Below, in pieces: positions 1 through 64,000 of a stretch of DNA of 64,000 nucleotides. Within the stretch, counting starts at the first letter, position 1; each line of letters opens with the position of its first letter. The stretch is taken from assembly GCA_964344345.1 (NCBI GenBank), contig CAYFNC010000005.1:2338-66337 (forward strand), written 5' to 3'. Origin of the DNA: an uncultured Hyphomicrobiales bacterium. Lineage in GTDB: Bacteria; Pseudomonadota; Alphaproteobacteria; Rhodospirillales; CAYFNC01. The notes under the pieces were generated by a model, which searched no databases, was not told the origin of the DNA, and was given only the letters and a program-made list of their open reading frames with translations. The position numbers were made by a program, and so were the translations under genes.

Positions 1-165
1 GAAAGGACATTGATCATCATCGCGCACAGGCTCAGCACCATCCGTAACTGCGACCGGATTTTTCTCCTCAAGGACGGCCGGTTGATCGGCGAGGGCGATT
101 TCGAAGAGCTTCGTGAAAAAAGCGCGGAATTCAACCGACTCGTCCGCTTGTCCGGATTTTCATGA
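1..165 (+). CDS. ABC transporter ATP-binding protein, C-terminal fragment (5' end outside window)
   Basis: Frame 1 is open from the window edge to TGA at 163-165. The translation ERTLIIIAHRLSTIRNCDRIFLLKDGRLIGEGDFEELREKSAEFNRLV is the H-loop and C-terminal end typical of MsbA-type ABC exporter ATPase domains. Confidence 0.7.
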   Translation, partial: ERTLIIIAHRLSTIRNCDRIFLLKDGRLIGEGDFEELREKSAEFNRLVRLSGFS

Positions 166-183
166 CGATGGCGGTTTCGTAAC

Positions 184-1062
184 GTGGTGAAGGTTCTCGT
201 CGTCGGTTACGGCTCCATCGGGCGTCGGCACGCCGAGGCGCTTGGGGCCATGGGGCATGACGTAGCGGTCGCCAGCCGCCGCGCCGACATCGGCCACGCG
301 CCGCGGTTCGGCTCCATCGCCGAGGGGCTGTCGGCCTTTGCGCCGGATTACGCGGTGGTGTGCACTCGCACCGCCGAGCATGGACGCGACCTGGAGGCCC
401 TCGCGGAATTCGACGGTCTGGTGACGACGGAAAAGCCCCTATTCGAACAATCGCGCCCAGCGCCTGAAACCCGGTCCAAGGGAGTTTTCGTCGGCTATCA
501 GCTCCGGTTCCACCCCCTGATCCAGGCGCTCCGCGAAGATTTGCGGGAACGGGAGGCCTTCTCCGCCCATTTCTACGTTGGCAGCCACCTGGCCGACTGG
601 CGGCCCGGGCGGGACTACCGCGAGGTCTATTCCGCGTCGAGGGCGCAAGGCGGCGGCGCGCTCCGCGACCTCAGCCATGAATTGGACCTGGCCGCGTGGC
701 TGTTCGGACGCTGGCGGCGCATGGCGGCGTTGGGGGGACGCGTCGGAAACCTGGAGATGGACAGCGATGACGCGTTCTCGATCCTGATGGAGACCGAGCG
801 CTGCCCGTTGGTCACCGTCCACATGAATTGCCTGGACCGGCCCGCTCGGCGCGAGATCGTGGTTCAGACCGACAAGGGGACCTTGTCCGCCAATCTGATC
901 CATGCGAACGTGGACCGCGACCAGCAGTTCATCGCCATGCACAAAGCGATCCTGGAGGGCGGCGGAGGCGACGCCTGCAGGCTCGACGAGGGCCTGTTCG
1001 TCGTAAAAACCATCGAGGCGGCGGAAAAAAGCTCAAGTGAAGGCGTATGGGTGACACGGTGA
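184..1062 (+). CDS. Gfo/Idh/MocA-family NAD(P)-dependent oxidoreductase
   Basis: GTG start. N-terminal Rossmann motif VLVVGYGSIGRRH. 292 aa. Overlaps the next gene, so it is part of the coupled operon. Confidence 0.75.
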   Translation: MVKVLVVGYGSIGRRHAEALGAMGHDVAVASRRADIGHAPRFGSIAEGLSAFAPDYAVVCTRTAEHGRDLEALAEFDGLVTTEKPLFEQSRPAPETRSKGVFVGYQLRFHPLIQALREDLREREAFSAHFYVGSHLADWRPGRDYREVYSASRAQGGGALRDLSHELDLAAWLFGRWRRMAALGGRVGNLEMDSDDAFSILMETERCPLVTVHMNCLDRPARREIVVQTDKGTLSANLIHANVDRDQQFIAMHKAILEGGGGDACRLDEGLFVVKTIEAAEKSSSEGVWVTR

Positions 1063-1763
1063 ATATCCTCTGCACCGTGCTCGCGCGCGGCGGCTCCAAA
1101 GGCGTTCCGGGCAAGAACCTGCGCGAGATCGCGGGAAAGCCGTTGATCGCCCATACTTTGGATCAAGCGCGGGCGTCGGGCTTGTTCGAGGCTATCGCCG
1201 TTAGCTCCGACAGCCGGGAGATCCTGGCCGCCGCCGAACGTTTCGGCGCCGACGTCCTGGTGAAGCGTCCCGACGAACTGGCGACCGACGGCGCGCCCAA
1301 GGGACCCGCCACCCGCCATTGCGTGGAGGAGGCGGAAAAGCGAACCGGCCGGCGCTTTGACTGCGTGGTCGATCTCGATTGCACCTCGCCGCTCCGCCTG
1401 TCGGAAGACATCGTCGGCGCGGTGGAGCTGTGGCGGACCAGCGGCGGGGCCAACGTGATCACCGGCGCGCCTGCTCGGCGCTCGCCCTATTTCAATCTTG
1501 TGGAGCGGGGCCCTGACGGGATCGCCAGACTGTCCAAGTCTCCGGACCGCCCCATCCACCGCCGCCAGGACGCGCCCGAATGCTTCGACATGAACGCGTC
1601 CATATACGTCTGGTCCCGCGACGCGTTCATGAAGAACCCGGACGCTCTCCAAGACGACACCCGCATATTCGTCATGCCAGAGGAGCGGTCCATCGATATC
1701 GACAGCGAACTGGACCTCGAATTCGTCTCGTATCTGATGCGCAAAAGAAGGGATGAAACATGA
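1047..1763 (+). CDS. Acylneuraminate (CMP-nonulosonic acid) cytidylyltransferase family protein
   Basis: NILCTVLARGGSKGVPGKNLREIAGKPLIAHT matches the CMP-NeuAc synthetase (CTP_transf_3) signature. An alternative GTG start at 1059 would give a GTGA overlap with the upstream stop. Confidence 0.85.
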   Translation: MGDTVNILCTVLARGGSKGVPGKNLREIAGKPLIAHTLDQARASGLFEAIAVSSDSREILAAAERFGADVLVKRPDELATDGAPKGPATRHCVEEAEKRTGRRFDCVVDLDCTSPLRLSEDIVGAVELWRTSGGANVITGAPARRSPYFNLVERGPDGIARLSKSPDRPIHRRQDAPECFDMNASIYVWSRDAFMKNPDALQDDTRIFVMPEERSIDIDSELDLEFVSYLMRKRRDET

Positions 1764-2572
1764 GCGCTCTGTTCGACCTGACGGGAAAGACCGCATTGGT
1801 CACGGGCGGGGCCGGGATCATTGGAAGCGCCGTTTGCCGAGCGCTGGCCGAGCACGGCGCGAACGTGGCCGTGGTCGACGTCAAGGGCGAGGCCGCCGAT
1901 GATCTGGCGCGCGCTTTGATCGCCGATCTGGACGCCAAGGCCGTCGGAATCCAAGCCGACGTTTCCGACCCCGGCTCGGTCGCCGCCATGGTGGACAAGG
2001 CCTGCGACGCGTTCGGCGCCGTCAACGCGCTCTTCAACAACGCCGCCTACAAGTCCAAGGACCTGAAACGATTCTTCCAGCCGTTCGAGGATTTCTCCCT
2101 CGACGTCTGGCGCGAGGTGGCGGCGGTCAACCTGGACGGCGTTTTCCTGGTCGCGCAGGCCGTGGGGCGACGCATGCGCGAGCAAGGCCGTGGCGGCAGC
2201 ATCATCCAGACCGCGTCAATATACGGCGTGGTCGCGCCGGACCAGAGAATCTACGAGGGATCGGAATACATGGACCTCGCCATCAACACGCCCGCGGTCT
2301 ACTCGGCGACCAAGGGGGCCGTGGTGGCGTTGACCAAGTATCTCGCGACCTATTGGGCCGACGCGGGCATCCGGGTCAACACCCTAACGCCGGGAGGGGT
2401 GGAAAGCGGGCAGAACGATGCGTTCGTGAAAAACTACGCCAGCCGCGTTCCCCTTGGCCGCATGGCGCGGGCGGAGGACATGGCGGGGGCGGCGGTCTAC
2501 CTCGCCTCCGACGCGTCCGCCTACGTCACCGGACAGAACCTGGTCGTGGACGGAGGCTGGACGGCTTGGTGA
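1760..2572 (+). CDS. Short-chain dehydrogenase/reductase (SDR)
   Basis: TGKTALVTGGAGIIGSA (TGxxxGxG) and YSATKGAV (YxxxK) motifs. ATGA overlap with the upstream gene. Confidence 0.9.
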   Translation: MSALFDLTGKTALVTGGAGIIGSAVCRALAEHGANVAVVDVKGEAADDLARALIADLDAKAVGIQADVSDPGSVAAMVDKACDAFGAVNALFNNAAYKSKDLKRFFQPFEDFSLDVWREVAAVNLDGVFLVAQAVGRRMREQGRGGSIIQTASIYGVVAPDQRIYEGSEYMDLAINTPAVYSATKGAVVALTKYLATYWADAGIRVNTLTPGGVESGQNDAFVKNYASRVPLGRMARAEDMAGAAVYLASDASAYVTGQNLVVDGGWTAW

Positions 2573-3777
2573 GAATCCACAAGGGCCATGTCCTGGGCGT
2601 CGCGGCGTTTCTTTCGGCGCCTGTCGCCGTGTTCGCGTCCAAGGCGCTGGCGGTTCTGTTCGTGGCCGCCGCCGTTTTCGCGCTAGGGGTCGAGCGCTGG
2701 CGCGCCGGCGCCTTTCCGAGACTAGCGCCGGGATGGGTCCTGATGATGGGCGCGGTGGTTCTGTGGGGCGCGGCGACTTGGGTCTGGGCGAACGACGCCG
2801 GACTCGCCATGGGTCAGACCCTGCGCCAGGCGGGGACGTTTCTGGCGGGATTGCTCCTGGTCGCCCTGGCCGCAAGCCAGTCGGACGAGGAGCGGGCTTT
2901 CTTCGACGCGGGCTTGGTGGCGGGAGTCGCGCTGGCCGTCGCGATCCTCGCCGTCGAAATCGCGACCGACGCCGTCATCAGCCGGACGGTTCGGCCGCTG
3001 TTCACGGTGAAGGCCGCCGAGCTTTATATCGCGGATTTCACCGCCAATCTGTATCGAACCGGGGCGGCGGTCACGGCCCTGATGCTCTGGCCCGCGCTGG
3101 CCGCGTTATGGGCGCGCGGGCGGAGGATCGGCGCCATCGTCCTGTTCGGGGCGGCGGCCGCGACGCTGGCCAACAGCCATAGCGGTTCCTCCATCCTGGC
3201 CTTGATGGCCGGAACCGGGGCGCTGTTCGCCGCCTTGGCCCTCGGCCGACGCGCGGCGGTCGTTTTTGGCGTGGTCTGCGTCCTGGCGGTCGCCCTGGCT
3301 CCGGCGGGCGCGAACATGGTGTCCGACATCCGGGCGTTCGAACGTCGTAATCCCGATCTGCCCTCGTCTCTGTATCCCCGCCTGTTCATATGGAAATCCG
3401 CCGCGGGGTTCATCGCCGAAACGCCGGCGCTGGGCCGGGGCCTGAACATGTCCAAGACCCTGTCGTCGCGGAAGGATATGGTCGAATATTCGTATTCCTA
3501 CAAGGACAAGACCGTGCGCAAGTTGGAGCCAATCCCGCTCCATCCCCACAACGTCGCCCTACAGGTCTGGCTGGAGTTGGGCGCGGTCGGGGCGGCCCTG
3601 CTGGCCATGGTTCTGGTCGGCTTGGTCCGGGCGGCGCGGGGGGCGTTCGATTACGCCGCCTTGTTTTCCGCCCTCGCCGTGGGTTTCGTGAGCTTCAGCG
3701 TCTGGGCGAGTTGGTGGCAAGGGTGCCTGTGGATGCTGGCGGCGTTCTCGGCCGGGGCCTGGAGAAAAGCCGAATGA
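2569..3777 (+). CDS. O-antigen ligase / Wzy_C-family polytopic membrane protein
   Basis: The track ORF 2353-3777 overlaps the SDR. GTG 2569 gives GTGA coupling. The protein has many hydrophobic helices, and LANSHSGSSILAL and HPHNVALQVWLELG resemble the Wzy_C periplasmic-loop motifs. Confidence 0.65.
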   Translation: MRIHKGHVLGVAAFLSAPVAVFASKALAVLFVAAAVFALGVERWRAGAFPRLAPGWVLMMGAVVLWGAATWVWANDAGLAMGQTLRQAGTFLAGLLLVALAASQSDEERAFFDAGLVAGVALAVAILAVEIATDAVISRTVRPLFTVKAAELYIADFTANLYRTGAAVTALMLWPALAALWARGRRIGAIVLFGAAAATLANSHSGSSILALMAGTGALFAALALGRRAAVVFGVVCVLAVALAPAGANMVSDIRAFERRNPDLPSSLYPRLFIWKSAAGFIAETPALGRGLNMSKTLSSRKDMVEYSYSYKDKTVRKLEPIPLHPHNVALQVWLELGAVGAALLAMVLVGLVRAARGAFDYAALFSALAVGFVSFSVWASWWQGCLWMLAAFSAGAWRKAE

Positions 3778-4790
3778 GGCGAGTGGCGCTTTCGGCGTGG
3801 GTCATCGGCTTTGCCGCCATGTTATGCCTGATCCAGGAATTCGCCGTGCGCTTGGCGCTGCCGGCCTACAACCCCGCGTTTCGACTGCAATTCATCCTGG
3901 GGAGCGCGGACCGTCCGATACTGGGCCCCCCGAATGAAACGCAACGGCAGATTTCCAATAAAGGCGATTACGATGTCGCCATTCGCTTCAATCGGTTCGG
4001 TCTCCGAGACGTCAAGAATCTGAACGCCGCCGAACCACGCGACTGGTTCGTCGTCGGAGACTCGTTCGTGATCGGCTGGGGCGTCGATGAGGATAAACGG
4101 TTCTCCAATGTCCTGGAAAGCCTGTCCGGCCGACCCGTTTACAATCTTTCATCGCCGGAAACGCTTCACGGCTATAAAAAGCTGATCGAATACGCCCGGC
4201 GGCAAGGGGCTCCCGTCGAACGCGTGGTGCTCGCCGTCAACATGGCGAACGACATCGACCATCCAAGCAAAGCCGAAAGTCCGGAAATAACCGCCACGCG
4301 GGATGAAGAGCCCTTTGATCTTCAATCGGTCAAAATGTTTTTGAAAAAGCACTCGGCGCTTTATTTCATCGCGACGTCCCTGGTCCATCGCGCGTCCTGG
4401 CTGGAAAGCGCGTTTAAAAAGATGAATCTGATCAAGGGGCTCGAGGAATTCCGTGAACGCAACTTCGATTCCGAAGACATTTCGTTCAGCGCCGACGCCG
4501 TGGAGGACATCGCCCGCATGGCGGAAACCCTGGTTGTCGTCATTCCCCATAGGGGACTCTGGCTGGGCCAGGGCCGCGAACGGGAAACGTCGCTTCATCA
4601 TGATTTCGTGGCGGCTTTGCGGCGGCGCGACATTCGGGTGTTGGATCTGAAACCCCTTTGGGAGGAGAATGGAGATCCCTTGGCTTGGCATTTCAGATTT
4701 GACGGCCATTGGAATCCCGAAGGCCACGCCAAGGCCGCCGCGAGAATCTTCGAGGAGCTGAAAACCATCCAAGCCGGCGGCGCGCGATGA
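3774..4790 (+). CDS. SGNH/GDSL-family hydrolase or acyltransferase with N-terminal membrane anchor
   Basis: ATGA overlap with the upstream stop. Hydrophobic N-terminus MRRVALSAWVIGFAAMLCLI. Block I FVVGDSFVIGWG (GDS) and block V FDGHWNPEGH (DxxH). Confidence 0.65.
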   Translation: MRRVALSAWVIGFAAMLCLIQEFAVRLALPAYNPAFRLQFILGSADRPILGPPNETQRQISNKGDYDVAIRFNRFGLRDVKNLNAAEPRDWFVVGDSFVIGWGVDEDKRFSNVLESLSGRPVYNLSSPETLHGYKKLIEYARRQGAPVERVVLAVNMANDIDHPSKAESPEITATRDEEPFDLQSVKMFLKKHSALYFIATSLVHRASWLESAFKKMNLIKGLEEFRERNFDSEDISFSADAVEDIARMAETLVVVIPHRGLWLGQGRERETSLHHDFVAALRRRDIRVLDLKPLWEENGDPLAWHFRFDGHWNPEGHAKAAARIFEELKTIQAGGAR

Positions 4791-6271
4791 TATTCAGCTC
4801 CGTGGAATTCCTGTTCGCATTCCTGCCTGTCACGTTCGCCGGGTTTTTCATTCTCGCCTCCTTTGGGACGTCCCACAGGCTAGCGGTTCTATGGCTTACG
4901 TTCGCCTCCCTGGTGTTCTACATGTGGTGGAACCCCTGGTACGTGATCTTGCTTCTGGGCTCGGTGGGCGGCAATTTCGCCCTGGGATGGATCATGGCGC
5001 GCCATCCCTCGAAGGTCCTTCTGGCATGCGGCGTCGCCGCCAATCTCGGGCTGCTGGGGTATTATAAATACACGAACTTCTTTTTGGATTTCGCGTCCCA
5101 GGCCTTGGGAGAGAGTCTGCGGGTGGAAGGCATCGTCCTGCCGCTTGCGATTTCCTTTTTCACGTTTCAGCAGATCGCTTATTTGTTCGACGTTCATCAG
5201 GGGAAGGCCAGAAGTTTCGATTTTGTCGATTACACCCTTTTCGTGACGTTCTTTCCCCAGCTCATTGCGGGGCCCATCGTCCATTACAGCGAAACCATTC
5301 CCCAGATCGAACGGGAATCCACCTTTCATATCAATTGGAGCAACATTCGCGTCGGGCTCGCGATCCTGACCATCGGCCTTTACAAGAAGCTGGTCTTCGC
5401 GGACGGCATGGAGCCCTATGCGACAGAGGTGTTCTCCACGGCCGCCGAAACCCCCCCCATGCTGCTCGAGGCGTGGGTGGGTTCGCTTGCATACACATTT
5501 CAAATCTATTTTGATTTCTCGGGATATTCGGACATGGCCATCGGCTTGGCGCGGCTTTTCGGCATCCGCCTGCCTATCAATTTCGATTCTCCGTACAAGG
5601 CGAACAGCATCATCGAGTTCTGGCGCAGATGGCATATCACCCTTTCCCGGTTTCTCAGGGACTATCTTTATATCCCGCTTGGCGGGAACCGGTTGGGGTC
5701 GTCGCGCCGATACGTCAATTTGATGGCGACGATGCTGTTGGGGGGGCTCTGGCACGGCGCGGCGTGGACCTTCGTGGTCTGGGGCGGCCTCCATGGTCTG
5801 TTCTTGATGGTGAACCATTATTGGAATTTCTTGAAGAGACCCCGGGAAAAGCCGGGCTTCGCCCAGCGCGCGTTCGGAAGGGCGCTAACGTTTCTGTGCG
5901 TCGTCATCGCGTGGGTCGTATTCCGAGCGGAGACGTTTCCCGAGGCGATCGCGGTGTTGAGCGGCATGGCGGGCCTGAACGGCGTGGAGACGCTCAGCCG
6001 GTTGCCCGCGGCCACGCCCTGGATCGGAGCGCTATTGGCCATCGTCTGGTTTGCCCCCAGCACCCAAGAATGGATGTCCAGATCCGGTCCCGCGCTTGGC
6101 TACGAGGTTTCGGAGCCCAAAATGGTCGGCATGGCCTTGGGCAAGGGAAGACTGTCGGGAATGCGTCGCGCCGCGGTTTGGCTGTGCCTTCTATCGCTGG
6201 GCGCCGTTAGCGCCTTGATCGCCTTCGAAAAAGGGACGGATCCCAGCACGTTCATCTATATGATTTTCTAG
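4787..6271 (+). CDS. MBOAT-family membrane O-acyltransferase (AlgI/DltB/PatA-like)
   Basis: MIFSSVEFLFAFLPV N-terminus. FWRRWHITLSRFLRDYLYIPLGGNR contains the conserved MBOAT His region. ATGA overlap with the SGNH gene. Confidence 0.9.
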   Translation: MIFSSVEFLFAFLPVTFAGFFILASFGTSHRLAVLWLTFASLVFYMWWNPWYVILLLGSVGGNFALGWIMARHPSKVLLACGVAANLGLLGYYKYTNFFLDFASQALGESLRVEGIVLPLAISFFTFQQIAYLFDVHQGKARSFDFVDYTLFVTFFPQLIAGPIVHYSETIPQIERESTFHINWSNIRVGLAILTIGLYKKLVFADGMEPYATEVFSTAAETPPMLLEAWVGSLAYTFQIYFDFSGYSDMAIGLARLFGIRLPINFDSPYKANSIIEFWRRWHITLSRFLRDYLYIPLGGNRLGSSRRYVNLMATMLLGGLWHGAAWTFVVWGGLHGLFLMVNHYWNFLKRPREKPGFAQRAFGRALTFLCVVIAWVVFRAETFPEAIAVLSGMAGLNGVETLSRLPAATPWIGALLAIVWFAPSTQEWMSRSGPALGYEVSEPKMVGMALGKGRLSGMRRAAVWLCLLSLGAVSALIAFEKGTDPSTFIYMIF

Positions 6272-6312
6272 GTCCCGATGATTAACGGGCCAAAAAGCTT
6301 CCGCAATCCCAC

Positions 6313-7962
6313 ATGATCGCCGCTCTCCGCCGCAAGGCCCGCCAAGTTTTGGACGACCCGACGCTCCGGCTATGGCTGGCGCGCCGCCTGTTGCGGTTGG
6401 AGCCGGGGCCGCCCGCGTTCCAGGCCCACAAGCCCCCCTACCTTCCCCGATACGATTGCGCCGCCCGGCCCCGGGGACTGGAGACCGTTGACGCGCCCGC
6501 GCCGGACGCGCCAATCGAACTGGCGCTTCCGGGCGAGACGGTCGTGGTCGCGCCGGACGCGCCGGGCGCCGTCTTCGAGCGCGGCTTCGCGGACACGGAG
6601 ACGCTTCTGGGGCTGCACCGTTTCGCCTGGCTGCCGTTGCGGCCCTTCGACGCCTCATGGACGTGCGCGCTCTGGCGGGCGTGGATGGACCGGTTCGCGG
6701 TTCCGGACCAAAGCTGGGCCTGGCACCCCTACACCGCCGCCGAGCGCGCCATCAATATTCTGGACCACGGCCCGCCCGGGCCGGAAGACCGGACCCTGGA
6801 GGTTCTCGCCGCCCACGGCCCCGCGATCATGGCGGGGTTGGAGTACTTCGGCGAGCATCACACGTCGAACCATTTGGCCAACGACGGGCGGGGCCTTTAC
6901 CTGCTTGGCCTCGCGCTCGGCATGGAGGACTGCGCGGAGGCGGGCGCGGCCATCATGCTGGAGGAGGCGAAGCGGATTTTCCTGCCGTCCGGGATGCTGC
7001 GGGAAGGCTCCAGCCACTACCATCTTCTACTCACCCGCCAGTACGCGTCCGCCTGGCTCGCCGCCCGCCGACACGGCCGGGGGGCCGAAGCCGGGGCGTT
7101 CGAGGACATTGTCCGGCGCGCCATGGCGGTCATTCCCGGCCTGGTTCTTCCGGGGGGCATGCCCTTGGTCGGCGACATCTCGCCCGACTGCCCGCCATCC
7201 CATCTGGCGGGCTTCCTGCCCCGGGGCGGGGGCGGCTGGACGGCGGGCCTGGACGACAAGGACCGCGCGCTGATCGAGGCCATGAAGGACCAGCCCCCGG
7301 TCCCGGCCGAGGGCTGGCTGCAATTCCGTTCGGGCCACTGGTCCGGGCTGTGGCGCGGCCCGCCCGAAGGCTGGTCCCACATGCCGGGCCACGGGCACCA
7401 GGACGTGGGGGGCTTCGAACTGCATTACGAGCAAGAGAGGGTGTTCGTCGATCCAGGACGCGGCGCATACGGGGAGGACGGCGATGCGGCGCTCTACCGC
7501 TCCGCCCGCGTCCACAATTCCGCCCTGGTGGACGGCCATGACCCCTATCCGCCCAACCGGCCCTATTACTCCGATGGGTTCCGGGCGCGGATCGGCGGGG
7601 CCGAGTTGGCCGCCGACGATGGCGTCACCCTGCGCCACGAGGGCTTCGGGCGATTGCGGGGCGTGGGCGCGCAGGTCAGGCGCTGGCGCTTCGAGAAAGA
7701 TCGCATGATTCTGACCGACCGCATCGAGGGGACCCGAGAGGCCACGGTCACCCGGACCTTGGTCACGCCCATGTTCGCAGAGTTCCATGACGGCGCGTTG
7801 ATGCTGGACGGGCGGTTTCGGATCGCCGCCGACGCGCCCTTGCGGTTGGAGCCCATGACCGTCTGGCACGCCTACGGCGAGGGCAGGACGGGAACCGCCA
7901 TCGTGATCGAGGATCGCGCGCGTTTGCCCTTCGAGGGAACCATAACGGTGGAGGTCGCCTGA
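6313..7962 (+). CDS. Heparinase II/III-like (alginate-lyase superfamily) protein
   Basis: C-terminal GHGHQDVGGFELHYEQERVFVDPGRGAYG and ARVHNSALVDG match the heparinase II/III family pattern. 549 aa. Confidence 0.65.
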   Translation: MIAALRRKARQVLDDPTLRLWLARRLLRLEPGPPAFQAHKPPYLPRYDCAARPRGLETVDAPAPDAPIELALPGETVVVAPDAPGAVFERGFADTETLLGLHRFAWLPLRPFDASWTCALWRAWMDRFAVPDQSWAWHPYTAAERAINILDHGPPGPEDRTLEVLAAHGPAIMAGLEYFGEHHTSNHLANDGRGLYLLGLALGMEDCAEAGAAIMLEEAKRIFLPSGMLREGSSHYHLLLTRQYASAWLAARRHGRGAEAGAFEDIVRRAMAVIPGLVLPGGMPLVGDISPDCPPSHLAGFLPRGGGGWTAGLDDKDRALIEAMKDQPPVPAEGWLQFRSGHWSGLWRGPPEGWSHMPGHGHQDVGGFELHYEQERVFVDPGRGAYGEDGDAALYRSARVHNSALVDGHDPYPPNRPYYSDGFRARIGGAELAADDGVTLRHEGFGRLRGVGAQVRRWRFEKDRMILTDRIEGTREATVTRTLVTPMFAEFHDGALMLDGRFRIAADAPLRLEPMTVWHAYGEGRTGTAIVIEDRARLPFEGTITVEVA

Positions 7963-7963
7963 C

Positions 7964-9847
7964 GTGTGCGGTCTTGCCGGAGTCTACTTCCCCCGCGACG
8001 GGATTCCCGTCGAGGCCGACCTGGAGGCCATGCTGGCCGTCATGCGCCATCGGGGACCCGACGGGGTCGGCAAGTTCGTCTCCGACGACCGCCGTTTCCA
8101 GATCGGTTTCGCGCGCCTCGCCATTATCGACCTGGAAACCGGCGACCAACCCATCGTCGAGGGCGGCGGGCGGCGCGTTCTGGCCGGGAACGGCGAGATC
8201 TACAATTACCGGGAGCTCCGCCGGGACCCCCGCGCCAAGGACTACGAATACCAGACCAACGGCGACATGGAGGTGGTCCTGCCGTTGGCGGACGCGATGG
8301 GCGAGGACTTTGTCCATGAACTCATGGGCATGTACGCCCTGGCGATGTGGGAGGCCGACGGCAACCGACTTCGCCTGATCCGCGACCGGCTGGGGATCAA
8401 GCCGCTTTACTGGGCGCGCGTCCAAGGCGGCGGGATCGTCTTCGCCTCCGAGATCAAGGCGCTGTTCGCCTCGGGCCTGGTCGCGCCCGCGATCGACCAG
8501 CGTTCGGTTTCGGCCTACCTGGGCCACGGCTACGTGCCCGCGCCGGACACGCTGTACGACGGGGTGCGGAAGCTTCCGCCCGCCCATACGCTGACCCTGA
8601 AAGACGACGGATCCATAGCGCTCAAGCGCTATTGGCGGCCCCACGGGGCCGACAATGTTCCCCAAGACCCGGACGGCGCGCGGGAGCATCTGACCGAGTT
8701 GCTGCGCGAAAGCGTCGGCCTGCACCTTCGCGCCGACGTGCCCACCGGGGCGCTGCTGTCGGGGGGGATCGATTCCGGGCTGGTGGTGGCGCTGGCGGCC
8801 GAAAGGATGGACGGCCCGCTTGAGACCTTCACCGTCGGGTTCGAGGGCGCGGCCGTGGACGAGACCCCGCTCGCCCGCCTGGTCGCCGAACGCTACGGAA
8901 CCCGCCACCACGAATTCCGCCTGTCCGCCGACAGCATCGCCGAACACATGCCCAAGCTGGTCTGGCATTCGGAAGAGCCCCTGTCCGACGCCTCCCTACT
9001 GCCCAACCACCTGATCGAACAAGTCCTGGCCGACCACGTGACCGTGGCCTTGAACGGGACCGGCGGGGACGAGTTGTTCGCTGGGTATGGACGCTATTTC
9101 CAACTGCCGGTCGAGGCGCGGTATTTAAAAATTCCCGAAGGCCTGCGCAAGGGCCTGATCGAGCCCATGGTCGCGCGCGTCTCGCCGATGACCGCTTGGA
9201 AGCTGCGGCGCGCCGAGAAATTCGACCGCGACCGAGGGGAGTACCTGCACGACCACTGCGCCTTCTTCCCCGGCCCAATGCGCAAGCTGATCGGCAATCG
9301 GCAAAAGCCGACGCCCCCGACGCAAACCCCATTCTGGGCCGAATTCCAGGGCCCGAACGACACGGCGGGACTGGCGTCCGAGATTTGCACCTACTTGCCC
9401 GAGGACCTGCTGCACCTTCTGGACCGCACCTCCATGGCCTGGAGCGTCGAGGGGCGAGTGCCGTTCCTGGACCACCGGCTGGTGGAGGCCGCCCTCGCCG
9501 TCCCGCCCGAGGTCCGCGCGCCGAACGGTCGGCAGAAGGGGTTGGAGCGGGCCATGGCCGAACCGTTCCTGCCGCCCGAGATCCTTTCCGCCCCCAAGCA
9601 GGGTTTCGCGTCGCCCGCGCCCGCGTGGTTCCGAGGACCGTTCGGGGCGCTCGCCCGGCGGATATTGATGACGCCCCGGGCGTTGGAGCGAGGCTGGTGG
9701 ACGGCCCAGGGGATCGACCGACTGTTCGCGGACACGGACAAGCACGCGTTCCGCCTCTACGCCCTGTTGAAACTGGAGATGTGCGCGCGCATCCATGTGG
9801 AGGGCGTGGCGCCCACGGAGCTGGAGGCCTTCGCCGATGGCGCCTGA
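7964..9847 (+). CDS. Asparagine synthase (glutamine-hydrolysing) family amidotransferase, paralog 1
   Basis: GTG start one nt after the upstream stop. N-terminal nucleophile (M/V)CGLAG. SGGIDS PP-loop motif (LLSGGIDSGLVVAL). 627 aa. Confidence 0.9.
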   Translation: MCGLAGVYFPRDGIPVEADLEAMLAVMRHRGPDGVGKFVSDDRRFQIGFARLAIIDLETGDQPIVEGGGRRVLAGNGEIYNYRELRRDPRAKDYEYQTNGDMEVVLPLADAMGEDFVHELMGMYALAMWEADGNRLRLIRDRLGIKPLYWARVQGGGIVFASEIKALFASGLVAPAIDQRSVSAYLGHGYVPAPDTLYDGVRKLPPAHTLTLKDDGSIALKRYWRPHGADNVPQDPDGAREHLTELLRESVGLHLRADVPTGALLSGGIDSGLVVALAAERMDGPLETFTVGFEGAAVDETPLARLVAERYGTRHHEFRLSADSIAEHMPKLVWHSEEPLSDASLLPNHLIEQVLADHVTVALNGTGGDELFAGYGRYFQLPVEARYLKIPEGLRKGLIEPMVARVSPMTAWKLRRAEKFDRDRGEYLHDHCAFFPGPMRKLIGNRQKPTPPTQTPFWAEFQGPNDTAGLASEICTYLPEDLLHLLDRTSMAWSVEGRVPFLDHRLVEAALAVPPEVRAPNGRQKGLERAMAEPFLPPEILSAPKQGFASPAPAWFRGPFGALARRILMTPRALERGWWTAQGIDRLFADTDKHAFRLYALLKLEMCARIHVEGVAPTELEAFADGA

Positions 9848-10871
9848 CACGGCCGACGTCAGCGTCGTCATCCCGGCGTATCGCGCCGCCGGAACCATCG
9901 GCCGCGCGCTCGCGGGCGTTCGGGCCCAGACCGTCCGGCCCCGGGAGATCATTGTCATCGACGACGGGTCCAACGACGGCACGGCGGACGCCGCCCTCGC
10001 CGCCGCGCCCGCCGAAATCGAGACCAAGGTCATCCGCCAGGAGAACCAGGGCGCGGGCGCGGCGCGGAACCGGGGGATTGCGGAAGCATCCGGGGAATTC
10101 ATCGCCTTCCTCGACGCCGACGACGAATGGCTGCCGGAAAAGCTGGAGCGCACCCTCGCGCGCATGCCCGGAAACGTCTTCGTCGGCCACAACGGCCTGA
10201 TCGTCGACGAGGCGGGGCGCGAAGACGTCATCGACGGCGCGGCCCGGTTCAAAATGCGCGCCGACCCCTGGGTCGGGCTTTACGAGCGCGGCTACGTGGA
10301 CACCTGCACCGTTGTGGCGCGTCGCGACGCGGTGCTGGCGGCGGGGGGCTTCGACGCGACGCTTCCCAACGCCCAGGACTTCGATCTGTGGCTGGCGCTG
10401 GCGGAAAGCGCGGACGCCCGGTTCGAGGTCTTCGACGAAGTGCTGTCCCGCTACCACATCCAATCGGGCAGCATCATGAGCCGCACTTGGCGCAGGCTGG
10501 ATTGCTGCATGGAGATCGCGCGGCGGTATTCGCCCGTCCTCGCGCGGCGGACCGGCAATCCGCTAGGTCCCCTCTTTTTTAGAATTCTCGCCGTCCATTA
10601 CGAAGCGATCCAAACCCTGCGCCGACGGGGCGATTGGGGCGGGGTCGTCCTGGCCGGGATCGAGTTGCCGGTTCAGATGCTCCTTGCGCTCCCCTACCCT
10701 TGGCGAAAATGGACGGAACGCCCCGACTTCATCGACGGAGAAAGCTGGCCATCGCCGAAAAAGGGCGCGGAGGCGTGGGCGCTGGCCTGGGTCGCGGCGG
10801 CCATGGCGGCCTTTCTGATCCAGTTCCGCGACCTGTTCGGACCGGTGATGCGGCTGTTGGGGCTCACATGA
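9837..10871 (+). CDS. Family 2 glycosyltransferase
   Basis: VSVVIPAYRAAGTIGRAL, IIVIDDGSNDGT and FLDADDEW (DxD) motifs. The ATG at 9837 overlaps the asnB-like 3' end. Confidence 0.9.
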   Translation: MAPDTADVSVVIPAYRAAGTIGRALAGVRAQTVRPREIIVIDDGSNDGTADAALAAAPAEIETKVIRQENQGAGAARNRGIAEASGEFIAFLDADDEWLPEKLERTLARMPGNVFVGHNGLIVDEAGREDVIDGAARFKMRADPWVGLYERGYVDTCTVVARRDAVLAAGGFDATLPNAQDFDLWLALAESADARFEVFDEVLSRYHIQSGSIMSRTWRRLDCCMEIARRYSPVLARRTGNPLGPLFFRILAVHYEAIQTLRRRGDWGGVVLAGIELPVQMLLALPYPWRKWTERPDFIDGESWPSPKKGAEAWALAWVAAAMAAFLIQFRDLFGPVMRLLGLT

Positions 10872-12736
10872 TCGCGCTCGGCGCCGTCGTCCTGGAATTC
10901 CTCGCATGCGTCGGGTTCGGCGCCATGGCCTTGCGGCTGCTGGGCGCGCTCGCCGACGTTCCCTGGGGGGAGCGCCTGGCCGTCGCTTTCGCCTGCGGAT
11001 TCGGCGTGTTGGGCTGGGTCCTGTTTCCCGTGGGCGTCGCGGGCGGCTTCGAAAACCAATGGCTGCTTGCGATCCTGTTCGCGGGCGTCCCGGGCGTCGT
11101 TCTGTTGGGCCGTCCCGCGTTCGGGGCTCGCGAGCCCGTCACGCTCGCGACCTGGGTTCTTTTGGGCGTTCTCGCCGTCGTTCTGTTTTTGAATTTGGCC
11201 CAGGCGTTGGCGCCGCCGACGGACGCGGACAGCGTCGCCTACCACTTCGCCCATCCCAAGCGGTTTCTGCTCGAAGGCGGCCTCGTCTTCATTCCCCGCG
11301 TCGCCGACGGGGCGACGCCGCTTCTGATCCAGTTGACCTACGTTCCCGTCCTGGGCCTCGGCGGCGAGACCGCCATGACGCTCTGGACCATGGCGAGCGG
11401 GTCGATGGCGGCTTGGTTCGTCTACGCCCTCGCCCGCAACTGGCTCGGGCGCGAATGGTCCTTGGCCGCGGCGCTGGTTTTCATGACCACGCCCGCCGTG
11501 ATCTACGGCGCCGGGTCGGGGCAAGTGGAGGTGCGGCTCGCCCTGTTCGCCCTTCTCGCCGCGTGGGCGCTGGGCCGGTCGTGGGAAAGCGGCGAGATGC
11601 GCTGGACCGTGGTCGCAGGCGTGGGCGCCGGGTTTTTCGTCGGGGGGAAATTCACCGGCCTGTTGTTCGCCGCCGGGTGCGGATTGTTGTTGATCTTGCG
11701 CCGCCGGTTCCTGGTTCACGGCGCGGCGTTTTCGGCCGTGGTGATCGCGGCCGGGGCGTCGTGGTATTGGTGGAACTGGCTGCACACCGGCGATCCGGTG
11801 TTCCCCATGCTGTTCCGCCTGCTGGGACCGGAAAACTACCAGTACTGGGACAAGGCCCACGACGATTTCCTGCGCGCAAGCTATTTCGGCTCGGACGTGG
11901 TGTTGCCGCGCACGCCGTTCTGGTTCGTGGCGTTTCCGTTCCAGGCCACCCTGTTCCCGTCGCCCAGGTTCGAGGCCGGGCGCACCGGGCTCGGGCCGTT
12001 TTTGTGGCTGATCCTGCCCTTCGCCGCCGCCGCCGCGTGGCGGTTCCGACGCAAGATTTCCCGCGACCGGCTGTTGGCGCTTCTGGCGCTCGGCGTCGTG
12101 TTCTACGTCATCTGGTTCGGCAGCGGCGTGTCCCAGAAGATCCGGCACATGACGTCGGTCCTTCCCTTGCTTCTGATCCCGCTGTTGGTGGCGGCGGAGC
12201 GGTTCGGGAGGCCGCGCGCCCTCGCGGCGGCGGTGGCGCTCTGCGTGGGGTTCCAGATTTCGGTTCTCGGGGTGTTTTCGCTGACCTATCTCCGCCATCT
12301 GTTCGAGGGGGAAAGCCGCGAGGCGTTCCTGGAGCGGACCTATGGCCCCTATCCCGTGATCCGCTGGGCGAACGAGACCCTGGATGCGAAGGCGCACCGC
12401 ATCATGGTTCCCCACCGAGAGACGCTTTTCTACTACGAGGTCCCCTATTTCATGGGGACCGTGCGGTTCCAAAACCTGATCGACCTGCGCGAGGGCGTCG
12501 ATTCCGTGACGGTGGCGGAGCAGATGCGCGCCCAGGGCGTCACCCATGTCCTGGGGATGTCCGAGGACGGGGCGGCGTCGGGGTACGCGAAGGGCCTTGT
12601 GGACGGCGGATGCATGACGCCGGTCATGCGCCATGATGGGGCCTATTGGACCGGCCGGACCCTGAGCGCGATGTCGAGGACGGAGATGGTCTACATCGTC
12701 TACAGGCTGAAGGACGACGCGTGCCGGTCGTCCTGA
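10868..12736 (+). CDS. Large polytopic membrane protein, putative GT-C-fold glycosyltransferase (ArnT/PMT-like)
   Basis: ATGA overlap at 10868. At least 12 hydrophobic segments, followed by a soluble C-terminal domain. The first-loop acidic motif PPTDADSVAYHF resembles GT-C (family 39/83) catalytic loops. Confidence 0.5.
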   Translation: MIALGAVVLEFLACVGFGAMALRLLGALADVPWGERLAVAFACGFGVLGWVLFPVGVAGGFENQWLLAILFAGVPGVVLLGRPAFGAREPVTLATWVLLGVLAVVLFLNLAQALAPPTDADSVAYHFAHPKRFLLEGGLVFIPRVADGATPLLIQLTYVPVLGLGGETAMTLWTMASGSMAAWFVYALARNWLGREWSLAAALVFMTTPAVIYGAGSGQVEVRLALFALLAAWALGRSWESGEMRWTVVAGVGAGFFVGGKFTGLLFAAGCGLLLILRRRFLVHGAAFSAVVIAAGASWYWWNWLHTGDPVFPMLFRLLGPENYQYWDKAHDDFLRASYFGSDVVLPRTPFWFVAFPFQATLFPSPRFEAGRTGLGPFLWLILPFAAAAAWRFRRKISRDRLLALLALGVVFYVIWFGSGVSQKIRHMTSVLPLLLIPLLVAAERFGRPRALAAAVALCVGFQISVLGVFSLTYLRHLFEGESREAFLERTYGPYPVIRWANETLDAKAHRIMVPHRETLFYYEVPYFMGTVRFQNLIDLREGVDSVTVAEQMRAQGVTHVLGMSEDGAASGYAKGLVDGGCMTPVMRHDGAYWTGRTLSAMSRTEMVYIVYRLKDDACRSS

Positions 12737-14289
12737 GAACGCCCGGGGACGCGCCCGCGTCGGGTTGGGATCGTTGGGTCTCCGTAGCCGGGGCCGAGGC
12801 GTCGTTGGACCCCGGAGCGCGCCTGCCCGGGCTCGGGCGGCGGATGGAGCGGATTTTCGCCGCCGTCCGCGAGGAATGGTGGGCGCTGGCCCGGGAGCTT
12901 CAGAAAACGCCTTCGGCCGAGCTGGCCCACGCGGCCTGCTGCAATCCCTCGCCGTCGGACCTGGGCGCCATGCTGGCCTGGAGCGGGCTGGTCCGGGAGT
13001 TGGCGGGGGAGCCCGAGACCACGCTCGTCCTTTGCGGCGACCCGTGGCTGTTCCGTCATCTCGCCGAGATGGCGGGCGTGGACGCCGGGCGGCGGCCGCC
13101 GTTGCTCAAGCGCGAACTGGCCATGGCGCTTCGCGGCTTCGCGGCCCGGACCAAGGCGGCTCTCCGCGTCGCCCGCGCGGCCGTCGCGCTCAAGGGGCAG
13201 CGCGCCCACCACGGAACCGGGGAGCCGGTCCTGCTGGTCTACGGCCATCCCGGAAGCGACGCCGAGGGCAACGACGCCTACTTCGCAGACCTGATGAAAC
13301 AATGGCCGGGGCTCAAGCGCCTTCTGCACACCGATTGCGGCGCGGCCAGGGCGCGGGAATTGTGCGCGGACGGGCGGACCGCGAGCCTGCACGCCTGGGG
13401 CTCGTCCTGGTTCGCGCTGACGCTTCCCTTCGCCAGGTGGCGGCCCGTCGCGAAAAACTGGCTGGTGCGCCGCGCCGCAGCGCGCGAGGGCGCGGGCGGG
13501 CAGGGGGCCATGACCCGCTGGCAGAGCCATTGCCAGACGCGCTGGCTCCAGGCCCAAACGCCAAGGTCTGTGGCGTGGCCGTGGGAGAACCAGCCGTGGG
13601 AGCGCCCCTTCGTTCGCGCCGCCCGATGCCGGACCGTCGGCTACCTGCACACGGTGGTGGGCCGCCACATGTGGAACCAGAGCCCCAACGCCAACATCGA
13701 CGGCCTCGCCGCCATCCCCGACGTCATCCTCTGCAACGGCCCGGCGTACCGCCGCGACATCGAGGGCCAGGGCATGCCGCCCGCGCGGCTGGCGGACGGC
13801 GGCGCCTTCCGTTTCAGCCCCGGGCCCCCGCGCGCGCATGACCCGGACGGCCCGGTGTTCGTGGCGCTGTCGAGCAATTTGTCCGTGACGGCGGAGTTGA
13901 TGGCGGCGGTCATGGCGGCCGCCGGAAAGGGCCATCGCTTCGTGGTCAAGGACCACCCCATGTACCCGTTCGACTTTCCCGAATCCGACGCCGTCGCCCG
14001 CACCCGGGACTCCCTTTACGACCAGCCGGGATTGAAGGGGGTTTTGTACTGCGCCAGCGTGGTGGGATACGAGGCGATGCTGTCCGGTCTGCCCACGGTC
14101 CGGTTCCTGCCGTCGGGGACGCTGGCGGTCAACGTGCTGCCGAACGGGGTCGAGGCCCCGACTGCCGGGGTCGAGGACTTGGCCGAGGTTTTGTCACACT
14201 TGGACGCGCCCCAGCCCATGGAATGGACCGAGGCGTTCGCGCCCGTGGACCTGGACGTCTGGCGGCGCTGGTTGTTGGAGGACGGCTGA
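12721..14289 (+). CDS. Hypothetical protein (surface-carbohydrate biosynthesis context)
   Basis: The ORF is in operon phase, and GTG 12721 overlaps the upstream stop. I can name no motif. The C-terminal half has Rossmann-like beta-alpha alternation (VFVALSSN, FVVKDHP, VLYCASVVGYEAMLSGLP). Confidence 0.5.
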   Translation: MPVVLRTPGDAPASGWDRWVSVAGAEASLDPGARLPGLGRRMERIFAAVREEWWALARELQKTPSAELAHAACCNPSPSDLGAMLAWSGLVRELAGEPETTLVLCGDPWLFRHLAEMAGVDAGRRPPLLKRELAMALRGFAARTKAALRVARAAVALKGQRAHHGTGEPVLLVYGHPGSDAEGNDAYFADLMKQWPGLKRLLHTDCGAARARELCADGRTASLHAWGSSWFALTLPFARWRPVAKNWLVRRAAAREGAGGQGAMTRWQSHCQTRWLQAQTPRSVAWPWENQPWERPFVRAARCRTVGYLHTVVGRHMWNQSPNANIDGLAAIPDVILCNGPAYRRDIEGQGMPPARLADGGAFRFSPGPPRAHDPDGPVFVALSSNLSVTAELMAAVMAAAGKGHRFVVKDHPMYPFDFPESDAVARTRDSLYDQPGLKGVLYCASVVGYEAMLSGLPTVRFLPSGTLAVNVLPNGVEAPTAGVEDLAEVLSHLDAPQPMEWTEAFAPVDLDVWRRWLLEDG

Positions 14290-14290
14290 A

Positions 14291-16138
14291 GTGTGCGGCG
14301 TCGCCGGCAGCCTGAGGGCGGACGACGGAATCCTCAAAGCCATGGGGGACCGGATGGCCCACCGGGGTCCCGACTCCCGGGGCCAGTGGCGGGAAGGAGC
14401 CGTCGGGCTCGCCCACACCCGGCTCGCGGTCATCGACCTGACGCCGGGCGGGGCCCAGCCCATGGCGTCGCCCTGCGACCGGTTCGTCATCGCCTACAAC
14501 GGCGAGGTCTACAACCACCAGGCCTTGCGGGAGGAACTGGAGCGGGCCGGGGAGTCGTTCCAGTCCCGCAGCGACACCGAGGTGGTTCTTCGCCTGCTGG
14601 CCCGCGACGGCGCAAAGGCGCTGGACAGAATGGTCGGCATGTTCGCCATCGCGCTTTGGGATCGGGAGCGCGAAGCGCTGCTGCTCGCCCGCGACCGGCT
14701 GGGAATCAAGCCGATGGTCTACGCGCCGCTCGCGGACGGGGCCCTCGCCTTCGCATCGGAAATCGAGGCGTTGAAGGTCCATCCCGGCGTCGACCTCGAA
14801 ATGGACCGGGAGGCGCTGTCCGAATACCTGGCCTGCCTTTACGTCCCCGCCCCCCGGACCATTCATGCGGGAATCCGCAAGCTTCCCCCGGGCCACGTCC
14901 TGACCTGGAGGGGAGGGGAGTTCCGCGTCGCGCCCTATTGGTCGCCCAGCGTCGTCGGCGTTCGCGAACCTTCGATGGACGAGGCGGTCGAGGAGGTCCT
15001 GCCCCTCGTCCGCCAAGCCGTCGCCGGGCGCATGGTGGCCGACGTGCCGGTCGGGTGTTTTCTTTCAGGGGGAATCGACAGCTCGTTGATCGCCGCCCTG
15101 ATGGCGGAAGAGGCGAAGGCGTCGGGCGGGCCGCCCATCCGCACCTTCACCATGACCTTCGACACGGCGGCCTATGACGAGCGCGACGCGGCGCGCGCGG
15201 TGGCGGAGCATGTGGGCTCCGAGCACGCCGAGCTTCCCGCCTCCCCCAGCCTGGTGGGCCTGCTGGACGACTACGTCGCGGGCTTCGGGGAGCCGTTCGG
15301 CAATCCCACCGCGCTCTTGATCAACGACCTGTCGAGGAAGGCGCGCGAACACGTCACCGTGGCCCTGGTCGGCGACGGCGGGGACGAGGTGTTCGCGGGC
15401 TATCCCCGCTACAAGGGCGGGCTTCTGGCCGGGCGCTACCGCAAGCTTCCGGCGTGGTTGCGCAAGGGCGCGGTCGAGCCCGCCTCGCGCCTGATCCCCG
15501 AAAGCTCGGGCGGGCTGCACCAGTTCCGCCGGGCGCGGGAGTTCCTATCGGGCGCCAACCTGGACGACCCCGAGATGTACGCGTCCTGGGTGGAATACTT
15601 CGACCCCGAGGAGCGCGCCGCCATGACGGGCGGGGCGCGGCCTTCGCGCCCCATCGCCGAGTTGTACGAACGCGCGCCCTCGGCCCATCCCCTCGACGCC
15701 ATGCAGCACGCGGACCTGCTGTCGTTCCTGCCCGGGAACCTTCTGGCCTACGGCGACGCCATGAGCATGCGCCACGCGCTGGAGCTTCGCCTGCCCTTGA
15801 TCGACCATCGCCTGGTCGAGGCGGTCCAGGAACTCGCGCCCGCCCTGCGCTTTTCCGGCGGCATGAAGGGATTGCTGAAGGCCGCGGCCAAGCGGGTCCT
15901 GCCCGCCGACATCGTCGAGCGCCCCAAGCGCGGCTTCAACCCGCCCATGGGGCTGTGGCTGAAGAACGAGCTCGCCCCCATGGTGGCCGAGCGCCTGACC
16001 GCGCCCGCCATGGCGGATTGCGGAATCCAATGGCCGCCGGTCGAGCGCCTGCTCGCCGAGCACCGCCGGGGCAGGCGGGACCATTCGTTGAAGATTTGGG
16101 CTTTGCTGGTGTTGGACGCGTGGCGGCGGCGGGAGTAA
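14291..16138 (+). CDS. Asparagine synthase (glutamine-hydrolysing) family amidotransferase, paralog 2
   Basis: GTG start one nt after the upstream stop. (M/V)CGVAG nucleophile. FLSGGIDSSLIAAL PP-loop. 615 aa. Confidence 0.9.
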   Translation: MCGVAGSLRADDGILKAMGDRMAHRGPDSRGQWREGAVGLAHTRLAVIDLTPGGAQPMASPCDRFVIAYNGEVYNHQALREELERAGESFQSRSDTEVVLRLLARDGAKALDRMVGMFAIALWDREREALLLARDRLGIKPMVYAPLADGALAFASEIEALKVHPGVDLEMDREALSEYLACLYVPAPRTIHAGIRKLPPGHVLTWRGGEFRVAPYWSPSVVGVREPSMDEAVEEVLPLVRQAVAGRMVADVPVGCFLSGGIDSSLIAALMAEEAKASGGPPIRTFTMTFDTAAYDERDAARAVAEHVGSEHAELPASPSLVGLLDDYVAGFGEPFGNPTALLINDLSRKAREHVTVALVGDGGDEVFAGYPRYKGGLLAGRYRKLPAWLRKGAVEPASRLIPESSGGLHQFRRAREFLSGANLDDPEMYASWVEYFDPEERAAMTGGARPSRPIAELYERAPSAHPLDAMQHADLLSFLPGNLLAYGDAMSMRHALELRLPLIDHRLVEAVQELAPALRFSGGMKGLLKAAAKRVLPADIVERPKRGFNPPMGLWLKNELAPMVAERLTAPAMADCGIQWPPVERLLAEHRRGRRDHSLKIWALLVLDAWRRRE

Positions 16139-16184
16139 ATCTCCCGCCCGCCCGCGTTTCGTCGTTTCGTTTTTTCGTTCGGCG

Positions 16185-16418
16185 CTACACCCGCCAGGCC
16201 GGGGGCCTGGAGCGGAGGTTGTGCCGGGCCGTGGTGATCAGGTTGCGCAGGTCGCGATACCGGACCCGGTCGCTCGCCATCACCAACTTGGTGGTGGGAT
16301 CGGTCATGAGATCGTCGAGGTTGGGTTCGTCGCCACTTGCTGAGTAAGGGGATCGATCCCCGTTGGCGGCCAAACGCAACCGGCCGAAAGCCCGCCTTTC
16401 GAAGCCGTTTCCGCTCAT
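16185..16418 (-). CDS. Small hypothetical protein (77 aa)
   Basis: ATG at 16418 is preceded by a strong SD (AGGGAGGAATTCAT-ATG on the minus strand). Product MSGNGFERRAFGRLRL...DLMTDPTTKLVMASDRVRYRDLRNLI. The longer track ORF start (16454) lacks an SD. Confidence 0.45.
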   Translation of the reverse strand: MSGNGFERRAFGRLRLAANGDRSPYSASGDEPNLDDLMTDPTTKLVMASDRVRYRDLRNLITTARHNLRSRPPAWRV

Positions 16419-16889
16419 ATGAATTCCTCCCTGAAAAACTCGCCTTTTCGCCATCCTTTTCGTTACGTAACGCCAAGCCGTTTATTGGTGCGTTCACGGT
16501 GGAGCCCCCACTCCCCGCGTTATTGATTTCACACTCACGCCAGCTTTTATCCATTATATAACACGATTTCGTGTAATTAACAATTGGAATCATGAGACGC
16601 GTTCGCATTTTTGCATGTGCGAACAAAGGGTTGCGGGCCCTATCCCCGATATTCAGCGAATCCAGCGGCTTGCCCCGAATCAAGACGGAATCCATGACGC
16701 GGCGCGATTTCGCATTGCGGCGTTGGGGCCGCATGAGCCTATCCCCCGGGAATCACAGTTGTTTTCGGCTAACACCATAGGTCCTTACACCTATCGCCAT
16801 GACCGCTGACGCAACATCGACCGGATTCGAAAATATGAAAAAATTTTCCATGGCTTGACGATTTATTAGGCGAATCGATCCTCGCCCGG

Positions 16890-16922
16890 GGCAAGCGGAT
16901 TCGTCCGCTTGCCTTTTTTATT
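16890..16922 (+). terminator. Rho-independent terminator with no annotated upstream plus-strand gene
   Basis: Perfect 10-bp stem ggcaagcgga/tccgcttgcc with loop ttcg, followed by TTTTTTATT. Confidence 0.55.
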
Positions 16923-17033
16923 CGCGCCGTTCCTCGGCGGCGGGTCGGGGCGTTTCGCGTCTTCGCCACGAGGGGCTTTATCCTCGAAGGGGATGGCTGT
17001 ATGTTTCGCGCGCCACCCCTCGATGGAACGCCC

Positions 17034-20282
<3,249 letters not shown>

Positions 20283-20311
20283 GTTACGCTTACATCCTGC
20301 GTGCTTAACGG

Positions 20312-20350
20312 CCACGCGGAACCCAACGGTGGGGTTCGCGGTGGTTTTTG
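20312..20350 (+). terminator. Putative intrinsic terminator after carB
   Basis: Imperfect GC-rich hairpin ccacgcggaaccc...ggggttcgcggtgg followed by TTTTT. Confidence 0.5.
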
Positions 20351-20380
20351 CGTTTTCAATGACATGGGGGGATAGGGTCC

Positions 20381-20854
20381 ATGGAGAAAATCCCCATGAC
20401 CCCGGAGGGCCTGACGCGACTGGAGGACGAGCTCAAGCGGTTGAAGACCGTCGATCGGCCGGAGGTCATCCGCGCCATCGCCGAGGCGCGCGAGCACGGA
20501 GACCTTTCGGAAAACGCCGAGTACCACGCGGCGCGTGAGCGCCAGAGCTTCATCGAGGGCCGCCTCGCCGAGCTCGAGGACATCATCAGCCGCGCCGAAG
20601 CCATCGACGTGAGCAAGCTGTCCGGCGACACGGTGCGCTTCGGCGCCACGGTCATCGTGGTCGACGAGGACACGGACGAGGAAACCACCTATCAGATCGT
20701 CGGCAGCCACGAGGCGGACATCAAGCAGGGCCTGTTGTCGGTGACGTCGCCCTTGGGGCGCTCGCTGATCGGCAAGACGCTGGGCGACACGGTGGAGGTC
20801 ACCACCCCCGGCGGGCACAAGTCCTACGAGGTGGTGGACGTCAAGTTCGGCTGA
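20381..20854 (+). CDS. greA: Transcription elongation factor GreA
   Basis: [22 protein letters not shown]...[16 protein letters not shown]. 157 aa, typical GreA length and motifs. Confidence 0.95.
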
Positions 20855-20857
20855 GCC

Positions 20858-21736
20858 TTGCGCTACGAAGGTCCCATCTACCGTCCGCCGAGCGAGGCGG
20901 ACTCGCTGCTGATCCAGGCGACGCTCGGCTGTCCGCATAACAAATGCGCGTTCTGCATGGTCTACAAGAAGGGCCCGCGCTACGGCGTTCGGCCCGTCGC
21001 CGACATCGTCGAGGACCTGCATGAAGCCAAGAAGGCTTATGGCCCGGGGGTTCGCAGCCTGTTCCTGCCCGCCGGCAACACCATCGCCATGCCCACCGAC
21101 GATCTGGCCGCCGTCTGCGCCTCGGCCCGCGAGGTTTTTCCCGAGCTCGAACGCATCACCGTCTATGGCTCGTCCCAATACATCGTCGAGAAGGGCGCGG
21201 AAGGCATGCGCCGCCTTCGCGACGCCGGGCTCGCGCGCATCCACGTCGGCCTGGAGTCCGGCGACGACGAGGTGCTGAAGCGCGTCAAAAAGGGCGCGGA
21301 CAAGGCCTGCCACGTCGAGGCCGGACGCCTGGTCAAGGACGCGGGGATGGAGCTCAGCCTCTATGTGGTGCTGGGCCTCGGCGGCCAGGCGCTGACCCGC
21401 GAACACGCGATCGGAACGGCGGACGCGCTCAACGCCATCGAGCCCCATTTCATTCGACTCCGCACCTTCCTGCCCAAGGTGGACACGCTCATGCTGCGCG
21501 CGGTGAAAAGCGGCGAATTCGAGATGCTGTCGCCCCACGGCGTGTTGCGGGAGACCCGGCTCATGATCGAACGCCTCGACGTGTCGTCCGGGCGGCTGGA
21601 AAGCGACCACTACACCAACTACGCCGACCTGTTCGGCGATCTGCCGGACGACAAGCCCCGTCTTCTAAAGGACATCGACCGCCATCTGGCCCGGCCGGAA
21701 TCCGGGTTCCGCCCGGTCTACGTCGGCATGCAGTGA
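20858..21736 (+). CDS. Radical SAM protein (Elp3-type CX4CX2C cluster motif)
   Basis: TTG start 3 nt after the greA stop. GCPHNKCAFCMVY cluster motif at 20930-20956. 292 aa. Confidence 0.75.
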   Translation: MRYEGPIYRPPSEADSLLIQATLGCPHNKCAFCMVYKKGPRYGVRPVADIVEDLHEAKKAYGPGVRSLFLPAGNTIAMPTDDLAAVCASAREVFPELERITVYGSSQYIVEKGAEGMRRLRDAGLARIHVGLESGDDEVLKRVKKGADKACHVEAGRLVKDAGMELSLYVVLGLGGQALTREHAIGTADALNAIEPHFIRLRTFLPKVDTLMLRAVKSGEFEMLSPHGVLRETRLMIERLDVSSGRLESDHYTNYADLFGDLPDDKPRLLKDIDRHLARPESGFRPVYVGMQ

Positions 21737-21760
21737 CCTCTGCGTCATGTATGGGATGTA

Positions 21761-22507
21761 TTACTCCCGCGTCGCGAGCTGCTTGAGCGCCTCGCGGTTG
21801 ATGATGCGGAGAATCCCCTTCTCGCGCCTCGCCACGCCCATCTGCAAAAGCTGGCTGATGGCGCGGGCCACCATTTCCTTGGACGTCATGGCCTTGAGCG
21901 CCAGCTCTTCGTGGTTGGGCATCTTGGGGATGAACCAGATGCTGTCGACACCCGCGTTCGGATCGGGCTCGGCCAGGTCCAGGATGGTCATGTAGACCCG
22001 CTGCACCCCGGAGAACGAGCTGACGGTCACCACCCGCTCATTCCCGATGCGCACGATCCGGGACAGGCGCTCCAGGATCTTCACCGCGATGTGGCGGTGC
22101 TCCAGGATCAGGTTCAGGAACACCTCGCGCGGGACGGTGGCGATCTCGGAGTCGGTGTAGGCGTAGGCGGACGCCGAGCGCGCGCCCTTGTCGATGGCGG
22201 CGATCTCGCCGAACCAGCCGCCGACCTCCACGTCCTGGTAGTTCAGCTCCATGCCGCCGGGCGCGATCCCGACGATGCGGACCAAGCCGTCGAGCACGAA
22301 CACAACGTTGTGCTGGACCTCGCCCTCGCGGATCAGCTGCTCGCCCTGGGCGACGGAATGGAAGGCGCAACGCTCCACGAACGCCTCGAACGCGGCGTCG
22401 TCGAGCCCGATCAGGAGATCGTTGACCCGGAGGATGTCCTCCCTCGACGCCTCGGCGCCGGGCATCGGCTTTTCGTTATCGGCGGCCATCGCCACGCTTT
22501 CCCTCAT
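21761..22507 (-). CDS. Crp/Fnr-family transcriptional regulator (cNMP-binding + HTH)
   Basis: cNMP-binding core GGWFGEIAAIDKGARSASAYA and C-terminal HTH SKEMVARAISQLLQMGV. Start taken at MRESVAMAADN (alternative 22489). The track ORF start 22654 is probably too long. Confidence 0.8.
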   Translation of the reverse strand: MRESVAMAADNEKPMPGAEASREDILRVNDLLIGLDDAAFEAFVERCAFHSVAQGEQLIREGEVQHNVVFVLDGLVRIVGIAPGGMELNYQDVEVGGWFGEIAAIDKGARSASAYAYTDSEIATVPREVFLNLILEHRHIAVKILERLSRIVRIGNERVVTVSSFSGVQRVYMTILDLAEPDPNAGVDSIWFIPKMPNHEELALKAMTSKEMVARAISQLLQMGVARREKGILRIINREALKQLATRE

Positions 22508-22628
22508 GGAGCCTCGCCCATTGTTGGCGCCGGGCGGACGATGGTCAAGCCATTGTGGAGAGGCCGCGAATGGGAAAAGGATTTGCGTTCTTGAAAAACT
22601 TATCCCCATCAAGATAATCAAAGGTTCG

Positions 22629-23360
22629 ATGGGTGGAATAGCGGGTTCCGCCAATCAGCGTAAAGGATCGCCCCACGTGGACGACTACGAAAGAACACTC
22701 AGGCACATCCACCTGCTAGGCGCGGTGCCTCCCGACATGCTGGAAAGCCTGGAGCGGTCCTGCGAATGGCAGCACCTGAGCGCCGACCAGATCGTGGTGG
22801 ACCGCAACGACGACACCTCCGACGTTTATTTCATCGTCAAGGGGCGGGTGCAGATCCTCGACTTCGTCCGGGGCGGCCGGGAGATCGTGCTCGCGGAGAT
22901 GACCGCCGGCGACACCTTCGGCGAAATGTCCGCCGTGGACAAGAAAAAGCGCTCCGCCAGCGTGCTCACCACCGAGACCACCGTTGTCGCCAGGTTGAAC
23001 GACGAAAAGTTCCGCCAGATCCTGACCACCGTCCCGGACATGGCCATGACGCTGTTGGAGCGCTTCGTCGGCATGGTCCGGACCTTGACCACCAAGGTGA
23101 CCGCGCTCAGCAGCCTCAGCCCCCACCAGCGGGTCTACATGGAGCTCATGCGCCTGTCCGAGCCCAACCCCAAGGGCGACGGAAGCTGGATCATCAACCG
23201 CCTGCCGGGCCACGGCGAGATCGCCGAGCAGGTGGGCGCCGACCGGGAGGCGGTCGCCGCCGCCATCGGCGAGCTGGCCCGCGCCAAGATCGTCGAGCGG
23301 AAATTCAAAACCCTCGTCATCAAGGATTATTCGCGACTACAGATGTTGTCCAACATGTAA
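22629..23360 (+). CDS. Crp/Fnr-family transcriptional regulator (cNMP-binding + HTH), paralog
   Basis: GDTFGEMSAVDKKKRSASVLT cNMP core and C-terminal HTH DREAVAAAIGELARAKIV. Start at ATG 22629 (alternative GTG 22676). Divergent from the previous gene. Confidence 0.8.
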   Translation: MGGIAGSANQRKGSPHVDDYERTLRHIHLLGAVPPDMLESLERSCEWQHLSADQIVVDRNDDTSDVYFIVKGRVQILDFVRGGREIVLAEMTAGDTFGEMSAVDKKKRSASVLTTETTVVARLNDEKFRQILTTVPDMAMTLLERFVGMVRTLTTKVTALSSLSPHQRVYMELMRLSEPNPKGDGSWIINRLPGHGEIAEQVGADREAVAAAIGELARAKIVERKFKTLVIKDYSRLQMLSNM

Positions 23361-23433
23361 TGTGCTATACTGGCTGCCGCCGGGCGAGGCTTGCGGTAAC
23401 GAACGAGCAACGCAGAAGCGCAAGGGCATTGCC

Positions 23434-23634
23434 ATGAAGTCGGCGAGACGCATCCCTCAATATTTTTCCCAATTTTCCGTCCAATGCCGGTCCCTGGCGC
23501 GGGATACGAGCGGCGCAACCGCAATTGAATACGGGCTTATCGTCGTTGGAATCTTCCTTGCCATTGTCGGGGCGGTGAACTACTACATCGACAAGGTGGG
23601 CAATATGTATAATGATATTGCCAACAACATGTGA
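23434..23634 (+). CDS. flp: Flp/Fap-family type IVb pilin
   Basis: The Flp motif G/ATAIEYGLIVVGIFLAIV sits after a basic leader. 66 aa. Predicted prepilin cleavage after DTSG. Confidence 0.8.
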   Translation: MKSARRIPQYFSQFSVQCRSLARDTSGATAIEYGLIVVGIFLAIVGAVNYYIDKVGNMYNDIANNM

Positions 23635-23686
23635 CCTTTCCCGTTCCTGATTTTTTGGCCCGATATCGATTCGGCGGAGTTGGCGA

Positions 23687-24694
23687 ATGTACCGAACCTT
23701 TTTCGGCGTAACGGAAAAGCCCTTCGCGATTTCGCCGGACGAACGCTACCTCTTCATGACCAAAAAGCATCAGGAGGCGCTGGGCCACCTGATTTACGGC
23801 GTCGAGGAAAGCGGCGGCTTCGTCATGCTGTCGGGCGAGGTGGGCACGGGCAAGACGCTGATGTGCCGCCGCATGCTGTCGAACCTGCGCGACGACGTGG
23901 AGGTGGCGCTGTGCCTGAACCCGCGCCTCACCGACCTGGAGCTTCTGGCGGTGATGTGCGACGAGTTGGGCATCGACTACCCCAAGCCCGCCTACAGCCG
24001 CAAGGAGCTTCTGGACCGCATCACCGCCTATCTCCTGGACGCCTACGCCCGGGGCAAGCGAGTGACGCTTTTGATCGACGAGGCCCAGGATCTGGACCCC
24101 CAGGTGCTGGAGCAGGTCCGGCTTCTGACCAACCTGGAGACCGGCACCGACAAATTGCTGCAGATCATCCTGGTCGGCCAGCCCGAGCTGTTGCAGATCC
24201 TGTCCCGGTCCGAACTGCGCCAGGTGGACCAGCGCATCACCGCGCGCTACCACCTCACCGCGCTCGACCGCAAGGAGGTGGACGGCTATATCCGCCACCG
24301 CATGACCGTCGCGGGGATCGAGCGCCGAGTCTTCGATTCCGCCGCCGTTCGCCTGATCCACCGCGCCAGCGGCGGCGTGCCGCGCCTGGTCAACAGCATC
24401 TGCGACCGCTGCCTGCTCGCCGCCTACGTGAACCGGACCAAACGGGTGGACAAACGCATCGCCAAGGCCGCGATCCGAGAGGTGCAGGGCCAAGCCCCGT
24501 CGGCGTCGCGCTACAGCCTGCGGCCGCTTCTGGCGTCCGGCTTCGCCGCGACGCTCATGGCGACGGCCGTCGTCGCCGCGATCGAGCTCGGCGGCCTGTC
24601 CCCGGCCCAGGCCATCGAGCCCATCCGCGAAAAGATCATCGCCCTGTTGAAGGAGCACGGGTATCCCGGCGCCCTCGAAAGTGAATCCAAGTGA
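23687..24694 (+). CDS. ExeA/GspA/MshM-like AAA+ ATPase
   Basis: MYRTFFGVTEKPFAISPDERYLFMTKKHQEAL N-terminus. Walker A GEVGTGKT. Walker B LLIDEAQ. C-terminal hydrophobic segment. Confidence 0.85.
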   Translation: MYRTFFGVTEKPFAISPDERYLFMTKKHQEALGHLIYGVEESGGFVMLSGEVGTGKTLMCRRMLSNLRDDVEVALCLNPRLTDLELLAVMCDELGIDYPKPAYSRKELLDRITAYLLDAYARGKRVTLLIDEAQDLDPQVLEQVRLLTNLETGTDKLLQIILVGQPELLQILSRSELRQVDQRITARYHLTALDRKEVDGYIRHRMTVAGIERRVFDSAAVRLIHRASGGVPRLVNSICDRCLLAAYVNRTKRVDKRIAKAAIREVQGQAPSASRYSLRPLLASGFAATLMATAVVAAIELGGLSPAQAIEPIREKIIALLKEHGYPGALESESK

Positions 24695-24705
24695 GGCTTC
24701 CCTCC

Positions 24706-26388
24706 ATGTCCTTCATTCTCGACGCATTGAAAAAATCCAAGGAAGAGCGGGACGCCAACGCCGCCGAAGCCAAGGCGGCCGAACCGAGCGGCGGCGCGGA
24801 CGACGACGAAGAGGGCGGCGGACGCTCGATGGTCGTCAAGGTCGCCATTCTCGCCGTCGGCGGGCTTTTGGTGGTTGGGGCGCTGGCGGGGGGAGCCTAT
24901 TTTTTCATTCCCGGCCTTTTGGGCGTCGACGAAGAGCAGCCGCCCATGGCCGAGGAGCCCGCGCCCGCCGAGCCCCAAACCGAACCCGCGCCGGAACCCG
25001 TCGATCGGGCGGCGGCCGTCGAACCCCCGCCCCCGCCCCCTCCGCCGCCGAGCCAGGAGCAACCCCGGGAGCCCACGCCGTTCGAGCGCAAGATGGAGGC
25101 CGCGCTGGGCGAGGCCGCCGCCACCGGCCAGCCGCCGTCCGGAGCCTTCGAGCCCGAGGAGCCCCATACGGCCGCCGCCGCGCCCGAACCCGCGCCCGCT
25201 CCGGCCCACGAGCAGGGCGTCCCGCCGTCCGGCGCCTTCGAATCCCTCGCCCCGCCGACCGAGCGCCAGGGTGACGGCCCCCTGGCCCTGACCGCGGAGC
25301 AGCCGGGCCAGCCCGCGCCCACGCCCGCCGATCCGGAGCCCGCGCCCACGCCGACGGACGTCGGCCTCGCGCCCGACCCGGTTCCGGAGTCCATGGCCGC
25401 CCCGGCCCAGCCCGACCCCTTCGGCGCGCCCATCGCCGCCGCCGCGCCGGGCCAACCCGAACCTATGGGCGCCGCCGTGGCTTTGGTCCCGCCGCCGCCG
25501 TCCCAGGCGGAGCAGACCGCGACGGACGAAATGGCCGCGCCCGAACCCGAATTCGCCGCGCCCGGCCGCAAGCCCGCCGCGCCCCCGACGCCGGAGCGCC
25601 GGGCGCGCCAGCGCGTCGCCTCGGGCGCGCTCGGAAAGGGCCAGAAGCACGAAACGGCCGGGGAATGGGACGACGCCGTCGCCGCGTACTCCAAGGCCAT
25701 CCTCGCCCAGCCGGGCTCGGTGGACGCCTACATGGGCCGGGGGTGGAGCTATCTTGAACTCGGCCAGTACGGCGACGCGGTCCGCGACTTCAGCCAGGTG
25801 ATCCGGCGACGCAAGGGCGGGGCCGACGCCTATTTCGGCCGCGCGCTGGCGTTCGAGCGCAAGGGGGCCCTGTCCAAGGCGCTCGGCGACTACAACCGCG
25901 CGCTCCAGATCGAGCCGGGCAACGCCGACGCGGTGTTCGGCCGGGGCGTGGTGAACTTCGTCGAGGGCCGCTATTCGGACGCGGCCAGGGACTTCGACGC
26001 CATTCTGAAGAACGCCGAGGGCGATCTCGCGTCCTATGGCATGCTGTGGAGCTACGTGGCCAAGGCGCGGGGCGGAACCGTGCGGCGAAAGGACATCCGG
26101 GCGCTGCGCGGCGGCATGGACGTGCTGGACTGGCCCGGCGTGATCGTGGCGCTGTTCGACGGCAAGGTCACCCCCGACCGGGTGGTGACCACGGCCCGCG
26201 ACAAGGATCCCAAGCGCCAGAAGGAAAAGCAGTGCGTGGCGTTCTTCTTCCTGGGCCAGCAAAGCCTGTTGAGGGGGCGCGAGGGCCAGGCGGCCAATTA
26301 TTTCCGCAAGGCGGTCAAGACCGGCGCGTCCCATTACCGCCAGTACTGGGCCGCCGTGGCCGAGTTGAAACGCCTGAAGGCTTTATAA
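24706..26388 (+). CDS. GspB-like N-terminus / Pro-rich linker / NlpI-like TPR protein
   Basis: N-terminal MSFILDALKKSKEER motif, then a TM segment, about 250 aa of Pro/Ala/Glu-rich linker and C-terminal TPR repeats (AYSKAILAQPGSVDAYMGRGWSYLELGQYGDAVRDF...). An alternative GTG start at 24691 would overlap the exeA-like stop. Confidence 0.65.
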   Translation: MSFILDALKKSKEERDANAAEAKAAEPSGGADDDEEGGGRSMVVKVAILAVGGLLVVGALAGGAYFFIPGLLGVDEEQPPMAEEPAPAEPQTEPAPEPVDRAAAVEPPPPPPPPPSQEQPREPTPFERKMEAALGEAAATGQPPSGAFEPEEPHTAAAAPEPAPAPAHEQGVPPSGAFESLAPPTERQGDGPLALTAEQPGQPAPTPADPEPAPTPTDVGLAPDPVPESMAAPAQPDPFGAPIAAAAPGQPEPMGAAVALVPPPPSQAEQTATDEMAAPEPEFAAPGRKPAAPPTPERRARQRVASGALGKGQKHETAGEWDDAVAAYSKAILAQPGSVDAYMGRGWSYLELGQYGDAVRDFSQVIRRRKGGADAYFGRALAFERKGALSKALGDYNRALQIEPGNADAVFGRGVVNFVEGRYSDAARDFDAILKNAEGDLASYGMLWSYVAKARGGTVRRKDIRALRGGMDVLDWPGVIVALFDGKVTPDRVVTTARDKDPKRQKEKQCVAFFFLGQQSLLRGREGQAANYFRKAVKTGASHYRQYWAAVAELKRLKAL

Positions 26389-26456
26389 CAACAAGGGCCG
26401 ACGGCCAGGGAGGTGGGCTCCCGGTCCCGAGGCCCGAACCCAAGGGGGGAAATGAC

Positions 26457-26999
26457 ATGACCTTTATCAAGACGATTTGCGCGGCCGCGCTCGCGGCCGC
26501 CTTCCTCGCGCCCGTTCCGGCGGCGGCCATCAATCTCGGGCCGGGCCAGAGCGGCGGCTCGGCGAACCAGCAGGGCGCCGAGGACATGAAGGACTACGAC
26601 CCGAAGACGGTCAAGACCATGAAAGGAACCGTGGTCAGCGTCGCGTCCGCGCACAACGAGCACATGGGCGAGGTCGGCCTGCACATCGACGTCAACAGCG
26701 ACTCGGGCCGGAACTACACCGTCCACGTGGCCCCGCAGTGGTACGCCGACAAGACGAACATCACCTTCAGCAAAGGCCAGACCGTCACGGTCACCGGCTC
26801 CGAATTCACCCTGAAGGGCCTGTGGAACATATACGCGGCCACCATCGTCAGCAACGGACGGACCATCAAGGTGCGCGACGAGGCCACCGGCGCTTACCTG
26901 TGGACGGCCCGTCCCGGCGGCTCCGACAGCTCGTCCGGCGGCGGCTCCATGCAGCAGCGCCAGCAGCAGGAAATGATGAAGAAGCGCATGGGCCGCTAG
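26457..26999 (+). CDS. Secreted protein of unknown function (180 aa)
   Basis: SD AAGGGGGGA precedes the ATG. Signal peptide MTFIKTICAAALAAAFLAPVPAAA. Beta-rich core and a Gln/Met/Lys-rich tail. The track ORF 26046 is an upstream over-extension. Confidence 0.6.
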   Translation: MTFIKTICAAALAAAFLAPVPAAAINLGPGQSGGSANQQGAEDMKDYDPKTVKTMKGTVVSVASAHNEHMGEVGLHIDVNSDSGRNYTVHVAPQWYADKTNITFSKGQTVTVTGSEFTLKGLWNIYAATIVSNGRTIKVRDEATGAYLWTARPGGSDSSSGGGSMQQRQQQEMMKKRMGR

Positions 27000-27027
27000 C
27001 CCCGTTTCCAGGTTTTCCGCGCGACGC

Positions 27028-27058
27028 GGCGCCGGCCCAGGCCGGCGCCGTTTCCGTT
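27028..27058 (+). terminator. Putative intrinsic terminator
   Basis: GC hairpin ggcgccggcc/ggccggcgcc followed by a GTTTCCGTT tail with a weak U-tract. Confidence 0.4.
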
Positions 27059-27111
27059 CCCGTCCCAACTAACCCTTCCGTCATTCCGCCCGACTGTGCT
27101 TTATTGCGGCC

Positions 27112-28326
27112 ATGAGCACCCTCAACACCTATCGCGCCGGACCGAACGAGGACGGGCGTTTCGGCGTTCATGGCGGGCGCTTCGTCGCCGAGACGCTGAT
27201 GCCGCTGATCCTGGACGTGGAGCGCGCCTACGACGCCGCCAGGAACGACCCGGAATTCCAGGCCGAGATGGGCCATTACCTTCGCCAATACGTGGGCCGT
27301 CCGAGCCCGCTTTACTTCGCCGAACGGCTGACCCGGCATCTTGGCGGCGCGAAGATTTACCTGAAGCGCGAGGACCTGAACCACACCGGCGCCCACAAGG
27401 TGAACAACTGCATCGGCCAGGCGCTCCTGGCCAAGCGCATGGGCAAGAAGCGCGTGATCGCCGAGACCGGCGCGGGTCAGCACGGCGTCGCCACCGCCAC
27501 CGTGTGCGCGCTGTTCGACATCGACTGCGTCATCTACATGGGGGCCAAGGACATCGACCGCCAGGCGCCCAACGTGTACCGCATGAAGATGCTGGGGGCC
27601 GAGGTCAAGCCGGTCACCGCCGGGTCCGGCACCTTGAAGGACGCCATGAACGAGGCGCTGCGCGACTGGGTCGCGACGGTGGAGACCACGTATTACCTGA
27701 TCGGCACCGCCGCCGGTCCCCATCCCTATCCCGCCATGGTCCGCGACTTCCAGTGCGTGATCGGCGAGGAGACTCGAGACCAGATTCAGGAATTGGAAGG
27801 CCGCCAGCCCGACGCGCTGCTGGCCTGCATCGGCGGGGGCTCCAACGCCTTGGGCCTGTTTCATCCCTTCCTGGACGAGACCGACATGCGCATCGTCGCG
27901 GTCGAGGCCGCCGGAAGGGGCGTCGAGACCGGGGAGCACGCGGCGTCGCTCACGGCGGGCCGCCCCGGCGTGCTGCACGGCAACCGCACCTATCTGCTGC
28001 AAGACGACGACGGCCAGATCAAGGAGGCGCACTCCATCTCCGCCGGACTCGACTACCCCGGCATCGGGCCCGAGCACTCCTGGCTGCACGACGTCGGCCG
28101 GGTCGAGTACGTTTCGGTCACGGACACGGAAGCCGTGGACGCCTTCAAGCTTCTGACCCGGCTGGAGGGCATCATCCCGGCGTTGGAATCCTCCCACGCC
28201 CTGGCCCACGCCGGCAAGCTGGCGCCGGAAATGGGGCCCGACAAGCTGATGGTGATCAATCTGTCTGGCCGGGGCGACAAGGATCTCGGAACCATCTCCG
28301 CCTGGGACGCGGGAGAGGTCAAGTGA
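27112..28326 (+). CDS. trpB: Tryptophan synthase beta chain
   Basis: [16 protein letters not shown] (PLP lysine motif) and full-length 404 aa. Confidence 0.97.
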
Positions 28327-29153
28327 GCGGCTCATCCCGGATCGAGCGCCGCTTCGCCAAGCTCAAGGACGAAGGCCGGGGCGGGCTGGTCGCCTTCATC
28401 ACCGCGGGCGATCCCGACCCGGACGCGTCCCTGGAGATCCTCAAGGGCCTGCCGGGCGCGGGCGCCGACGTGGTGGAGCTCGGCATGCCGTTCTCGGACC
28501 CCATGGCCGACGGCCCCGCCATCCAGCTCAGCTCCCAACGCGCGCTCACCGCGGGCATGACGCTCTCTAAAACCCTCGACATGGTCGCGGCGTTCCGCGC
28601 GGAGGACCAAGACACCCCCATCATCCTGATGGGCTACTACAACCCCATCTATTCCATGGGCGTGGACGGCTTTTTGGACCGGGCGCGCGACGTCGGCGTC
28701 GATGGGCTGATCATCGTCGACCTGCCACCCGAGGAGAAGGCCGAGCTCTGCCTGCCCGCCAAGGCGCGGGGAATCGATTTCATCTTTCTCACCGCGCCCA
28801 CAACCGATGACGCCCGCCTGCCGACCGTGGTCCGCGACGCGGGCGGCTTCGTCTATTACGTCTCCATCACCGGCGTCACCGGCACCCGGTCCGCCGCCAT
28901 CGACGACGTCAAAGCCAACGTGGACCGCATCCGCCGCCACACCGGACTGCCCGTCGCCGTCGGCTTCGGCATCAACACCCCGGACCACGCGGCCGAGATC
29001 GCGAAAATCGCCGACGCCGCCGTGGTCGGCTCGGCGCTTGTCAACACCATCCGGGACAACCTGGACGCGGACGGACGCGCCAAGCCCGGGCTCGCGGGCG
29101 CCGCCCTCGGCTTCGTCGCCGAGCTCGCGCGCGGGGTGAGGGGCGGGTCATGA
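28323..29153 (+). CDS. trpA: Tryptophan synthase alpha chain
   Basis: GTGA overlap with trp[13 protein letters not shown] and [18 protein letters not shown] motifs. The 685-aa track ORF is an out-of-context extension. Confidence 0.95.
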
Positions 29154-30097
29154 ACTGGCTGCGCAACTTCGTCCCGCCCCGGCTTCGGGGCTTGGTCGGG
29201 GGCGCGCAAAAGCACGCGACGGACGAGCTGTGGCGCACGTGCCCCAAGTGCGCGGGCATGATCTTCCATCGCGACCTTCGCACCAATCTCGGCGTCTGCA
29301 GCCACTGCGACCACCACCTGCGCCTGGATGTGGAGCAAAGGCTCGAGATGCTGTTCGACGACGGCGAGTACACGGCCGTGGAAATGGACCAGCCCGAACA
29401 GGACCCGCTGCGCTTCCGCGACCGGCGCAAGTACGCGGACCGCCTGCGCGAGGCCCACGCGGAATCGGGCCGCGACGACGCCCTCGTCGCCTCTTACGGC
29501 CGCATGGGCGGGATCGGCGTGGTGGCCGCGGCCCAGGACTTCCGGTTCATGTCCGGCACCATGGGGGTGGCGGCGGGCGAGGCCTTCGTGCGCGCCGCGC
29601 GCCTCGCCGTGGTCCAGGGCGCGCCCTTGATCGTGATCACCGCGTCGGCCGGGGCCCGGCTGCAGGAAGGATCATTGGCCCTGATGCAGATGGCCCGCGC
29701 CACGCTCGCCATCGAAGAGGTGAAAAACGCCGACCTTCCGGTGATCACGGTGCTGACCGACCCCACGGTGGGGACCGCGACCGGCTCGTTCGCCATGCTG
29801 GGCGACATCACCATCGCCGAGCCCGGCGCGGCCGTGGCCTTGGGTCCCGAGGCGCCGCTGGACGCCGTCGAGGGCGGGCAGCGGGCCGAGGCCATGCTGG
29901 AGCGCGGCATGATCGACATGATCGTCCATCGCCACAAGCTCCGCGACGCGCTGGTCCGCATCGTCAGCCTGCTCAGCAACCCGGGCCCGGCGGCCATCGT
30001 CCTGCCGCTGCCCCATGTGGAGCTGTTGAGCGCCATGAAGGAGGACGCGTTGAAAACCTCCAAGAACCGCCCGGACAAGGAGCCGACCCCTGACTGA
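29150..30097 (+). CDS. accD: Acetyl-CoA carboxylase carboxyltransferase beta subunit
   Basis: Zn-ribbon [26 protein letters not shown] and the carboxyltransferase core. ATGA overlap with trpA. Confidence 0.95.
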
Positions 30098-30161
30098 CCC
30101 CGGCCTTTTCGAGCGCCTTTCGGCTCTGCATCCCAAGACCATCGATCTCTCTCTCGACCGG

Positions 30162-31385
30162 GTGACGCGCCTTTTGGACAAGCTCGGCAATCCCGAACGG
30201 GCCTTGCCGCCCGTCGTCCACGTCGCGGGCACCAACGGCAAGGGATCCGTCATCGCGTTCCTCCGCGCCATGCTGGAGGCCGCCGGATACCGGGTCCACG
30301 TCCACACCTCGCCGCACCTGTTCAAGTTCAACGAACGCATCCGGCTCGCGGGCGAGCTGATTACGGACGAAGCCCTGACCGAACTGCTGCAAGAGGTCGA
30401 AAAGGCCAACGCGGGCGATCCCGTCACTTTTTTCGAGATCACCACCGCCGCCGCGCTTCTGGCTTTTTCCAGGACGCCCGCGGACGTGACCATCCTGGAA
30501 ACCGGCCTTGGCGGCAGGCTCGACGCCACCAACGTGGTCGAGAAGCCCGCGCTCACCGTGATCACGCCGGTGTCCCTCGACCACCAGGAATACCTGGGCG
30601 AGACCCTGGCCGACATCGCCAGGGAGAAAGCGGGCATTCTGAAACGCGGCGTGGTCTGCGTGCTCGCCGACCAGGAGCGCGTGCCCAACCGGATCATCCC
30701 CGACGCCGCGCGCAAGGCCGGGGCCATGGTGTTCCACGAGGGCGTGGACTGGTACGCCCGCACCTTTCCCGACGGCTGGGGCTATCAGGAGGGCAATTGG
30801 AGCCGGAGGTTTCCAAACCCGTCGCTTCCTGGCGGCCATCAGGTGCGCAACGCCGGTCTCGCCGTCGCCACGCTTGAGCAACTTCGGGGCTTCAAGGTTC
30901 CGGACGCCGCCATGGCGCTCGGGATCAAGTCGGCCGAATGGCCGGGGCGATTGCAGAATCTGGAGACCGGCGCGCTCGCCGACGCGTTGCCGGACGGCTG
31001 GGAGCTCTGGGTCGATGGCGGCCACAACCCCGCCGCCGCCAAGGCCCTGGCCCAGCAGGCGCGGAAATGGAAGCGCAAGCCCCTGCACCTGGTCTTCGGC
31101 ATGATGAAGAACCGCAATCCGGTTCCCTTCCTGCAGAAACTCGCCCCGCGCTGCCTTTCGCTCACCGCCGTGGATTTCCCCGCGTTCCAGGCCGAGTCCC
31201 ATTCGGCCCAGGCCGTCCATGACGCCGCCAGCGCCCTGAACATGGTGCATTGCGCCCAGGCCCCGTCGCTCGAGGACGCGTTGAAGGACATCGCGGCCGC
31301 CAATCCCAATCCCGGACGGGTCCTGGTCGCGGGCAGCCTGTCGCTCGCCGCCCACGCGCTCGCCGCCAACGGAAATGGGCCTTGA
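30162..31385 (+). CDS. folC: Bifunctional folylpolyglutamate synthase / dihydrofolate synthase
   Basis: HVAGTNGKGS P-loop of the Mur-ligase family. accD-folC synteny. Conserved N-terminal sequence continues upstream of GTG 30162 (see finding), so the true start may be CTG 30090. Confidence 0.9.
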   Translation: MTRLLDKLGNPERALPPVVHVAGTNGKGSVIAFLRAMLEAAGYRVHVHTSPHLFKFNERIRLAGELITDEALTELLQEVEKANAGDPVTFFEITTAAALLAFSRTPADVTILETGLGGRLDATNVVEKPALTVITPVSLDHQEYLGETLADIAREKAGILKRGVVCVLADQERVPNRIIPDAARKAGAMVFHEGVDWYARTFPDGWGYQEGNWSRRFPNPSLPGGHQVRNAGLAVATLEQLRGFKVPDAAMALGIKSAEWPGRLQNLETGALADALPDGWELWVDGGHNPAAAKALAQQARKWKRKPLHLVFGMMKNRNPVPFLQKLAPRCLSLTAVDFPAFQAESHSAQAVHDAASALNMVHCAQAPSLEDALKDIAAANPNPGRVLVAGSLSLAAHALAANGNGP

Positions 31386-32320
31386 GCTCGCGGCCGAAAC
31401 CGGCGGATATCCTGATCGAGGCCTGCGCGCGTCACGGCGTGGACTGGCGCATCGCGGATCGGCACGGGGCCTACCTGATCGAGATTTCGCGGAACGGCAG
31501 GCGATTCTTCGCCGGGTTCTCCACCATCCCCTACCATCCCCTGAACACCGCGGCCGCGTCCCAGCTCGCCCGCGACAAGGCCTATTCCTACGCGGTCCTC
31601 GAGGACATCGGCGTCGACGTCCCGGCCTGGGAGTGCGCGTTCCTTCGGGACGAATCGCGGACGGTTTACGGCGTCGGGCATGGGGTGGCGCCCGCCATGG
31701 ACTTCGCGTCGCGCAACGGATACCCGGTATTCGTCAAGCCCAACCAGGGAGCCAAGGGCCGGGGCGCGGACACGGCGAACGACCCGGACGAGTTGGCGGC
31801 GGCGCTGAGGCGCCTCGCCCAAGACGACTACATCGCCATCGTTCAGGAATACGTGGTCCTGGACGAATACCGGGTGCTGGTCATGGACGGACGGCCCCTG
31901 TTCGCCTATCGCCGCGCCCGCGCCTCGGTGACCGGCGACGGGCGGAGAACCGTCAGGGAGCTGGTTTCGGACCAAGGGCGCCGGACGCCCGAGACGAACT
32001 TCCTGAAACGCCGCCTCGACGAAATTCCCGGCGCGGGCGAGAGGCTGGAATGCGCCCCCGCCTACAACCTGGATTCGGGCGGGACCATCGCCGAGGTCTT
32101 CGAGGACGTCCCCGACCGCATCGGTTCCTGGGCGCTGGGAATCGCGGAGCGCCTCGGCCTCGCCTATTGCGGAATCGATTTCTTTTGCGAGGACCTGCAT
32201 GGCGGCGCGCCCAAGCTGATCGAGGCCAACGCGAGCCCGTCGCTGGTCGGCGTGTGGGAGCACGGGCGCCGGGACCTGGTTTTCGATATCTGGGGACGGA
32301 TTTTCTCGCGGAGCCTGTGA
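31382..32320 (+). CDS. ATP-grasp domain protein (RimK / cyanophycin-synthetase-type ligase)
   Basis: TTG 31382 overlaps the folC stop (TTGA). YPVFVKPNQGAKGRG, IVQEYV and GIDFF...LIEANASPSL are the ATP-grasp phosphate-binding, hinge and Mg-binding motifs. Confidence 0.7.
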   Translation: MSSRPKPADILIEACARHGVDWRIADRHGAYLIEISRNGRRFFAGFSTIPYHPLNTAAASQLARDKAYSYAVLEDIGVDVPAWECAFLRDESRTVYGVGHGVAPAMDFASRNGYPVFVKPNQGAKGRGADTANDPDELAAALRRLAQDDYIAIVQEYVVLDEYRVLVMDGRPLFAYRRARASVTGDGRRTVRELVSDQGRRTPETNFLKRRLDEIPGAGERLECAPAYNLDSGGTIAEVFEDVPDRIGSWALGIAERLGLAYCGIDFFCEDLHGGAPKLIEANASPSLVGVWEHGRRDLVFDIWGRIFSRSL

Positions 32321-32390
32321 CGAACGCTGTTGATCGGAATCGACGGCGATGTGACAATCCAGGCGACGCCGACAATCCAATCGCGGGGCC

Positions 32391-34046
32391 ATGCGCAAAT
32401 CCTATCCCATATGGCTGCTGTTCTCCTTCCAGGGCCGGATCAATCGGGAGGTCTTCTGGGTGCGCGGCGTGCTGCCCATCCTGGCGGCGAGCATCCTGGT
32501 CTGGAGCATCCTGTTCAGCTTCGCGATGATGATCCCGTCGGGCCAGAAGATCGACCTCAGCCACCACCAGCCCCGCAACTTCGCCATGGATCACGGCAAG
32601 GACCACATGGTGGTCGGCGCGGGACGGGGCTCGGTGGTGATCCCAACGCCTTCCGAGGAGTCCGCCAAGGGCATGGAGCACACGGTGGACCTGGGCTACG
32701 CCCGGGGCGCCCTGCAGATTCAGCCGCCCGACCCGGAAAAGCCCGACGCGGTCCAAAAGGGCCTGTTCCGCTGGAAAGAGCACCCGATCGAGCGCATTCC
32801 CACCGAAGGCCCCAGCATCATCGTCGCGGTGATCGACATCATTTTGAAGATCACGTCCTTCGGGTTTTTCGTCGGCGTGACCTGGGCCCAGGTCGCCATC
32901 AACGCCAAGCGCCTGCACGATCTCGACAAGAAGGCCTGGTGGCAGCTGGTCCAACTCGTCCCGTTCCTCGGCACGTTCGCGCTTTTGGGATACCTCGGCT
33001 TCTTCAAGGGCACCCCCGACCACAACCGCTTCGGCCCCGATCCGCTCGGCCGCACTGGCGAGGAGGAATCCGAAGAGGAGGGGGAAGAAGAGGTATCCGA
33101 AGAGGAATCGGAGGACGAGGAGGAGGAAAACGAGGACGGCGAGGAGTCGGAGGAAACCGACGACGCGGAGGGCGACAAGCCGGACGAAGAGCCCGAGGCG
33201 GCGGCGGAGGACAAGGAGCCGGAGCCGGACAAAGAACCGGAAACCCCCGAGCCGCCTGAGCCCGAGCCGGACGAAGAACCGGAAGCGCCCGAGCCGCCCG
33301 CGCCCGAGCCGGACGAAGAACCGGAAACCCCCGAGCCGATCGAGGAGCCCGAAGCCCCAACCGAGCCGGAAGGGCCCGCCGAAGAGCCCATGGCGGCGGC
33401 CGAGCCGGAACCGGTCGCGGAGTCCGAGATCCCGGACGAACCCGAGGAGCCGGAGCCGCCCGAGGAGCCCGCCGCGCCCATGGCCGCCGAAGCCCCGGCC
33501 GAACCCGAGGAGCCCGAGCCGGCCCCGGAACCCATGGCCGCCGAGGCCCCCGACGAGCCGGAAGAGCCCGAACCCGCTCCGGCCGAGGAACCCCCTGAGC
33601 CCCAGGAAATCGGAAGCTTCACCATCCCGGCGGCGGCCAAGGCGGCCCTGGAGGCCAAGGAGGCCATGGCGCCCAAGCCGTCGGACGCGCCGGAAACGCC
33701 CAAGCTCGCCAGGACCCTGGACGTGCCAAAGCCGCCCAGGCCTTCGCCGGAGCCCATGGAGCCGCCCAAGGCGCCCGAACCGCCAAAGGAGGCCGCCGCG
33801 CCTCCCGCGCCGCCGAAGCAACCTCCGGCGCCGCCCAAGCCGACCAAGGACTTCGGGATTCCCGAGACCTACGCGCCGCCCGAACCGCCCAAGGAGCATG
33901 CGGCCCCGGCTCGGACCAAGCCGACCAAGGATTTCGCCATTCCAGAGTCCTACACGCCCCCCGCGCCCCCCAACGCGGTCGAGGCGCCGAAGGAACAGGC
34001 TCCCTCCAAGAAGGAATGGGCCATTCCAACCGTTCCGAAGGAATAA
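32391..34046 (+). CDS. DUF805-type inner-membrane protein with long acidic Pro/Glu-rich C-terminal tail
   Basis: N-terminal FSFQGRINREVFW and later AKRLHDLDKKAWWQL...NRFGPDP are the DUF805 (YhaH-like) signatures. The last ~330 aa are low-complexity PE/PEP repeats. Confidence 0.7.
   Translation: MRKSYPIWLLFSFQGRINREVFWVRGVLPILAASILVWSILFSFAMMIPSGQKIDLSHHQPRNFAMDHGKDHMVVGAGRGSVVIPTPSEESAKGMEHTVDLGYARGALQIQPPDPEKPDAVQKGLFRWKEHPIERIPTEGPSIIVAVIDIILKITSFGFFVGVTWAQVAINAKRLHDLDKKAWWQLVQLVPFLGTFALLGYLGFFKGTPDHNRFGPDPLGRTGEEESEEEGEEEVSEEESEDEEEENEDGEESEETDDAEGDKPDEEPEAAAEDKEPEPDKEPETPEPPEPEPDEEPEAPEPPAPEPDEEPETPEPIEEPEAPTEPEGPAEEPMAAAEPEPVAESEIPDEPEEPEPPEEPAAPMAAEAPAEPEEPEPAPEPMAAEAPDEPEEPEPAPAEEPPEPQEIGSFTIPAAAKAALEAKEAMAPKPSDAPETPKLARTLDVPKPPRPSPEPMEPPKAPEPPKEAAAPPAPPKQPPAPPKPTKDFGIPETYAPPEPPKEHAAPARTKPTKDFAIPESYTPPAPPNAVEAPKEQAPSKKEWAIPTVPKE
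33222..33347 (+). repeat. Three tandem 42-bp in-frame repeats (EPD(K/E)EPE(T/A)PEPP..P) inside the DUF805 gene tail
   Basis: Units start at 33222, 33264 and 33306 (gagccggac[a/g]aagaaccggaa...) with few substitutions. Confidence 0.8.
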
Positions 34047-34138
34047 CCACGCCCCAACCCGAGCAAAACGGCCTATTCCCTGAATCCCGCGTGAAACGGC
34101 GGCGCTCTTGAAGGCGCATGCCATCTTGCTCATATTGA

Positions 34139-36661
34139 ATGACTGGGCACGGCAACCGAGCAGCGGGCAAAATGACCGGGGGAAGTGTCGCACGGAGAAC
34201 CTTGTGGAAAATCGGGCTGCGCATCGCGCTTGTGATCGCCGCGATGACGGGCTTGGCGTATTACCACATCTACGCGACGACCACGGACGCCGCGCTGGAC
34301 ACCCTTGAGAAATATATAGCCGAGCGCGGCCACCGCGAACGCGAGAATTTCGTCCTTGCGAGCGAGCAGCACGCCCGCATTAAGGCGGAGCTGCTTCGGC
34401 GGCTCGAAGAGATGGGCGAGGCCGACCCCCGCGCAGAATTCGACGCATTGTTCGTCCGCTTTCCCGACGGGGTGATCCGGAACCGGCTGGACGGTTTCGA
34501 CGGAACCAGGCGGGCCTTCGCCTATATCGACAAGTCCATCACCCCCGACGCCGACCTGCGACGCCGCGTGCTCGCGTTCTATCACCTGTCCAATCAGTTC
34601 GGCCCCGCCTGGAACGAACGGTTCGAAAACCTATATTTTACAACGCCGGAAAACATCCTGGTCGGGTACTACCCCGACGTGCCCGACTACGCGCACACCT
34701 CCGGACCCGACCTGGACATGCGGACCGAGGAATGGGTGTGGATCGCCGACAAGAAACACAATCCCGAACGAAAGATGGCGTGGACCGGCGTGCTGTACGA
34801 CCCGCGCGCCGACCTTTGGATGATCTCCGGCGAGACCCCGGTGGACATCGACGGCAGGCATGTCGCGACCATCGGCCAGGACTTCACCCTGAACGACATC
34901 ATGGCCCGGTCCATCGACGACCGGCTGGACGGCGCCTACAACGTCATTTTCCGCAAGGATGGCCGCCTGATCGCCCATCCGGACATCATGGAGGACATCA
35001 AGACCAAGGGGGGAGGCCTCGATATCAAGGAATTCGGCGATAAGCATCTTGCCGATCTTTTCGAGACCGTCCTCTCGAAGCCCGAAGGCGAAGCCGTCAT
35101 CGAGCTCAAGGAATACGACCACTTTCTAGCGATCGCGCCCATCGAGGAGCCGGGATGGTTCTTCGTCACGGTCTATCCCAAGGCGCTGATCTCCAAGGTC
35201 GCTTTCGAAGCCGCGGGCATCGTGCTTCTTCTTGGCGCGTTGTCCTTGGCGATCGAAATCCTGATTTTCTTTTTCGTGATCCGCAAGGACGTGTCCCTTC
35301 CCTTGAACACCCTTGTCGCGGCGACGGACGCCATGGCGTCCGGCGATTACGCCGCGCGCGTAGAGCCGTTCCGGGATGACGAGATCGGCAGGCTTTCCCG
35401 TTCGTTCACCGCCATGCGCGACGCCATCATGACCAGCCACCTGCGCCTAAGCCGGACCGTGACCAAGCTGGAGGCGGCGCGCGACGAATTGGGGCGGTCC
35501 CGAGACGATTTGGAGCGCCGGGTCGCGGAACGGACCCGCGACCTCCGCAACCTGACCCAGGCGGTGGAGCAAAGCCCCCACATGGTCCTGATCACCGACC
35601 TCGACGCCAGGATCATATACGTGAACCGCCGATTCACGGACCTGACCGGCTACGCGCCTGCGGAGGTCATGGGAAAGAACCCGTCGATCCTGCAATCCGG
35701 CGACACCCCGGTTACGCTGTATTCGGAAATGTGGTCGGCCTTGATGTCCGATGGCCAATGGTTCGGCGAGATCAAGGACCGCTGCAAGGACGGACGCGCG
35801 TTCTGGGCCGCGCTCACGGTCTCGCGGGTCATGGACGAAGAGGGCGAGCCGACCCACTTCGTCGCCATCCACGAGGACATCACCGAACGAAAGCTCGCCG
35901 AGCAGGACATACGGATCGCCAAGGAGCAGGCTGAGACCGCGAGCCGGGCCAAGTCCGAGATGTTGGCGAACATGTCGCACGAGCTCCGCACGCCGCTCAA
36001 CGCCATCATCGGATACTCGGACAGCATTCTTCACGGAATTTTCGGCCCGATGGAGAACGAGAAATATCTGGAATACGTCCAGGACATCAATCATTCCGGC
36101 GCGCATCTCTTGGAGCTGATCAACGACGTCCTCGACGTGTCGGCCATCGAGGCCGGGAAGCTGGAGCTGGACGAGGAGGACGTGGACCTCGCCAAGCTCG
36201 TCGAATCCTGCAATCGCTTGATCGCGCCGAGGGCCGAGGCCGGTCGCGTCTCGATCGAAACCGACGTCCCGGACGGTGTCCCTTGGATTCACGCGGACAA
36301 GCGCAGGATAAAGCAGGCCCTGCTCAATCTCTTGTCCAACGCCGTCAAATTCACGCCCGAGAACGGATCGGTCGCGACGCGCGTGGCGCGGACGCCGGAC
36401 GGCGGTCTGGAAATCCGCGTCGAGGACACGGGCGTCGGAATGACGCCCCAGGAGCTGTCGAAGGCGATGGAGGAGTTCGGCCAGGCGGACTCGGGACTGG
36501 ACCGCAAATTCGAGGGCACCGGCCTCGGCCTTCCGCTGACGAAGGGGTTGATCGAACTTCACGGCGGCGAACTGACGATCGAAAGCCGCAAGAACGCCGG
36601 CACCACGGCCATCATCGCGCTTCCTAAGGAGCGCCTGACGCTCGTTTCATCGGTCGCCTGA
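34139..36661 (+). CDS. Sensor histidine kinase (Cache-like periplasmic domain, HAMP, PAS, HisKA, HATPase)
   Basis: Two TM segments flank a ~300-aa extracytoplasmic domain. PAS VEQSPHMVLITDLDARIIYVNRRFTDLTGY. H-box SHELRTPLNAIIGY. G2 box GTGLGLPLTKGLIELHGG. Confidence 0.9.
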   Translation: MTGHGNRAAGKMTGGSVARRTLWKIGLRIALVIAAMTGLAYYHIYATTTDAALDTLEKYIAERGHRERENFVLASEQHARIKAELLRRLEEMGEADPRAEFDALFVRFPDGVIRNRLDGFDGTRRAFAYIDKSITPDADLRRRVLAFYHLSNQFGPAWNERFENLYFTTPENILVGYYPDVPDYAHTSGPDLDMRTEEWVWIADKKHNPERKMAWTGVLYDPRADLWMISGETPVDIDGRHVATIGQDFTLNDIMARSIDDRLDGAYNVIFRKDGRLIAHPDIMEDIKTKGGGLDIKEFGDKHLADLFETVLSKPEGEAVIELKEYDHFLAIAPIEEPGWFFVTVYPKALISKVAFEAAGIVLLLGALSLAIEILIFFFVIRKDVSLPLNTLVAATDAMASGDYAARVEPFRDDEIGRLSRSFTAMRDAIMTSHLRLSRTVTKLEAARDELGRSRDDLERRVAERTRDLRNLTQAVEQSPHMVLITDLDARIIYVNRRFTDLTGYAPAEVMGKNPSILQSGDTPVTLYSEMWSALMSDGQWFGEIKDRCKDGRAFWAALTVSRVMDEEGEPTHFVAIHEDITERKLAEQDIRIAKEQAETASRAKSEMLANMSHELRTPLNAIIGYSDSILHGIFGPMENEKYLEYVQDINHSGAHLLELINDVLDVSAIEAGKLELDEEDVDLAKLVESCNRLIAPRAEAGRVSIETDVPDGVPWIHADKRRIKQALLNLLSNAVKFTPENGSVATRVARTPDGGLEIRVEDTGVGMTPQELSKAMEEFGQADSGLDRKFEGTGLGLPLTKGLIELHGGELTIESRKNAGTTAIIALPKERLTLVSSVA

Positions 36662-36667
36662 CTCGCG

Positions 36668-37936
36668 TCACTCCGAAACCCGGTTCCGCCCTCCCTCCTT
36701 GGCGCGATAGAGCGCCTGGTCGGCGGACTTGATCACGGTTTCGGGGACGGCTTCGCTGTCGTTCGGGGCGCCGACGCCGATGGAGATGGTGACGCTCACG
36801 GTCTCGCCGCCGCCCTCCCCGCGCGTTTCGGCGGGGTCCTGGGGGTCGTCCGGGCGGTTGTCGCCCCGGACGTGGAATTGGGCGTGTTCGACCGAGGCGC
36901 GAAGGGCCTCCAGGTGCGGCCAAGCCTCGTGGACGTCGCGGCCTGGGAACAGCACGGTGAATTCCTCGCCGCCGTAGCGGTACGCGCGCCCGCCGCCCGA
37001 AACCCGCTCGAGCCTGCCCGCCACCATGCGCAGCACCTCGTCGCCCACGTCGTGGCCCCAGGTGTCGTTGAAGCGCTTGAAGTGGTCCACGTCGGTCATG
37101 GCGATGACGTAGCGGCTGCCGAGCTTCTTTAGATCCGCCATCAAGGCGCGGCGCCCGGGAAGCCCGGTCAGCTCGTCGCGAAACGCCATGCGATAGGAAT
37201 CCTGCATCACCGCCGCGATCACGATCACGCCCGCGGTCAGGAAGAACACCGACGGCATCACGCCCTGGCCCGCGGAATGGAGCGCGAGGCCCGACGCCGC
37301 CAGCGCGCCGAACATGCCCGCGTCCATGGGCTGGCGGGTCACGGCGGCGCGAATGAACAGCATGCCGAGCGCCATGGGAAAGGTGAACAGCGCCGGTTGC
37401 GGCAGCCAGGTCCAGGCGTCGAAGACCTTGGGGAAGGCGCGCGCGTGCAACCAATCCGCCACCGTCTGCTGCATGGCCGCCGCGCTGTCCTGCGCCATCA
37501 GCCCGCCGGCTCCGGTTGCGACGAAGGCGACAAGCAGGACCTGGACCGCGATCGCGCCGATGTTGAACAGCCCGGCGTCGGTGAAGAAGCCCCGGTCCTC
37601 CTGCAAGGCCAGGAACGCCATGTTGACCGGCAGGAACACGGCGTAGAAGGCGTAGGCCACCTGGCCCATCGGCCCCCGATCCATGCCAGCGCCCATCAGC
37701 GACGCCGCGATCCAGTGGCCGAGCGCCACCAGGACCAGGGCGAAGGCGGCGCGCGAGCGGCTGAACCGGGCGCACAGCGCGACGCCGACCACGGCGGCGA
37801 GGTAGGCCCCATGCCCGATGGCGTCGCCCACATGCCACGGCGCCGCGTCCAGCGCGCCCTGCAGCAAGGCGGCGGAGGCGAGCAACGCCAACGGCATCCA
37901 CACGACGCCGAACGTCTTGGCCACGGCTTGGCTCAT
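36668..37936 (-). CDS. Diguanylate cyclase (GGDEF) with N-terminal polytopic membrane domain
   Basis: ATG at 37936 (MSQAVAKTFGVVWMPLALL). About 8 hydrophobic helices. C-terminal RYGGEEFTVLF active-site motif. The 687-aa track ORF is an over-extension antisense to the next gene. Confidence 0.9.
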   Translation of the reverse strand: MSQAVAKTFGVVWMPLALLASAALLQGALDAAPWHVGDAIGHGAYLAAVVGVALCARFSRSRAAFALVLVALGHWIAASLMGAGMDRGPMGQVAYAFYAVFLPVNMAFLALQEDRGFFTDAGLFNIGAIAVQVLLVAFVATGAGGLMAQDSAAAMQQTVADWLHARAFPKVFDAWTWLPQPALFTFPMALGMLFIRAAVTRQPMDAGMFGALAASGLALHSAGQGVMPSVFFLTAGVIVIAAVMQDSYRMAFRDELTGLPGRRALMADLKKLGSRYVIAMTDVDHFKRFNDTWGHDVGDEVLRMVAGRLERVSGGGRAYRYGGEEFTVLFPGRDVHEAWPHLEALRASVEHAQFHVRGDNRPDDPQDPAETRGEGGGETVSVTISIGVGAPNDSEAVPETVIKSADQALYRAKEGGRNRVSE

Positions 37937-38047
37937 GGTCGGACTCCCCCGATGAAACCACTTCGGGCCATTAAACGGGGTTTCGATAAAGGATCGGTTA
38001 ATGGAGCGGGGGTTTCGGGCCGCCGCCCCATCCTGTACCCTGCCCCC

Positions 38048-38797
38048 ATGTGCACCGTGGTCATCCTTCACCGCCCCGGCCACGACTGGCCGGTTGTTCT
38101 GGGCGCCAACCGGGACGAGATGGTCGATCGGCCGTGGCGTCCGCCCGCGCGCCATTGGCCCGACCGGCCCGAGGTGGCGGCCGGAATGGACGAGCTCGCG
38201 GGCGGGACCTGGATGGGCATGAACGACATGGGCGTGGCGGCGGCGATCCTCAACCGCGAGGGCACCCTGGGCCCGGCCGAGGGGAAACGGAGCCGGGGGG
38301 AGCTGCCGCTCGAAGCCCTCGACCACGCCGAGGCCGCCGCCGCCGTCGAGGCCTTGGAGCATCTGAACCCCGACGCCTACCGCCCCTTCAACATGGTGGT
38401 GGCGGACCGGCGGGAGGTCTTTTGGCTGCGCAACACCGGGGACGCGGTCGAGGGGTTCCAGGTCGAGGCGGGGCTCAACATGCTCACCGCCCACGACCTG
38501 AACGACGTCGAGAACTCGCCTCGCCAGAAGCTGCATCTGCCCCGTTTCCGCGCCGCGTCCCATCCGGACGTGGACAAGGGCGACTGGGCGGGCTGGGAGG
38601 CCCTGCTGGCGTCCCGGGACTTCGAGGGCGATTCGGGCCGGGCCGAGGCCATGTGCGTGGTCACAGACACCGGGTTCTGCACCACGTCGTCGTCGCTGAT
38701 CGCGTTGCCGTCGATGGAGCGCCCGGCCCAACCGCCCGCGTGGCTGTTCTGCGCGGGACGGCCGGGCGAGGCCGAATGGGCGCCGGTCGAGCGTTGA
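38048..38797 (+). CDS. NRDE-family (TANGO2/DUF833-like) protein
   Basis: MCTVVILHRPGHDWPVVLGANRDE is the N-terminal Cys plus NRDE motif of this family. 249 aa. Confidence 0.75.
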   Translation: MCTVVILHRPGHDWPVVLGANRDEMVDRPWRPPARHWPDRPEVAAGMDELAGGTWMGMNDMGVAAAILNREGTLGPAEGKRSRGELPLEALDHAEAAAAVEALEHLNPDAYRPFNMVVADRREVFWLRNTGDAVEGFQVEAGLNMLTAHDLNDVENSPRQKLHLPRFRAASHPDVDKGDWAGWEALLASRDFEGDSGRAEAMCVVTDTGFCTTSSSLIALPSMERPAQPPAWLFCAGRPGEAEWAPVER

Positions 38798-38870
38798 TCA
38801 TTTAATGGCGCTCAAGCGGCGCGCCGCATGCGCTCCCTCTCGGCGTCCGGGGGGCGAAAAAGAGCTTAAC

Positions 38871-38898
38871 TTGAACGCCGCCGCCCACCCCCTATAAT
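38871..38898 (+). promoter_or_regulatory. Putative sigma70-type promoter of purE
   Basis: TTGAAC (38871-76), 16-nt spacer, then consensus TATAAT (38893-98), 34 nt upstream of the purE ATG. Confidence 0.45.
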
Positions 38899-38931
38899 GC
38901 GCCGCTTCCTGTAAGACACGGAGTATCGAGA

Positions 38932-39420
38932 ATGAGCAACGACGCGCCGCAAGTGGGGATCATCATGGGCAGCCAGTCCGACTGGCCGACGATGAAGGCC
39001 GCGGTCGAGACCCTGGAGTCCCTGGGCGTTTCCTGCGAGGCCAAGGTGATGTCCGCCCACCGCACGCCCGCGCGGCTGGAGAAATACTGCGTCGCGGCCA
39101 AGGGCCGGGGGATCAAGGTGATCATCGCGGGCGCGGGCATGGCCGCCGCCCTTCCGGGCGCCGCCGCCGCCCTGACCCCGCTGCCGATCCTGGGCGTGCC
39201 CATGGAGGGCAAGATGATGGGCGGGCTCGACGCCCTGCTCGCCATGTCCCAGATGCCGCCCGGCGTTCCGGTCGGAACCCTTGGGCTGGGCAAGGCCGGG
39301 GCCAAGAACGCGGCGCTGCTGGCGGCCGCCATCCTGGGCTTGAGCGACGACGCGGCCGCCAAGGCCCTCGACGAATTCCGCGCCAAGCAGACCGCCGACG
39401 TTCCCGAAACCCCGGAATAA
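38932..39420 (+). CDS. purE: 5-(carboxyamino)imidazole ribonucleotide mutase
   Basis: [26 protein letters not shown]...AHRTP...[13 protein letters not shown]. 162 aa. Confidence 0.95.
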
Positions 39421-39433
39421 GTTCGGAGGATCC

Positions 39434-40696
39434 ATGCAGGTCAAGGTTCTGGCGTTCGTCCTCGCGGGCGGCAAGGGCACGCGGCTGATGCCGTTGACCA
39501 ACGACCGGGCCAAGCCCGCCGTGCCTTTCGGCGGGAAGTACCGCATCGTCGACTTCGTGCTGTCCAACCTGATCAATTCGGGGATCTATTCGGTCTACGT
39601 GCTGATCCAGTTCCGCAGCCAGTCCCTCTTGCAGCACCTGACCGAGGGCTGGAGCTTCGGCGGCCAGCTCGGCCATCAGTTCATCATCCCGGTGCCGGCC
39701 CAGATGCGATCCCCGGGCGAGACCTGGTACCGGGGCACCGCCGACGCCATCGCCCAGAACCTGGCGCTGATCGAGCAATCCAAGCCCGACGTGGTGCTGG
39801 TGTTCGGCGCCGACCACATCTATCGCATGAACATCCGCCAGATGGTCGACTTCCACATGGCCAAGGGCGCGGACGCGACCGTGTCGGCGCTTCCGATGGA
39901 TCGGAAATACGCCTCCGACTTCGGCGCGGTCGAGGTGGAAGCGGACGGCCGAGTCACCGGCTTCCACGAAAAGGACCCCAACTCCCCGACCATCCCGGGG
40001 CGGCCCGGCGAGATCCTCGGCTCCATGGGCAACTACGCCTTTTGCGCCGACGCGCTGCTGGACGCCGTGCGCAACGACATGAAGAACGAGAAAAGCTCTC
40101 ACGACTTCGCCAAGGACATCCTGCCCCGCATGCTGGAGGAGGATCGGGTGTTCGCCTACGACTTCGGCCAGAACAAGATCCCCGGCGAGCCCGAGGGCAA
40201 GGCCCCCTATTGGAAGGACGTGGGCACGCTGGAGGCCTATTACGACGCCAACATGGACCTTCGCGCCATCGACCCCGAACTGAACCTCTATAACAGGCAG
40301 TGGCCGGTGCGCACGGCGGGCTACGCCGATCCCCCGGCCAAGCTCGCCTTCAACGACGAGGGCCGCCGGGGCCAGGCCATCGACAGCGTGCTGTCGGGTG
40401 CCTGCATCATCACCGGCAGCCGGGTCCAGGACTCGGTCTTGGGCCGCCACGTCCGGGTCCATTCCTATTCCGAGGTGGACCAGTGCGTGCTCCATGACAA
40501 CTGCGAAATCGGGCGCCATTCGAAAATCCGCCGCGCCATCTTGATGAAGAACGCCATCATTCCGCCCGAGACCACGATCGGCTATGATCTGGAGGAGGAC
40601 GCCAAGCGTTACCATGTCACCGACAGCGGGATCGTGGTGGTCGAGGGCGGCCGCTCCCCCATTCCCGTCAGCAGGCTCGACGTCAAGGAGCCCTAA
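39434..40696 (+). CDS. glgC: Glucose-1-phosphate adenylyltransferase
   Basis: AFVLAGGKGTRLMPLTNDRAKPAVPFGGKYRIVDFVLSN and a full-length 420-aa left-handed beta-helix C-terminus. Confidence 0.95.
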   Translation: MQVKVLAFVLAGGKGTRLMPLTNDRAKPAVPFGGKYRIVDFVLSNLINSGIYSVYVLIQFRSQSLLQHLTEGWSFGGQLGHQFIIPVPAQMRSPGETWYRGTADAIAQNLALIEQSKPDVVLVFGADHIYRMNIRQMVDFHMAKGADATVSALPMDRKYASDFGAVEVEADGRVTGFHEKDPNSPTIPGRPGEILGSMGNYAFCADALLDAVRNDMKNEKSSHDFAKDILPRMLEEDRVFAYDFGQNKIPGEPEGKAPYWKDVGTLEAYYDANMDLRAIDPELNLYNRQWPVRTAGYADPPAKLAFNDEGRRGQAIDSVLSGACIITGSRVQDSVLGRHVRVHSYSEVDQCVLHDNCEIGRHSKIRRAILMKNAIIPPETTIGYDLEEDAKRYHVTDSGIVVVEGGRSPIPVSRLDVKEP

Positions 40697-40718
40697 CCCC
40701 CAGGTCCGGAGGCCCGCC

Positions 40719-41678
40719 ATGAACGAAGAAAACACCACCCTGCAGCGCGCCATCCACGAACAGCGCAAAATGCTCACGTCCGTCCTGGGGAACGCCATGC
40801 GCAAGCTGGCGTGGAAATGCGCCGAGAACATGGGCGAGCGCGAGCCCATCGAGGCGCTGCTGACCGAGGCCTTGTCCGACATCGAATACTGCAAGCACCT
40901 CTACGTTCTGGACGCGAGCGGACATCAGTTCGTCGACAACATCACCCGCAACGGCCCCGACCCCGACCATTTCGGCCGCAACCGCATCACCCGACCCTAC
41001 ATGCAGGGCATCGTCGGCATCACGGATTTCAAGCTGTCGGAGTCCTACATCAGCAAGAACCGCAAGCGGCCCATGCTGACCGCCGTTCAGGTGATCCGGG
41101 ACCGGGACGGCGAGCACGTCGGGTTTTTGGGCGCCGACTACGACCTGCGCGAGCTGCCCGCGACCGAGGGCGTCTACGAGGAAACCCACGAATGGCGCCA
41201 GATCAAGGGCGATCCCGCCATCCGCGGCCAGCTTTTCGACCAGGAGCGGGTGGAAAGCGTCATGGACGTTCACATCGACGACATCATTCCCTTGATGTTC
41301 GAGATGATGACCGAGCACGGATGCTTCCACGGCGACCTGCATTTCGGCAGCTCGCGGGCGACTTTCTGGCTCGACGACGATCCTTTCGTCTACCGCATCC
41401 TCAGCCTGGACGAGCTGATCGACCCCAACTTCCTGCTCGCCTACCCCCGTCGTCCCTACACCGAGCGCGCCATCGTGCCCAACGAGAAAATCCTGCCCGT
41501 ATTCGAGATGTTCAAGGAGTTGCGCTTCGGCGACGACAACATCTATCTCCGCGCCGGATCGTTGAATGTTTGCAACGGGATCGTGTCGCTGAACTTCTCG
41601 TGCGACGGCTCGCATTACCTGGATTACGAGGAGTTCCTTGGCCACGGCCTGGATTTCTGGTTCGGGAATCTGGGGTAG
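40719..41678 (+). CDS. Cytoplasmic PDC/Cache-like domain protein with uncharacterised C-terminal domain
   Basis: ATG 40719 (the track ORF start overlaps glgC). HLYVLDASGHQFVDNI...RPYMQGI...LSESYISKNRKRPMLTAVQVIRDRDGEHVGFLGADYDL follows the Cache/PDC sensor pattern. No TM segment or signal peptide. Confidence 0.5.
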   Translation: MNEENTTLQRAIHEQRKMLTSVLGNAMRKLAWKCAENMGEREPIEALLTEALSDIEYCKHLYVLDASGHQFVDNITRNGPDPDHFGRNRITRPYMQGIVGITDFKLSESYISKNRKRPMLTAVQVIRDRDGEHVGFLGADYDLRELPATEGVYEETHEWRQIKGDPAIRGQLFDQERVESVMDVHIDDIIPLMFEMMTEHGCFHGDLHFGSSRATFWLDDDPFVYRILSLDELIDPNFLLAYPRRPYTERAIVPNEKILPVFEMFKELRFGDDNIYLRAGSLNVCNGIVSLNFSCDGSHYLDYEEFLGHGLDFWFGNLG

Positions 41679-41696
41679 GGCCTCTCTGTTGCATTA

Positions 41697-41712
41697 ACGA
41701 CACATGTGTCGT
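41697..41712. promoter_or_regulatory. Perfect 16-bp palindrome ACGACACATGTGTCGT (candidate operator)
   Basis: Read directly. It lies in an AT-richer intergenic region ~115 nt upstream of the OMP gene start. Confidence 0.35.
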
Positions 41713-41825
41713 GAAACACGCGCCGAAAGCGACGAACCCTATTGCGTCTCGTGGGATTTTAAAAAATTATGTGTGTCTTCGTTTTGTAATCTTTGAATGC
41801 AATAGGCTTTTGAGGAGCGGGACTG

Positions 41826-42476
41826 ATGATCTCTCTTATTCGATCCGCCAAGGGCGCCCTGATCGCCGCTTTGGCTCTTGGCGTTCCGGGCTTGGCCAGC
41901 GCCAACTATTGGAACAGCGACGACGGCGACACCGGCGCCTACCTGGAGGCCGGTTACGAATACTCCATCCTGGACGACGTTGACCGCAAGCTTGGCGGTT
42001 CGTCGACCGGTAGCATCAGCCTCGAGGACGCCCATGGCGCCAGGCTCCAGGCCGGCTACGATTGGGGCAAGGTCCGTCTCGACTTCCGGCTTTCCGCCGC
42101 CTTTGGCGACGACACCGACAGCTCGGTCAAGAACGGTTACGGAACCACGACCCTGAACCTGTATTGGGACATCTACCGGTACGGTTTTTATAAAAATAAC
42201 ATCGTCGACTTGGCCGTGACTCCGTTTGTCGGCGTCGGCGCGGGCGGCGCGTACGTCTTCATGCAGGAAGACGACTCCGGCACCTCCACCGACGGCAGGG
42301 GCGGTTTCGAGTTCATGGGCGGTCCGGGCGGACAGGTCGCCGCCGGCGTGATGTTCAACATCACGGAAAGCCTTGGCCTGACGATGGAGTACGACTGGCA
42401 GTACTTCAACCTGCTCGGCGACGAGGGCAATCTTTCCAACCACATTCTGGAAGCGGGCCTTCGCTGGACCTTCTAG
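41826..42476 (+). CDS. Outer-membrane beta-barrel protein (OmpA-barrel/OmpW-like small porin family)
   Basis: Signal peptide MISLIRSAKGALIAALALGVPGLASA, alternating amphipathic beta-strands, and a C-terminal LRWTF (terminal Phe). Confidence 0.75.
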   Translation: MISLIRSAKGALIAALALGVPGLASANYWNSDDGDTGAYLEAGYEYSILDDVDRKLGGSSTGSISLEDAHGARLQAGYDWGKVRLDFRLSAAFGDDTDSSVKNGYGTTTLNLYWDIYRYGFYKNNIVDLAVTPFVGVGAGGAYVFMQEDDSGTSTDGRGGFEFMGGPGGQVAAGVMFNITESLGLTMEYDWQYFNLLGDEGNLSNHILEAGLRWTF

Positions 42477-42505
42477 TCCAGAGCTTCGGATTTCATGTCT
42501 TGAGA

Positions 42506-42537
42506 GGGCGCCGTCTCGACGGCGCCCTTTCCTTTTG
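42506..42537 (+). terminator. Rho-independent terminator after the OMP gene
   Basis: gggcgccgtc/gacggcgccc hairpin followed by TTTCCTTTTG. Confidence 0.6.
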
Positions 42538-42652
42538 CGCCTTCCCGTTCCGGCACTGAGACCTTCACCAATAATCAAAATCGCGATATCATCTCCCGGG
42601 GACACAAAACAAAGCATTGCAGCCTCGCGGGCGTCAGCGAAGGGGAGTGGAA

Positions 42653-43519
42653 ATGCGCGTTCTTTTCATTGGAGTGGCGGCGGCGCTCGCCTTCGCCGGG
42701 GCGACGGCCGAGGCCGACCAGACCATCACCGCGGCCAAGGCCTACAAGGCCCCGGTCATCGACGGCGACGGGTCCGACGAGGCCTGGGCGCGGGCCAAGG
42801 CCTTCACGGTCCAGGACGCGGTGGCGGACATTCCCTTGACGTTGAAGGCGGTCCATGTGGACGGCAGCGTCTATGTCCTGACGTCGTTCGCCGACAAGAC
42901 CGAAAGCCGCGACCACAAGACCATGGTCTGGGACAAGACCAAGAACGCCTACGTCACCGGCCCGGCGCGCGAGGACTCCTTCGTCCTGAAATGGAACATG
43001 GAGCCCCACCAGGTCGACCTCACGCTCAGTTCCGACGCGCCCTACAAGGCCGACATCTGGTACTGGAAGTCGCACCGCACCGACCACGCCGGGTACGCCG
43101 ACGACAAGCATCAGGTCTACAACCAGTTCTCGGTTCCCAAGGCCAAGAAGACGTTGTCCAAGAAGGGGCGGGTGTTCTACCTGCTGCGCGCGGGCGACGA
43201 CGGGAAATCCGCCTACGGCGCCGCGTTGATCGGCGGCTTCCAGGGCGACAAGATCGGCAAGTTCAAGCTGCGCGCGCCCACGGGCAGCCGCGCCGACGTG
43301 CGGGCCAAGGGCGCGTGGAAGGACGGCGTCTGGACCGTCGAGTTCGGCCGCAAGCTGGACACCGGGCATGCGGACGACATCCAGTTCGTTCCCGGGAAAT
43401 CCTACCAGTTCGGGGTTTCGCGCTATGAAATCGCCGGGCGCAAAAGGGACGACAGCATCGACGAACCCCTGTTCGGAAGCGGAGAAATCGGGGAAACCCT
43501 GTTCCTGGAGTTCGAATGA
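42653..43519 (+). CDS. Periplasmic DOMON/EB_dh-like (putative haem-binding) protein
   Basis: SD AAGGGGAG. Signal peptide MRVLFIGVAAALAFAGATAEA. AYKAPVIDGDGSDEAWARAKAF and DIWYWKSHRTDHAGYADD resemble the ethylbenzene-dehydrogenase gamma/DOMON family. Its stop overlaps the kinase start (ATGA). Confidence 0.5.
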   Translation: MRVLFIGVAAALAFAGATAEADQTITAAKAYKAPVIDGDGSDEAWARAKAFTVQDAVADIPLTLKAVHVDGSVYVLTSFADKTESRDHKTMVWDKTKNAYVTGPAREDSFVLKWNMEPHQVDLTLSSDAPYKADIWYWKSHRTDHAGYADDKHQVYNQFSVPKAKKTLSKKGRVFYLLRAGDDGKSAYGAALIGGFQGDKIGKFKLRAPTGSRADVRAKGAWKDGVWTVEFGRKLDTGHADDIQFVPGKSYQFGVSRYEIAGRKRDDSIDEPLFGSGEIGETLFLEFE

Positions 43520-46500
43520 ACCCTTTCGGCGCCATTCGCTATCACGTCGCCGAGAAACTGGGCATCGCCCTGTTCCTCGGCGTGTTCGCGGCGCTCGCCG
43601 TTTCGGCCTACCACTACACCCGCTTTTCCGCCGACGCCATCCGGACCGTGATCCAGGTTCATGCGCCCGCGCACGAAAAGATGTTCGTCATCGATAATCT
43701 TATCAGTTCCGCGCATGGCGCGTTCCACGACTTCAAAAGCTCCGAGGCGGTCACCGAAAAGGACATCCTGGCCATCATCGCCTCCATCAAGACCCTGTCG
43801 GCCCAGATCGACCGCGACATGGCGAACGCCGATCCTTACGCCGAGGACAGCCCGACCCCGGAGCTTTCCATCGCCCTGGACGGCTTTTTCCGGGAACTGG
43901 TCAACGACGCCAAGGAGGACCCGGCCGACGACACCGGCATCATGCTGATCGACGAAATCCGGTCGGCCTCGTCGAGAATCAGAACCGAATACTTCGCGCT
44001 GCACAACAAGCCGGACACGCCGGAATCCGTGAAAACGACGATCGCGCGGATTTCCGGCTCCATCTCCATGTTCGATTTGCTGTTCGAGAACTATGTCGGC
44101 CTTCGGCATTTCGACATCGATATCGTCCTGGATTCCCTCGATCGCGCGATCGCCATGTTGCGCGACTTGGACGAGGAATTCGCGCGCGAGGAAATCAACG
44201 ACCCCGAATACGCCAGGGAATTCGACAATCTGATCCAGTCCCTGGCCCGGTTCAAGGCGGGGATCGTGTTGTTCAACACCGAGCTGGCCCAGGAAGGCTC
44301 GGTCACCGACACCCTGATCGAGATCGGCGACGCCACCCACGAGGAATGGGTCGCGTCGGTGGACGCCCTGCATCACGTCCATAACCACATCAACGCCTAT
44401 ATCGAGCGATGCAACGCCGAGGTGACCGAGACCAGCAGCACCCGCCAGAAACTGTTCCTGCTCCTGTTCATTATCGGCGCCATCGTCGCCGGATTCGGCT
44501 CCATGGTGTTGCGGCGCATGATCACGGCGCGCGTCGGCGCCATCACCGAGGGCGCCCACAAGATGGCCGATGGCGAGCTGGGATACCGCATCGCTCCCGG
44601 CCCCAGGGACGTTTTCGGCCAGCTTGCGGGCGACTTCAACGCCATGGCCGACTCGCTCGCCGAGAAGCACATGGAATCGAAGGCGCGCATGGACGAGCTC
44701 GACAAGGTCAACCGCGAGGTCGTCGAGGCCCGCGACAAGCTCGACGTCCGCGTGCGCGAACGCACGGACGAGCTGAACAAGGCCAAGGTGGAGGCGGAGG
44801 AAAGCGAAGAGAATCTGCTCGGCATGATCACCGAAAGCCCCATCGCCATCGTCATCGCCGACCACGAGGGCCGCAACATTTTCTGGAACAAGAAGTTCGA
44901 GGAGTTCGGACACTGGGGCGAGGACGGCGAGGGCCACCGCGTGTTCGGCATGTCCTTCGAACGGGCCGAGGAAAAGGAGCTTCTGACCCACCTGATGGCC
45001 GAGGAAGCCGGCTTCGACGACGTGGAGTTCAAGCTGACCGCCGCCGACGGCTCCGACGTGTGGGCGCTGGTCAGCCTGCAGAAGATCTGGTTCGACCGCC
45101 AGCCCTGCTCCCTGATCTGGGTCTACGACATCACCGAGCGCATCCGCAACGAACGCGAACTGGCCGAGGCCCGCCGGGCGGCGGAAGAGGCGAGCACGGC
45201 GAAGTCGGATTTCCTTGCGAACATGAGCCACGAGATCCGCACGCCGATGAACGCGATCACGGGCATGAACCACCTGCTGAAAAAGACCAAGCTGGACCGC
45301 CAGCAGCGGGACTACGTGGAGAAGGCGGGCAACGCCACCCATTCGCTGTTGTCGATCATCAACAACATCCTGGATCTGTCCAAGATCGAGGCGGGCAAGG
45401 TCGAGATGGAGGCGATCGACTTCAAGCTGTCGGACGTCCTGCGCCGCCTGGCCGACGTCCTGGGGGGCGTGCTGAGCAAGAAGGACATCGAGTTCGCCAT
45501 CGTCTCGCCCCTGGACATCCCGGATAACCTTGTGGGCGACCCGACGCGCCTGGGCCAGATCCTGCTCAACTTCGCCAACAACGCGGTCAAGTTCACCGAG
45601 ACGGGCTCGGTGGTTGTGGCGGTGGAGGACGCGGGCCGTGGCGAGGACACGGTCTCCTTGCGCTTCGCCATCCGGGACACCGGCATCGGCATGACGGCGG
45701 AGCAACGGGACAAGCTGTTCCAGCCGTTCACCCAGGCGGACACGTCGACGACGCGGAAGTTCGGGGGCACGGGCCTGGGGCTGACCATCTCGAAGCAGTT
45801 CGTGGAGCTGATGGGGGGCCAAGTGACGGTCCTGAGCGAGCCCGGGGAGGGCTCGGAGTTCTCGTTCACGGTGGGCTTTCCGCTGTCGGCGGAGGTCGCG
45901 GAGGCGGCGGAGGGTCTGGAGGCGCTCCGGGGCAAGCGGGCGCTGGTGGTGGACGAATTCGAGACCGGTCGCGAGGCGCTGGTGGAGGCGCTTTCGGCCT
46001 GGGGGATGATGGCGGCGGCGGCGGAGACGCGGGACGACGCCGAGGCGGCGCTGGGCGCCATGCCGTTCGACGCGGTTCTGATGGACTGGCGGACGGCTGG
46101 GGGGAAAGTGTTCGACGGGGTCCCGGCCTTCGTTCTGGTGTCGCCGCACGCGCTGGAGGGCGACCGGGACGCCATCGACGCGCTGTCTCCGGCGGGTCTT
46201 CTGGTCAAGCCGGTGATCCCGGATGTTCTTCTGGGCTCCCTGCTGCACGGGCTGGAGCTTGTGGACGACCGCCGTGGCGACGGGCGCGACGAGGGCGACG
46301 CGGCGCGTCTGAAGGACTGGAAGGTCCTGGTGGTGGACGACAACGAGGTGAACCAGGAGATCGCGCGCGCGATCCTGGAGGCCGAGGGCGCCATGGTTGT
46401 GGTGGCCGAGAACGGGCAGGACGCGGTGGACGCGGTGGACATGCGGCCCGGGCTGTTCGACGTGGTTCTGATGGACATCCAGATGCCGGTGATGGATGGG

Positions 46501-46680
46501 CTCGAAGCGACGCGGCGCATCCGCGCCAACCCGGACCACGAAGGCCTACCGGTTCTGGCCATGTCGGCCAACGCCATGGACCACCAGCGCCAGGAAAGCC
46601 TGGACGCGGGCATGAACGACCACATCGCCAAACCCATCGACGTCGACCAGGCGGTCGAGACCATGCGGAAATGGGTGTGA
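43516..46680 (+). CDS. Hybrid sensor histidine kinase/response regulator 1 (2 TM, HAMP, PAS, HisKA, HATPase, pseudo-REC, REC)
   Basis: H-box SHEIRTPMNAITG. G1 DTGIGM. G2 GGTGLGLTISKQFVELMGG. REC VLVVDDNEVNQE...LMDIQMPVMDG...AKP. 1054 aa. Confidence 0.9.
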   Translation: MNPFGAIRYHVAEKLGIALFLGVFAALAVSAYHYTRFSADAIRTVIQVHAPAHEKMFVIDNLISSAHGAFHDFKSSEAVTEKDILAIIASIKTLSAQIDRDMANADPYAEDSPTPELSIALDGFFRELVNDAKEDPADDTGIMLIDEIRSASSRIRTEYFALHNKPDTPESVKTTIARISGSISMFDLLFENYVGLRHFDIDIVLDSLDRAIAMLRDLDEEFAREEINDPEYAREFDNLIQSLARFKAGIVLFNTELAQEGSVTDTLIEIGDATHEEWVASVDALHHVHNHINAYIERCNAEVTETSSTRQKLFLLLFIIGAIVAGFGSMVLRRMITARVGAITEGAHKMADGELGYRIAPGPRDVFGQLAGDFNAMADSLAEKHMESKARMDELDKVNREVVEARDKLDVRVRERTDELNKAKVEAEESEENLLGMITESPIAIVIADHEGRNIFWNKKFEEFGHWGEDGEGHRVFGMSFERAEEKELLTHLMAEEAGFDDVEFKLTAADGSDVWALVSLQKIWFDRQPCSLIWVYDITERIRNERELAEARRAAEEASTAKSDFLANMSHEIRTPMNAITGMNHLLKKTKLDRQQRDYVEKAGNATHSLLSIINNILDLSKIEAGKVEMEAIDFKLSDVLRRLADVLGGVLSKKDIEFAIVSPLDIPDNLVGDPTRLGQILLNFANNAVKFTETGSVVVAVEDAGRGEDTVSLRFAIRDTGIGMTAEQRDKLFQPFTQADTSTTRKFGGTGLGLTISKQFVELMGGQVTVLSEPGEGSEFSFTVGFPLSAEVAEAAEGLEALRGKRALVVDEFETGREALVEALSAWGMMAAAAETRDDAEAALGAMPFDAVLMDWRTAGGKVFDGVPAFVLVSPHALEGDRDAIDALSPAGLLVKPVIPDVLLGSLLHGLELVDDRRGDGRDEGDAARLKDWKVLVVDDNEVNQEIARAILEAEGAMVVVAENGQDAVDAVDMRPGLFDVVLMDIQMPVMDGLEATRRIRANPDHEGLPVLAMSANAMDHQRQESLDAGMNDHIAKPIDVDQAVETMRKWV

Positions 46681-46681
46681 G
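45220..46681 (+). repeat. 1,462-bp perfect direct repeat, copy A (3' cassette of kinase 1)
   Basis: Compared line by line with 49602-51063 (offset 4382). No mismatch seen. Identity ends one base after the TGA. Confidence 0.95.
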
Positions 46682-46755
46682 ACTGGAGCGGGAAACGCTC
46701 CGCTGATTTCAAAGTTCTTGATGACCAAGAACGAAATTAAGGAAGGGAATAGGAT

Positions 46756-47877
46756 ATGCGGGTAACTATTCTGCGCGTTTTCGCGGCTTTGGCGCTCGTT
46801 TGCTTCTGGGCCGGGGAATTGGCGGCGGCCGACGCCAAGAGCCGTTTGCTGGTCGTCAGCAGCTATCATCGCGAATACCTGTGGTCCCAGGACACGAACC
46901 GGGGCGTGACCGCCGCGTTGATCGAGTTCGGCTATCTGGACGATCAAGGGCAGGCCGACGCCTTCACCCGGGACGACATGGTCGAGAGCTCCCGCGCCGT
47001 CGCGCGCAAGATGTGGATGGACACCAAACGCAAAACCACGAAGGCCGACATCAACGCGGCGGTCGGGCGAGTCTTGCAGGCGGCGGAGGAGTTCAAGCCC
47101 GACGTCATCCTTCTCGGCGACGACAACGCGGCCAACTACGTGGGCAACCAGTTCATCGACACCGAAACCCCGGTGGTGTTCTGGGGCGTCAACGGGGTTC
47201 CGTTGAAATACGGCCTGCTGGATTCCCTGGAAAAACCGGGACACAACGTCACGGGCGTCTATCAGGCGGGCTATCTGATGGAGGGCGTGCAGTTCCTGAA
47301 AAAGCTGCTGCCGGACGTCAAGACCATGGGCGTGCTCTCCGACGACTCGCCCACCGGCCGGTCCAAGGCCAAGGAGCTGACGCTGATGATGGAGAAGGGC
47401 GCCCTGCCCATCGCGGTCACGGAGGTGGTCATCACCGGCTCGGAAGCCGAATGGAAAGCGAAGGCGCTGGAGCTGGACAAGAAGGTCGACGCCTTCTTCA
47501 TCGTCAACCACAACACGTTGAAGGACGCCGCTGGGAAGGCCGTCGACCCCATGCGGGTCGGCTCGTGGTTCCTGAACACCATCCGCAAGCCCTCCGTCGC
47601 TCACGAGCGGCAATTCGTGACCGAGGGCTTCCTCTGCGCCGTGGACGATTCCGGCTTCAAGCAAGGATTCGAGGCGGTCCGCATCGCCGACCGCATCCTC
47701 GCCAAGGGCGAGAAGCCCGAGGCGATTTCCGTCTACGCGCCCAGCCGGGGCAAGTTCCTGGTCAACCGGGTCCGGGCGGAGATGCTGGGCCTGGACGCGA
47801 TCGCGAAGGGCCATGAACTGGTCGAGGAGTATGTCGAGAAGTCCGTCGCGCTGGAGAAATACCCGCGGGCGCAATAA
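46756..47877 (+). CDS. Periplasmic ABC-type substrate-binding-like protein (no cognate permease/ATPase nearby)
   Basis: Signal peptide MRVTILRVFAALALVCFWAGELAAA. LLVVSSYHREYLWSQDTNRGV and the periplasmic-binding-fold pattern of the ABC_sub_bind type often found next to sensor kinases. Confidence 0.6.
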   Translation: MRVTILRVFAALALVCFWAGELAAADAKSRLLVVSSYHREYLWSQDTNRGVTAALIEFGYLDDQGQADAFTRDDMVESSRAVARKMWMDTKRKTTKADINAAVGRVLQAAEEFKPDVILLGDDNAANYVGNQFIDTETPVVFWGVNGVPLKYGLLDSLEKPGHNVTGVYQAGYLMEGVQFLKKLLPDVKTMGVLSDDSPTGRSKAKELTLMMEKGALPIAVTEVVITGSEAEWKAKALELDKKVDAFFIVNHNTLKDAAGKAVDPMRVGSWFLNTIRKPSVAHERQFVTEGFLCAVDDSGFKQGFEAVRIADRILAKGEKPEAISVYAPSRGKFLVNRVRAEMLGLDAIAKGHELVEEYVEKSVALEKYPRAQ

Positions 47878-47915
47878 GCCTCGGGCCAATGTGACAACGA
47901 CTTCGAGGGAAATCC

Positions 47916-50900
47916 GTGCGCGAGGCGCTAGAACATAACGCGGACGCGAACGACGTCAGAAAACCGACGCTGTTCGTCCGTTTGCTGCGCTGGTTCGCGC
48001 TGACCGGCGTCGGGGTCGCGTTGATCTCGGGCCTCGCGCATCATCTTTATCTGAACCAAGTCATCTTCAACGCCACCCAGGAACGGCTCGCGGGCACGCT
48101 GAAATCCATGCGGCTCTTTTTCGAAGAGAGCTATTCCAAACACGTGTCCGGCGACCTATCCATGATGGCCCGCGCGCCCAGCATCGGGCGGCTGATCGTT
48201 TCCGGCAGCGAGGAAAGGTTCATCGCGCGGGGCGATGTGGAGCGGTTCTTCATCAACATCACCGGAAACCACAAAGACGAATTTTATTTGAAAATCGGCT
48301 TCCATGGCCGAAAGGGCGACCTGTTGGCGGCGGTCAAGGGCCGCAAACGGACCCGCCGCAAGGGAAATATCCTGACCCTTTCCGACGCAACCAGCCTCCA
48401 ACGGGAAAGCGCGAAACTGTTCCAGGACCTCAAGAAGGCGGCGCCCGGCGCCCCCGTCATTTGCTCCATCGTCCGAAACGCGTCGGGCGGCGACGTGCTT
48501 CTGGCCGGCATCGGGGTCGCCGATCCCGACGTCGGCGGCTTCGGCGGCGCGATCATCGTCGAGGTCGCGCTCGCTCTCTATCTAGATTATCTCGCCAACA
48601 CGGTTCCGGCCGAGGAAAGAACCTGGGGCCGGGGGTTCGGGGACGGCGACCTTCATGGGTTGTCCGTCAAGCTTTCGACGGGAGACGGAAAGGCCGAGAT
48701 GTTGCGCGCCGGCGACGTCGGCGATCACGCCGATTTGCCGTTCTGGTTCGAACCCATGCTCCCGACCCAGGACTTGCTCGCCATCGACGGGCCGATCGGC
48801 GCGGGAATGAACGGCGCGCCCTTGATGCAGGTTGCGTTGGCCATGCCGCGCGCCGATTACGCCGTCGTCATCCAGGGCTCGGTCATGCGGTCTTTTATGT
48901 TGGCCGGGGTGATCGCGATGATCTCCGTGATCATTTCGCTGTTCGCGTCCCGCGCCATCGCGCGCCCGGTCGCGGAAATCAGCCGGGCGAGCCGGGACGT
49001 CGCCCAGGGAAACCTCGACGCCCGCGCCGTCACGAAAGCCTCGGGCGAGTTGGGCCTTCTCGCCGAGAATTTCAACCGCATGGTCGGGGAGCTGCAATCC
49101 CAAACCGAGGAGTTGCAGGCCCAAACCGAAAGCCTGTCCGACGCCATGTGGAAAAGCCAACAGGCCAAGGAAACGGCGGAGGAAAGCGAAAAGAACCTTC
49201 TGGAGCTGATCACGGAAAGCCCGATCGCCATCGCCATCGCGGACTACAGCGGGCGTAACATCTTCTGGAACAAGGAGTTCGAAAAGCTCGGCCATTGGGT
49301 CAGGACGGACGACGGGCATCGGGACTTCCGGCTTTCGTTCGAGCGCGCCGAGGAAGAGGAGCTTCTGGGCCATCTGATGGAGGGCGAGGGCGGCTTCATC
49401 AATGTGGAGTTCAAGCTGACCGCCGCCGACGACTCCGACGCCTGGGCGCTGATCAGCCTGCAGAAAATCTTTTTCGACCGCCAGCCCTGCTCCCTGATCT
49501 GGGTCTACGACGCGACCGAGCGCGTGCTGCAGGAGCGCGCGCTCGCCGAGGCGCGCCGGGCGGCGGAAGAGGCGAGCACGGCGAAGTCGGATTTCCTCGC
49601 CAACATGAGCCACGAGATCCGCACGCCGATGAACGCGATCACGGGCATGAACCACCTGCTGAAAAAGACCAAGCTGGACCGCCAGCAGCGGGACTACGTG
49701 GAGAAGGCGGGCAACGCCACCCATTCGCTGTTGTCGATCATCAACAACATCCTGGATCTGTCCAAGATCGAGGCGGGCAAGGTCGAGATGGAGGCGATCG
49801 ACTTCAAGCTGTCGGACGTCCTGCGCCGCCTGGCCGACGTCCTGGGGGGCGTGCTGAGCAAGAAGGACATCGAGTTCGCCATCGTCTCGCCCCTGGACAT
49901 CCCGGATAACCTTGTGGGCGACCCGACGCGCCTGGGCCAGATCCTGCTCAACTTCGCCAACAACGCGGTCAAGTTCACCGAGACGGGCTCGGTGGTTGTG
50001 GCGGTGGAGGACGCGGGCCGTGGCGAGGACACGGTCTCCTTGCGCTTCGCCATCCGGGACACCGGCATCGGCATGACGGCGGAGCAACGGGACAAGCTGT
50101 TCCAGCCGTTCACCCAGGCGGACACGTCGACGACGCGGAAGTTCGGGGGCACGGGCCTGGGGCTGACCATCTCGAAGCAGTTCGTGGAGCTGATGGGGGG
50201 CCAAGTGACGGTCCTGAGCGAGCCCGGGGAGGGCTCGGAGTTCTCGTTCACGGTGGGCTTTCCGCTGTCGGCGGAGGTCGCGGAGGCGGCGGAGGGTCTG
50301 GAGGCGCTCCGGGGCAAGCGGGCGCTGGTGGTGGACGAATTCGAGACCGGTCGCGAGGCGCTGGTGGAGGCGCTTTCGGCCTGGGGGATGATGGCGGCGG
50401 CGGCGGAGACGCGGGACGACGCCGAGGCGGCGCTGGGCGCCATGCCGTTCGACGCGGTTCTGATGGACTGGCGGACGGCTGGGGGGAAAGTGTTCGACGG
50501 GGTCCCGGCCTTCGTTCTGGTGTCGCCGCACGCGCTGGAGGGCGACCGGGACGCCATCGACGCGCTGTCTCCGGCGGGTCTTCTGGTCAAGCCGGTGATC
50601 CCGGATGTTCTTCTGGGCTCCCTGCTGCACGGGCTGGAGCTTGTGGACGACCGCCGTGGCGACGGGCGCGACGAGGGCGACGCGGCGCGTCTGAAGGACT
50701 GGAAGGTCCTGGTGGTGGACGACAACGAGGTGAACCAGGAGATCGCGCGCGCGATCCTGGAGGCCGAGGGCGCCATGGTTGTGGTGGCCGAGAACGGGCA
50801 GGACGCGGTGGACGCGGTGGACATGCGGCCCGGGCTGTTCGACGTGGTTCTGATGGACATCCAGATGCCGGTGATGGATGGGCTCGAAGCGACGCGGCGC

Positions 50901-51062
50901 ATCCGCGCCAACCCGGACCACGAAGGCCTACCGGTTCTGGCCATGTCGGCCAACGCCATGGACCACCAGCGCCAGGAAAGCCTGGACGCGGGCATGAACG
51001 ACCACATCGCCAAACCCATCGACGTCGACCAGGCGGTCGAGACCATGCGGAAATGGGTGTGA
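47916..51062 (+). CDS. Hybrid sensor histidine kinase/response regulator 2 (same architecture as kinase 1, different sensor)
   Basis: GTG start (uncertain). TM1 FALTGVGVALISGLAHHLYL and TM2 FMLAGVIAMISVIISLFA. HAMP, PAS and a transmitter identical to kinase 1. Confidence 0.9.
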   Translation: MREALEHNADANDVRKPTLFVRLLRWFALTGVGVALISGLAHHLYLNQVIFNATQERLAGTLKSMRLFFEESYSKHVSGDLSMMARAPSIGRLIVSGSEERFIARGDVERFFINITGNHKDEFYLKIGFHGRKGDLLAAVKGRKRTRRKGNILTLSDATSLQRESAKLFQDLKKAAPGAPVICSIVRNASGGDVLLAGIGVADPDVGGFGGAIIVEVALALYLDYLANTVPAEERTWGRGFGDGDLHGLSVKLSTGDGKAEMLRAGDVGDHADLPFWFEPMLPTQDLLAIDGPIGAGMNGAPLMQVALAMPRADYAVVIQGSVMRSFMLAGVIAMISVIISLFASRAIARPVAEISRASRDVAQGNLDARAVTKASGELGLLAENFNRMVGELQSQTEELQAQTESLSDAMWKSQQAKETAEESEKNLLELITESPIAIAIADYSGRNIFWNKEFEKLGHWVRTDDGHRDFRLSFERAEEEELLGHLMEGEGGFINVEFKLTAADDSDAWALISLQKIFFDRQPCSLIWVYDATERVLQERALAEARRAAEEASTAKSDFLANMSHEIRTPMNAITGMNHLLKKTKLDRQQRDYVEKAGNATHSLLSIINNILDLSKIEAGKVEMEAIDFKLSDVLRRLADVLGGVLSKKDIEFAIVSPLDIPDNLVGDPTRLGQILLNFANNAVKFTETGSVVVAVEDAGRGEDTVSLRFAIRDTGIGMTAEQRDKLFQPFTQADTSTTRKFGGTGLGLTISKQFVELMGGQVTVLSEPGEGSEFSFTVGFPLSAEVAEAAEGLEALRGKRALVVDEFETGREALVEALSAWGMMAAAAETRDDAEAALGAMPFDAVLMDWRTAGGKVFDGVPAFVLVSPHALEGDRDAIDALSPAGLLVKPVIPDVLLGSLLHGLELVDDRRGDGRDEGDAARLKDWKVLVVDDNEVNQEIARAILEAEGAMVVVAENGQDAVDAVDMRPGLFDVVLMDIQMPVMDGLEATRRIRANPDHEGLPVLAMSANAMDHQRQESLDAGMNDHIAKPIDVDQAVETMRKWV

Positions 51063-51063
51063 G
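49602..51063 (+). repeat. 1,462-bp perfect direct repeat, copy B (3' cassette of kinase 2)
   Basis: Identical to 45220-46681. The flanks differ after position +1 past the stop codon. Confidence 0.95.
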
Positions 51064-51192
51064 GCGAAGAGCAAGCGGGTCGCCGAAGCCGTCAAAGATG
51101 CCCTGAAGGATCGCGTTCTTCTCCCGGGAAAGCGAATGCGTCGCATCCGCATTTTGCGTTGACCGGAGCCGGAACCCGGCTATGATCGCTCC

Positions 51193-52209
51193 ATGCACAT
51201 CCATCACATGGACGACTGGCGGCACGATCACGTGTTCCACGACGCCGACGCGCTGCAGCGGGGCGAGCGGCGCACGTGGTGGGTGATCGGCCTCACCTTC
51301 GTTACCATGGTGGTGGAGATCGGGGCCGGGCTCGCCTTCAACTCCATGGCGCTTTTAGCCGACGGCTGGCACATGGCGAGCCACGCGGCGGCCCTGGGCA
51401 TCACCGTCTTCGCCTATTGGTTCGCGCGCCGCCACGCCCAGGACCGGCGCTTCACCTTCGGCGCCGGCAAGGTCGGGGTGCTGGGCGGGTTCACCAGCGC
51501 CGTGGTGCTGGCGATGGTGGCGCTGCTGATGGCCGCCGAATCGATCAACCGCCTTGTGAATCCGCTGCCCATCGCCTTCGACCAAGCCATGATGGTCGCG
51601 GTCGTCGGACTGGTGGTGAACCTGGCGAGCGCCAAGCTGCTCCACGGCGGCGGCGGCCACGCCCACCATGAAGACCATCACGACGACCACCACCATCACC
51701 ACAAAGAGCATCACCATGGGCGCCATCACGGCCATCATCATGGTCACGGCGGCCACCACGACCACAACCTGCGCGCCGCCTATCTGCACGTGCTGGCCGA
51801 CGCGTTGACCTCGGTCCTGGCCATCGTCGCGCTTCTGGCGGGCCGGACCTGGGGCTGGGTGTGGATGGACGCGGCCATGGGAATCGTCGGCGCCCTAGTG
51901 GTCGGCAAGTGGGCCGTGGGCCTGCTTGGCGACACCGGGAGCGTGCTGTTGGACGCGTCCGTGTCCGGCGAGCGCGAGGACCGGCTGCGCGAGGCCATCG
52001 AGGCCGACGCCGACAACCGGGTCTCGGACATTCATCTCTGGCATGTCGGGCCGAACCGGCTCGGCGCCATCGTGTCCGTGGTCACCCACCAGCCTCGGCC
52101 GGTGGACCATTACCGCGCTCTTCTCGCCCACCAGAAGGACCTGGCGCACCTGACCGTCGAGGTCCACGCCTGCCCCGGCGAGACCTGCATTCATCCCGAA
52201 ACCGGCTGA
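51193..52209 (+). CDS. dmeF: Cation diffusion facilitator transporter, DmeF-like (Co/Ni/Zn efflux) with His-rich loop
   Basis: HDHVF...ERRTWWVIGLTFVTMVVEIGAGLAFNSMALLADGWHMASH...FTFGAGKV pattern. Cytoplasmic loop HGGGGHAHHEDHHDDHHHHHKEHHHGRHHGHHHGHGGHHDH. Confidence 0.8.
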   Translation: MHIHHMDDWRHDHVFHDADALQRGERRTWWVIGLTFVTMVVEIGAGLAFNSMALLADGWHMASHAAALGITVFAYWFARRHAQDRRFTFGAGKVGVLGGFTSAVVLAMVALLMAAESINRLVNPLPIAFDQAMMVAVVGLVVNLASAKLLHGGGGHAHHEDHHDDHHHHHKEHHHGRHHGHHHGHGGHHDHNLRAAYLHVLADALTSVLAIVALLAGRTWGWVWMDAAMGIVGALVVGKWAVGLLGDTGSVLLDASVSGEREDRLREAIEADADNRVSDIHLWHVGPNRLGAIVSVVTHQPRPVDHYRALLAHQKDLAHLTVEVHACPGETCIHPETG

Positions 52210-52267
52210 CCCTTGGCGCCGCCGTGCCTATCGTGGTAGCGTGCGCGGCTTCTGGCGGGGAGCGATC

Positions 52268-52555
52268 ATGACCGACACGGAAAACCAAGATCAGAGCGGC
52301 GAGGACAACGGCGCGCCCGTCCTTTCCGAGGACGAGCAAAAAGAAGTCGCCATCGAATGGTTCTTCGCCATGTGGGACGAAGCCATGAAACGCGGCGTCG
52401 ATCCGGAGAAGATGGCCATCGTCAGCCTGTCCGGCACCTTGAACAAGTTCGTCGCCATGTACGGCGAGGAAGGGGCCTCAGCCCTGGTGGAGCAAATCCC
52501 CGAACGCATCATGGCCGGGCACTTCACGCCCAAGGGCGACCAGGAATCCCACTGA
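52268..52555 (+). CDS. Hypothetical acidic protein (95 aa)
   Basis: ATG 52268. Coding-like composition. No recognisable motif. Confidence 0.45.
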   Translation: MTDTENQDQSGEDNGAPVLSEDEQKEVAIEWFFAMWDEAMKRGVDPEKMAIVSLSGTLNKFVAMYGEEGASALVEQIPERIMAGHFTPKGDQESH

Positions 52556-52657
52556 CTTTACCGATATCGTCAACCCCTTCTTAACCCCCTCTGCTTCATC
52601 ATCGTTCGTCCGCTCGCGGGGGGAAGCGCAGGCGGATGGAAGAGGGGAGAACTTGAC

Positions 52658-52972
52658 GTGAAAAGCGTTCTTTGCGAAATGCGCCTGAGGGCCCGCCACG
52701 TGGTCGGGCCGGTGCTGGCGGTCTTCGCCGTGGTCTATTTCGCCTACCACCTGGTGCACGGGGAGCGCGGGCTCCTCGCCTGGTGGGAGCTGAACAAGCA
52801 GGTCTCCGAGGCCAAGCTGGAATTGAGCCAAGTCTCCGAGCAACGCCAATCCTTGGAAAAGCGGGTCCGCCACCTGAACCCGGGAACCCTCGACCCCGAC
52901 CTGTTGGAGGAGCGGGCGCGGCTGATGCTGAACTACGGCCGCGAGACCGACATGGTGATCTTCATCCGATAG
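52658..52972 (+). CDS. ftsB: Septum formation initiator family protein (FtsB/DivIC-like)
   Basis: A single TM ([19 protein letters not shown]) is followed by coiled coil [35 protein letters not shown] and [21 protein letters not shown]. Confidence 0.7.
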
Positions 52973-53033
52973 GGGGCGGAACTCCCCTTATTCAAGCAGC
53001 GTCTTGATCCTAGTCTCGCTCCGGTCCATATCA

Positions 53034-53948
53034 ATGGACATGGAGACCGAAGTCCGAACCGCCGAAAAGCCCATCAGAAAACCCGCATGGATCCGGGTCA
53101 AGGCGCCGACGTCGCCCGAATACGGCGACACGCTCCGCCTGATGCGGCGCAACCGCCTGCACACGGTGTGCGAGGAGGCGGCGTGCCCCAACATCGGCGA
53201 GTGCTGGTCCAAGCGCCACGCCACCGTGATGATCCTGGGCGACATCTGCACCCGGGGCTGCGCGTTCTGCAACGTGGCCACGGGCAGGCCCCGCGCCGTG
53301 GACCCGCTGGAGCCGGACAACCTGGCGCTCGCCGTCGCCGAGATGAAGCTGGCCCACGTGGTGGTGACCTCCGTCGACCGCGACGACCTGGACGACGGGG
53401 GGGCGGGGCAGTTCGCCCGTTGCATCGAAAACATCCGCGCGGCCTCGCCGGAGACCACCATCGAGGTGCTGATCCCCGATTTCCTCGACAAGCCCGGCGC
53501 GCTCGAGACCGTGGTCGAGGCCGGGCCCGACGTCCTGAACCACAATCTGGAGACCGCGCCGAGACTGTACCGGACCATCCGGCCCGGCGCCCGGTACTTC
53601 CATTCGCTCAAGGTGCTGGACCGGGCCAAGGCGCTGAACTCCGGTTTGTTCACCAAGTCGGGAATCATGGTCGGGCTCGGCGAGGACAAGGCCGAGGTGG
53701 TTCAGGTCATGGACGATCTGCGCTCGGCCGACGTGGACTTCATGACCATCGGCCAGTACCTGCAGCCGACGCCCAAGCACGCCCCGGTCGCGCGCTATGT
53801 CGAACCCGACGAATTCGAGGAATACAAGCGGGTGGGCGAGGCCAAGGGGTTCCTTCTGGTCGCCTCCTCGCCCTTCACCCGGTCGTCCTATCACGCGGAC
53901 CGGGATTTCGAAAAATTGCGCGCCGCGCGAAGGAGCCTCGGGGTATAA
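53034..53948 (+). CDS. lipA: Lipoyl synthase
   Basis: [13 protein letters not shown] and radical-SAM [10 protein letters not shown] motifs. 304 aa from MDMETEV. Confidence 0.95.
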
Positions 53949-53955
53949 TCCCCCC

Positions 53956-54393
53956 ATGCCCGTCCACACCGAAAAACGCCCCATGCCGCATGCGCCGGAG
54001 CAGATGTTCGATCTGGTGGCCGACGTCGCGCGCTATCCCGAGTTCCTGCCCTGGTGCGCGGCGACCCGGATCAAGTCGCGGGGCGACGACTGGTTCGTCG
54101 CCGACATGGTGATCGGGTTCAAGGCGTTCCGCGAGAGGTTCACGTCGCATGTCTATCTGGTCCCGTCGGAACGCATCGAGGTCGCCTACAGGGACGGCCC
54201 GTTCAAGTACCTGACCAACCACTGGATCTTCGAGCCCGGCCCCGACGGAACCTGCGTGGTGGACTTCCACGTGGATTTCGAGTTCCGATCCAAGGTGCTG
54301 CAAAAGGCCATCGGCGTCGTTTTCGGCGAGGCGGTGAACAAGATGGTCGGCGCGTTCGAGAAGCGGGCGGCGAAGCTTTACGACGGACGCTGA
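53956..54393 (+). CDS. SRPBCC-family protein (RatA / COQ10-like polyketide-cyclase fold)
   Basis: MFDLVADVARYPEFLPWCAATRI...YLTNHWIFEP pattern. Typical position downstream of lipA. Confidence 0.85.
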   Translation: MPVHTEKRPMPHAPEQMFDLVADVARYPEFLPWCAATRIKSRGDDWFVADMVIGFKAFRERFTSHVYLVPSERIEVAYRDGPFKYLTNHWIFEPGPDGTCVVDFHVDFEFRSKVLQKAIGVVFGEAVNKMVGAFEKRAAKLYDGR

Positions 54394-54411
54394 GCGACGA
54401 CCATTACGTCT

Positions 54412-54912
54412 TCAAGACCCTTGATCGAGAGCGAGGGCCAGCAGCATCCGCAGAGCCGTTTCCACGGCCCGCTCCCTGACGAATTCCCGATCGCCTCCGT
54501 ATCGATGGCGTTCGTGGCGCGTTTCGCCGCCTTTGAGCGCCGTCGCGAAATGCACCAGCCCGACGGGCTTTTCCGCCGTCCCGCCGCCGGGTCCGGCGAT
54601 TCCGGTGATGGCGACGGCGAGGGCGGCGTTGGAGTTTCCGATCGCGCCCTCGGCCATGGCCCGGGCGACGTCTTCGCTGACCGCTCCCTTGGTCTCGAAC
54701 AGGTCCGGGGCGACGCCCAGCATGTCGGTCTTGGCTTCGTTCGTATAGGTCACGAAGGCCCGGTCCACCACGCTGGACGATCCCGCGACGGCGGTCAGGC
54801 GCCCCGAAACCAGGCCGCCGGTGCACGATTCCGCCGTGGCGATCAAAAGCCCCCTGGCGCGGCATGCGGCGAGGACCTGGGCGGCGAGGCGGCGTTGCTT
54901 GCTAGAGTACAT
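54412..54912 (-). CDS. CinA-family protein (PncC-like nicotinamide-nucleotide amidohydrolase domain)
   Basis: ATG at 54912 (MYSSKQRRLAAQVL). LIATAESCTGGLVSGRLT and ALAVAITGIAGPGGG motifs. Confidence 0.85.
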   Translation of the reverse strand: MYSSKQRRLAAQVLAACRARGLLIATAESCTGGLVSGRLTAVAGSSSVVDRAFVTYTNEAKTDMLGVAPDLFETKGAVSEDVARAMAEGAIGNSNAALAVAITGIAGPGGGTAEKPVGLVHFATALKGGETRHERHRYGGDREFVRERAVETALRMLLALALDQGS

Positions 54913-54914
54913 GG

Positions 54915-55394
54915 CTAGACCACCCCGAAATGAACCAGCGCGGCCAACGCGGCCAGCCCGTATAGCCCCGCGACCACGTCGTCGATCATGATCCCCCAGC
55001 CGCCGGGAAACGTCCGCTCGGCCCACGAGACCGGCCAGGGCTTCCAAATGTCGAACAGCCGGAACAGGACGAACCCGACGCCGTAAAGCAATACATCCGG
55101 AGGAACCGCCAACAGGGTCAGCCATTGGCCCGCGACCTCGTCCACCACCACCAGGCCTGGGTCCTCGCGCCCCAGCCGCCGCGCCACCCGGTCCGACGCC
55201 CACACCCCAAGGGCGAAGACGGCGACGGCGCCCGCCAACAGGCCCCAGCTTCCCCAAACCGTCGCGATTCCCCACGCGAACGGAAGCGCCGCCAGGGACC
55301 CCCAGGTCCCGGGCGCCTTGGGCAAAAGCCCCGATCCGAACCAGGTCGCGAGAAGCGCGTCGGGCTCGGTCAATCGCACGTTCGTCTCGGACAT
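54915..55394 (-). CDS. pgpA: Phosphatidylglycerophosphatase A
   Basis: LLATWFGSGLLPKAPGTWGSLAALPF and MIDDVVAG motifs. 159 aa. Confidence 0.9.
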   Translation of the reverse strand: MSETNVRLTEPDALLATWFGSGLLPKAPGTWGSLAALPFAWGIATVWGSWGLLAGAVAVFALGVWASDRVARRLGREDPGLVVVDEVAGQWLTLLAVPPDVLLYGVGFVLFRLFDIWKPWPVSWAERTFPGGWGIMIDDVVAGLYGLAALAALVHFGVV

Positions 55395-55659
55395 CGCGAG
55401 CCATCATCGCCGAAAAGCGGCGGCGAACAAGGCCCGATTAATCGTTTTGAAAGGATGGAAATGATAAAACGCCATGGAATCCGGGGGGATTCGCCGAATT
55501 CGACGCTTGCATGGACGAGCGTTTGTGAATACCGTCAAGGGGTGAGGCCCCATCGGGCCTGTATCCGGTTTTTTCCCAAGGCCCCAAAGGGAAGGGGATA
55601 GGACCAAGGGAAAGGGCGGTCAGGGGGACCCCCAGCAAAAACGACCCGAGGGGTAACGC

Positions 55660-57009
55660 ATGGAACGGGCTGACTTTTTGCGGGACTGGTACGCCGCCGC
55701 CCGGGATTTGATCGAGCGCCTTTTTCCCGAACGCCAGCTGGTTTTCCGCACCGAGGGACGGGTGAACTTCTTCCGTCTCGGCAGCGGAGCCCAATTCGGC
55801 GCGGCCGCGCTCGCGGCGCTTGCGCTCTGCTGGACCGCGTTTTCCAGCTACAGCTACATCTTCCACAGCCGGATCGTGGCGGAAAAGAACGCGGAGATCT
55901 TCAACCACCGCCTCGCCTATTCGAGCCTGTTGAAGCAGGTGTCCGACTACCAGCGCTCCTTCACCGAGCTGTCCATCAAGCTCGACGACAGCCGCAACGC
56001 CATGCTGGAGCTGGTGGAGCGCAACGCCGCCCTGCAGCAGAACCTGAAGACCGTCGAGAGCCAGCTGCGCCACACCGAGGACGAACGCGCGCGCATCGTT
56101 TCGGTCCGCGAGGACCTGCAGGGCAAGCTGAACAACATCCAGTCCAGCATGCGCGAAATGGCCGGCCGCAACTTCGAGCTTCGCGACGACCTGGAAACCG
56201 TGGAGTCCGACCTGCAGTCCGTGGCCCAGGAGCGCAACCAGGCCCTGTTCGAAAGCGCCCGCATGCGCCGCAAGATCAAGGGGCTTGAGACCCGCCTCTC
56301 CGAGCTCGAGGAAACCGAGACCGAAGCCGTCAACCGCCTGGCCGAAAGCGCCGGAGGCGCCATCGAGGACATGGAGCGGGTGATCGAGCTGACCGGACTG
56401 GATCCGGACGCCCTCGCCAAGGCCGCCGGCGGCGCCAAGGGCCAGGGCGGTCCGTTCTTCGCCGCCAAGAAAAACGGCGCGCCCGCGAGCCGTCTCCAAG
56501 GCGACCTGATCGGCCTCGATTCAAGGCTGCGCCGCTGGGAGACGCTCCAGGACGCCATCATCCGCGTGCCCCTGGCCGTGCCGCTCGACGGCTACTACGT
56601 CACCAGCAGCTACGGCAAGCGCCGCGATCCGGTGAACCGGAAATGGGCCATGCACTACGGCCTGGACCTCGGCGGCACGCTGAAGTCCCCGGTCCGCGTC
56701 ACCGCGCCCGGCGTGGTCACCCACGCGGGCTGGAAGGGCAAGTACGGCAAGCTGGTCGAGATCGACCACGGCGCCGGAATCAAGACCCGCTACGGGCATT
56801 TGCACAAAGTGCTCGTAAAAAAGGGACAGAAAGTTTCGTTTCGTGATAAGATCGGGCTCCTTGGGAATACGGGACGCAGCACCGGGGCCCACCTTCATTA
56901 CGAAGTGGTCTTCAAGGGAAAAACGCGCGACCCGATGAAGTTCATCAAAGCGGGAAGGTATGTTTTCCAAGAAAAAGAAACAGCCCGGAAAGTCTCTGGT
57001 CGCCGGTAG
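55660..57009 (+). CDS. M23/LytM-family metallopeptidase with N-terminal anchor and long coiled coil (LmdC/EnvC-like)
   Basis: TM AAALAALALCWTAFSSYSYIF, ~220 aa of coiled coil, then M23 catalytic motifs HYGLD (HxxxD) and GAHLHYEV (HxH). Confidence 0.85.
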   Translation: MERADFLRDWYAAARDLIERLFPERQLVFRTEGRVNFFRLGSGAQFGAAALAALALCWTAFSSYSYIFHSRIVAEKNAEIFNHRLAYSSLLKQVSDYQRSFTELSIKLDDSRNAMLELVERNAALQQNLKTVESQLRHTEDERARIVSVREDLQGKLNNIQSSMREMAGRNFELRDDLETVESDLQSVAQERNQALFESARMRRKIKGLETRLSELEETETEAVNRLAESAGGAIEDMERVIELTGLDPDALAKAAGGAKGQGGPFFAAKKNGAPASRLQGDLIGLDSRLRRWETLQDAIIRVPLAVPLDGYYVTSSYGKRRDPVNRKWAMHYGLDLGGTLKSPVRVTAPGVVTHAGWKGKYGKLVEIDHGAGIKTRYGHLHKVLVKKGQKVSFRDKIGLLGNTGRSTGAHLHYEVVFKGKTRDPMKFIKAGRYVFQEKETARKVSGRR

Positions 57010-57439
57010 CGCGGGACAAAGCAGCGCCGCGCCCTCGCTGATCAGCGCCGACCTTCGCATGGTCGGGGATCTCTACTGCGAGGGCGAGATCCAGGTGGAC
57101 GGAACCATCGACGGCGACATCCGCAGCCACATCCTGCTGGTGGGCCAGACCGCCGTGGTCAAGGGCGAGATCGTCGCCGACGACGTTCGCATCCACGGCT
57201 CCGTCAACGGCCAGATCAAGGGCAAGAACGTCAGCCTCGCCCGCACCGCCCACGTGGTCGGCGACATCCTGCACGAGAACCTCTCCATCGAGAACGGGGC
57301 CTACCTGGAAGGCCACTGCAAGCGGATGGAGGAGCACGTGGACGAAGCCGCCTCCCAGGCCCCGATCAACCTGCTGATCGAGGACGGAACCGAGGACGAG
57401 CCCCTCGACGACGCCGCCCAGGCGCAGTTGGCCGGGTAG
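56960..57439 (+). CDS. Bactofilin (polymer-forming cytoskeletal protein)
   Basis: N-terminal MFSKKKK membrane-targeting-type motif and a beta-helical DUF583 core (GDLYCEGEIQVDGTIDGDIRS...VKGEIVADDVRIHGSVNGQIKGKNVSL). Overlaps the M23 gene by 50 nt. Confidence 0.9.
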   Translation: MFSKKKKQPGKSLVAGSAGQSSAAPSLISADLRMVGDLYCEGEIQVDGTIDGDIRSHILLVGQTAVVKGEIVADDVRIHGSVNGQIKGKNVSLARTAHVVGDILHENLSIENGAYLEGHCKRMEEHVDEAASQAPINLLIEDGTEDEPLDDAAQAQLAG

Positions 57440-57474
57440 CCCCCCTCCGCAATTCCGGACATCGAGCCAAATTC

Positions 57475-57785
57475 GTCGTCATCCCGCGCGGGCTAGAGCG
57501 TATCGGGACTAATGGGATTCACTCTTTCATTCGTCATGGCTGGGCTCGAACCACTGCTGTCCGGTTAAGCCCACATGATCCGCGGTAATAGAAAACACAC
57601 CATCGGAAACATTGAAAAGATGTCATGCGCGGGCTTGACCCGCGTATCCACGCTTTCGGTTCCGCGCAAGAGTTTCGTGGATGCCCGCGTCAAGCGCGGG
57701 CATGACGGTGTGTGATTGATTATCGTGGCTTAATGTTCAGCCGATTTTTCTTAACCGGACAGCCGTGGGCTCGACCCGGCCATCC
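57475..57785. repeat. Cluster of about 5 REP-like hairpin elements (family GGGTCAAGCCCGGCCATGACG) in both orientations
   Basis: Copies near 57475-94, 57531-52, 57621-44 (reverse) and 57684-708, 57765-85 (forward). Each is stem-TCAAG/CTTGA-stem followed by CATGAC. Confidence 0.6.
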
Positions 57786-58142
57786 ACCCTTGGAAAACGG
57801 CGGCCCTTTCCCCCCGCCGCGCCAACAAGCGGTTTTGTGACGACGGTCACGGACCGGCGGGCGGGTTTGGGGCATGGTGGGTCTCGACAGCCAAAGACAA
57901 CCGGCTCCCTCCAAGCCCCGCGCCGCCCCTCCCCCTCCCTCCCCCTCGAAACGGCGCGGGGCTTCCCCTTTCCGGGTTCCGCCTGACTGCGGGAACGCCG
58001 CCGCCCTCGGAGGCCTCGAGGGCGAGCGGGAAGCGGGCTTTTTCCACGCAATTCTTGGCGAGATGTTTCTAGCGTCCGGGGATCGTGTCCCGGGCGCGCG
58101 TCTTATGGTATTCTCGGCGAGCGCAATAAACGGGACGGACGC

Positions 58143-60500
58143 ATGCCGGATCAGGTCGGAATAAAACAAGATGGCGGCAACATAATAATCAACACGATCA
58201 ACGTCGCCGTCGAGGACGCCAAGGCCAAACGGGAGATGGCGTTCGCCTCCCACACCGCCAAGCTCCCCGTCGTTTCCGGGCGGCTGTTCGGCCGAGAGGC
58301 GGAGCTCGCCATGCTGGACAAAGCGTGGGAGGACAAGGACATCCACATGCAGTCCGTGGTCGCCTTCGGCGGGGTCGGCAAGTCGGCGCTGACGTGGCGG
58401 TGGCTGAAGGACATGGAATCCGACAACTGGCGCGGGGCGGAGCGGGTGTTCGGCTGGTCGTTCTACAACCAGGGGCAGAAGGAAACGGCCGAAACCTCGG
58501 CCGAGCCCTTCATCCATTTCGCCCTGAATTGGTTCGGCGACCCCAACCCCTTGGACGGCGCGGCGGAGGAGCGCGCCGCCCGGCTGGTCGCGCTCATCCG
58601 GGCGAAACGGACGCTGCTGATCCTGGATGGGTTGGAGCCGATGCAGAACGCCGCGCCGGGCGTGTTCGGCCGGATCAAGGACCCGGGCCTCGCCGCCGTG
58701 GTCCGCGAGCTGGCGCTGGACAACCCCGGCCTGTGCCTGATCGCCACCCGGGTCGCGGTGGCGGACGTCGAGCATTTCGACGGGGCCCAGGCGCGGGTTC
58801 ACGACCTGCAAACCCTGTCCAAGGAGGCGGGGGCGTCGATCCTTCGCGCCCATGGGGTTGAGGGAATGGACGTGGAGCTGGAGCAGGCGTCCGAGGATTT
58901 CGGCGGCCACGGGCTGGCTCTGGACCTGCTGGGGAAATACCTGAAGCGCATCCACGGCGGCGATGTGCGCAAGCGCGACAAGGTGAAGGTGTTGAAGGTC
59001 GATGAAAAACAAGGCGGGCACGCGCGCCGGATGATGGAATCGTACGAGCCCCACCTGGGCGACGCCGAACGCGCCATCCTGCGGCTGCTGGGGTTGTTCG
59101 ACCGTCCGGCGGAATGGAAATTGATTAACGTGGTGGCGGCGGCCCCGGCGATCGAGGACTTCACCGAACACCTGGTCGGGCTTGGGGAGGAGGGTTGGGC
59201 CGAGGCGCTGGCGACGCTTCGCGACGAACGCCTGCTGCTCGACGGCCCCAACGACGCCCCGCTCGACGCCCACCCCCTGGTGCGCGAGCATTTCGGCGCG
59301 GCGCTGAAGCGCGAGAACGAGGCGGCCTGGAAGGAAGCCCATTCCCGCCTCTACGACCACCTGCGCGACGCCACCGAGGACCTCCCCGACACCCTGGACG
59401 GCCTCGCCCCCCTCTACCAGGCCGTGGCCCACGGCTGCGCCGCCGGGCGGTATGCTGAGGCGTTTGACGAGGTGTATTGGCGGCGGATCATGCGGGAGGA
59501 CAAGTTTTTCGCCACGAGAGAGCTCGGCGGTTACGGCCCCGACCTCGGGGCGGCGGCGTGCTTTTTCGAGACGCCCTGGTCCAAGCCGGTGGAGGCGCTG
59601 GAGGAACGCGAACGGTCCTGGCTTCTCAACGCGGCCGGGTTACGCCTCCGCACGCTGGGCCGGTTCGGGGAAGCGGCCGCGCCCATGGCGGCGGGGTTGG
59701 AAAGCGTCATCGCCCGAGAGGACTGGAAAGACGCCGCCGTCCAGGCCTCCAGCATGAGCCAGCATCACCTCGCCCTCGGCGCGGTGCCGCTCGCGGAGGA
59801 GGCGGGCGCGCGGGCGGTGGAGTTGGCCGAGCGCGGCGGCGATGCGGGCCGGCGCATGATCAACAGGACTGTCCACGCCGACGCCCTGCATCAGGCGGGC
59901 GGCCTCGACGCGGCCGAGGTCCTGTTCCGCGAGGCCGAGGCCATGCAGAAGGAATTCCAGCCCGGCGATCCCATCCTCTATTCCCTTCAGGGCTTCCGGT
60001 ACTGCGACCTTCTGCTGGCGCGCGGGCGGGCGTCCGAGGCGCGGGAGCGGGCCAGGGACACCAGGGTTGTCGCCGAGGGCAACATCTGGCTTCTCGACAT
60101 CGCCCTCGACGCCTTGACCATCGGCCGCGCCCACTTGGCCGAGGGCGACGCGGACGCGGCCCGGACGTGGCTGGACCGCGCCGTGGACGGCCTGCGCCGG
60201 GCGCATCACAACGAATTCCTCCCCCGAGGCCTCCTCGCCCGCGCGGCGCTGGGACGGACGGTGGAGGATTTCGACGACGCCGAACGCGACCTGGACGAGG
60301 CCTGGGCCATCGCCGAGCGCGGGCCCATGCGGCTTCACATGGCCGACGCGCAGTTGGAATGGGCGCGGCTGCGCTTGGCCCAAAACCGCGTTCCCGACGC
60401 CCGCGACCACCTGGACAAGGCCCGCGCCCTGATCGACGAGACCGGCTACCACCGCCGCGACGCGGACGTCATCGAGTTGGAGGCGGCGCTGGGGTCCTAG
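58143..60500 (+). CDS. STAND NTPase, NB-ARC-type, with C-terminal TPR-like repeats and no recognisable effector domain
   Basis: P-loop VVAFGGVGKSALTW. Walker B RTLLILDGLEPMQ. LCLIATRVAV. GGHGLALDLLGKYL (GLPL-like). DAHPLVREHF (MHD-like). About 300 aa of helical repeats at the C-terminus. Confidence 0.8.
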   Translation: MPDQVGIKQDGGNIIINTINVAVEDAKAKREMAFASHTAKLPVVSGRLFGREAELAMLDKAWEDKDIHMQSVVAFGGVGKSALTWRWLKDMESDNWRGAERVFGWSFYNQGQKETAETSAEPFIHFALNWFGDPNPLDGAAEERAARLVALIRAKRTLLILDGLEPMQNAAPGVFGRIKDPGLAAVVRELALDNPGLCLIATRVAVADVEHFDGAQARVHDLQTLSKEAGASILRAHGVEGMDVELEQASEDFGGHGLALDLLGKYLKRIHGGDVRKRDKVKVLKVDEKQGGHARRMMESYEPHLGDAERAILRLLGLFDRPAEWKLINVVAAAPAIEDFTEHLVGLGEEGWAEALATLRDERLLLDGPNDAPLDAHPLVREHFGAALKRENEAAWKEAHSRLYDHLRDATEDLPDTLDGLAPLYQAVAHGCAAGRYAEAFDEVYWRRIMREDKFFATRELGGYGPDLGAAACFFETPWSKPVEALEERERSWLLNAAGLRLRTLGRFGEAAAPMAAGLESVIAREDWKDAAVQASSMSQHHLALGAVPLAEEAGARAVELAERGGDAGRRMINRTVHADALHQAGGLDAAEVLFREAEAMQKEFQPGDPILYSLQGFRYCDLLLARGRASEARERARDTRVVAEGNIWLLDIALDALTIGRAHLAEGDADAARTWLDRAVDGLRRAHHNEFLPRGLLARAALGRTVEDFDDAERDLDEAWAIAERGPMRLHMADAQLEWARLRLAQNRVPDARDHLDKARALIDETGYHRRDADVIELEAALGS

Positions 60501-60549
60501 CGCCCGCCGCATCCAAAAACGAACCGCCCCGCCCCTTCCCCCGTCACCC

Positions 60550-60578
60550 CCGGGTCAAGCCCGGCCATGACGAAAGAA
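60550..60578 (+). repeat. 29-bp REP-family copy (ccgggtcaagcccggccatgacgaaagaa), left of arsM
   Basis: Identical to 62363-62391. Confidence 0.7.
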
Positions 60579-60835
60579 ACGGCGAGCCCCATTATACAGC
60601 CGGCCAAGGACTTGACCGGCTCCAATCCCTCAATCGCCGGGCGCATTCCTCCGGAATGCTTGGCTTTCGGCGCATAATCGCCGGCCCGCTTCGCAGGCTG
60701 CCAAGCGATCGCAAGTCATAGCTCGCGCCGCTTGGTATTACGCCAAGCCTCCCCAGGCTCCATGCGCGCCTTGACATCGCGCGCCGATCTCCTATCTCTT
60801 CCGGAATTGTCCCAACCCTCGACAAGGAGCCGCCC

Positions 60836-61687
60836 GTGCCCGAATCCGACCATCACGACGTGCGCAAGACCGTGCGCGACAGCTACGCCGGCATCGCGAC
60901 CCAGGGCGGCAACTCCGGCTGCTGCGCGCCCGCGAGCGGGGGCGCGTCCGGCTGTTGCGGCCCGGCCCCCGACATCAGGATCCCGACGGCCGAGGAAATG
61001 TCCTCCTTTTTCGGGTATTCCGCCGAGGAAATGGCCGAGGCGCCGGACGGCGCCAACCTGGGACTCGGCTGCGGCAACCCCCAGGCCATCGCCGACATGA
61101 AGACGGGCGAGACCGTGGTGGATTTGGGCTCCGGCGCCGGCTTCGACGTCTTCCTCGCCGCGGGCAAGGTGGGGCTCCGGGGCCGGGTGATCGGCGTCGA
61201 CATGACCCATGAAATGCTGGCCAAGGCGCGGGACAACGCGGAAAAGGGCGGATACGGAAACGTCGAGTTCCGGCTTGGCGAGATCGAATACCTGCCCATC
61301 GCCGACGGGACGGCGGACGTGATCATCTCCAACTGCGTCATCAACCTGTCGCCGGACAAGCCCCAGGTCCTGGCCGAAGCCTTCCGCGTGTTGAAGCCGG
61401 GCGGGCGCATCGCCATCTCGGACGTGGTCGCGACCCAGCCGTTCCCCCGGGACATGATGGAGGACGCGCACCTTCTGTCGGGTTGCGTCACCGGGGCGAG
61501 CCCGGTCGCGGACCTGCAGGCCTGGCTCGAAGGCGCGGGCTTCGCCCGGGTCCGGATCGACGTCAAGGAGGAAAGCCGCGCCGGCATCGCCGACTGGGCG
61601 CCCGGGCGCGGGATCGAAAACTACGTGGTCTCGGCCATCATCACCGCCGAGAAGCCGGGGGGGTGCGGCTGCGTCGGGCCTTGCTGA
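60836..61687 (+). CDS. arsM: Arsenite S-adenosylmethionine methyltransferase-like protein
   Basis: GTG start with SD AAGGAG. Cys pairs GCCAP...GCCGP. The hallmark NLGLGCGNPQAIA. SAM motif VVDLGSGAGFD. LSGCVTGA. Cys-rich tail GGCGCVGPC. Confidence 0.8.
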   Translation: MPESDHHDVRKTVRDSYAGIATQGGNSGCCAPASGGASGCCGPAPDIRIPTAEEMSSFFGYSAEEMAEAPDGANLGLGCGNPQAIADMKTGETVVDLGSGAGFDVFLAAGKVGLRGRVIGVDMTHEMLAKARDNAEKGGYGNVEFRLGEIEYLPIADGTADVIISNCVINLSPDKPQVLAEAFRVLKPGGRIAISDVVATQPFPRDMMEDAHLLSGCVTGASPVADLQAWLEGAGFARVRIDVKEESRAGIADWAPGRGIENYVVSAIITAEKPGGCGCVGPC

Positions 61688-61691
61688 ACCC

Positions 61692-62408
61692 ATGCCCCGC
61701 GACACGGTTCTGTTCGACATCAACGAAACCGTTCTGGACCTTTCGTCACTGAGGCCCGGGTTCGAGGCGGCGTTCGGCGACGCGGCGGCGGCGTCCACGT
61801 GGTTCGCCATGCTATTGCATTCGTCGACCGTCTGCGCCTTGACCGGGGTTGGGACCGGGTTCGCCGATCTGGCAGCCGCCACGCTGGACGCCTTGGCCGC
61901 GCGCCGGGGCGCGGCGGTGTCCCCGGATCAAAAGGACGGAATCCTCGCCGGTTTCGCAAGCCTTGCGCCCCACGCGGACGTCAAGCCCGGCCTGGCGCGC
62001 CTGCGGGCGGGAGGATACCGGACGGTCGCGTTCTCCAATTCCTCGCGAAAGCTGGTGGCGAGCCAGATCGCCAACGCCGGGCTCGAAGATCATTTCGACG
62101 AGGTTCTTTCGGTCGAGGAAACGGGAAGCTTCAAGCCCGACGCCAAGGTCTATCGCTTCGGCGCGGAGCGCCTTGGGCGGTACATCGAGGATTTGCGCCT
62201 CGTCGCCACCCATGACTGGGACACCCACGGCGCCATGTCTGCGGGCATGCGCGCGGCCTACATCGACCGTTCTGGCGCGCCGTACCATCCGCTCTACCTG
62301 CGCCCGGGCGTTTACGCCTCGGACATGGGCGAGGTCGCGGAGCGGATCATCGCCGTCGATAGCCGGGTCAAGCCCGGCCATGACGAAAGAATGAGCGAAT
62401 CCCTTTAA
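61692..62408 (+). CDS. HAD-superfamily hydrolase (haloacid dehalogenase type II-like)
   Basis: Motif I LFDINETVLDL, motif II VAFSNSS, and K...HDWD motifs. The last ~15 codons (SRVKPGHDERMSESL) are encoded by a REP-family element. Confidence 0.7.
   Translation: MPRDTVLFDINETVLDLSSLRPGFEAAFGDAAAASTWFAMLLHSSTVCALTGVGTGFADLAAATLDALAARRGAAVSPDQKDGILAGFASLAPHADVKPGLARLRAGGYRTVAFSNSSRKLVASQIANAGLEDHFDEVLSVEETGSFKPDAKVYRFGAERLGRYIEDLRLVATHDWDTHGAMSAGMRAAYIDRSGAPYHPLYLRPGVYASDMGEVAERIIAVDSRVKPGHDERMSESL
62363..62391 (+). repeat. 29-bp REP-family copy, right of the arsM-HAD pair (inside the HAD 3' end)
   Basis: Identical to 60550-60578. Confidence 0.7.
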
Positions 62409-62421
62409 GTCAGACCTAATT

Positions 62422-63123
62422 CTAGGCGTCCTTCGCCAGCCTGAGCCCATAGGTCCCGAACCCCTGGTCGGGCAGGCCCCCCATGCGGCGCGAGCATCTT
62501 AGGCCCTCGGCGTGGCGCTTCCAGCTGCCGCCCCGGAAGCTCCGGTGCGAGCCGCCGGTCTCGGGGATTTTGGCGCCCGAGGCCAGCGCCGCGTGGGCGT
62601 CGGTGAAGTAGAGCTCGTGGGTCCATTCGTGGGCGCCGCCGCTCATGTCGCATAGGCCGAGCGCGTTCGGCTTCTTCAGGCCCACCGGATGGGTGCGGAA
62701 GGTGGAGTTGGCGTCGTACCAGGCGAAGTCGACCAGCTCTTCGATGTCGCTGGTGCCCGCCCATTTCCGCTTTTGGCCCCGGTCGCGGGCGGCGAACTCC
62801 CATTCGGCCTCGCGCGGCAGGCGGTATCCGCCCTCGGTCAGCTCGTTGAGCTTGGCGATGAAGTCCTGGGCCTGGTCCCAGCTCACCATTTCCAAGGGAT
62901 AGTCGTCGCCCTTCTTGAACATGGACGGGTTGTAGTCCATGACCTTGCGCCATTGGCCCTGAGTGACCGGATATCGGCCGATCCAGAAGTCGCCGACCTT
63001 GGTCGGCACCACCGGAAGCTCGTCCGGGAAGCCGTCGCCGAACAGGTCGCCCATGTCGAAGCGTCCGCCCTCGACGAAGACGAACGGCATGCCGGTGACG
63101 GGATCGACGTGGGTTGCGGTCAT
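62422..63123 (-). CDS. FGE-sulfatase (SUMF1/EgtB/PvdO) domain protein, paralog 2
   Basis: ATG 63123 (MTATHVDPVTGMPFVFVEGGRFDMGD). YRLPREAEWEFAAR, GGAHEWT and FRGGSW motifs. 233 aa, no signal peptide. ATGA overlap with the upstream paralog. Confidence 0.8.
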   Translation of the reverse strand: MTATHVDPVTGMPFVFVEGGRFDMGDLFGDGFPDELPVVPTKVGDFWIGRYPVTQGQWRKVMDYNPSMFKKGDDYPLEMVSWDQAQDFIAKLNELTEGGYRLPREAEWEFAARDRGQKRKWAGTSDIEELVDFAWYDANSTFRTHPVGLKKPNALGLCDMSGGAHEWTHELYFTDAHAALASGAKIPETGGSHRSFRGGSWKRHAEGLRCSRRMGGLPDQGFGTYGLRLAKDA

Positions 63124-63812
63124 GGCGCGGGGCTCCAGGCGACGCGGACGCCGACGTAGCTGTCCTTGTACGTCGGCCCGTGGTTCGACCGGTCCGAGCA
63201 GCGGCAGAGGACCTTGTAGCTCCGCCAGCTTCCCCCCCGGATCGTCCGGTCCTCGCCGATGCCCCGGTGGACCGGGTTGCGGGGCGCGTGGTGGGCGTAG
63301 GCGTCGTGGGCGAAGACGTCGGCGACGAACTCGTAAACGTTGCCCGACATGTCGTGAAGGCCGAGCCCGTTGGGCTTGAGCTTGCCCACCGGTTGGGTCT
63401 GCTTGCCCGCCGTGTCGTCGTACCAGGCGTATTCGGGGGCCAGGTCGGGGTCCGCGAGGCCCGCCAGATATTCGTCCTTGCCGCCGCTCCTGGCCGCGTA
63501 CTCCCACTCGGCCTCGGTGGGGAGCCGGAAGGTTCCCTCGGCCTTCGCGTTCAGGGCGGCGAGGAAGTCCTGGACGTCGAACCAGCTCACGGTTTCCACC
63601 GGATGGTCGGGGCCGAGCGCGAACGTGGACGGGTTCGCGCCCATGGCCGCCTCCCACTGGACCTGGGTGACGAGGAAGCGGCCGAGGTGGAAATCGTCCA
63701 CCGCCACCTCGTGGACCGGCAGCTCGTTCTGGAACCCGTCGCCGAACCCGTCGCCCATGCGGAACGACCCGCCGGGGACCGGGACCAGATCGATTCCCGC
63801 CACGGTCTTCAT
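63120..63812 (-). CDS. FGE-sulfatase (SUMF1/EgtB/PvdO) domain protein, paralog 1
   Basis: LVPVPGGSFRMGD, FRLPTEAEWEYAAR, GNVYEFV and IRGGSW motifs. 230 aa, no signal peptide. Starts 1 nt after the upstream stop. Confidence 0.8.
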   Translation of the reverse strand: MKTVAGIDLVPVPGGSFRMGDGFGDGFQNELPVHEVAVDDFHLGRFLVTQVQWEAAMGANPSTFALGPDHPVETVSWFDVQDFLAALNAKAEGTFRLPTEAEWEYAARSGGKDEYLAGLADPDLAPEYAWYDDTAGKQTQPVGKLKPNGLGLHDMSGNVYEFVADVFAHDAYAHHAPRNPVHRGIGEDRTIRGGSWRSYKVLCRCSDRSNHGPTYKDSYVGVRVAWSPAP

Positions 63813-63813
63813 G

Positions 63814-64000
63814 TTATTGGTCCTTGTCGGCCAGATAGGGCGCGACCCGCTGCCCGGCCTCGGGCAGGGACCAGCCCCGCTCCTTCGCCAGGCGGGCGAG
63901 GTCGTCGAACTCGACCTTGGCCACGCCGCCCGCCTCCTTGGCCCGGACCTTGCCCCAGGGGGTTTCTATCTCCAGCGACTCGCGCGGCAGGATCAAGCGG
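63814..64000 (-). CDS. LarC-like (nickel-pincer cofactor nickel-insertion protein) C-terminal fragment; 5' part outside window
   Basis: The frame is open to the window edge. RESLEIETPWGKVRAKEAGGVAKVEFDDLARLAKERGWSLPEA follows the LarC/DUF111 C-terminal pattern (R..v.veT.wG.vrvK...PEyeD...lA...g.pl.ev). Confidence 0.5.
   Translation of the reverse strand, partial: RLILPRESLEIETPWGKVRAKEAGGVAKVEFDDLARLAKERGWSLPEAGQRVAPYLADKDQ

Follow-up and report, generated by a model that had tools for sequence, protein, structure and literature searches.

Tandem hybrid histidine kinases with different sensors and a nucleotide-identical output half: recent gene conversion as the best explanation

The window, a 64,000-nucleotide stretch of DNA from an uncultured Hyphomicrobiales bacterium, contains two tandem genes for hybrid histidine kinases, HK1 and HK2. 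The input halves of the two proteins differ, and the output half (PAS, DHp, CA, degenerate REC and REC domains) is common to both. All features described below are on the forward strand. The surrounding genes are of the chromosomal housekeeping type (carB, greA, trpB-like, accD-like), with no mobile-element genes among them. The sequence originates from a short-read metagenome bin (source runs ERR2281802/3); independent data came from Logan contigs and from MEGAHIT assemblies of each of the two runs (k127).

HK1 (43516..46680; 1,054 aa) was delineated using Pfam, hydrophobic segments (residues 10-35 and 309-336) and an AlphaFold model of residues 1-335. It comprises, in order, TM1, an all-helical periplasmic sensor, TM2, a HAMP domain, a coiled coil, PAS, HisKA, HATPase_c, a degenerate REC and a REC domain. 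Its sensor module (residues 1-335; 43516..44520), modelled as all-helical with a pLDDT of 80, belongs to a rare, unnamed family: it had no Pfam match, a fold comparison with the PDB gave nothing significant, and only 30 relatives were found among 1.84 billion representatives, always at the N-terminus of their proteins. The nine relatives scanned with Pfam were all histidine kinases, eight of them hybrid. Relatives of HK1 carry an Hpt domain at the C-terminus, beyond the point where HK1 ends. The preceding gene (42653..43519), the stop codon of which overlaps the HK1 start codon, encodes a 288-aa secreted EB_dh-like protein (PF09459, E = 3.6e-20) with a signal-peptide-like N-terminus. This arrangement is found elsewhere: at one locus (L090), an HK1-family kinase gene is directly preceded by one that encodes a protein 52% identical to the EB_dh-like protein, and at another (L091) a gene of the same Pfam family occupies the equivalent position. 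The EB_dh-like protein is presumed to be the periplasmic co-sensor of HK1.

HK2 (47916..51062; 1,048 aa), also examined with Pfam, has a mixed alpha/beta periplasmic sensor followed by HAMP and PAS domains and then by the same cassette as HK1. It is preceded, with a gap of 38 bp, by a gene (46756..47877) for a 373-aa secreted binding protein of Pfam family PF04392 (ABC_sub_bind), the presumed periplasmic co-sensor of HK2. This protein has 809 homologues, the top 120 being 55-63% identical to it, and the PF04392 gene was directly followed by that of a HAMP-containing kinase in each of the three distinct neighbourhoods that were examined. Residues 13-397 of HK2 (sensor plus HAMP) are homologous to the binding-protein-adjacent kinases of loci L088 (E = 1e-38) and L089 (E = 2e-43), the C-terminal halves of which differ from that of HK2. 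The adjacency of the two genes and the conservation of their pairing across taxa are those of a binding-protein-dependent kinase; the nearest solved structures are uncharacterised proteins (3lft and 3lkv). The inputs of HK1 and HK2 are truly different, a point now more firmly based than in the first-pass annotation, because both pairs of partner and sensor recur in unrelated bacteria.

The output halves are related quite differently. Positions 45220-46681 and 49602-51063, offset by 4,382, had been read as free of mismatches, and this proved exact: as assembled, 1,462 bp are identical, without scattered differences, and the match cannot be extended by even one base on the 5' or the 3' side. The two copies are direct repeats separated by 2.9 kb. 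Copy 1 (45220..46681) begins, as had been noticed, shortly before the H-box, at HK1 codon N569, which precedes the phospho-accepting H572 (45229-45231) by three codons, and ends one base past the TGA (46678-46680). It encodes DHp from N569 on, CA, the degenerate receiver (about 45913-46230) and the canonical REC domain with D987 (46474-46476). In copy 2 (49602..51063), the corresponding residues are H566 (49611-49613) and D981 (50856-50858). By Pfam, HisKA, HATPase_c and Response_reg matches were found in both kinases, as expected of hybrid histidine kinases of the HisKA type, with a degenerate receiver-like segment that had no Pfam match. An alignment with relatives shows that H572, D987 and the remaining catalytic residues of the receiver are intact. 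From about HK1 residue 548 on, the two proteins do not differ, and this stretch takes in the whole of DHp, CA and both receiver-like domains. No comparable cassette repeat was present in 84 other kinase loci (1.45 Mb in total), and no relative above 46% identity was found (best 42-46%), two metagenome scans being empty.

On the 5' side of the tract, HK1 (44797..45219) and HK2 (49179..49601) remain homologous through the PAS domain and the PAS-to-DHp linker, with mosaic divergence. The dozens of substitutions reported there number 81, of which Nei-Gojobori counting assigns about 35 to the synonymous and about 46 to the non-synonymous class. Farther upstream at the same offset, ungapped identity falls to about 30%, which is background, and BLASTP of HK1 against HK2 gave nothing significant before HK1 residue 314. 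An abrupt step from diverged to identical sequence had also been described. The drop to zero was borne out, with none of the 365 synonymous sites of the tract differing, but a single step was not: the proportion of differing synonymous sites (pS) in the successive segments ending at the tract was 0.55, 0.08, 0.56 and 0.16, a heterogeneity that was significant (chi-square P = 3e-4), based on only 93 synonymous sites. The maximum chi-square breakpoint was at 45172. A 42-bp stretch of the signalling-helix linker (45130..45171), 48 bp upstream of the tract, forms an island of old divergence. Within this island, 14 of 42 positions differ (pS 0.56, pN 0.25; ITERIRNEREL in HK1, ATERVLQERAL in HK2), while its flanks are far more alike (7 differences in 108 positions and 2 in 48). 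The 5' boundary is a mosaic in which at least three age classes can be told apart, and this suggests several events. The 3' side shows no such gradient, the match being complete to one base past the stop codon and random thereafter, with no microhomology or scar at the joint.

We considered the possibility that the repeat had been generated by assembly or that consensus collapse had erased its differences, one graph edge having been walked twice with bubbles merged; in the extreme case, copy 2 would exist in no one genome. Full-length HK1 and HK2 are indeed found only on the 143-kb contig of the NCBI bin, the ENA and Logan assemblies breaking at the repeat. Population SNPs are present (one at 48897 in contig L002 and two in L086), and the expected stand-alone repeat contig, with a 486-aa product, was looked up and is not on record. 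If the repeat were false, its junctions should be missing from other assemblies. Yet all four were present in separate assemblies of the two runs. At the 45220 end and at the 46681/51063 end, the contigs in these assemblies overlap the repeat by precisely k (127) or k-1 (30) bases before they break off: 45346 (45220+126) is the last position of the MEGAHIT contigs L086 and L087, 46555 (46681-126) is the first of L001 and L002, L004 starts at 50937 (51063-126) and the Logan contig L005 at 51034. Since independent assemblies break at both of its ends, the reads themselves contain the repeat as a true branch point, and the 127 bp at either end of it are shown to be common to both copies. Furthermore, the final 127 bases of the cassette form the start of L001 (46555-49275), the other end of which lies in the PAS-coding region of HK2, from where the bin continues into copy 2. 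The segment encoding the binding protein and the HK2 sensor is thus flanked by the cassette on both sides, and at least two copies must lie in one molecule. Donor and recipient are accordingly placed in one genome by a single contig of the bin together with independent contigs. In the assembly, the repeat was probably a single edge traversed twice, so that a few interior differences could be hidden, and the absence of mismatches in the interior may be partly a product of the assembler. Bubble merging could hide only a few per cent of divergence, though, not the 20-45% seen next to the tract, and the qualitative step survives. An artefact is therefore quite improbable as the explanation of the finding. 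The locus also carries a caution for users of metagenome bins, as it is at just such a feature that assemblers of short reads break or collapse the sequence.

Purifying selection or codon bias, acting in the absence of recombination, might be invoked on the grounds that the cassette is a catalytic core and that a GC3 of about 0.9 constrains codon choice. However, adjacent segments with equal codon bias have a pS of 0.27-0.55, and with a neighbouring pS of 0.27-0.38 the chance of finding no difference at 365 synonymous sites is about 1e-50 to 1e-76. The base after the stop codon is identical as well, and the closest relatives of the cassette found apart from the two copies share only about 40-46% protein identity with it. 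The count of synonymous sites effectively refutes this explanation, to which we give almost no credence. Alternatively, a single recent copy-and-paste, in which one break-repair event started homologously in the PAS or linker region and was joined non-homologously after the stop codon, would account for a 3' boundary that is abrupt next to a graded 5' one; as the relatives of HK1 run on into Hpt, the end of the gene may be a truncation point fixed by one such event. Against this, segments with a pS of 0.08 and 0.16 amid others of about 0.55 require more than one event, the 3' joint bears neither microhomology nor a scar, and a 3' end of homology that was already homogenised fits the data equally well. 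We regard a single event as unlikely.

Recent gene conversion or concerted evolution, favoured from the outset over the drift of paralogues, is supported as the best explanation of the tract. The fall of pS from 0.55 to 0 within one continuous homologous frame is compatible neither with purifying selection nor with a single duplication, and its mosaic pattern implies repeated homologous recombination, by gene conversion or unequal crossover. The tract is also far longer than the flanking divergence predicts, and it adjoins tracts of different ages. In the history that we propose, an old duplication and fusion would have set one output half behind both sensors, the oldest segments now being near saturation (pS 0.55). 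RecA-type homologous recombination between the direct repeats would then have repeatedly overwritten one copy with the other, through non-reciprocal gene conversion or cycles of unequal crossover. Earlier events would have extended upstream to about 45022, and the most recent one would have spanned, at a minimum, the stretch from 45220 to where the homology ends, leaving no differences in 1,462 bp. The 42-bp linker island could be a point at which strand exchange stopped, or could hold paralogue-specific residues kept by selection. Of note, the abrupt end one base past the stop codon is unexpected for a purely internal conversion; the 3' limit may simply reflect how far the original duplication reached.

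Neither kinase has an Hpt domain by Pfam. As the earlier reading had indicated, the window holds no Hpt (phmmer with three Hpt queries in six frames; genes scanned with Pfam) and no response regulator or REC partner; the Hpt partner may be encoded elsewhere in the genome. Since DHp, CA and REC are completely identical, it is a reasonable inference from sequence that both kinases would pass phosphate to one common, unlinked Hpt protein or regulator, two inputs thus leading to one output. HK1 and HK2 may also form heterodimers. We consider it quite likely that the combination of shared-output anatomy, a history of recurrent recombination and a two-input, one-output function is the best explanation of the locus as a whole. 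It is unlikely that the identity is selectively maintained because heterodimers and a shared Hpt provide a joint response to two periplasmic signals, with a linker island protected from conversion because it tunes the drive of each sensor. Homogenisation may be merely a by-product of two long direct repeats 2.9 kb apart.

An alignment spanning the whole cassette was obtained with Caulobacter ShkA (PDB 6QRJ; DHp-CA-pseudo-receiver Rec1-Rec2; E = 1.9e-69), and the Rec1-Rec2 linker of the cassette contains an acidic 'VDDRR' near the position of the DDR motif of ShkA. The residues of ShkA that contact c-di-GMP are R324, Y338, R344, S347 and Q351 (PMC6969517). Equivalents of R324 and I327 are present in the cassette, but Y338, R344, S347 and Q351 are replaced by L, I, V and S in the HMMER alignment, which does not match c-di-GMP binding of the ShkA type. 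Unlike HK1 and HK2, ShkA has no membrane sensor.

Several hybrid kinases without Hpt are known to converge on one phosphotransfer protein, as do LuxN, LuxQ and CqsS of Vibrio on LuxU, and in LuxP-LuxQ and TorT-TorS a binding protein encoded beside the hybrid kinase delivers the signal. The converging kinases of LuxN/LuxQ/CqsS-type relays have diverged transmitter sequences, whereas those of HK1 and HK2, for which a shared Hpt is only inferred, are identical. Gene conversion between bacterial paralogues is known for tufA/tufB and the rRNA operons. It also occurs between sabA, sabB and hopQ of Helicobacter pylori (PMC9973278), where, as here, non-reciprocal recombination makes parts of paralogues identical and leaves mosaic boundaries. 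These cases concern adhesins or housekeeping genes, while conversion in HK1/HK2 is confined to the output half and the input halves are from unrelated families. In Campylobacter jejuni, Tlp2, Tlp3 and Tlp4 have periplasmic sensing domains about 30% identical and identical cytoplasmic signalling domains (PMC9769880); they too are paralogous membrane sensors of one genome that connect different inputs to one downstream machinery. They are, however, methyl-accepting chemotaxis proteins not described as adjacent tandem genes (PMC9769880), whereas HK1 and HK2 share a phosphorelay transmitter and receiver, each sensor having its own periplasmic partner gene. Lineage-specific expansion of histidine kinases, accompanied by domain shuffling, was described by Alm et al. 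2006 (PMC1630713). The recently duplicated kinase cores have new upstream sensory domains and are 'orphans' that lack an adjacent regulator, and HK1 and HK2 resemble them in all these respects. Those duplicates had taken on new functional roles, and the term 'gene conversion' is absent from that paper (PMC1630713).

HK1 and HK2 are a clean example of a known process rather than a new kind of system. In two-component signalling, the prevailing view is that duplicated kinases diverge at their specificity residues to insulate their pathways. Here, the inputs are different and conserved, and the outputs are incapable of differing in specificity because they are identical. Were the identity selectively maintained, the pair would offer a natural exception to the rule by which kinases have to diverge after duplication if cross-talk is to be avoided. 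The locus is a minimal natural test case for signal integration through a shared transmitter, for heterodimerisation and for recombination between tandem paralogues that opposes insulation.

HK1 (43516-46680, + strand, 1,054 aa) and HK2 (47916-51062, 1,048 aa), two tandem hybrid histidine kinases encoded on the same strand, have in common the 3′ part of their genes. Direct sequence comparison showed that 45220-46681, in HK1, and 49602-51063, in HK2, are identical over 1,462 bp (offset 4,382, 0 mismatches), as claimed in the first-pass annotation, and that the match cannot be extended by even one base in either direction. The tract begins at HK1 codon N569, three codons ahead of the phospho-accepting H572, and includes a single base beyond the TGA. 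The two proteins share every residue from about position 548 of HK1 onwards, a stretch that comprises both DHp helices in full and the catalytic domain, followed by a receiver-like segment and a receiver. Pfam recognizes only the latter, which retains the conserved Asp, Ser and Lys, in agreement with the initial description of a degenerate and a true receiver. The receiver-like segment aligns with the first receiver domain of relatives and is about 20 residues shorter here.

Homology between the two genes starts near 44780, which corresponds to the start of the PAS domain. Upstream of about 44780, the ungapped identity at the same offset was at background (about 30%), and BLASTP found only weak similarity 5′ of the PAS domain, across the second transmembrane helix and HAMP, consistent with the earlier statement that the sensor, transmembrane and HAMP regions are barely alignable. 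Synonymous and nonsynonymous differences (pS, pN) were counted by codon in successive segments. The identity was 74% in 44797-45021 (pS 0.55), 93.5% in 45022-45129 (pS 0.08), 67% in 45130-45171 (pS 0.56, pN 0.25) and 96% in 45172-45219 (pS 0.16, two changes, both synonymous), before reaching 100% in 45220-46677, where none of 365.3 synonymous sites was changed. The synonymous heterogeneity across the four upstream segments was significant (chi-square P=3e-4), and the upstream divergence forms a mosaic in which three or more ages are represented. An identical tract beside a diverged homologous flank had thus been correctly described, but the codon counts do not support a single step from one to the other. 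The oldest-looking patch is a 42-bp island (45130-45171; 49512-49553 in HK2) in which 14 of 42 positions differ, near saturation, between flanks of 93-96% identity. It encodes the PAS-to-DHp linker helix (ITERIRNEREL in HK1, ATERVLQERAL in HK2) and may either block conversion or be kept paralogue-specific by selection. No gradient of divergence was seen at the 3′ end: identity continued to one base past the stop codon and the sequence was random thereafter, as had been noted.

We considered the possibility that the repeat had been created by assembly. The source metagenome belongs to project PRJEB17505 (runs ERR2281802 and ERR2281803), and both full-length kinases are on record solely from the 143-kb contig of the NCBI bin; none of the separate MEGAHIT assemblies (k=127) of each run and of the Logan assemblies spans the repeat. 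Their contigs break exactly k or k-1 bases inside it. Thus, two MEGAHIT contigs (L086, L087) end at 45346 (45220+126), three others start 126 bases before a copy's end (L001 and L002 at 46555, L004 at 50937), and in the Logan assemblies, L003 and L005 begin 29 bases ahead of a copy's end. Such breaks imply that both boundaries are true branch points in the reads and that all four junctions exist. Furthermore, the contig that carries the HK2 sensor and the binding-protein gene has the final 127 bases of the cassette at its start and ends inside the HK2 PAS region; being flanked by the cassette on one side and leading into the second copy on the other, it indicates that at least two cassettes are present in one molecule. 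With these junctions and branch points found in independent assemblies of both runs, the repeat is not explained away as an artefact. In assembling the bin, a single graph edge was probably followed twice, and a few differences in the interior (45347-46554) could have been lost when bubbles were merged. The contrast between copies and flanks is far too large to be altered by this; only the word "exactly" is at risk. A record look-up for the 486-aa product expected from a repeat-only contig found none. Strain-level variation is indicated in the sampled population: one independent contig carries an A>C SNP at 48897, L086 and the window disagree at two sites, and independent contigs over the HK2 sensor stop short, at 48914, 48937 and 49275.

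The tract is most likely explained, as judged from its sequence, by an old duplication-fusion that would have placed one output half behind two different sensors, followed by homologous recombination between the direct repeats, by which one copy would have been overwritten by the other more than once, the latest event covering at least the last 1,462 bp. Recent gene conversion or concerted evolution, as first proposed, is supported by the absence of synonymous change, which at neighbouring rates would occur with a chance of <1e-49; the mosaic adds multiple events to that proposal, and the short-read origin of the bin adds the assembly caveat. The tract sequence fits gene conversion and cycles of unequal crossover equally, and the two cannot be told apart by it. 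On its upstream side, the latest event stops next to the patch of highest divergence, which fits either mismatch-blocked strand exchange or selection for linker residues specific to each paralogue. The sharp 3′ limit most plausibly marks where the original duplication ended. A single copy-and-paste event, joined without homology on its 3′ side, would account for this limit too, and is a minor alternative beside a mosaic that speaks for several events. The direct repeats should, moreover, delete the 4.4-kb unit at appreciable frequency, yet both genes have been kept, which suggests that both are useful.

Each kinase gene is preceded by a gene for a secreted protein. The HK1 start codon overlaps the stop codon of a gene for an EB_dh-like protein (PF09459) of 288 aa. 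Residues 1-335 of HK1, its sensor, match no Pfam family and are predicted by a structure model to be all-helical (pLDDT 80); in the PDB, Foldseek matched this model to generic helical folds only, none of them significantly (best E=0.03). This sensor family is rare, with 30 relatives among 1.84 billion representatives, always N-terminal; the nine scanned with Pfam were all histidine kinases, eight of them hybrid. In both relatives for which the context was fetched, a gene for a 288-aa EB_dh-like protein lies directly upstream of the kinase, forming a conserved two-gene unit (42653-44520 in the window, 5126-9447 in L090, 4125-8585 in L091), for which we found no name; the EB_dh-like protein of the window is 52% identical to that of L090, the only one compared.

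HK2 is preceded by a gene for a PF04392 binding protein, relatives of which are numerous and well conserved (809 matches, the top ones at 55-63% identity) and occur in bacteria that differ widely. Three distinct genomic neighbourhoods were examined, and in each a HAMP-containing kinase is encoded directly after the binding protein. In this "ABC substrate-binding" subfamily, a sensor kinase rather than transporter genes thus comes next (46756-48950 in the window; 10001-14125 and 10001-14426 in two loci of other bacteria, L088 and L089), and the kinase output halves vary by organism. The HK2 sensor and HAMP are homologous to those of two binding-protein-linked kinases (E=1e-38 and 2e-43), while the C-terminal halves differ. 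A single-sequence structure model of the HK2 sensor, at a pLDDT of 36, was too poor to be of use. Since both partner-sensor pairs recur elsewhere, the inputs of HK1 and HK2 are distinct, conserved modules, and output halves have been exchanged in evolution at the boundary after HAMP.

Full-length alignments of the cassette were obtained with Caulobacter ShkA (DHp-CA-Rec1-Rec2) and with HK1-family kinases (about 40-43% identity), and a partial one with one binding-protein-linked kinase (32%). The fuller and closer match to the HK1 family is a weak hint that the cassette may be native to the HK1 lineage, though not enough to call donor or direction. Most HK1-family kinases extend into an Hpt domain, which HK1 and HK2 lack: both end with the second receiver (…RKWV*, 46678-46680 and 51060-51062), where relatives run on into a linker and Hpt (…RWIPP…). 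By this comparison, the cassette appears to be truncated, its Hpt having been lost. Across the 64-kb window, the search for an Hpt or additional receiver domain was negative, as the first reading had it. The architecture of ShkA and a nearby GGDEF diguanylate cyclase gene (36668-38731, - strand, 5 kb upstream) raised the possibility of control by c-di-GMP, and a VDDRR motif in the Rec1-Rec2 linker (46264-46272, HK1 D917-R919) recalls the DDR tether of ShkA. Yet, four of the five residues that contact the ligand differ, which makes activation as in ShkA unlikely.

The neighbourhood consists of ordinary chromosomal genes, and no Rfam family or tRNA was found in the window. A third sensor kinase (34139-36661, + strand, 7 kb upstream; dCache-HAMP-PAS-HisKA-HATPase, without receiver) has a core of a different lineage from that of the cassette. 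Antisense ORFs at 43423-46539 (1,038 aa) and 48582-50921 (779 aa), both on the - strand, show no third-position GC signal and were rejected as genes, being the usual high-GC artefact. Several other repeats or paralogues were observed. A DUF805 membrane protein gene (32391-34046) contains tandem 42-nt and 81-nt repeats (33216-33986) encoding acidic, proline-rich peptides (EPEPD(K/E)EPE…). Two asparagine-synthase-like paralogues (7964-9847 and 14291-16138), in an apparent surface-polysaccharide cluster (Wzy-like, MBOAT, glycosyltransferase, heparinase-like), are alike only in short patches (about 72% nucleotide identity), with no sign of conversion. A 45-nt sequence, CCGGGTCAAGCCCGGCCATGACGAAAGAA…, at 60550-60594 recurs 1.8 kb away at 62363-62407 (87% identity), where a called gene (61692-62408) ends.

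A search of a genome collection with the PAS-cassette protein gave, among the matches listed, which were dominated by generic kinase motifs, no relative above 46% identity and no entry for the genome of origin, and metagenome scans with conserved PAS peptides and a degenerate QPCSLIWVYD DNA pattern gave no match. A word-index protein search with HK1 missed HK2, which is in the collection and shares about 500 identical residues, and the HK2 sensor returned no match, not even HK2; the absence of close paralogues from its output is therefore weak evidence. Among 84 other kinase loci surveyed for intra-locus repeats none was comparable, the few repeats found sitting outside the kinase genes. That paralogues undergo gene conversion in bacteria is well documented, for instance for the H. 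pylori sab genes (PMC9973278), and Alm et al. described the expansion of kinase families, sensor shuffling and orphan kinases (PMC1630713), in a paper from which the term "gene conversion" is absent. We found no report of homogenized kinase cassettes or of concerted evolution in kinases in the literature searched. The closest functional analogue is provided by Tlp2, Tlp3 and Tlp4 of Campylobacter jejuni, which have identical signalling domains and diverged sensing domains (PMC9769880).

As their DHp, CA and REC surfaces are identical, HK1 and HK2 cannot differ in partner specificity, which makes it reasonable to read the pair as two inputs that would converge on one downstream Hpt or regulator; the formation of HK1-HK2 heterodimers is a speculative possibility. 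Rather than a new kind of system, the locus offers a further, clear-cut case of a process that is known but has received little notice in this protein family.

Follow-up and report, generated by a model that had tools for sequence, protein, structure and literature searches.

The gene considered here lies close to the downstream end of the window, by which we mean the whole 64-kb stretch of DNA that was analysed. It occupies 58143..60500 on the + strand and encodes a protein of 785 aa, with the coordinates as first described. Every motif that a previous sequence-only reading of this DNA had listed in the 785-aa product is present, and the conserved residues of the six motifs given below are invariant across a 40-sequence family alignment. 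The same protein is already recorded (P0001), and there is also an identical Logan contig of 2,740 bp. A 570-aa antisense ORF also appears in the ORF list. The features of the locus are as follows.

57440..58142, no strand: 703-bp non-coding gap upstream of the gene, without an effector relic (no codon periodicity; tblastn; no Rfam family or tRNA)
57505..57575, - strand: long copy of a REP-like unit (core GGGTCAAGCCCGGCCATGACGAAAGAA), inverted relative to the copy at 60530..60600 (inverted repeat I1)
57536..57783, no strand: nested REP/MITE-like palindrome (~250 nt) with outer 34-nt arms and an inner hairpin at 57622-57706 (inverted repeat I2, direct repeat D4)
58143..60500, + strand: complete gene for a 785-aa core-only STAND (NLR-like) NTPase-TPR protein (ORF list)
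58143..58256, + strand: N-terminal 38 residues before the conserved core, unique, predicted to be disordered, without a recognisable domain (homology, pLDDT)
58257..59342, + strand: NOD module (NBD, helical domain, winged helix), residues 39-400 (AlphaFold secondary structure; Foldseek; sub-threshold AAA_16)
58284..58307, + strand: hhGRExE-type motif LFGREAEL, residues 48-55 (G50 and R51 family-invariant)
58365..58385, + strand: Walker A/P-loop FGGVGKS, residues 75-81 (G76, G77, G79 and K80 invariant)
58614..58637, + strand: Walker B LLILDGLE (D-G-x-E variant), residues 158-165 (D162, G163 and E165 invariant; model strand E157-162)
58737..58751, + strand: sensor-1-type LIATR, residues 199-203 (R203 invariant; model strand E197-202)
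58902..58934, + strand: GLPL-like (degenerate) GGHGLALDLLG, residues 254-264 (H256, L258 and L262-G264 invariant)
59271..59294, + strand: MHD-like HPLVREHF, residues 377-384 (H377, P378, L379 and R381 invariant)
59343..60497, + strand: C-terminal helical arm (401-487) and about 7.5 TPR pairs (488-785), presumed sensor (model helices; Pfam; fold)
60530..60600, + strand: long copy of the REP-like unit, directly past the stop codon of the gene (inverted repeats I1 and I8)

Genomic setting and composition of the gene

The Rhodospirillales synteny block PDH-LipA-RatA-CinA-PgpA-M23-bactofilin stops exactly before the gene, which stands alone, as had been proposed, at a synteny breakpoint in a REP-bounded patch. 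The neighbouring M23/DUF5930 protein has its closest relatives (≤58% identity) in Rhodospirillales MAGs. The ~700 bp of REP-rich non-coding DNA noted earlier upstream of the gene measure 703 bp and do contain REP-like palindromes, one of which (57536-57783) has a DNA fold of -72.5 kcal/mol (z = -7.7). The phase spread in this gap (57440-58142) is at most 0.18, compared with 0.45-0.64 in the flanking genes, and codon periodicity starts at the N-terminal 38 codons of the gene (58143..58256). Good copies of the REP-like unit are confined to 57.5-62.4 kb of the 64-kb window (13 matches vs 0.83 expected) and bracket the gene. Methyltransferase-HAD genes follow on the same strand, with a REP copy and a terminator-like hairpin between the gene and the methyltransferase. 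Neither Rfam families nor tRNA were found near the locus, and a promoter scan upstream of the gene, limited to the sigma-70 consensus, gave no match.

The window contains no paralogue of the gene, there are no known defence genes beside it, and neither an EAD nor an effector gene was found within 58 kb upstream or 3.5 kb downstream, the latter being the whole downstream flank in the window. An origin from a phage or plasmid, or a role as a phage decoy, was considered and rejected: tblastn gave no match in phage or plasmid collections, and the viral fold matches were generic TPR or AAA+ proteins.

The base composition of the gene (GC1/2/3 = 0.74/0.45/0.89) is similar to that of host genes, and its codon periodicity is strong and matches theirs, which suggests a long residence during which the frame was maintained. 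The AT-richer 5' end that had attracted attention is real (52% GC in the first 30 codons vs 69% in the whole gene) but ordinary, as LipA begins in the same way (53%). Because sequence of high GC content keeps long ORFs by chance, the intactness of the ORF alone is weak evidence either way. With its host-like GC3 and every invariant residue kept, the gene nevertheless looks maintained.

Switch module, TPR arm and related STAND proteins

Judged from its motifs and its predicted fold, the protein is an NLR-like STAND switch-plus-TPR-sensor protein. Walker A, Walker B, the sensor-1 Arg, the helical domain and the winged-helix His expected of a STAND are all present, and the strand order in the model is the expected one. 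Structure prediction, proposed earlier as a check, gave a confident AlphaFold model (pLDDT 88.7, pTM 0.85) with a five-stranded NBD, helical and winged-helix parts and then 15 regular helices at 488-784, in accordance with the ~300 aa of TPR-like repeats claimed from the sequence. The closest structures in Foldseek were the archaeal STAND-TPR protein PH0952 (PDB 6mfv, 5e-14, full-length), Apaf-1 (1e-9 to 3e-8), CED-4 and plant NLRs, and MalT and Avs3 (8dgc, 3e-6) were matched as well. In Pfam, the NOD gave a sub-threshold AAA_16 match at residues 47-167, and the C-terminal part gave TPR_MalT at 41.8 bits (cut-off 45) together with a TPR_12 match. The fold of the C-terminal arm matches the TPR of LGN/Pins, MalT domain III and the TPR of AfsR. 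Across phyla this TPR region is as conserved as the NOD (56-63% vs 52-64% pairwise identity), suggesting that its target is fixed and conserved.

The assignment of the NTPase to NB-ARC held only in part. PF00931 did not match the protein even at E ≤ 1, so the label found no backing from the Pfam HMM, while the Apaf-1-like fold and the hhGRExE, GLPL-like and MHD-like motifs do speak for it; the GLPL-like GGHGLALDLLG aligns to "GGvpLAi" of wheat Sr35/CNL9 in the PDB profile search, and the profile matches to 9h2l and Sr35 were marginal (E 0.04-0.2). Weak matches to NACHT (PF05729) were obtained for 38 of the 40 relatives and to NB-ARC for 12 of the 40, the best being 9.7e-9 and 1.4e-7, respectively, and one relative (P0244) reached 33.1 bits against PF05729, above the cut-off of 26.7. 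The Walker B consensus of NACHT proteins is D-G-x-D-E, which the Walker B of this protein resembles. The protein itself had no Pfam match to PF05729, and neither the 50 top-ranking fold matches nor the PDB profile matches include a NACHT structure. Between NB-ARC and NACHT, only the fold comparison, made on the predicted model, favours the Apaf-1/NB-ARC side.

Among characterised systems, the AP-ATPase/NB-ARC STANDs and PH0952 provide the best fold matches, including the NRC2, NRC3, Roq1 and G10 resistosomes, and the sole PDB sequence matches of the NTPase region. Unlike Apaf-1, CED-4 and plant NLRs, the protein has D-G-x-E rather than D-D/E in Walker B and a TPR rather than a WD40 or LRR sensor, and lacks CARD, CC and TIR. 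Plant TNPs (TIR-NB-ARC-TPR) have the domain order of the family's dominant form, which is an architectural parallel only; the present protein lacks the TIR, and TNPs are described as proteins without an assigned function (PMC12856790). Relatives are built like Avs/AVAST and other defence-associated STANDs (Gao et al.; Lee et al., Nature 2026, PMC13581612), in that an exchangeable effector is joined to a STAND NOD and a large TPR-like sensor, and the likeness extends to the broad horizontal spread and to a conserved sensor suggesting a conserved target. The protein differs in lacking the effector, on which the cell-death readout depended in all Avs tested. Avs models, suggested earlier as a check, brought no support: PADLOC gave 0 matches for the protein, and in the 40 relatives it detected only effector domains and a generic TPR model. 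The relatives also cover the same effector range as bNACHT proteins (Kibby et al., 10.1101/2022.07.19.500537) and are annotated as "NACHT domain-containing protein", but their sensor is conserved, whereas the SNaCT domain of bNACHT01 is diversifying. The building blocks of the family (STAND, TPR, TIR, PNP, caspase-like, EADs) are common to EAD-coupled NTP-dependent conflict systems (Kaur, Burroughs, Iyer, Aravind; PMC7159879, PMC8195603), from which the protein differs in having no EAD and no EAD-bearing effector gene in the window.

Effectors in the family and the core-only copies

An exhaustive search at E ≤ 1e-30 returned 2,881 clusters at 50% identity in bacteria and archaea, and a word-indexed search returned 4,930 matches on record, the best 120 of which are ~50% identical across residues 39-785, most being proteins of 920-940 aa with TIR_2, TIR or SEFIR. 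At least 556 family loci are present in reference genomes of many phyla and archaea, where the closest match in the contig scan is 53% identical. The shared NOD+TPR core of ~750 aa (about 50-60% identity) is combined with PNP, CHAT, DUF4062/NIR, HATPase_c_4 and EAD7 modules in other relatives, EAD7 being N-terminal in P0047, P0077, L010 and L065, while P0056, P0025 and P0058 carry TM helices and Gly/Asp-rich, beta-prone N-terminal repeats. Versions with C-terminal SIR2_2, TIR_2 or PNP also exist. In PADLOC, the N-termini of relatives matched ThsB-like TIR (2.5e-33), bSEFIR (2.5e-61), a PNP-superfamily effector and CHAT. The core itself is not covered by any model in PADLOC v2.0.0, and the family could not be assigned to a named family or to one of the 589 clades of PMC13581612.

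Because the relatives bear TIR, SEFIR, PNP, CHAT, SIR2, DUF4062 and EAD7, and none has an HTH, the family is of the conflict type and not a MalT/AfsR regulator. The NLR-like conflict protein proposed by the sequence-only reading is thus borne out by immune effectors in the relatives, with no linked DNA-binding domain. Their gene neighbourhood is not conserved. Within the family, the present protein is the longest branch (mean identity 51.5% vs 59.5% among the other sequences), and 25 of 242 near-invariant positions are altered, compared with a median of about 8; these departures are mostly conservative and fall outside the NTPase motifs. The protein conforms to all 84 invariant columns and has no gaps. 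The protein is very probably an effector-less member of this NLR-like STAND family, in both membership and architecture.

The reported absence of nuclease, protease, Sir2, TIR and HTH domains agrees with Pfam, which matched none of these in the protein, nor an EAD, and neither Pfam nor the model showed a C-terminal extension beyond the core or an adaptor domain at either end. Homology with the relatives begins at residue ~39, leaving 38 residues before the core. Against the linkers of 193 relatives, these 38 residues scored 32 at best, below the null mean of 34.4. Descent of the peptide from the class with TM helices and beta repeats (P0008, P0056) was rejected, as the resemblance is not significant. 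A decayed effector in the gap was rejected as well: tblastn with the N-termini of 113 relatives, run on both 55-58.4 kb and the whole window, yielded no credible match (best non-self E = 0.008 in the 3.4-kb target; weak matches of TIR queries at 57430-57585, E 0.5-1.2), and codon periodicity is absent there. The absence of an effector had been taken to imply a hidden partner or a mini-effector. This found no support: no partner gene is visible in the window, and the 38 residues are disordered and match neither a relative's linker nor the C-terminus of a neighbouring protein. It is no less likely that the effector was simply lost.

Of 78 reference loci, a single one has no N-terminal extension and about 90% carry at least 130 aa; the core-only form accounts for about 2 of the 150 best representatives. 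Core-only representatives occur elsewhere (P0274 and P0318), and theirs may therefore be a genuine, if minor, architecture. Wherever the upstream context of another minimal copy is readable, an effector-bearing neighbour is found next to it: in two assemblies a TIR_2 ORF overlaps P0036, P0013 is flanked by paralogues, of which one has a TM N-terminus, and the second gene of locus L025 sits inside a three-gene array with SIR2 and EAD-like modules. P0064 was set aside as a minimal form, as its gene begins 8 bp from a contig end and is uninformative.

Proposed explanation, alternatives and meaning

Family membership, architecture and genomic setting are directly supported, as is the finding that neither an effector nor a relic or partner is present in the window; for the family we infer a role in defence. 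Our reading of the whole, to which we give a probability of roughly 55%, is that the gene encodes a disarmed, orphaned sensor-switch, a core-only member of a horizontally spread NLR-like STAND family. By analogy with solved STANDs, the TPR arm would hold the NOD closed and ADP-bound, a conserved, probably invader-derived ligand would bind and bring about nucleotide exchange and oligomerisation, and oligomerisation would activate the clustered effector domains. In the present copy every family-invariant residue of switch and sensor is intact, but there is nothing to cluster. The effector would have been removed, or would never have arrived, in a rearrangement at the REP-bounded synteny breakpoint. 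The protein probably still binds nucleotide and ligand and self-associates but would alone be unable to kill or signal; any remaining activity would require an effector-bearing partner encoded elsewhere.

The lack of decay (84 invariant columns, GC3, periodicity) favours a retained function and so possibly an unseen partner. A working sensor could signal in trans, co-assembling with an effector-bearing paralogue or adaptor elsewhere in the genome in the manner of plant sensor/helper NLR pairs. The signs of purifying selection in the gene are consistent with this, as is the finding that both other N-minimal genes with readable context stand in paralogue arrays with effector- or adaptor-bearing copies, when such arrays occur at only 2 of 79 loci overall, and so is the EAD7 of some relatives, EADs being known to couple STANDs to separately encoded effectors (the "EAD principle"; PMC8195603). 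We consider it rather unlikely, given that no paralogue, EAD or effector gene lies within the 58 kb upstream and 3.5 kb downstream, that the protein has no adaptor domain at its ends, and that tandem arrays could reflect mere duplication followed by decay. It is a still more doubtful proposition that core-only copies in general are dedicated sensors co-assembling with effector-bearing paralogues in a prokaryotic sensor/helper NLR network, the helper of this copy lying elsewhere in the genome. Immunity might also be non-lethal, the TPR sensor trapping a conserved invader protein in ATP-dependent oligomers with no enzymatic effector. Conservation of the TPR region to the level of the NOD across phyla and the intact switch motifs fit such sequestration, which is nevertheless improbable, as the cell-death readout was lost in all cases when the effector was deleted or mutated in the characterised Avs families (PMC13581612), and retention of the effector in about 98% of family members implies that the core alone is insufficient.

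A further thought is that output comes from the short N-terminal peptide itself, as either an amyloid-type signalling motif (BASS-like) or a segment that becomes membrane-active once clustered. Residues 11-24 (GGNIIINTINVAVE) are rich in beta-branched residues, and some relatives have TM helices and beta-prone N-terminal repeats, but residues 1-32 have a pLDDT of about 30 (below 50 throughout) and are unlike the relatives' linkers, and there is no hydrophobic helix (maximum KD19 0.72 vs >2 in the relatives' TM forms). In amyloid signalling, by definition, an adjacent effector, usually no more than 10 bp distant, carries the matching motif at its C-terminus (10.1101/2020.01.06.895854). Here 703 bp separate the gene from its nearest upstream neighbour, and we regard this role of the peptide as very improbable. 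The bactofilin was rejected as an amyloid-motif partner: its C-terminal tail "PINLLIEDG" resembles "TINVAVEDA" of the NLR (repeat D15) at the level of chance, with 616 of 5,000 shuffles scoring as well as INLLIED against INVAVED (p about 0.12) and a rank of 13th of 505, and the best C-terminal matches to the N-terminal motif in the whole window were likewise at chance. Least of all do we expect a regulator of MalT/AfsR type, acting on metabolism or on the adjacent methyltransferase-HAD genes. The protein shares with these regulators a STAND NOD and a MalT-like TPR superhelix, with matches to MalT domain III and the AfsR TPR in both fold and sequence and sub-threshold TPR_MalT and NCBIfam MalT matches, and the downstream genes are on the same strand. 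Against this, an HTH or other DNA-binding domain is absent from the protein and the 40 relatives in Pfam, the fusions of the family being to death or immune effectors instead, and the REP copy and terminator-like hairpin precede a methyltransferase in a neighbourhood that relatives do not conserve.

If the gene is a disarmed remnant, as we favour, it shows modular NLR-like immune genes gaining and losing executioner domains at REP-bounded accessory sites, which would be unsurprising, and it would be useful for annotation, in that genes of this kind ought not to be counted as functional defence systems. If the protein is instead a sensor that depends on a partner, it would indicate that NLRs are paired in bacteria as well, a principle that has so far been established in plants. 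The family is worthy of attention in itself, being a very large bacterial and archaeal clade in which the TPR sensor is unusually conserved and the alternative effectors number more than eight.

The STAND protein and its class

The open reading frame at 58143-60500 (+) was borne out: it encodes a 785-aa protein of which an identical entry, from a contig of 143 kb, is on record, and the STAND locus is matched at 100% identity by a Logan contig of 2,740 bp. The motifs listed in the sequence-only reading were all found in the protein, together with LFGREAEL, and an alignment of 40 family sequences shows no variation at the key residues of the six.

Residues 48-55, LFGREAEL
Residues 75-81, FGGVGKS
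Residues 158-165, LLILDGLE
Residues 199-203, LIATR
Residues 254-264, GGHGLALDLLG
Residues 377-384, HPLVREHF

The AlphaFold2 model, for which this alignment was the input, is confident (mean pLDDT 88.7, pTM 0.85) and predicts a five-stranded P-loop domain followed by helical and winged-helix parts; next come a helical arm and, at residues 488-784, 15 regular helices, in agreement with the ~300 aa of TPR-like repeats previously proposed; residues 1-32 are disordered in the model. The 5' end of the gene is AT-richer as claimed (52% GC in the first 30 codons), but this is no signal because the housekeeping LipA gene shows likewise 53% GC. A 570-aa antisense ORF (57720-59432, -) overlaps the STAND gene and is a high-GC by-product, not a gene; since such an ORF arises by chance, ORF intactness or length alone is weak evidence in DNA of 69% GC.

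The protein is certainly a STAND, while its designation as NB-ARC agrees with its fold and motifs but lacks support from HMM searches. Neither NB-ARC nor NACHT was matched in Pfam, where nothing but sub-threshold similarity to AAA_16 (22.8 bits, cut-off 32.6) and TPR_MalT (41.8, cut-off 45) was found; the sole NCBIfam match was a weak one to the MalT TPR region, and the suggested likeness to Avs-type immunity proteins had no counterpart in the PADLOC models, which gave zero matches to this protein. Among 40 relatives, AAA_16 was matched in all 40, NACHT weakly in 38, and NB-ARC weakly in 12. For the NTPase region, sequence profiles against the PDB yielded nothing beyond marginal matches (to PH0952 at E=0.0045, to an NB-ARC protein of wheat at 0.037, and to Sr35 at 0.2), with no NACHT structures among them. 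In the fold search, the model matched PH0952 over its full length (E=5e-14) and next Apaf-1 (1e-9 to 3e-8), with CED-4 and plant NLR resistosomes after them; MalT, Avs3, and SAMD9 were matched as well, and NACHT proteins were absent from the best 50 matches. The predicted fold and the motifs place the protein on the AP-ATPase/MalT-like side. Its Walker B (D-G-x-E) may be similar to the NACHT pattern.

A family with exchangeable modules

The homology to relatives extends from residue ~39 to the C-terminal end at ~50% identity. Most of the nearest 120 proteins are 920-940 aa long with an N-terminal TIR_2, TIR, or SEFIR. Other relatives begin with PNP_UDP_1, CHAT, DUF4062 (an NADase domain lately renamed NIR; 10.64898/2026.09.04.749371), HATPase_c_4, EAD7, an ~85-aa helical module, or transmembrane helices (one or two), in some cases accompanied by Gly/Asp-rich repeats, and in some members the effector is C-terminal instead (SIR2_2, TIR_2, or PNP). 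PADLOC called ThsB-like TIR, bSEFIR, PNP-superfamily effector, and CHAT in the N-termini of relatives, and holds no model for the family core. The Gly/Asp-rich, beta-prone repeats ahead of the core (e.g., 'GDKVGGDKITGDGTVKIDTGGEVGGHVAGRD') come after a transmembrane helix in the relatives P0056 and P0025; P0058 has the repeats without such a helix. P0056 (locus L006, 6141-7839) directly adjoins a HEPN/MNT pair (HepT-like and NTP_transf_2), with a ParE-like toxin and an HTH antitoxin also beside it, which is a defence/TA-island context.

An exhaustive search returned 2,881 clusters (50% identity) at E<=1e-30, rising to 8,032 when the cut-off was relaxed to E<=1e-3. At least 556 family loci are present in reference genomes, in bacteria (Acidobacteriota, Chloroflexota, Planctomycetota, Desulfobacterota, Nitrospinota, Cyanobacteria, and Myxococcota) and in methanogenic or methanotrophic archaea; no homologues were found in phage and plasmid collections. 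The TPR region (56-63% pairwise identity) and the NOD (52-64%) are equally conserved across the family, in contrast to bNACHT01, the C-terminus of which was described as diversifying, and similarly to the fixed-pattern sensors of the Avs proteins (PMC13581612). The HTH domain is absent from all 40 relatives; therefore, the family is a conflict-type, modular, NLR-like one and not a MalT/AfsR regulator, and a MalT-like regulator is also a less likely account of the window protein. As a whole, the family falls within the modular prokaryotic STAND/NLR-like conflict proteins, a kind already known and catalogued in bulk (Kaur et al., 2020, 2021; Kibby et al.; Lee et al., 2026); among these, the window gene is one of the rare members without an effector.

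Synteny breakpoint and REP-like units

The STAND gene is preceded by genes for PgpA, an M23/DUF5930 peptidase, and bactofilin. Next after it are genes for a SAM methyltransferase and a HAD hydrolase, and then a pair for stand-alone FGE-sulfatase proteins.

55660-57439 (+), M23 peptidase with DUF5930 N-terminal region and bactofilin, the peptidase gene overlapping the bactofilin gene start by 50 nt
57440-58142, non-coding gap
57505-57575, long REP-like copy upstream of the STAND gene
57622-57639 and 57689-57706, short REP-like copies
60530-60600, long REP-like copy downstream of the STAND gene
62343-62413, long REP-like copy at the end of the HAD gene
62425-63812 (-), two tandem FGE-sulfatase domain proteins

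The M23-bactofilin pair is kept in Rhodospirillales relatives (locus L087), and so is the PDH-LipA-RatA-CinA-PgpA block that precedes it. The nearest relatives of the M23 protein, from Rhodospirillales MAGs, share at most 58% identity with it, indicating that the lineage is poorly sampled, and hence no close orthologue of the STAND gene is available. Two Rhodospirillales relatives have the whole block through bactofilin in common, followed by different genes and no STAND gene, which places the STAND gene exactly at a synteny breakpoint; a third locus is more rearranged.

The upstream gap, claimed to be ~700 bp and non-coding, was confirmed at 703 bp. It is without codon periodicity, unlike the flanking genes (phase spread 0.45-0.64), contains no Rfam families or tRNAs, and holds a nested ~250-nt palindrome (DNA fold z-score -7.7). 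All occurrences of the REP-like unit, with the core GGGTCAAGCCCGGCCATGACGAAAGAA, fall within the terminal 6.5 kb of the window, good copies being confined to 57.5-62.4 kb (13 matches vs 0.83 expected). The three long copies lie in inverted orientation around the STAND gene and also at the end of the HAD ORF, the last codons of which ('RVKPGHDERMSESL') come from the copy there. The copies divide the stretch into a STAND and then a methyltransferase-HAD cassette. The FGE-sulfatase proteins, encoded ~2 kb past the STAND gene, measure 229 aa (Pfam 2.4e-46) and 242 aa (3.2e-40); lists of the sensor domains in defence STANDs (PMC13581612) include FGE-sulfatase, and it is likewise named as a sensor domain of bacterial NACHT proteins.

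The effector-less copy and its interpretation

Core-only copies are rare. The N-terminal extension is missing in one of 78 reference loci (L025 alone) and is at least 130 aa in about 90%. About eight of the best 150 representatives begin directly with the core, and of these at least four have a C-terminal TIR or PNP; P0274 and P0318 are core-only. Minimal copies elsewhere with readable upstream context all have an effector source adjoining, P0064 being uninformative as it is cut by a contig end. In P0036 (L003/L004, 7643-10445), a 128-aa TIR_2 ORF overlaps the start of an 814-aa NOD-TPR ORF by 29 nt, identically in two independent assemblies; this split TIR-NLR may reflect either a true two-gene arrangement or a frameshift that became fixed. 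P0013 is flanked by two paralogues, the downstream one beginning with a transmembrane helix. L025 (36-8031), from a Byssovorax MAG, is an array of three paralogues in tandem, gene 2 being the minimal copy. SIR2_2 forms the C-terminal end of gene 1, and the C-terminus of gene 2 and the N-terminus of gene 3 are similar ~70-aa EAD-like helical modules ('LLDALGHLLPAQHETLLFKLGVP...', 'ILDALLAMLPGQFDFLAAKLDVP...') with zero Pfam matches, which may be an undescribed EAD-type adaptor. Paralogue arrays occur in 2 of 79 loci overall.

By analogy with Apaf-1, MalT, and Avs proteins, the TPR arm would hold the NOD closed and ADP-bound until a bound ligand allows nucleotide exchange and oligomerisation, which in the relatives would cluster and activate the TIR, PNP, CHAT, SIR2, or transmembrane modules. 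The window copy has no module to cluster, and for this reason our favored reading is a sensor-switch left orphaned and disarmed, either originating in a REP-bounded rearrangement site or having been moved into one (probability roughly 0.55). The earlier description of an effector-less gene standing alone holds, with no paralogue in the 64-kb window and no effector relic found upstream, but the partner or mini-effector that it was said to imply did not emerge: the N-terminal peptide is similar to none of the relatives' linkers, and no C-terminus of neighbouring proteins matched it. The resemblance of the bactofilin tail was at chance (p about 0.12). An N-terminal mini-effector is accordingly among the less likely explanations, as is sequestration-type immunity.

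The main rival holds that the sensor still works, by co-assembling with an effector-bearing partner encoded elsewhere in the genome; we consider it rather improbable, even with the array context of other minimal copies and the signs of constraint in its favor. The protein retains all invariant family residues, departs at 25 of 242 near-invariant positions (mostly conservatively and outside the NTPase motifs), and is encoded with host-like composition (GC1/2/3 0.74/0.45/0.89; GC3 of host genes 0.81-0.94), all of which count against decay. Relaxation is suggested by its branch, the longest in the set (mean identity 51.5% vs 59.5% among the others), and by departures ~3x the median, yet the TIR-bearing relative P0061 has 26. 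Occasional effector loss, as in the disarmed sensor-switch that we favor, is no surprise to specialists; the family, with its conserved sensor and wide spread, is more interesting than the window copy.
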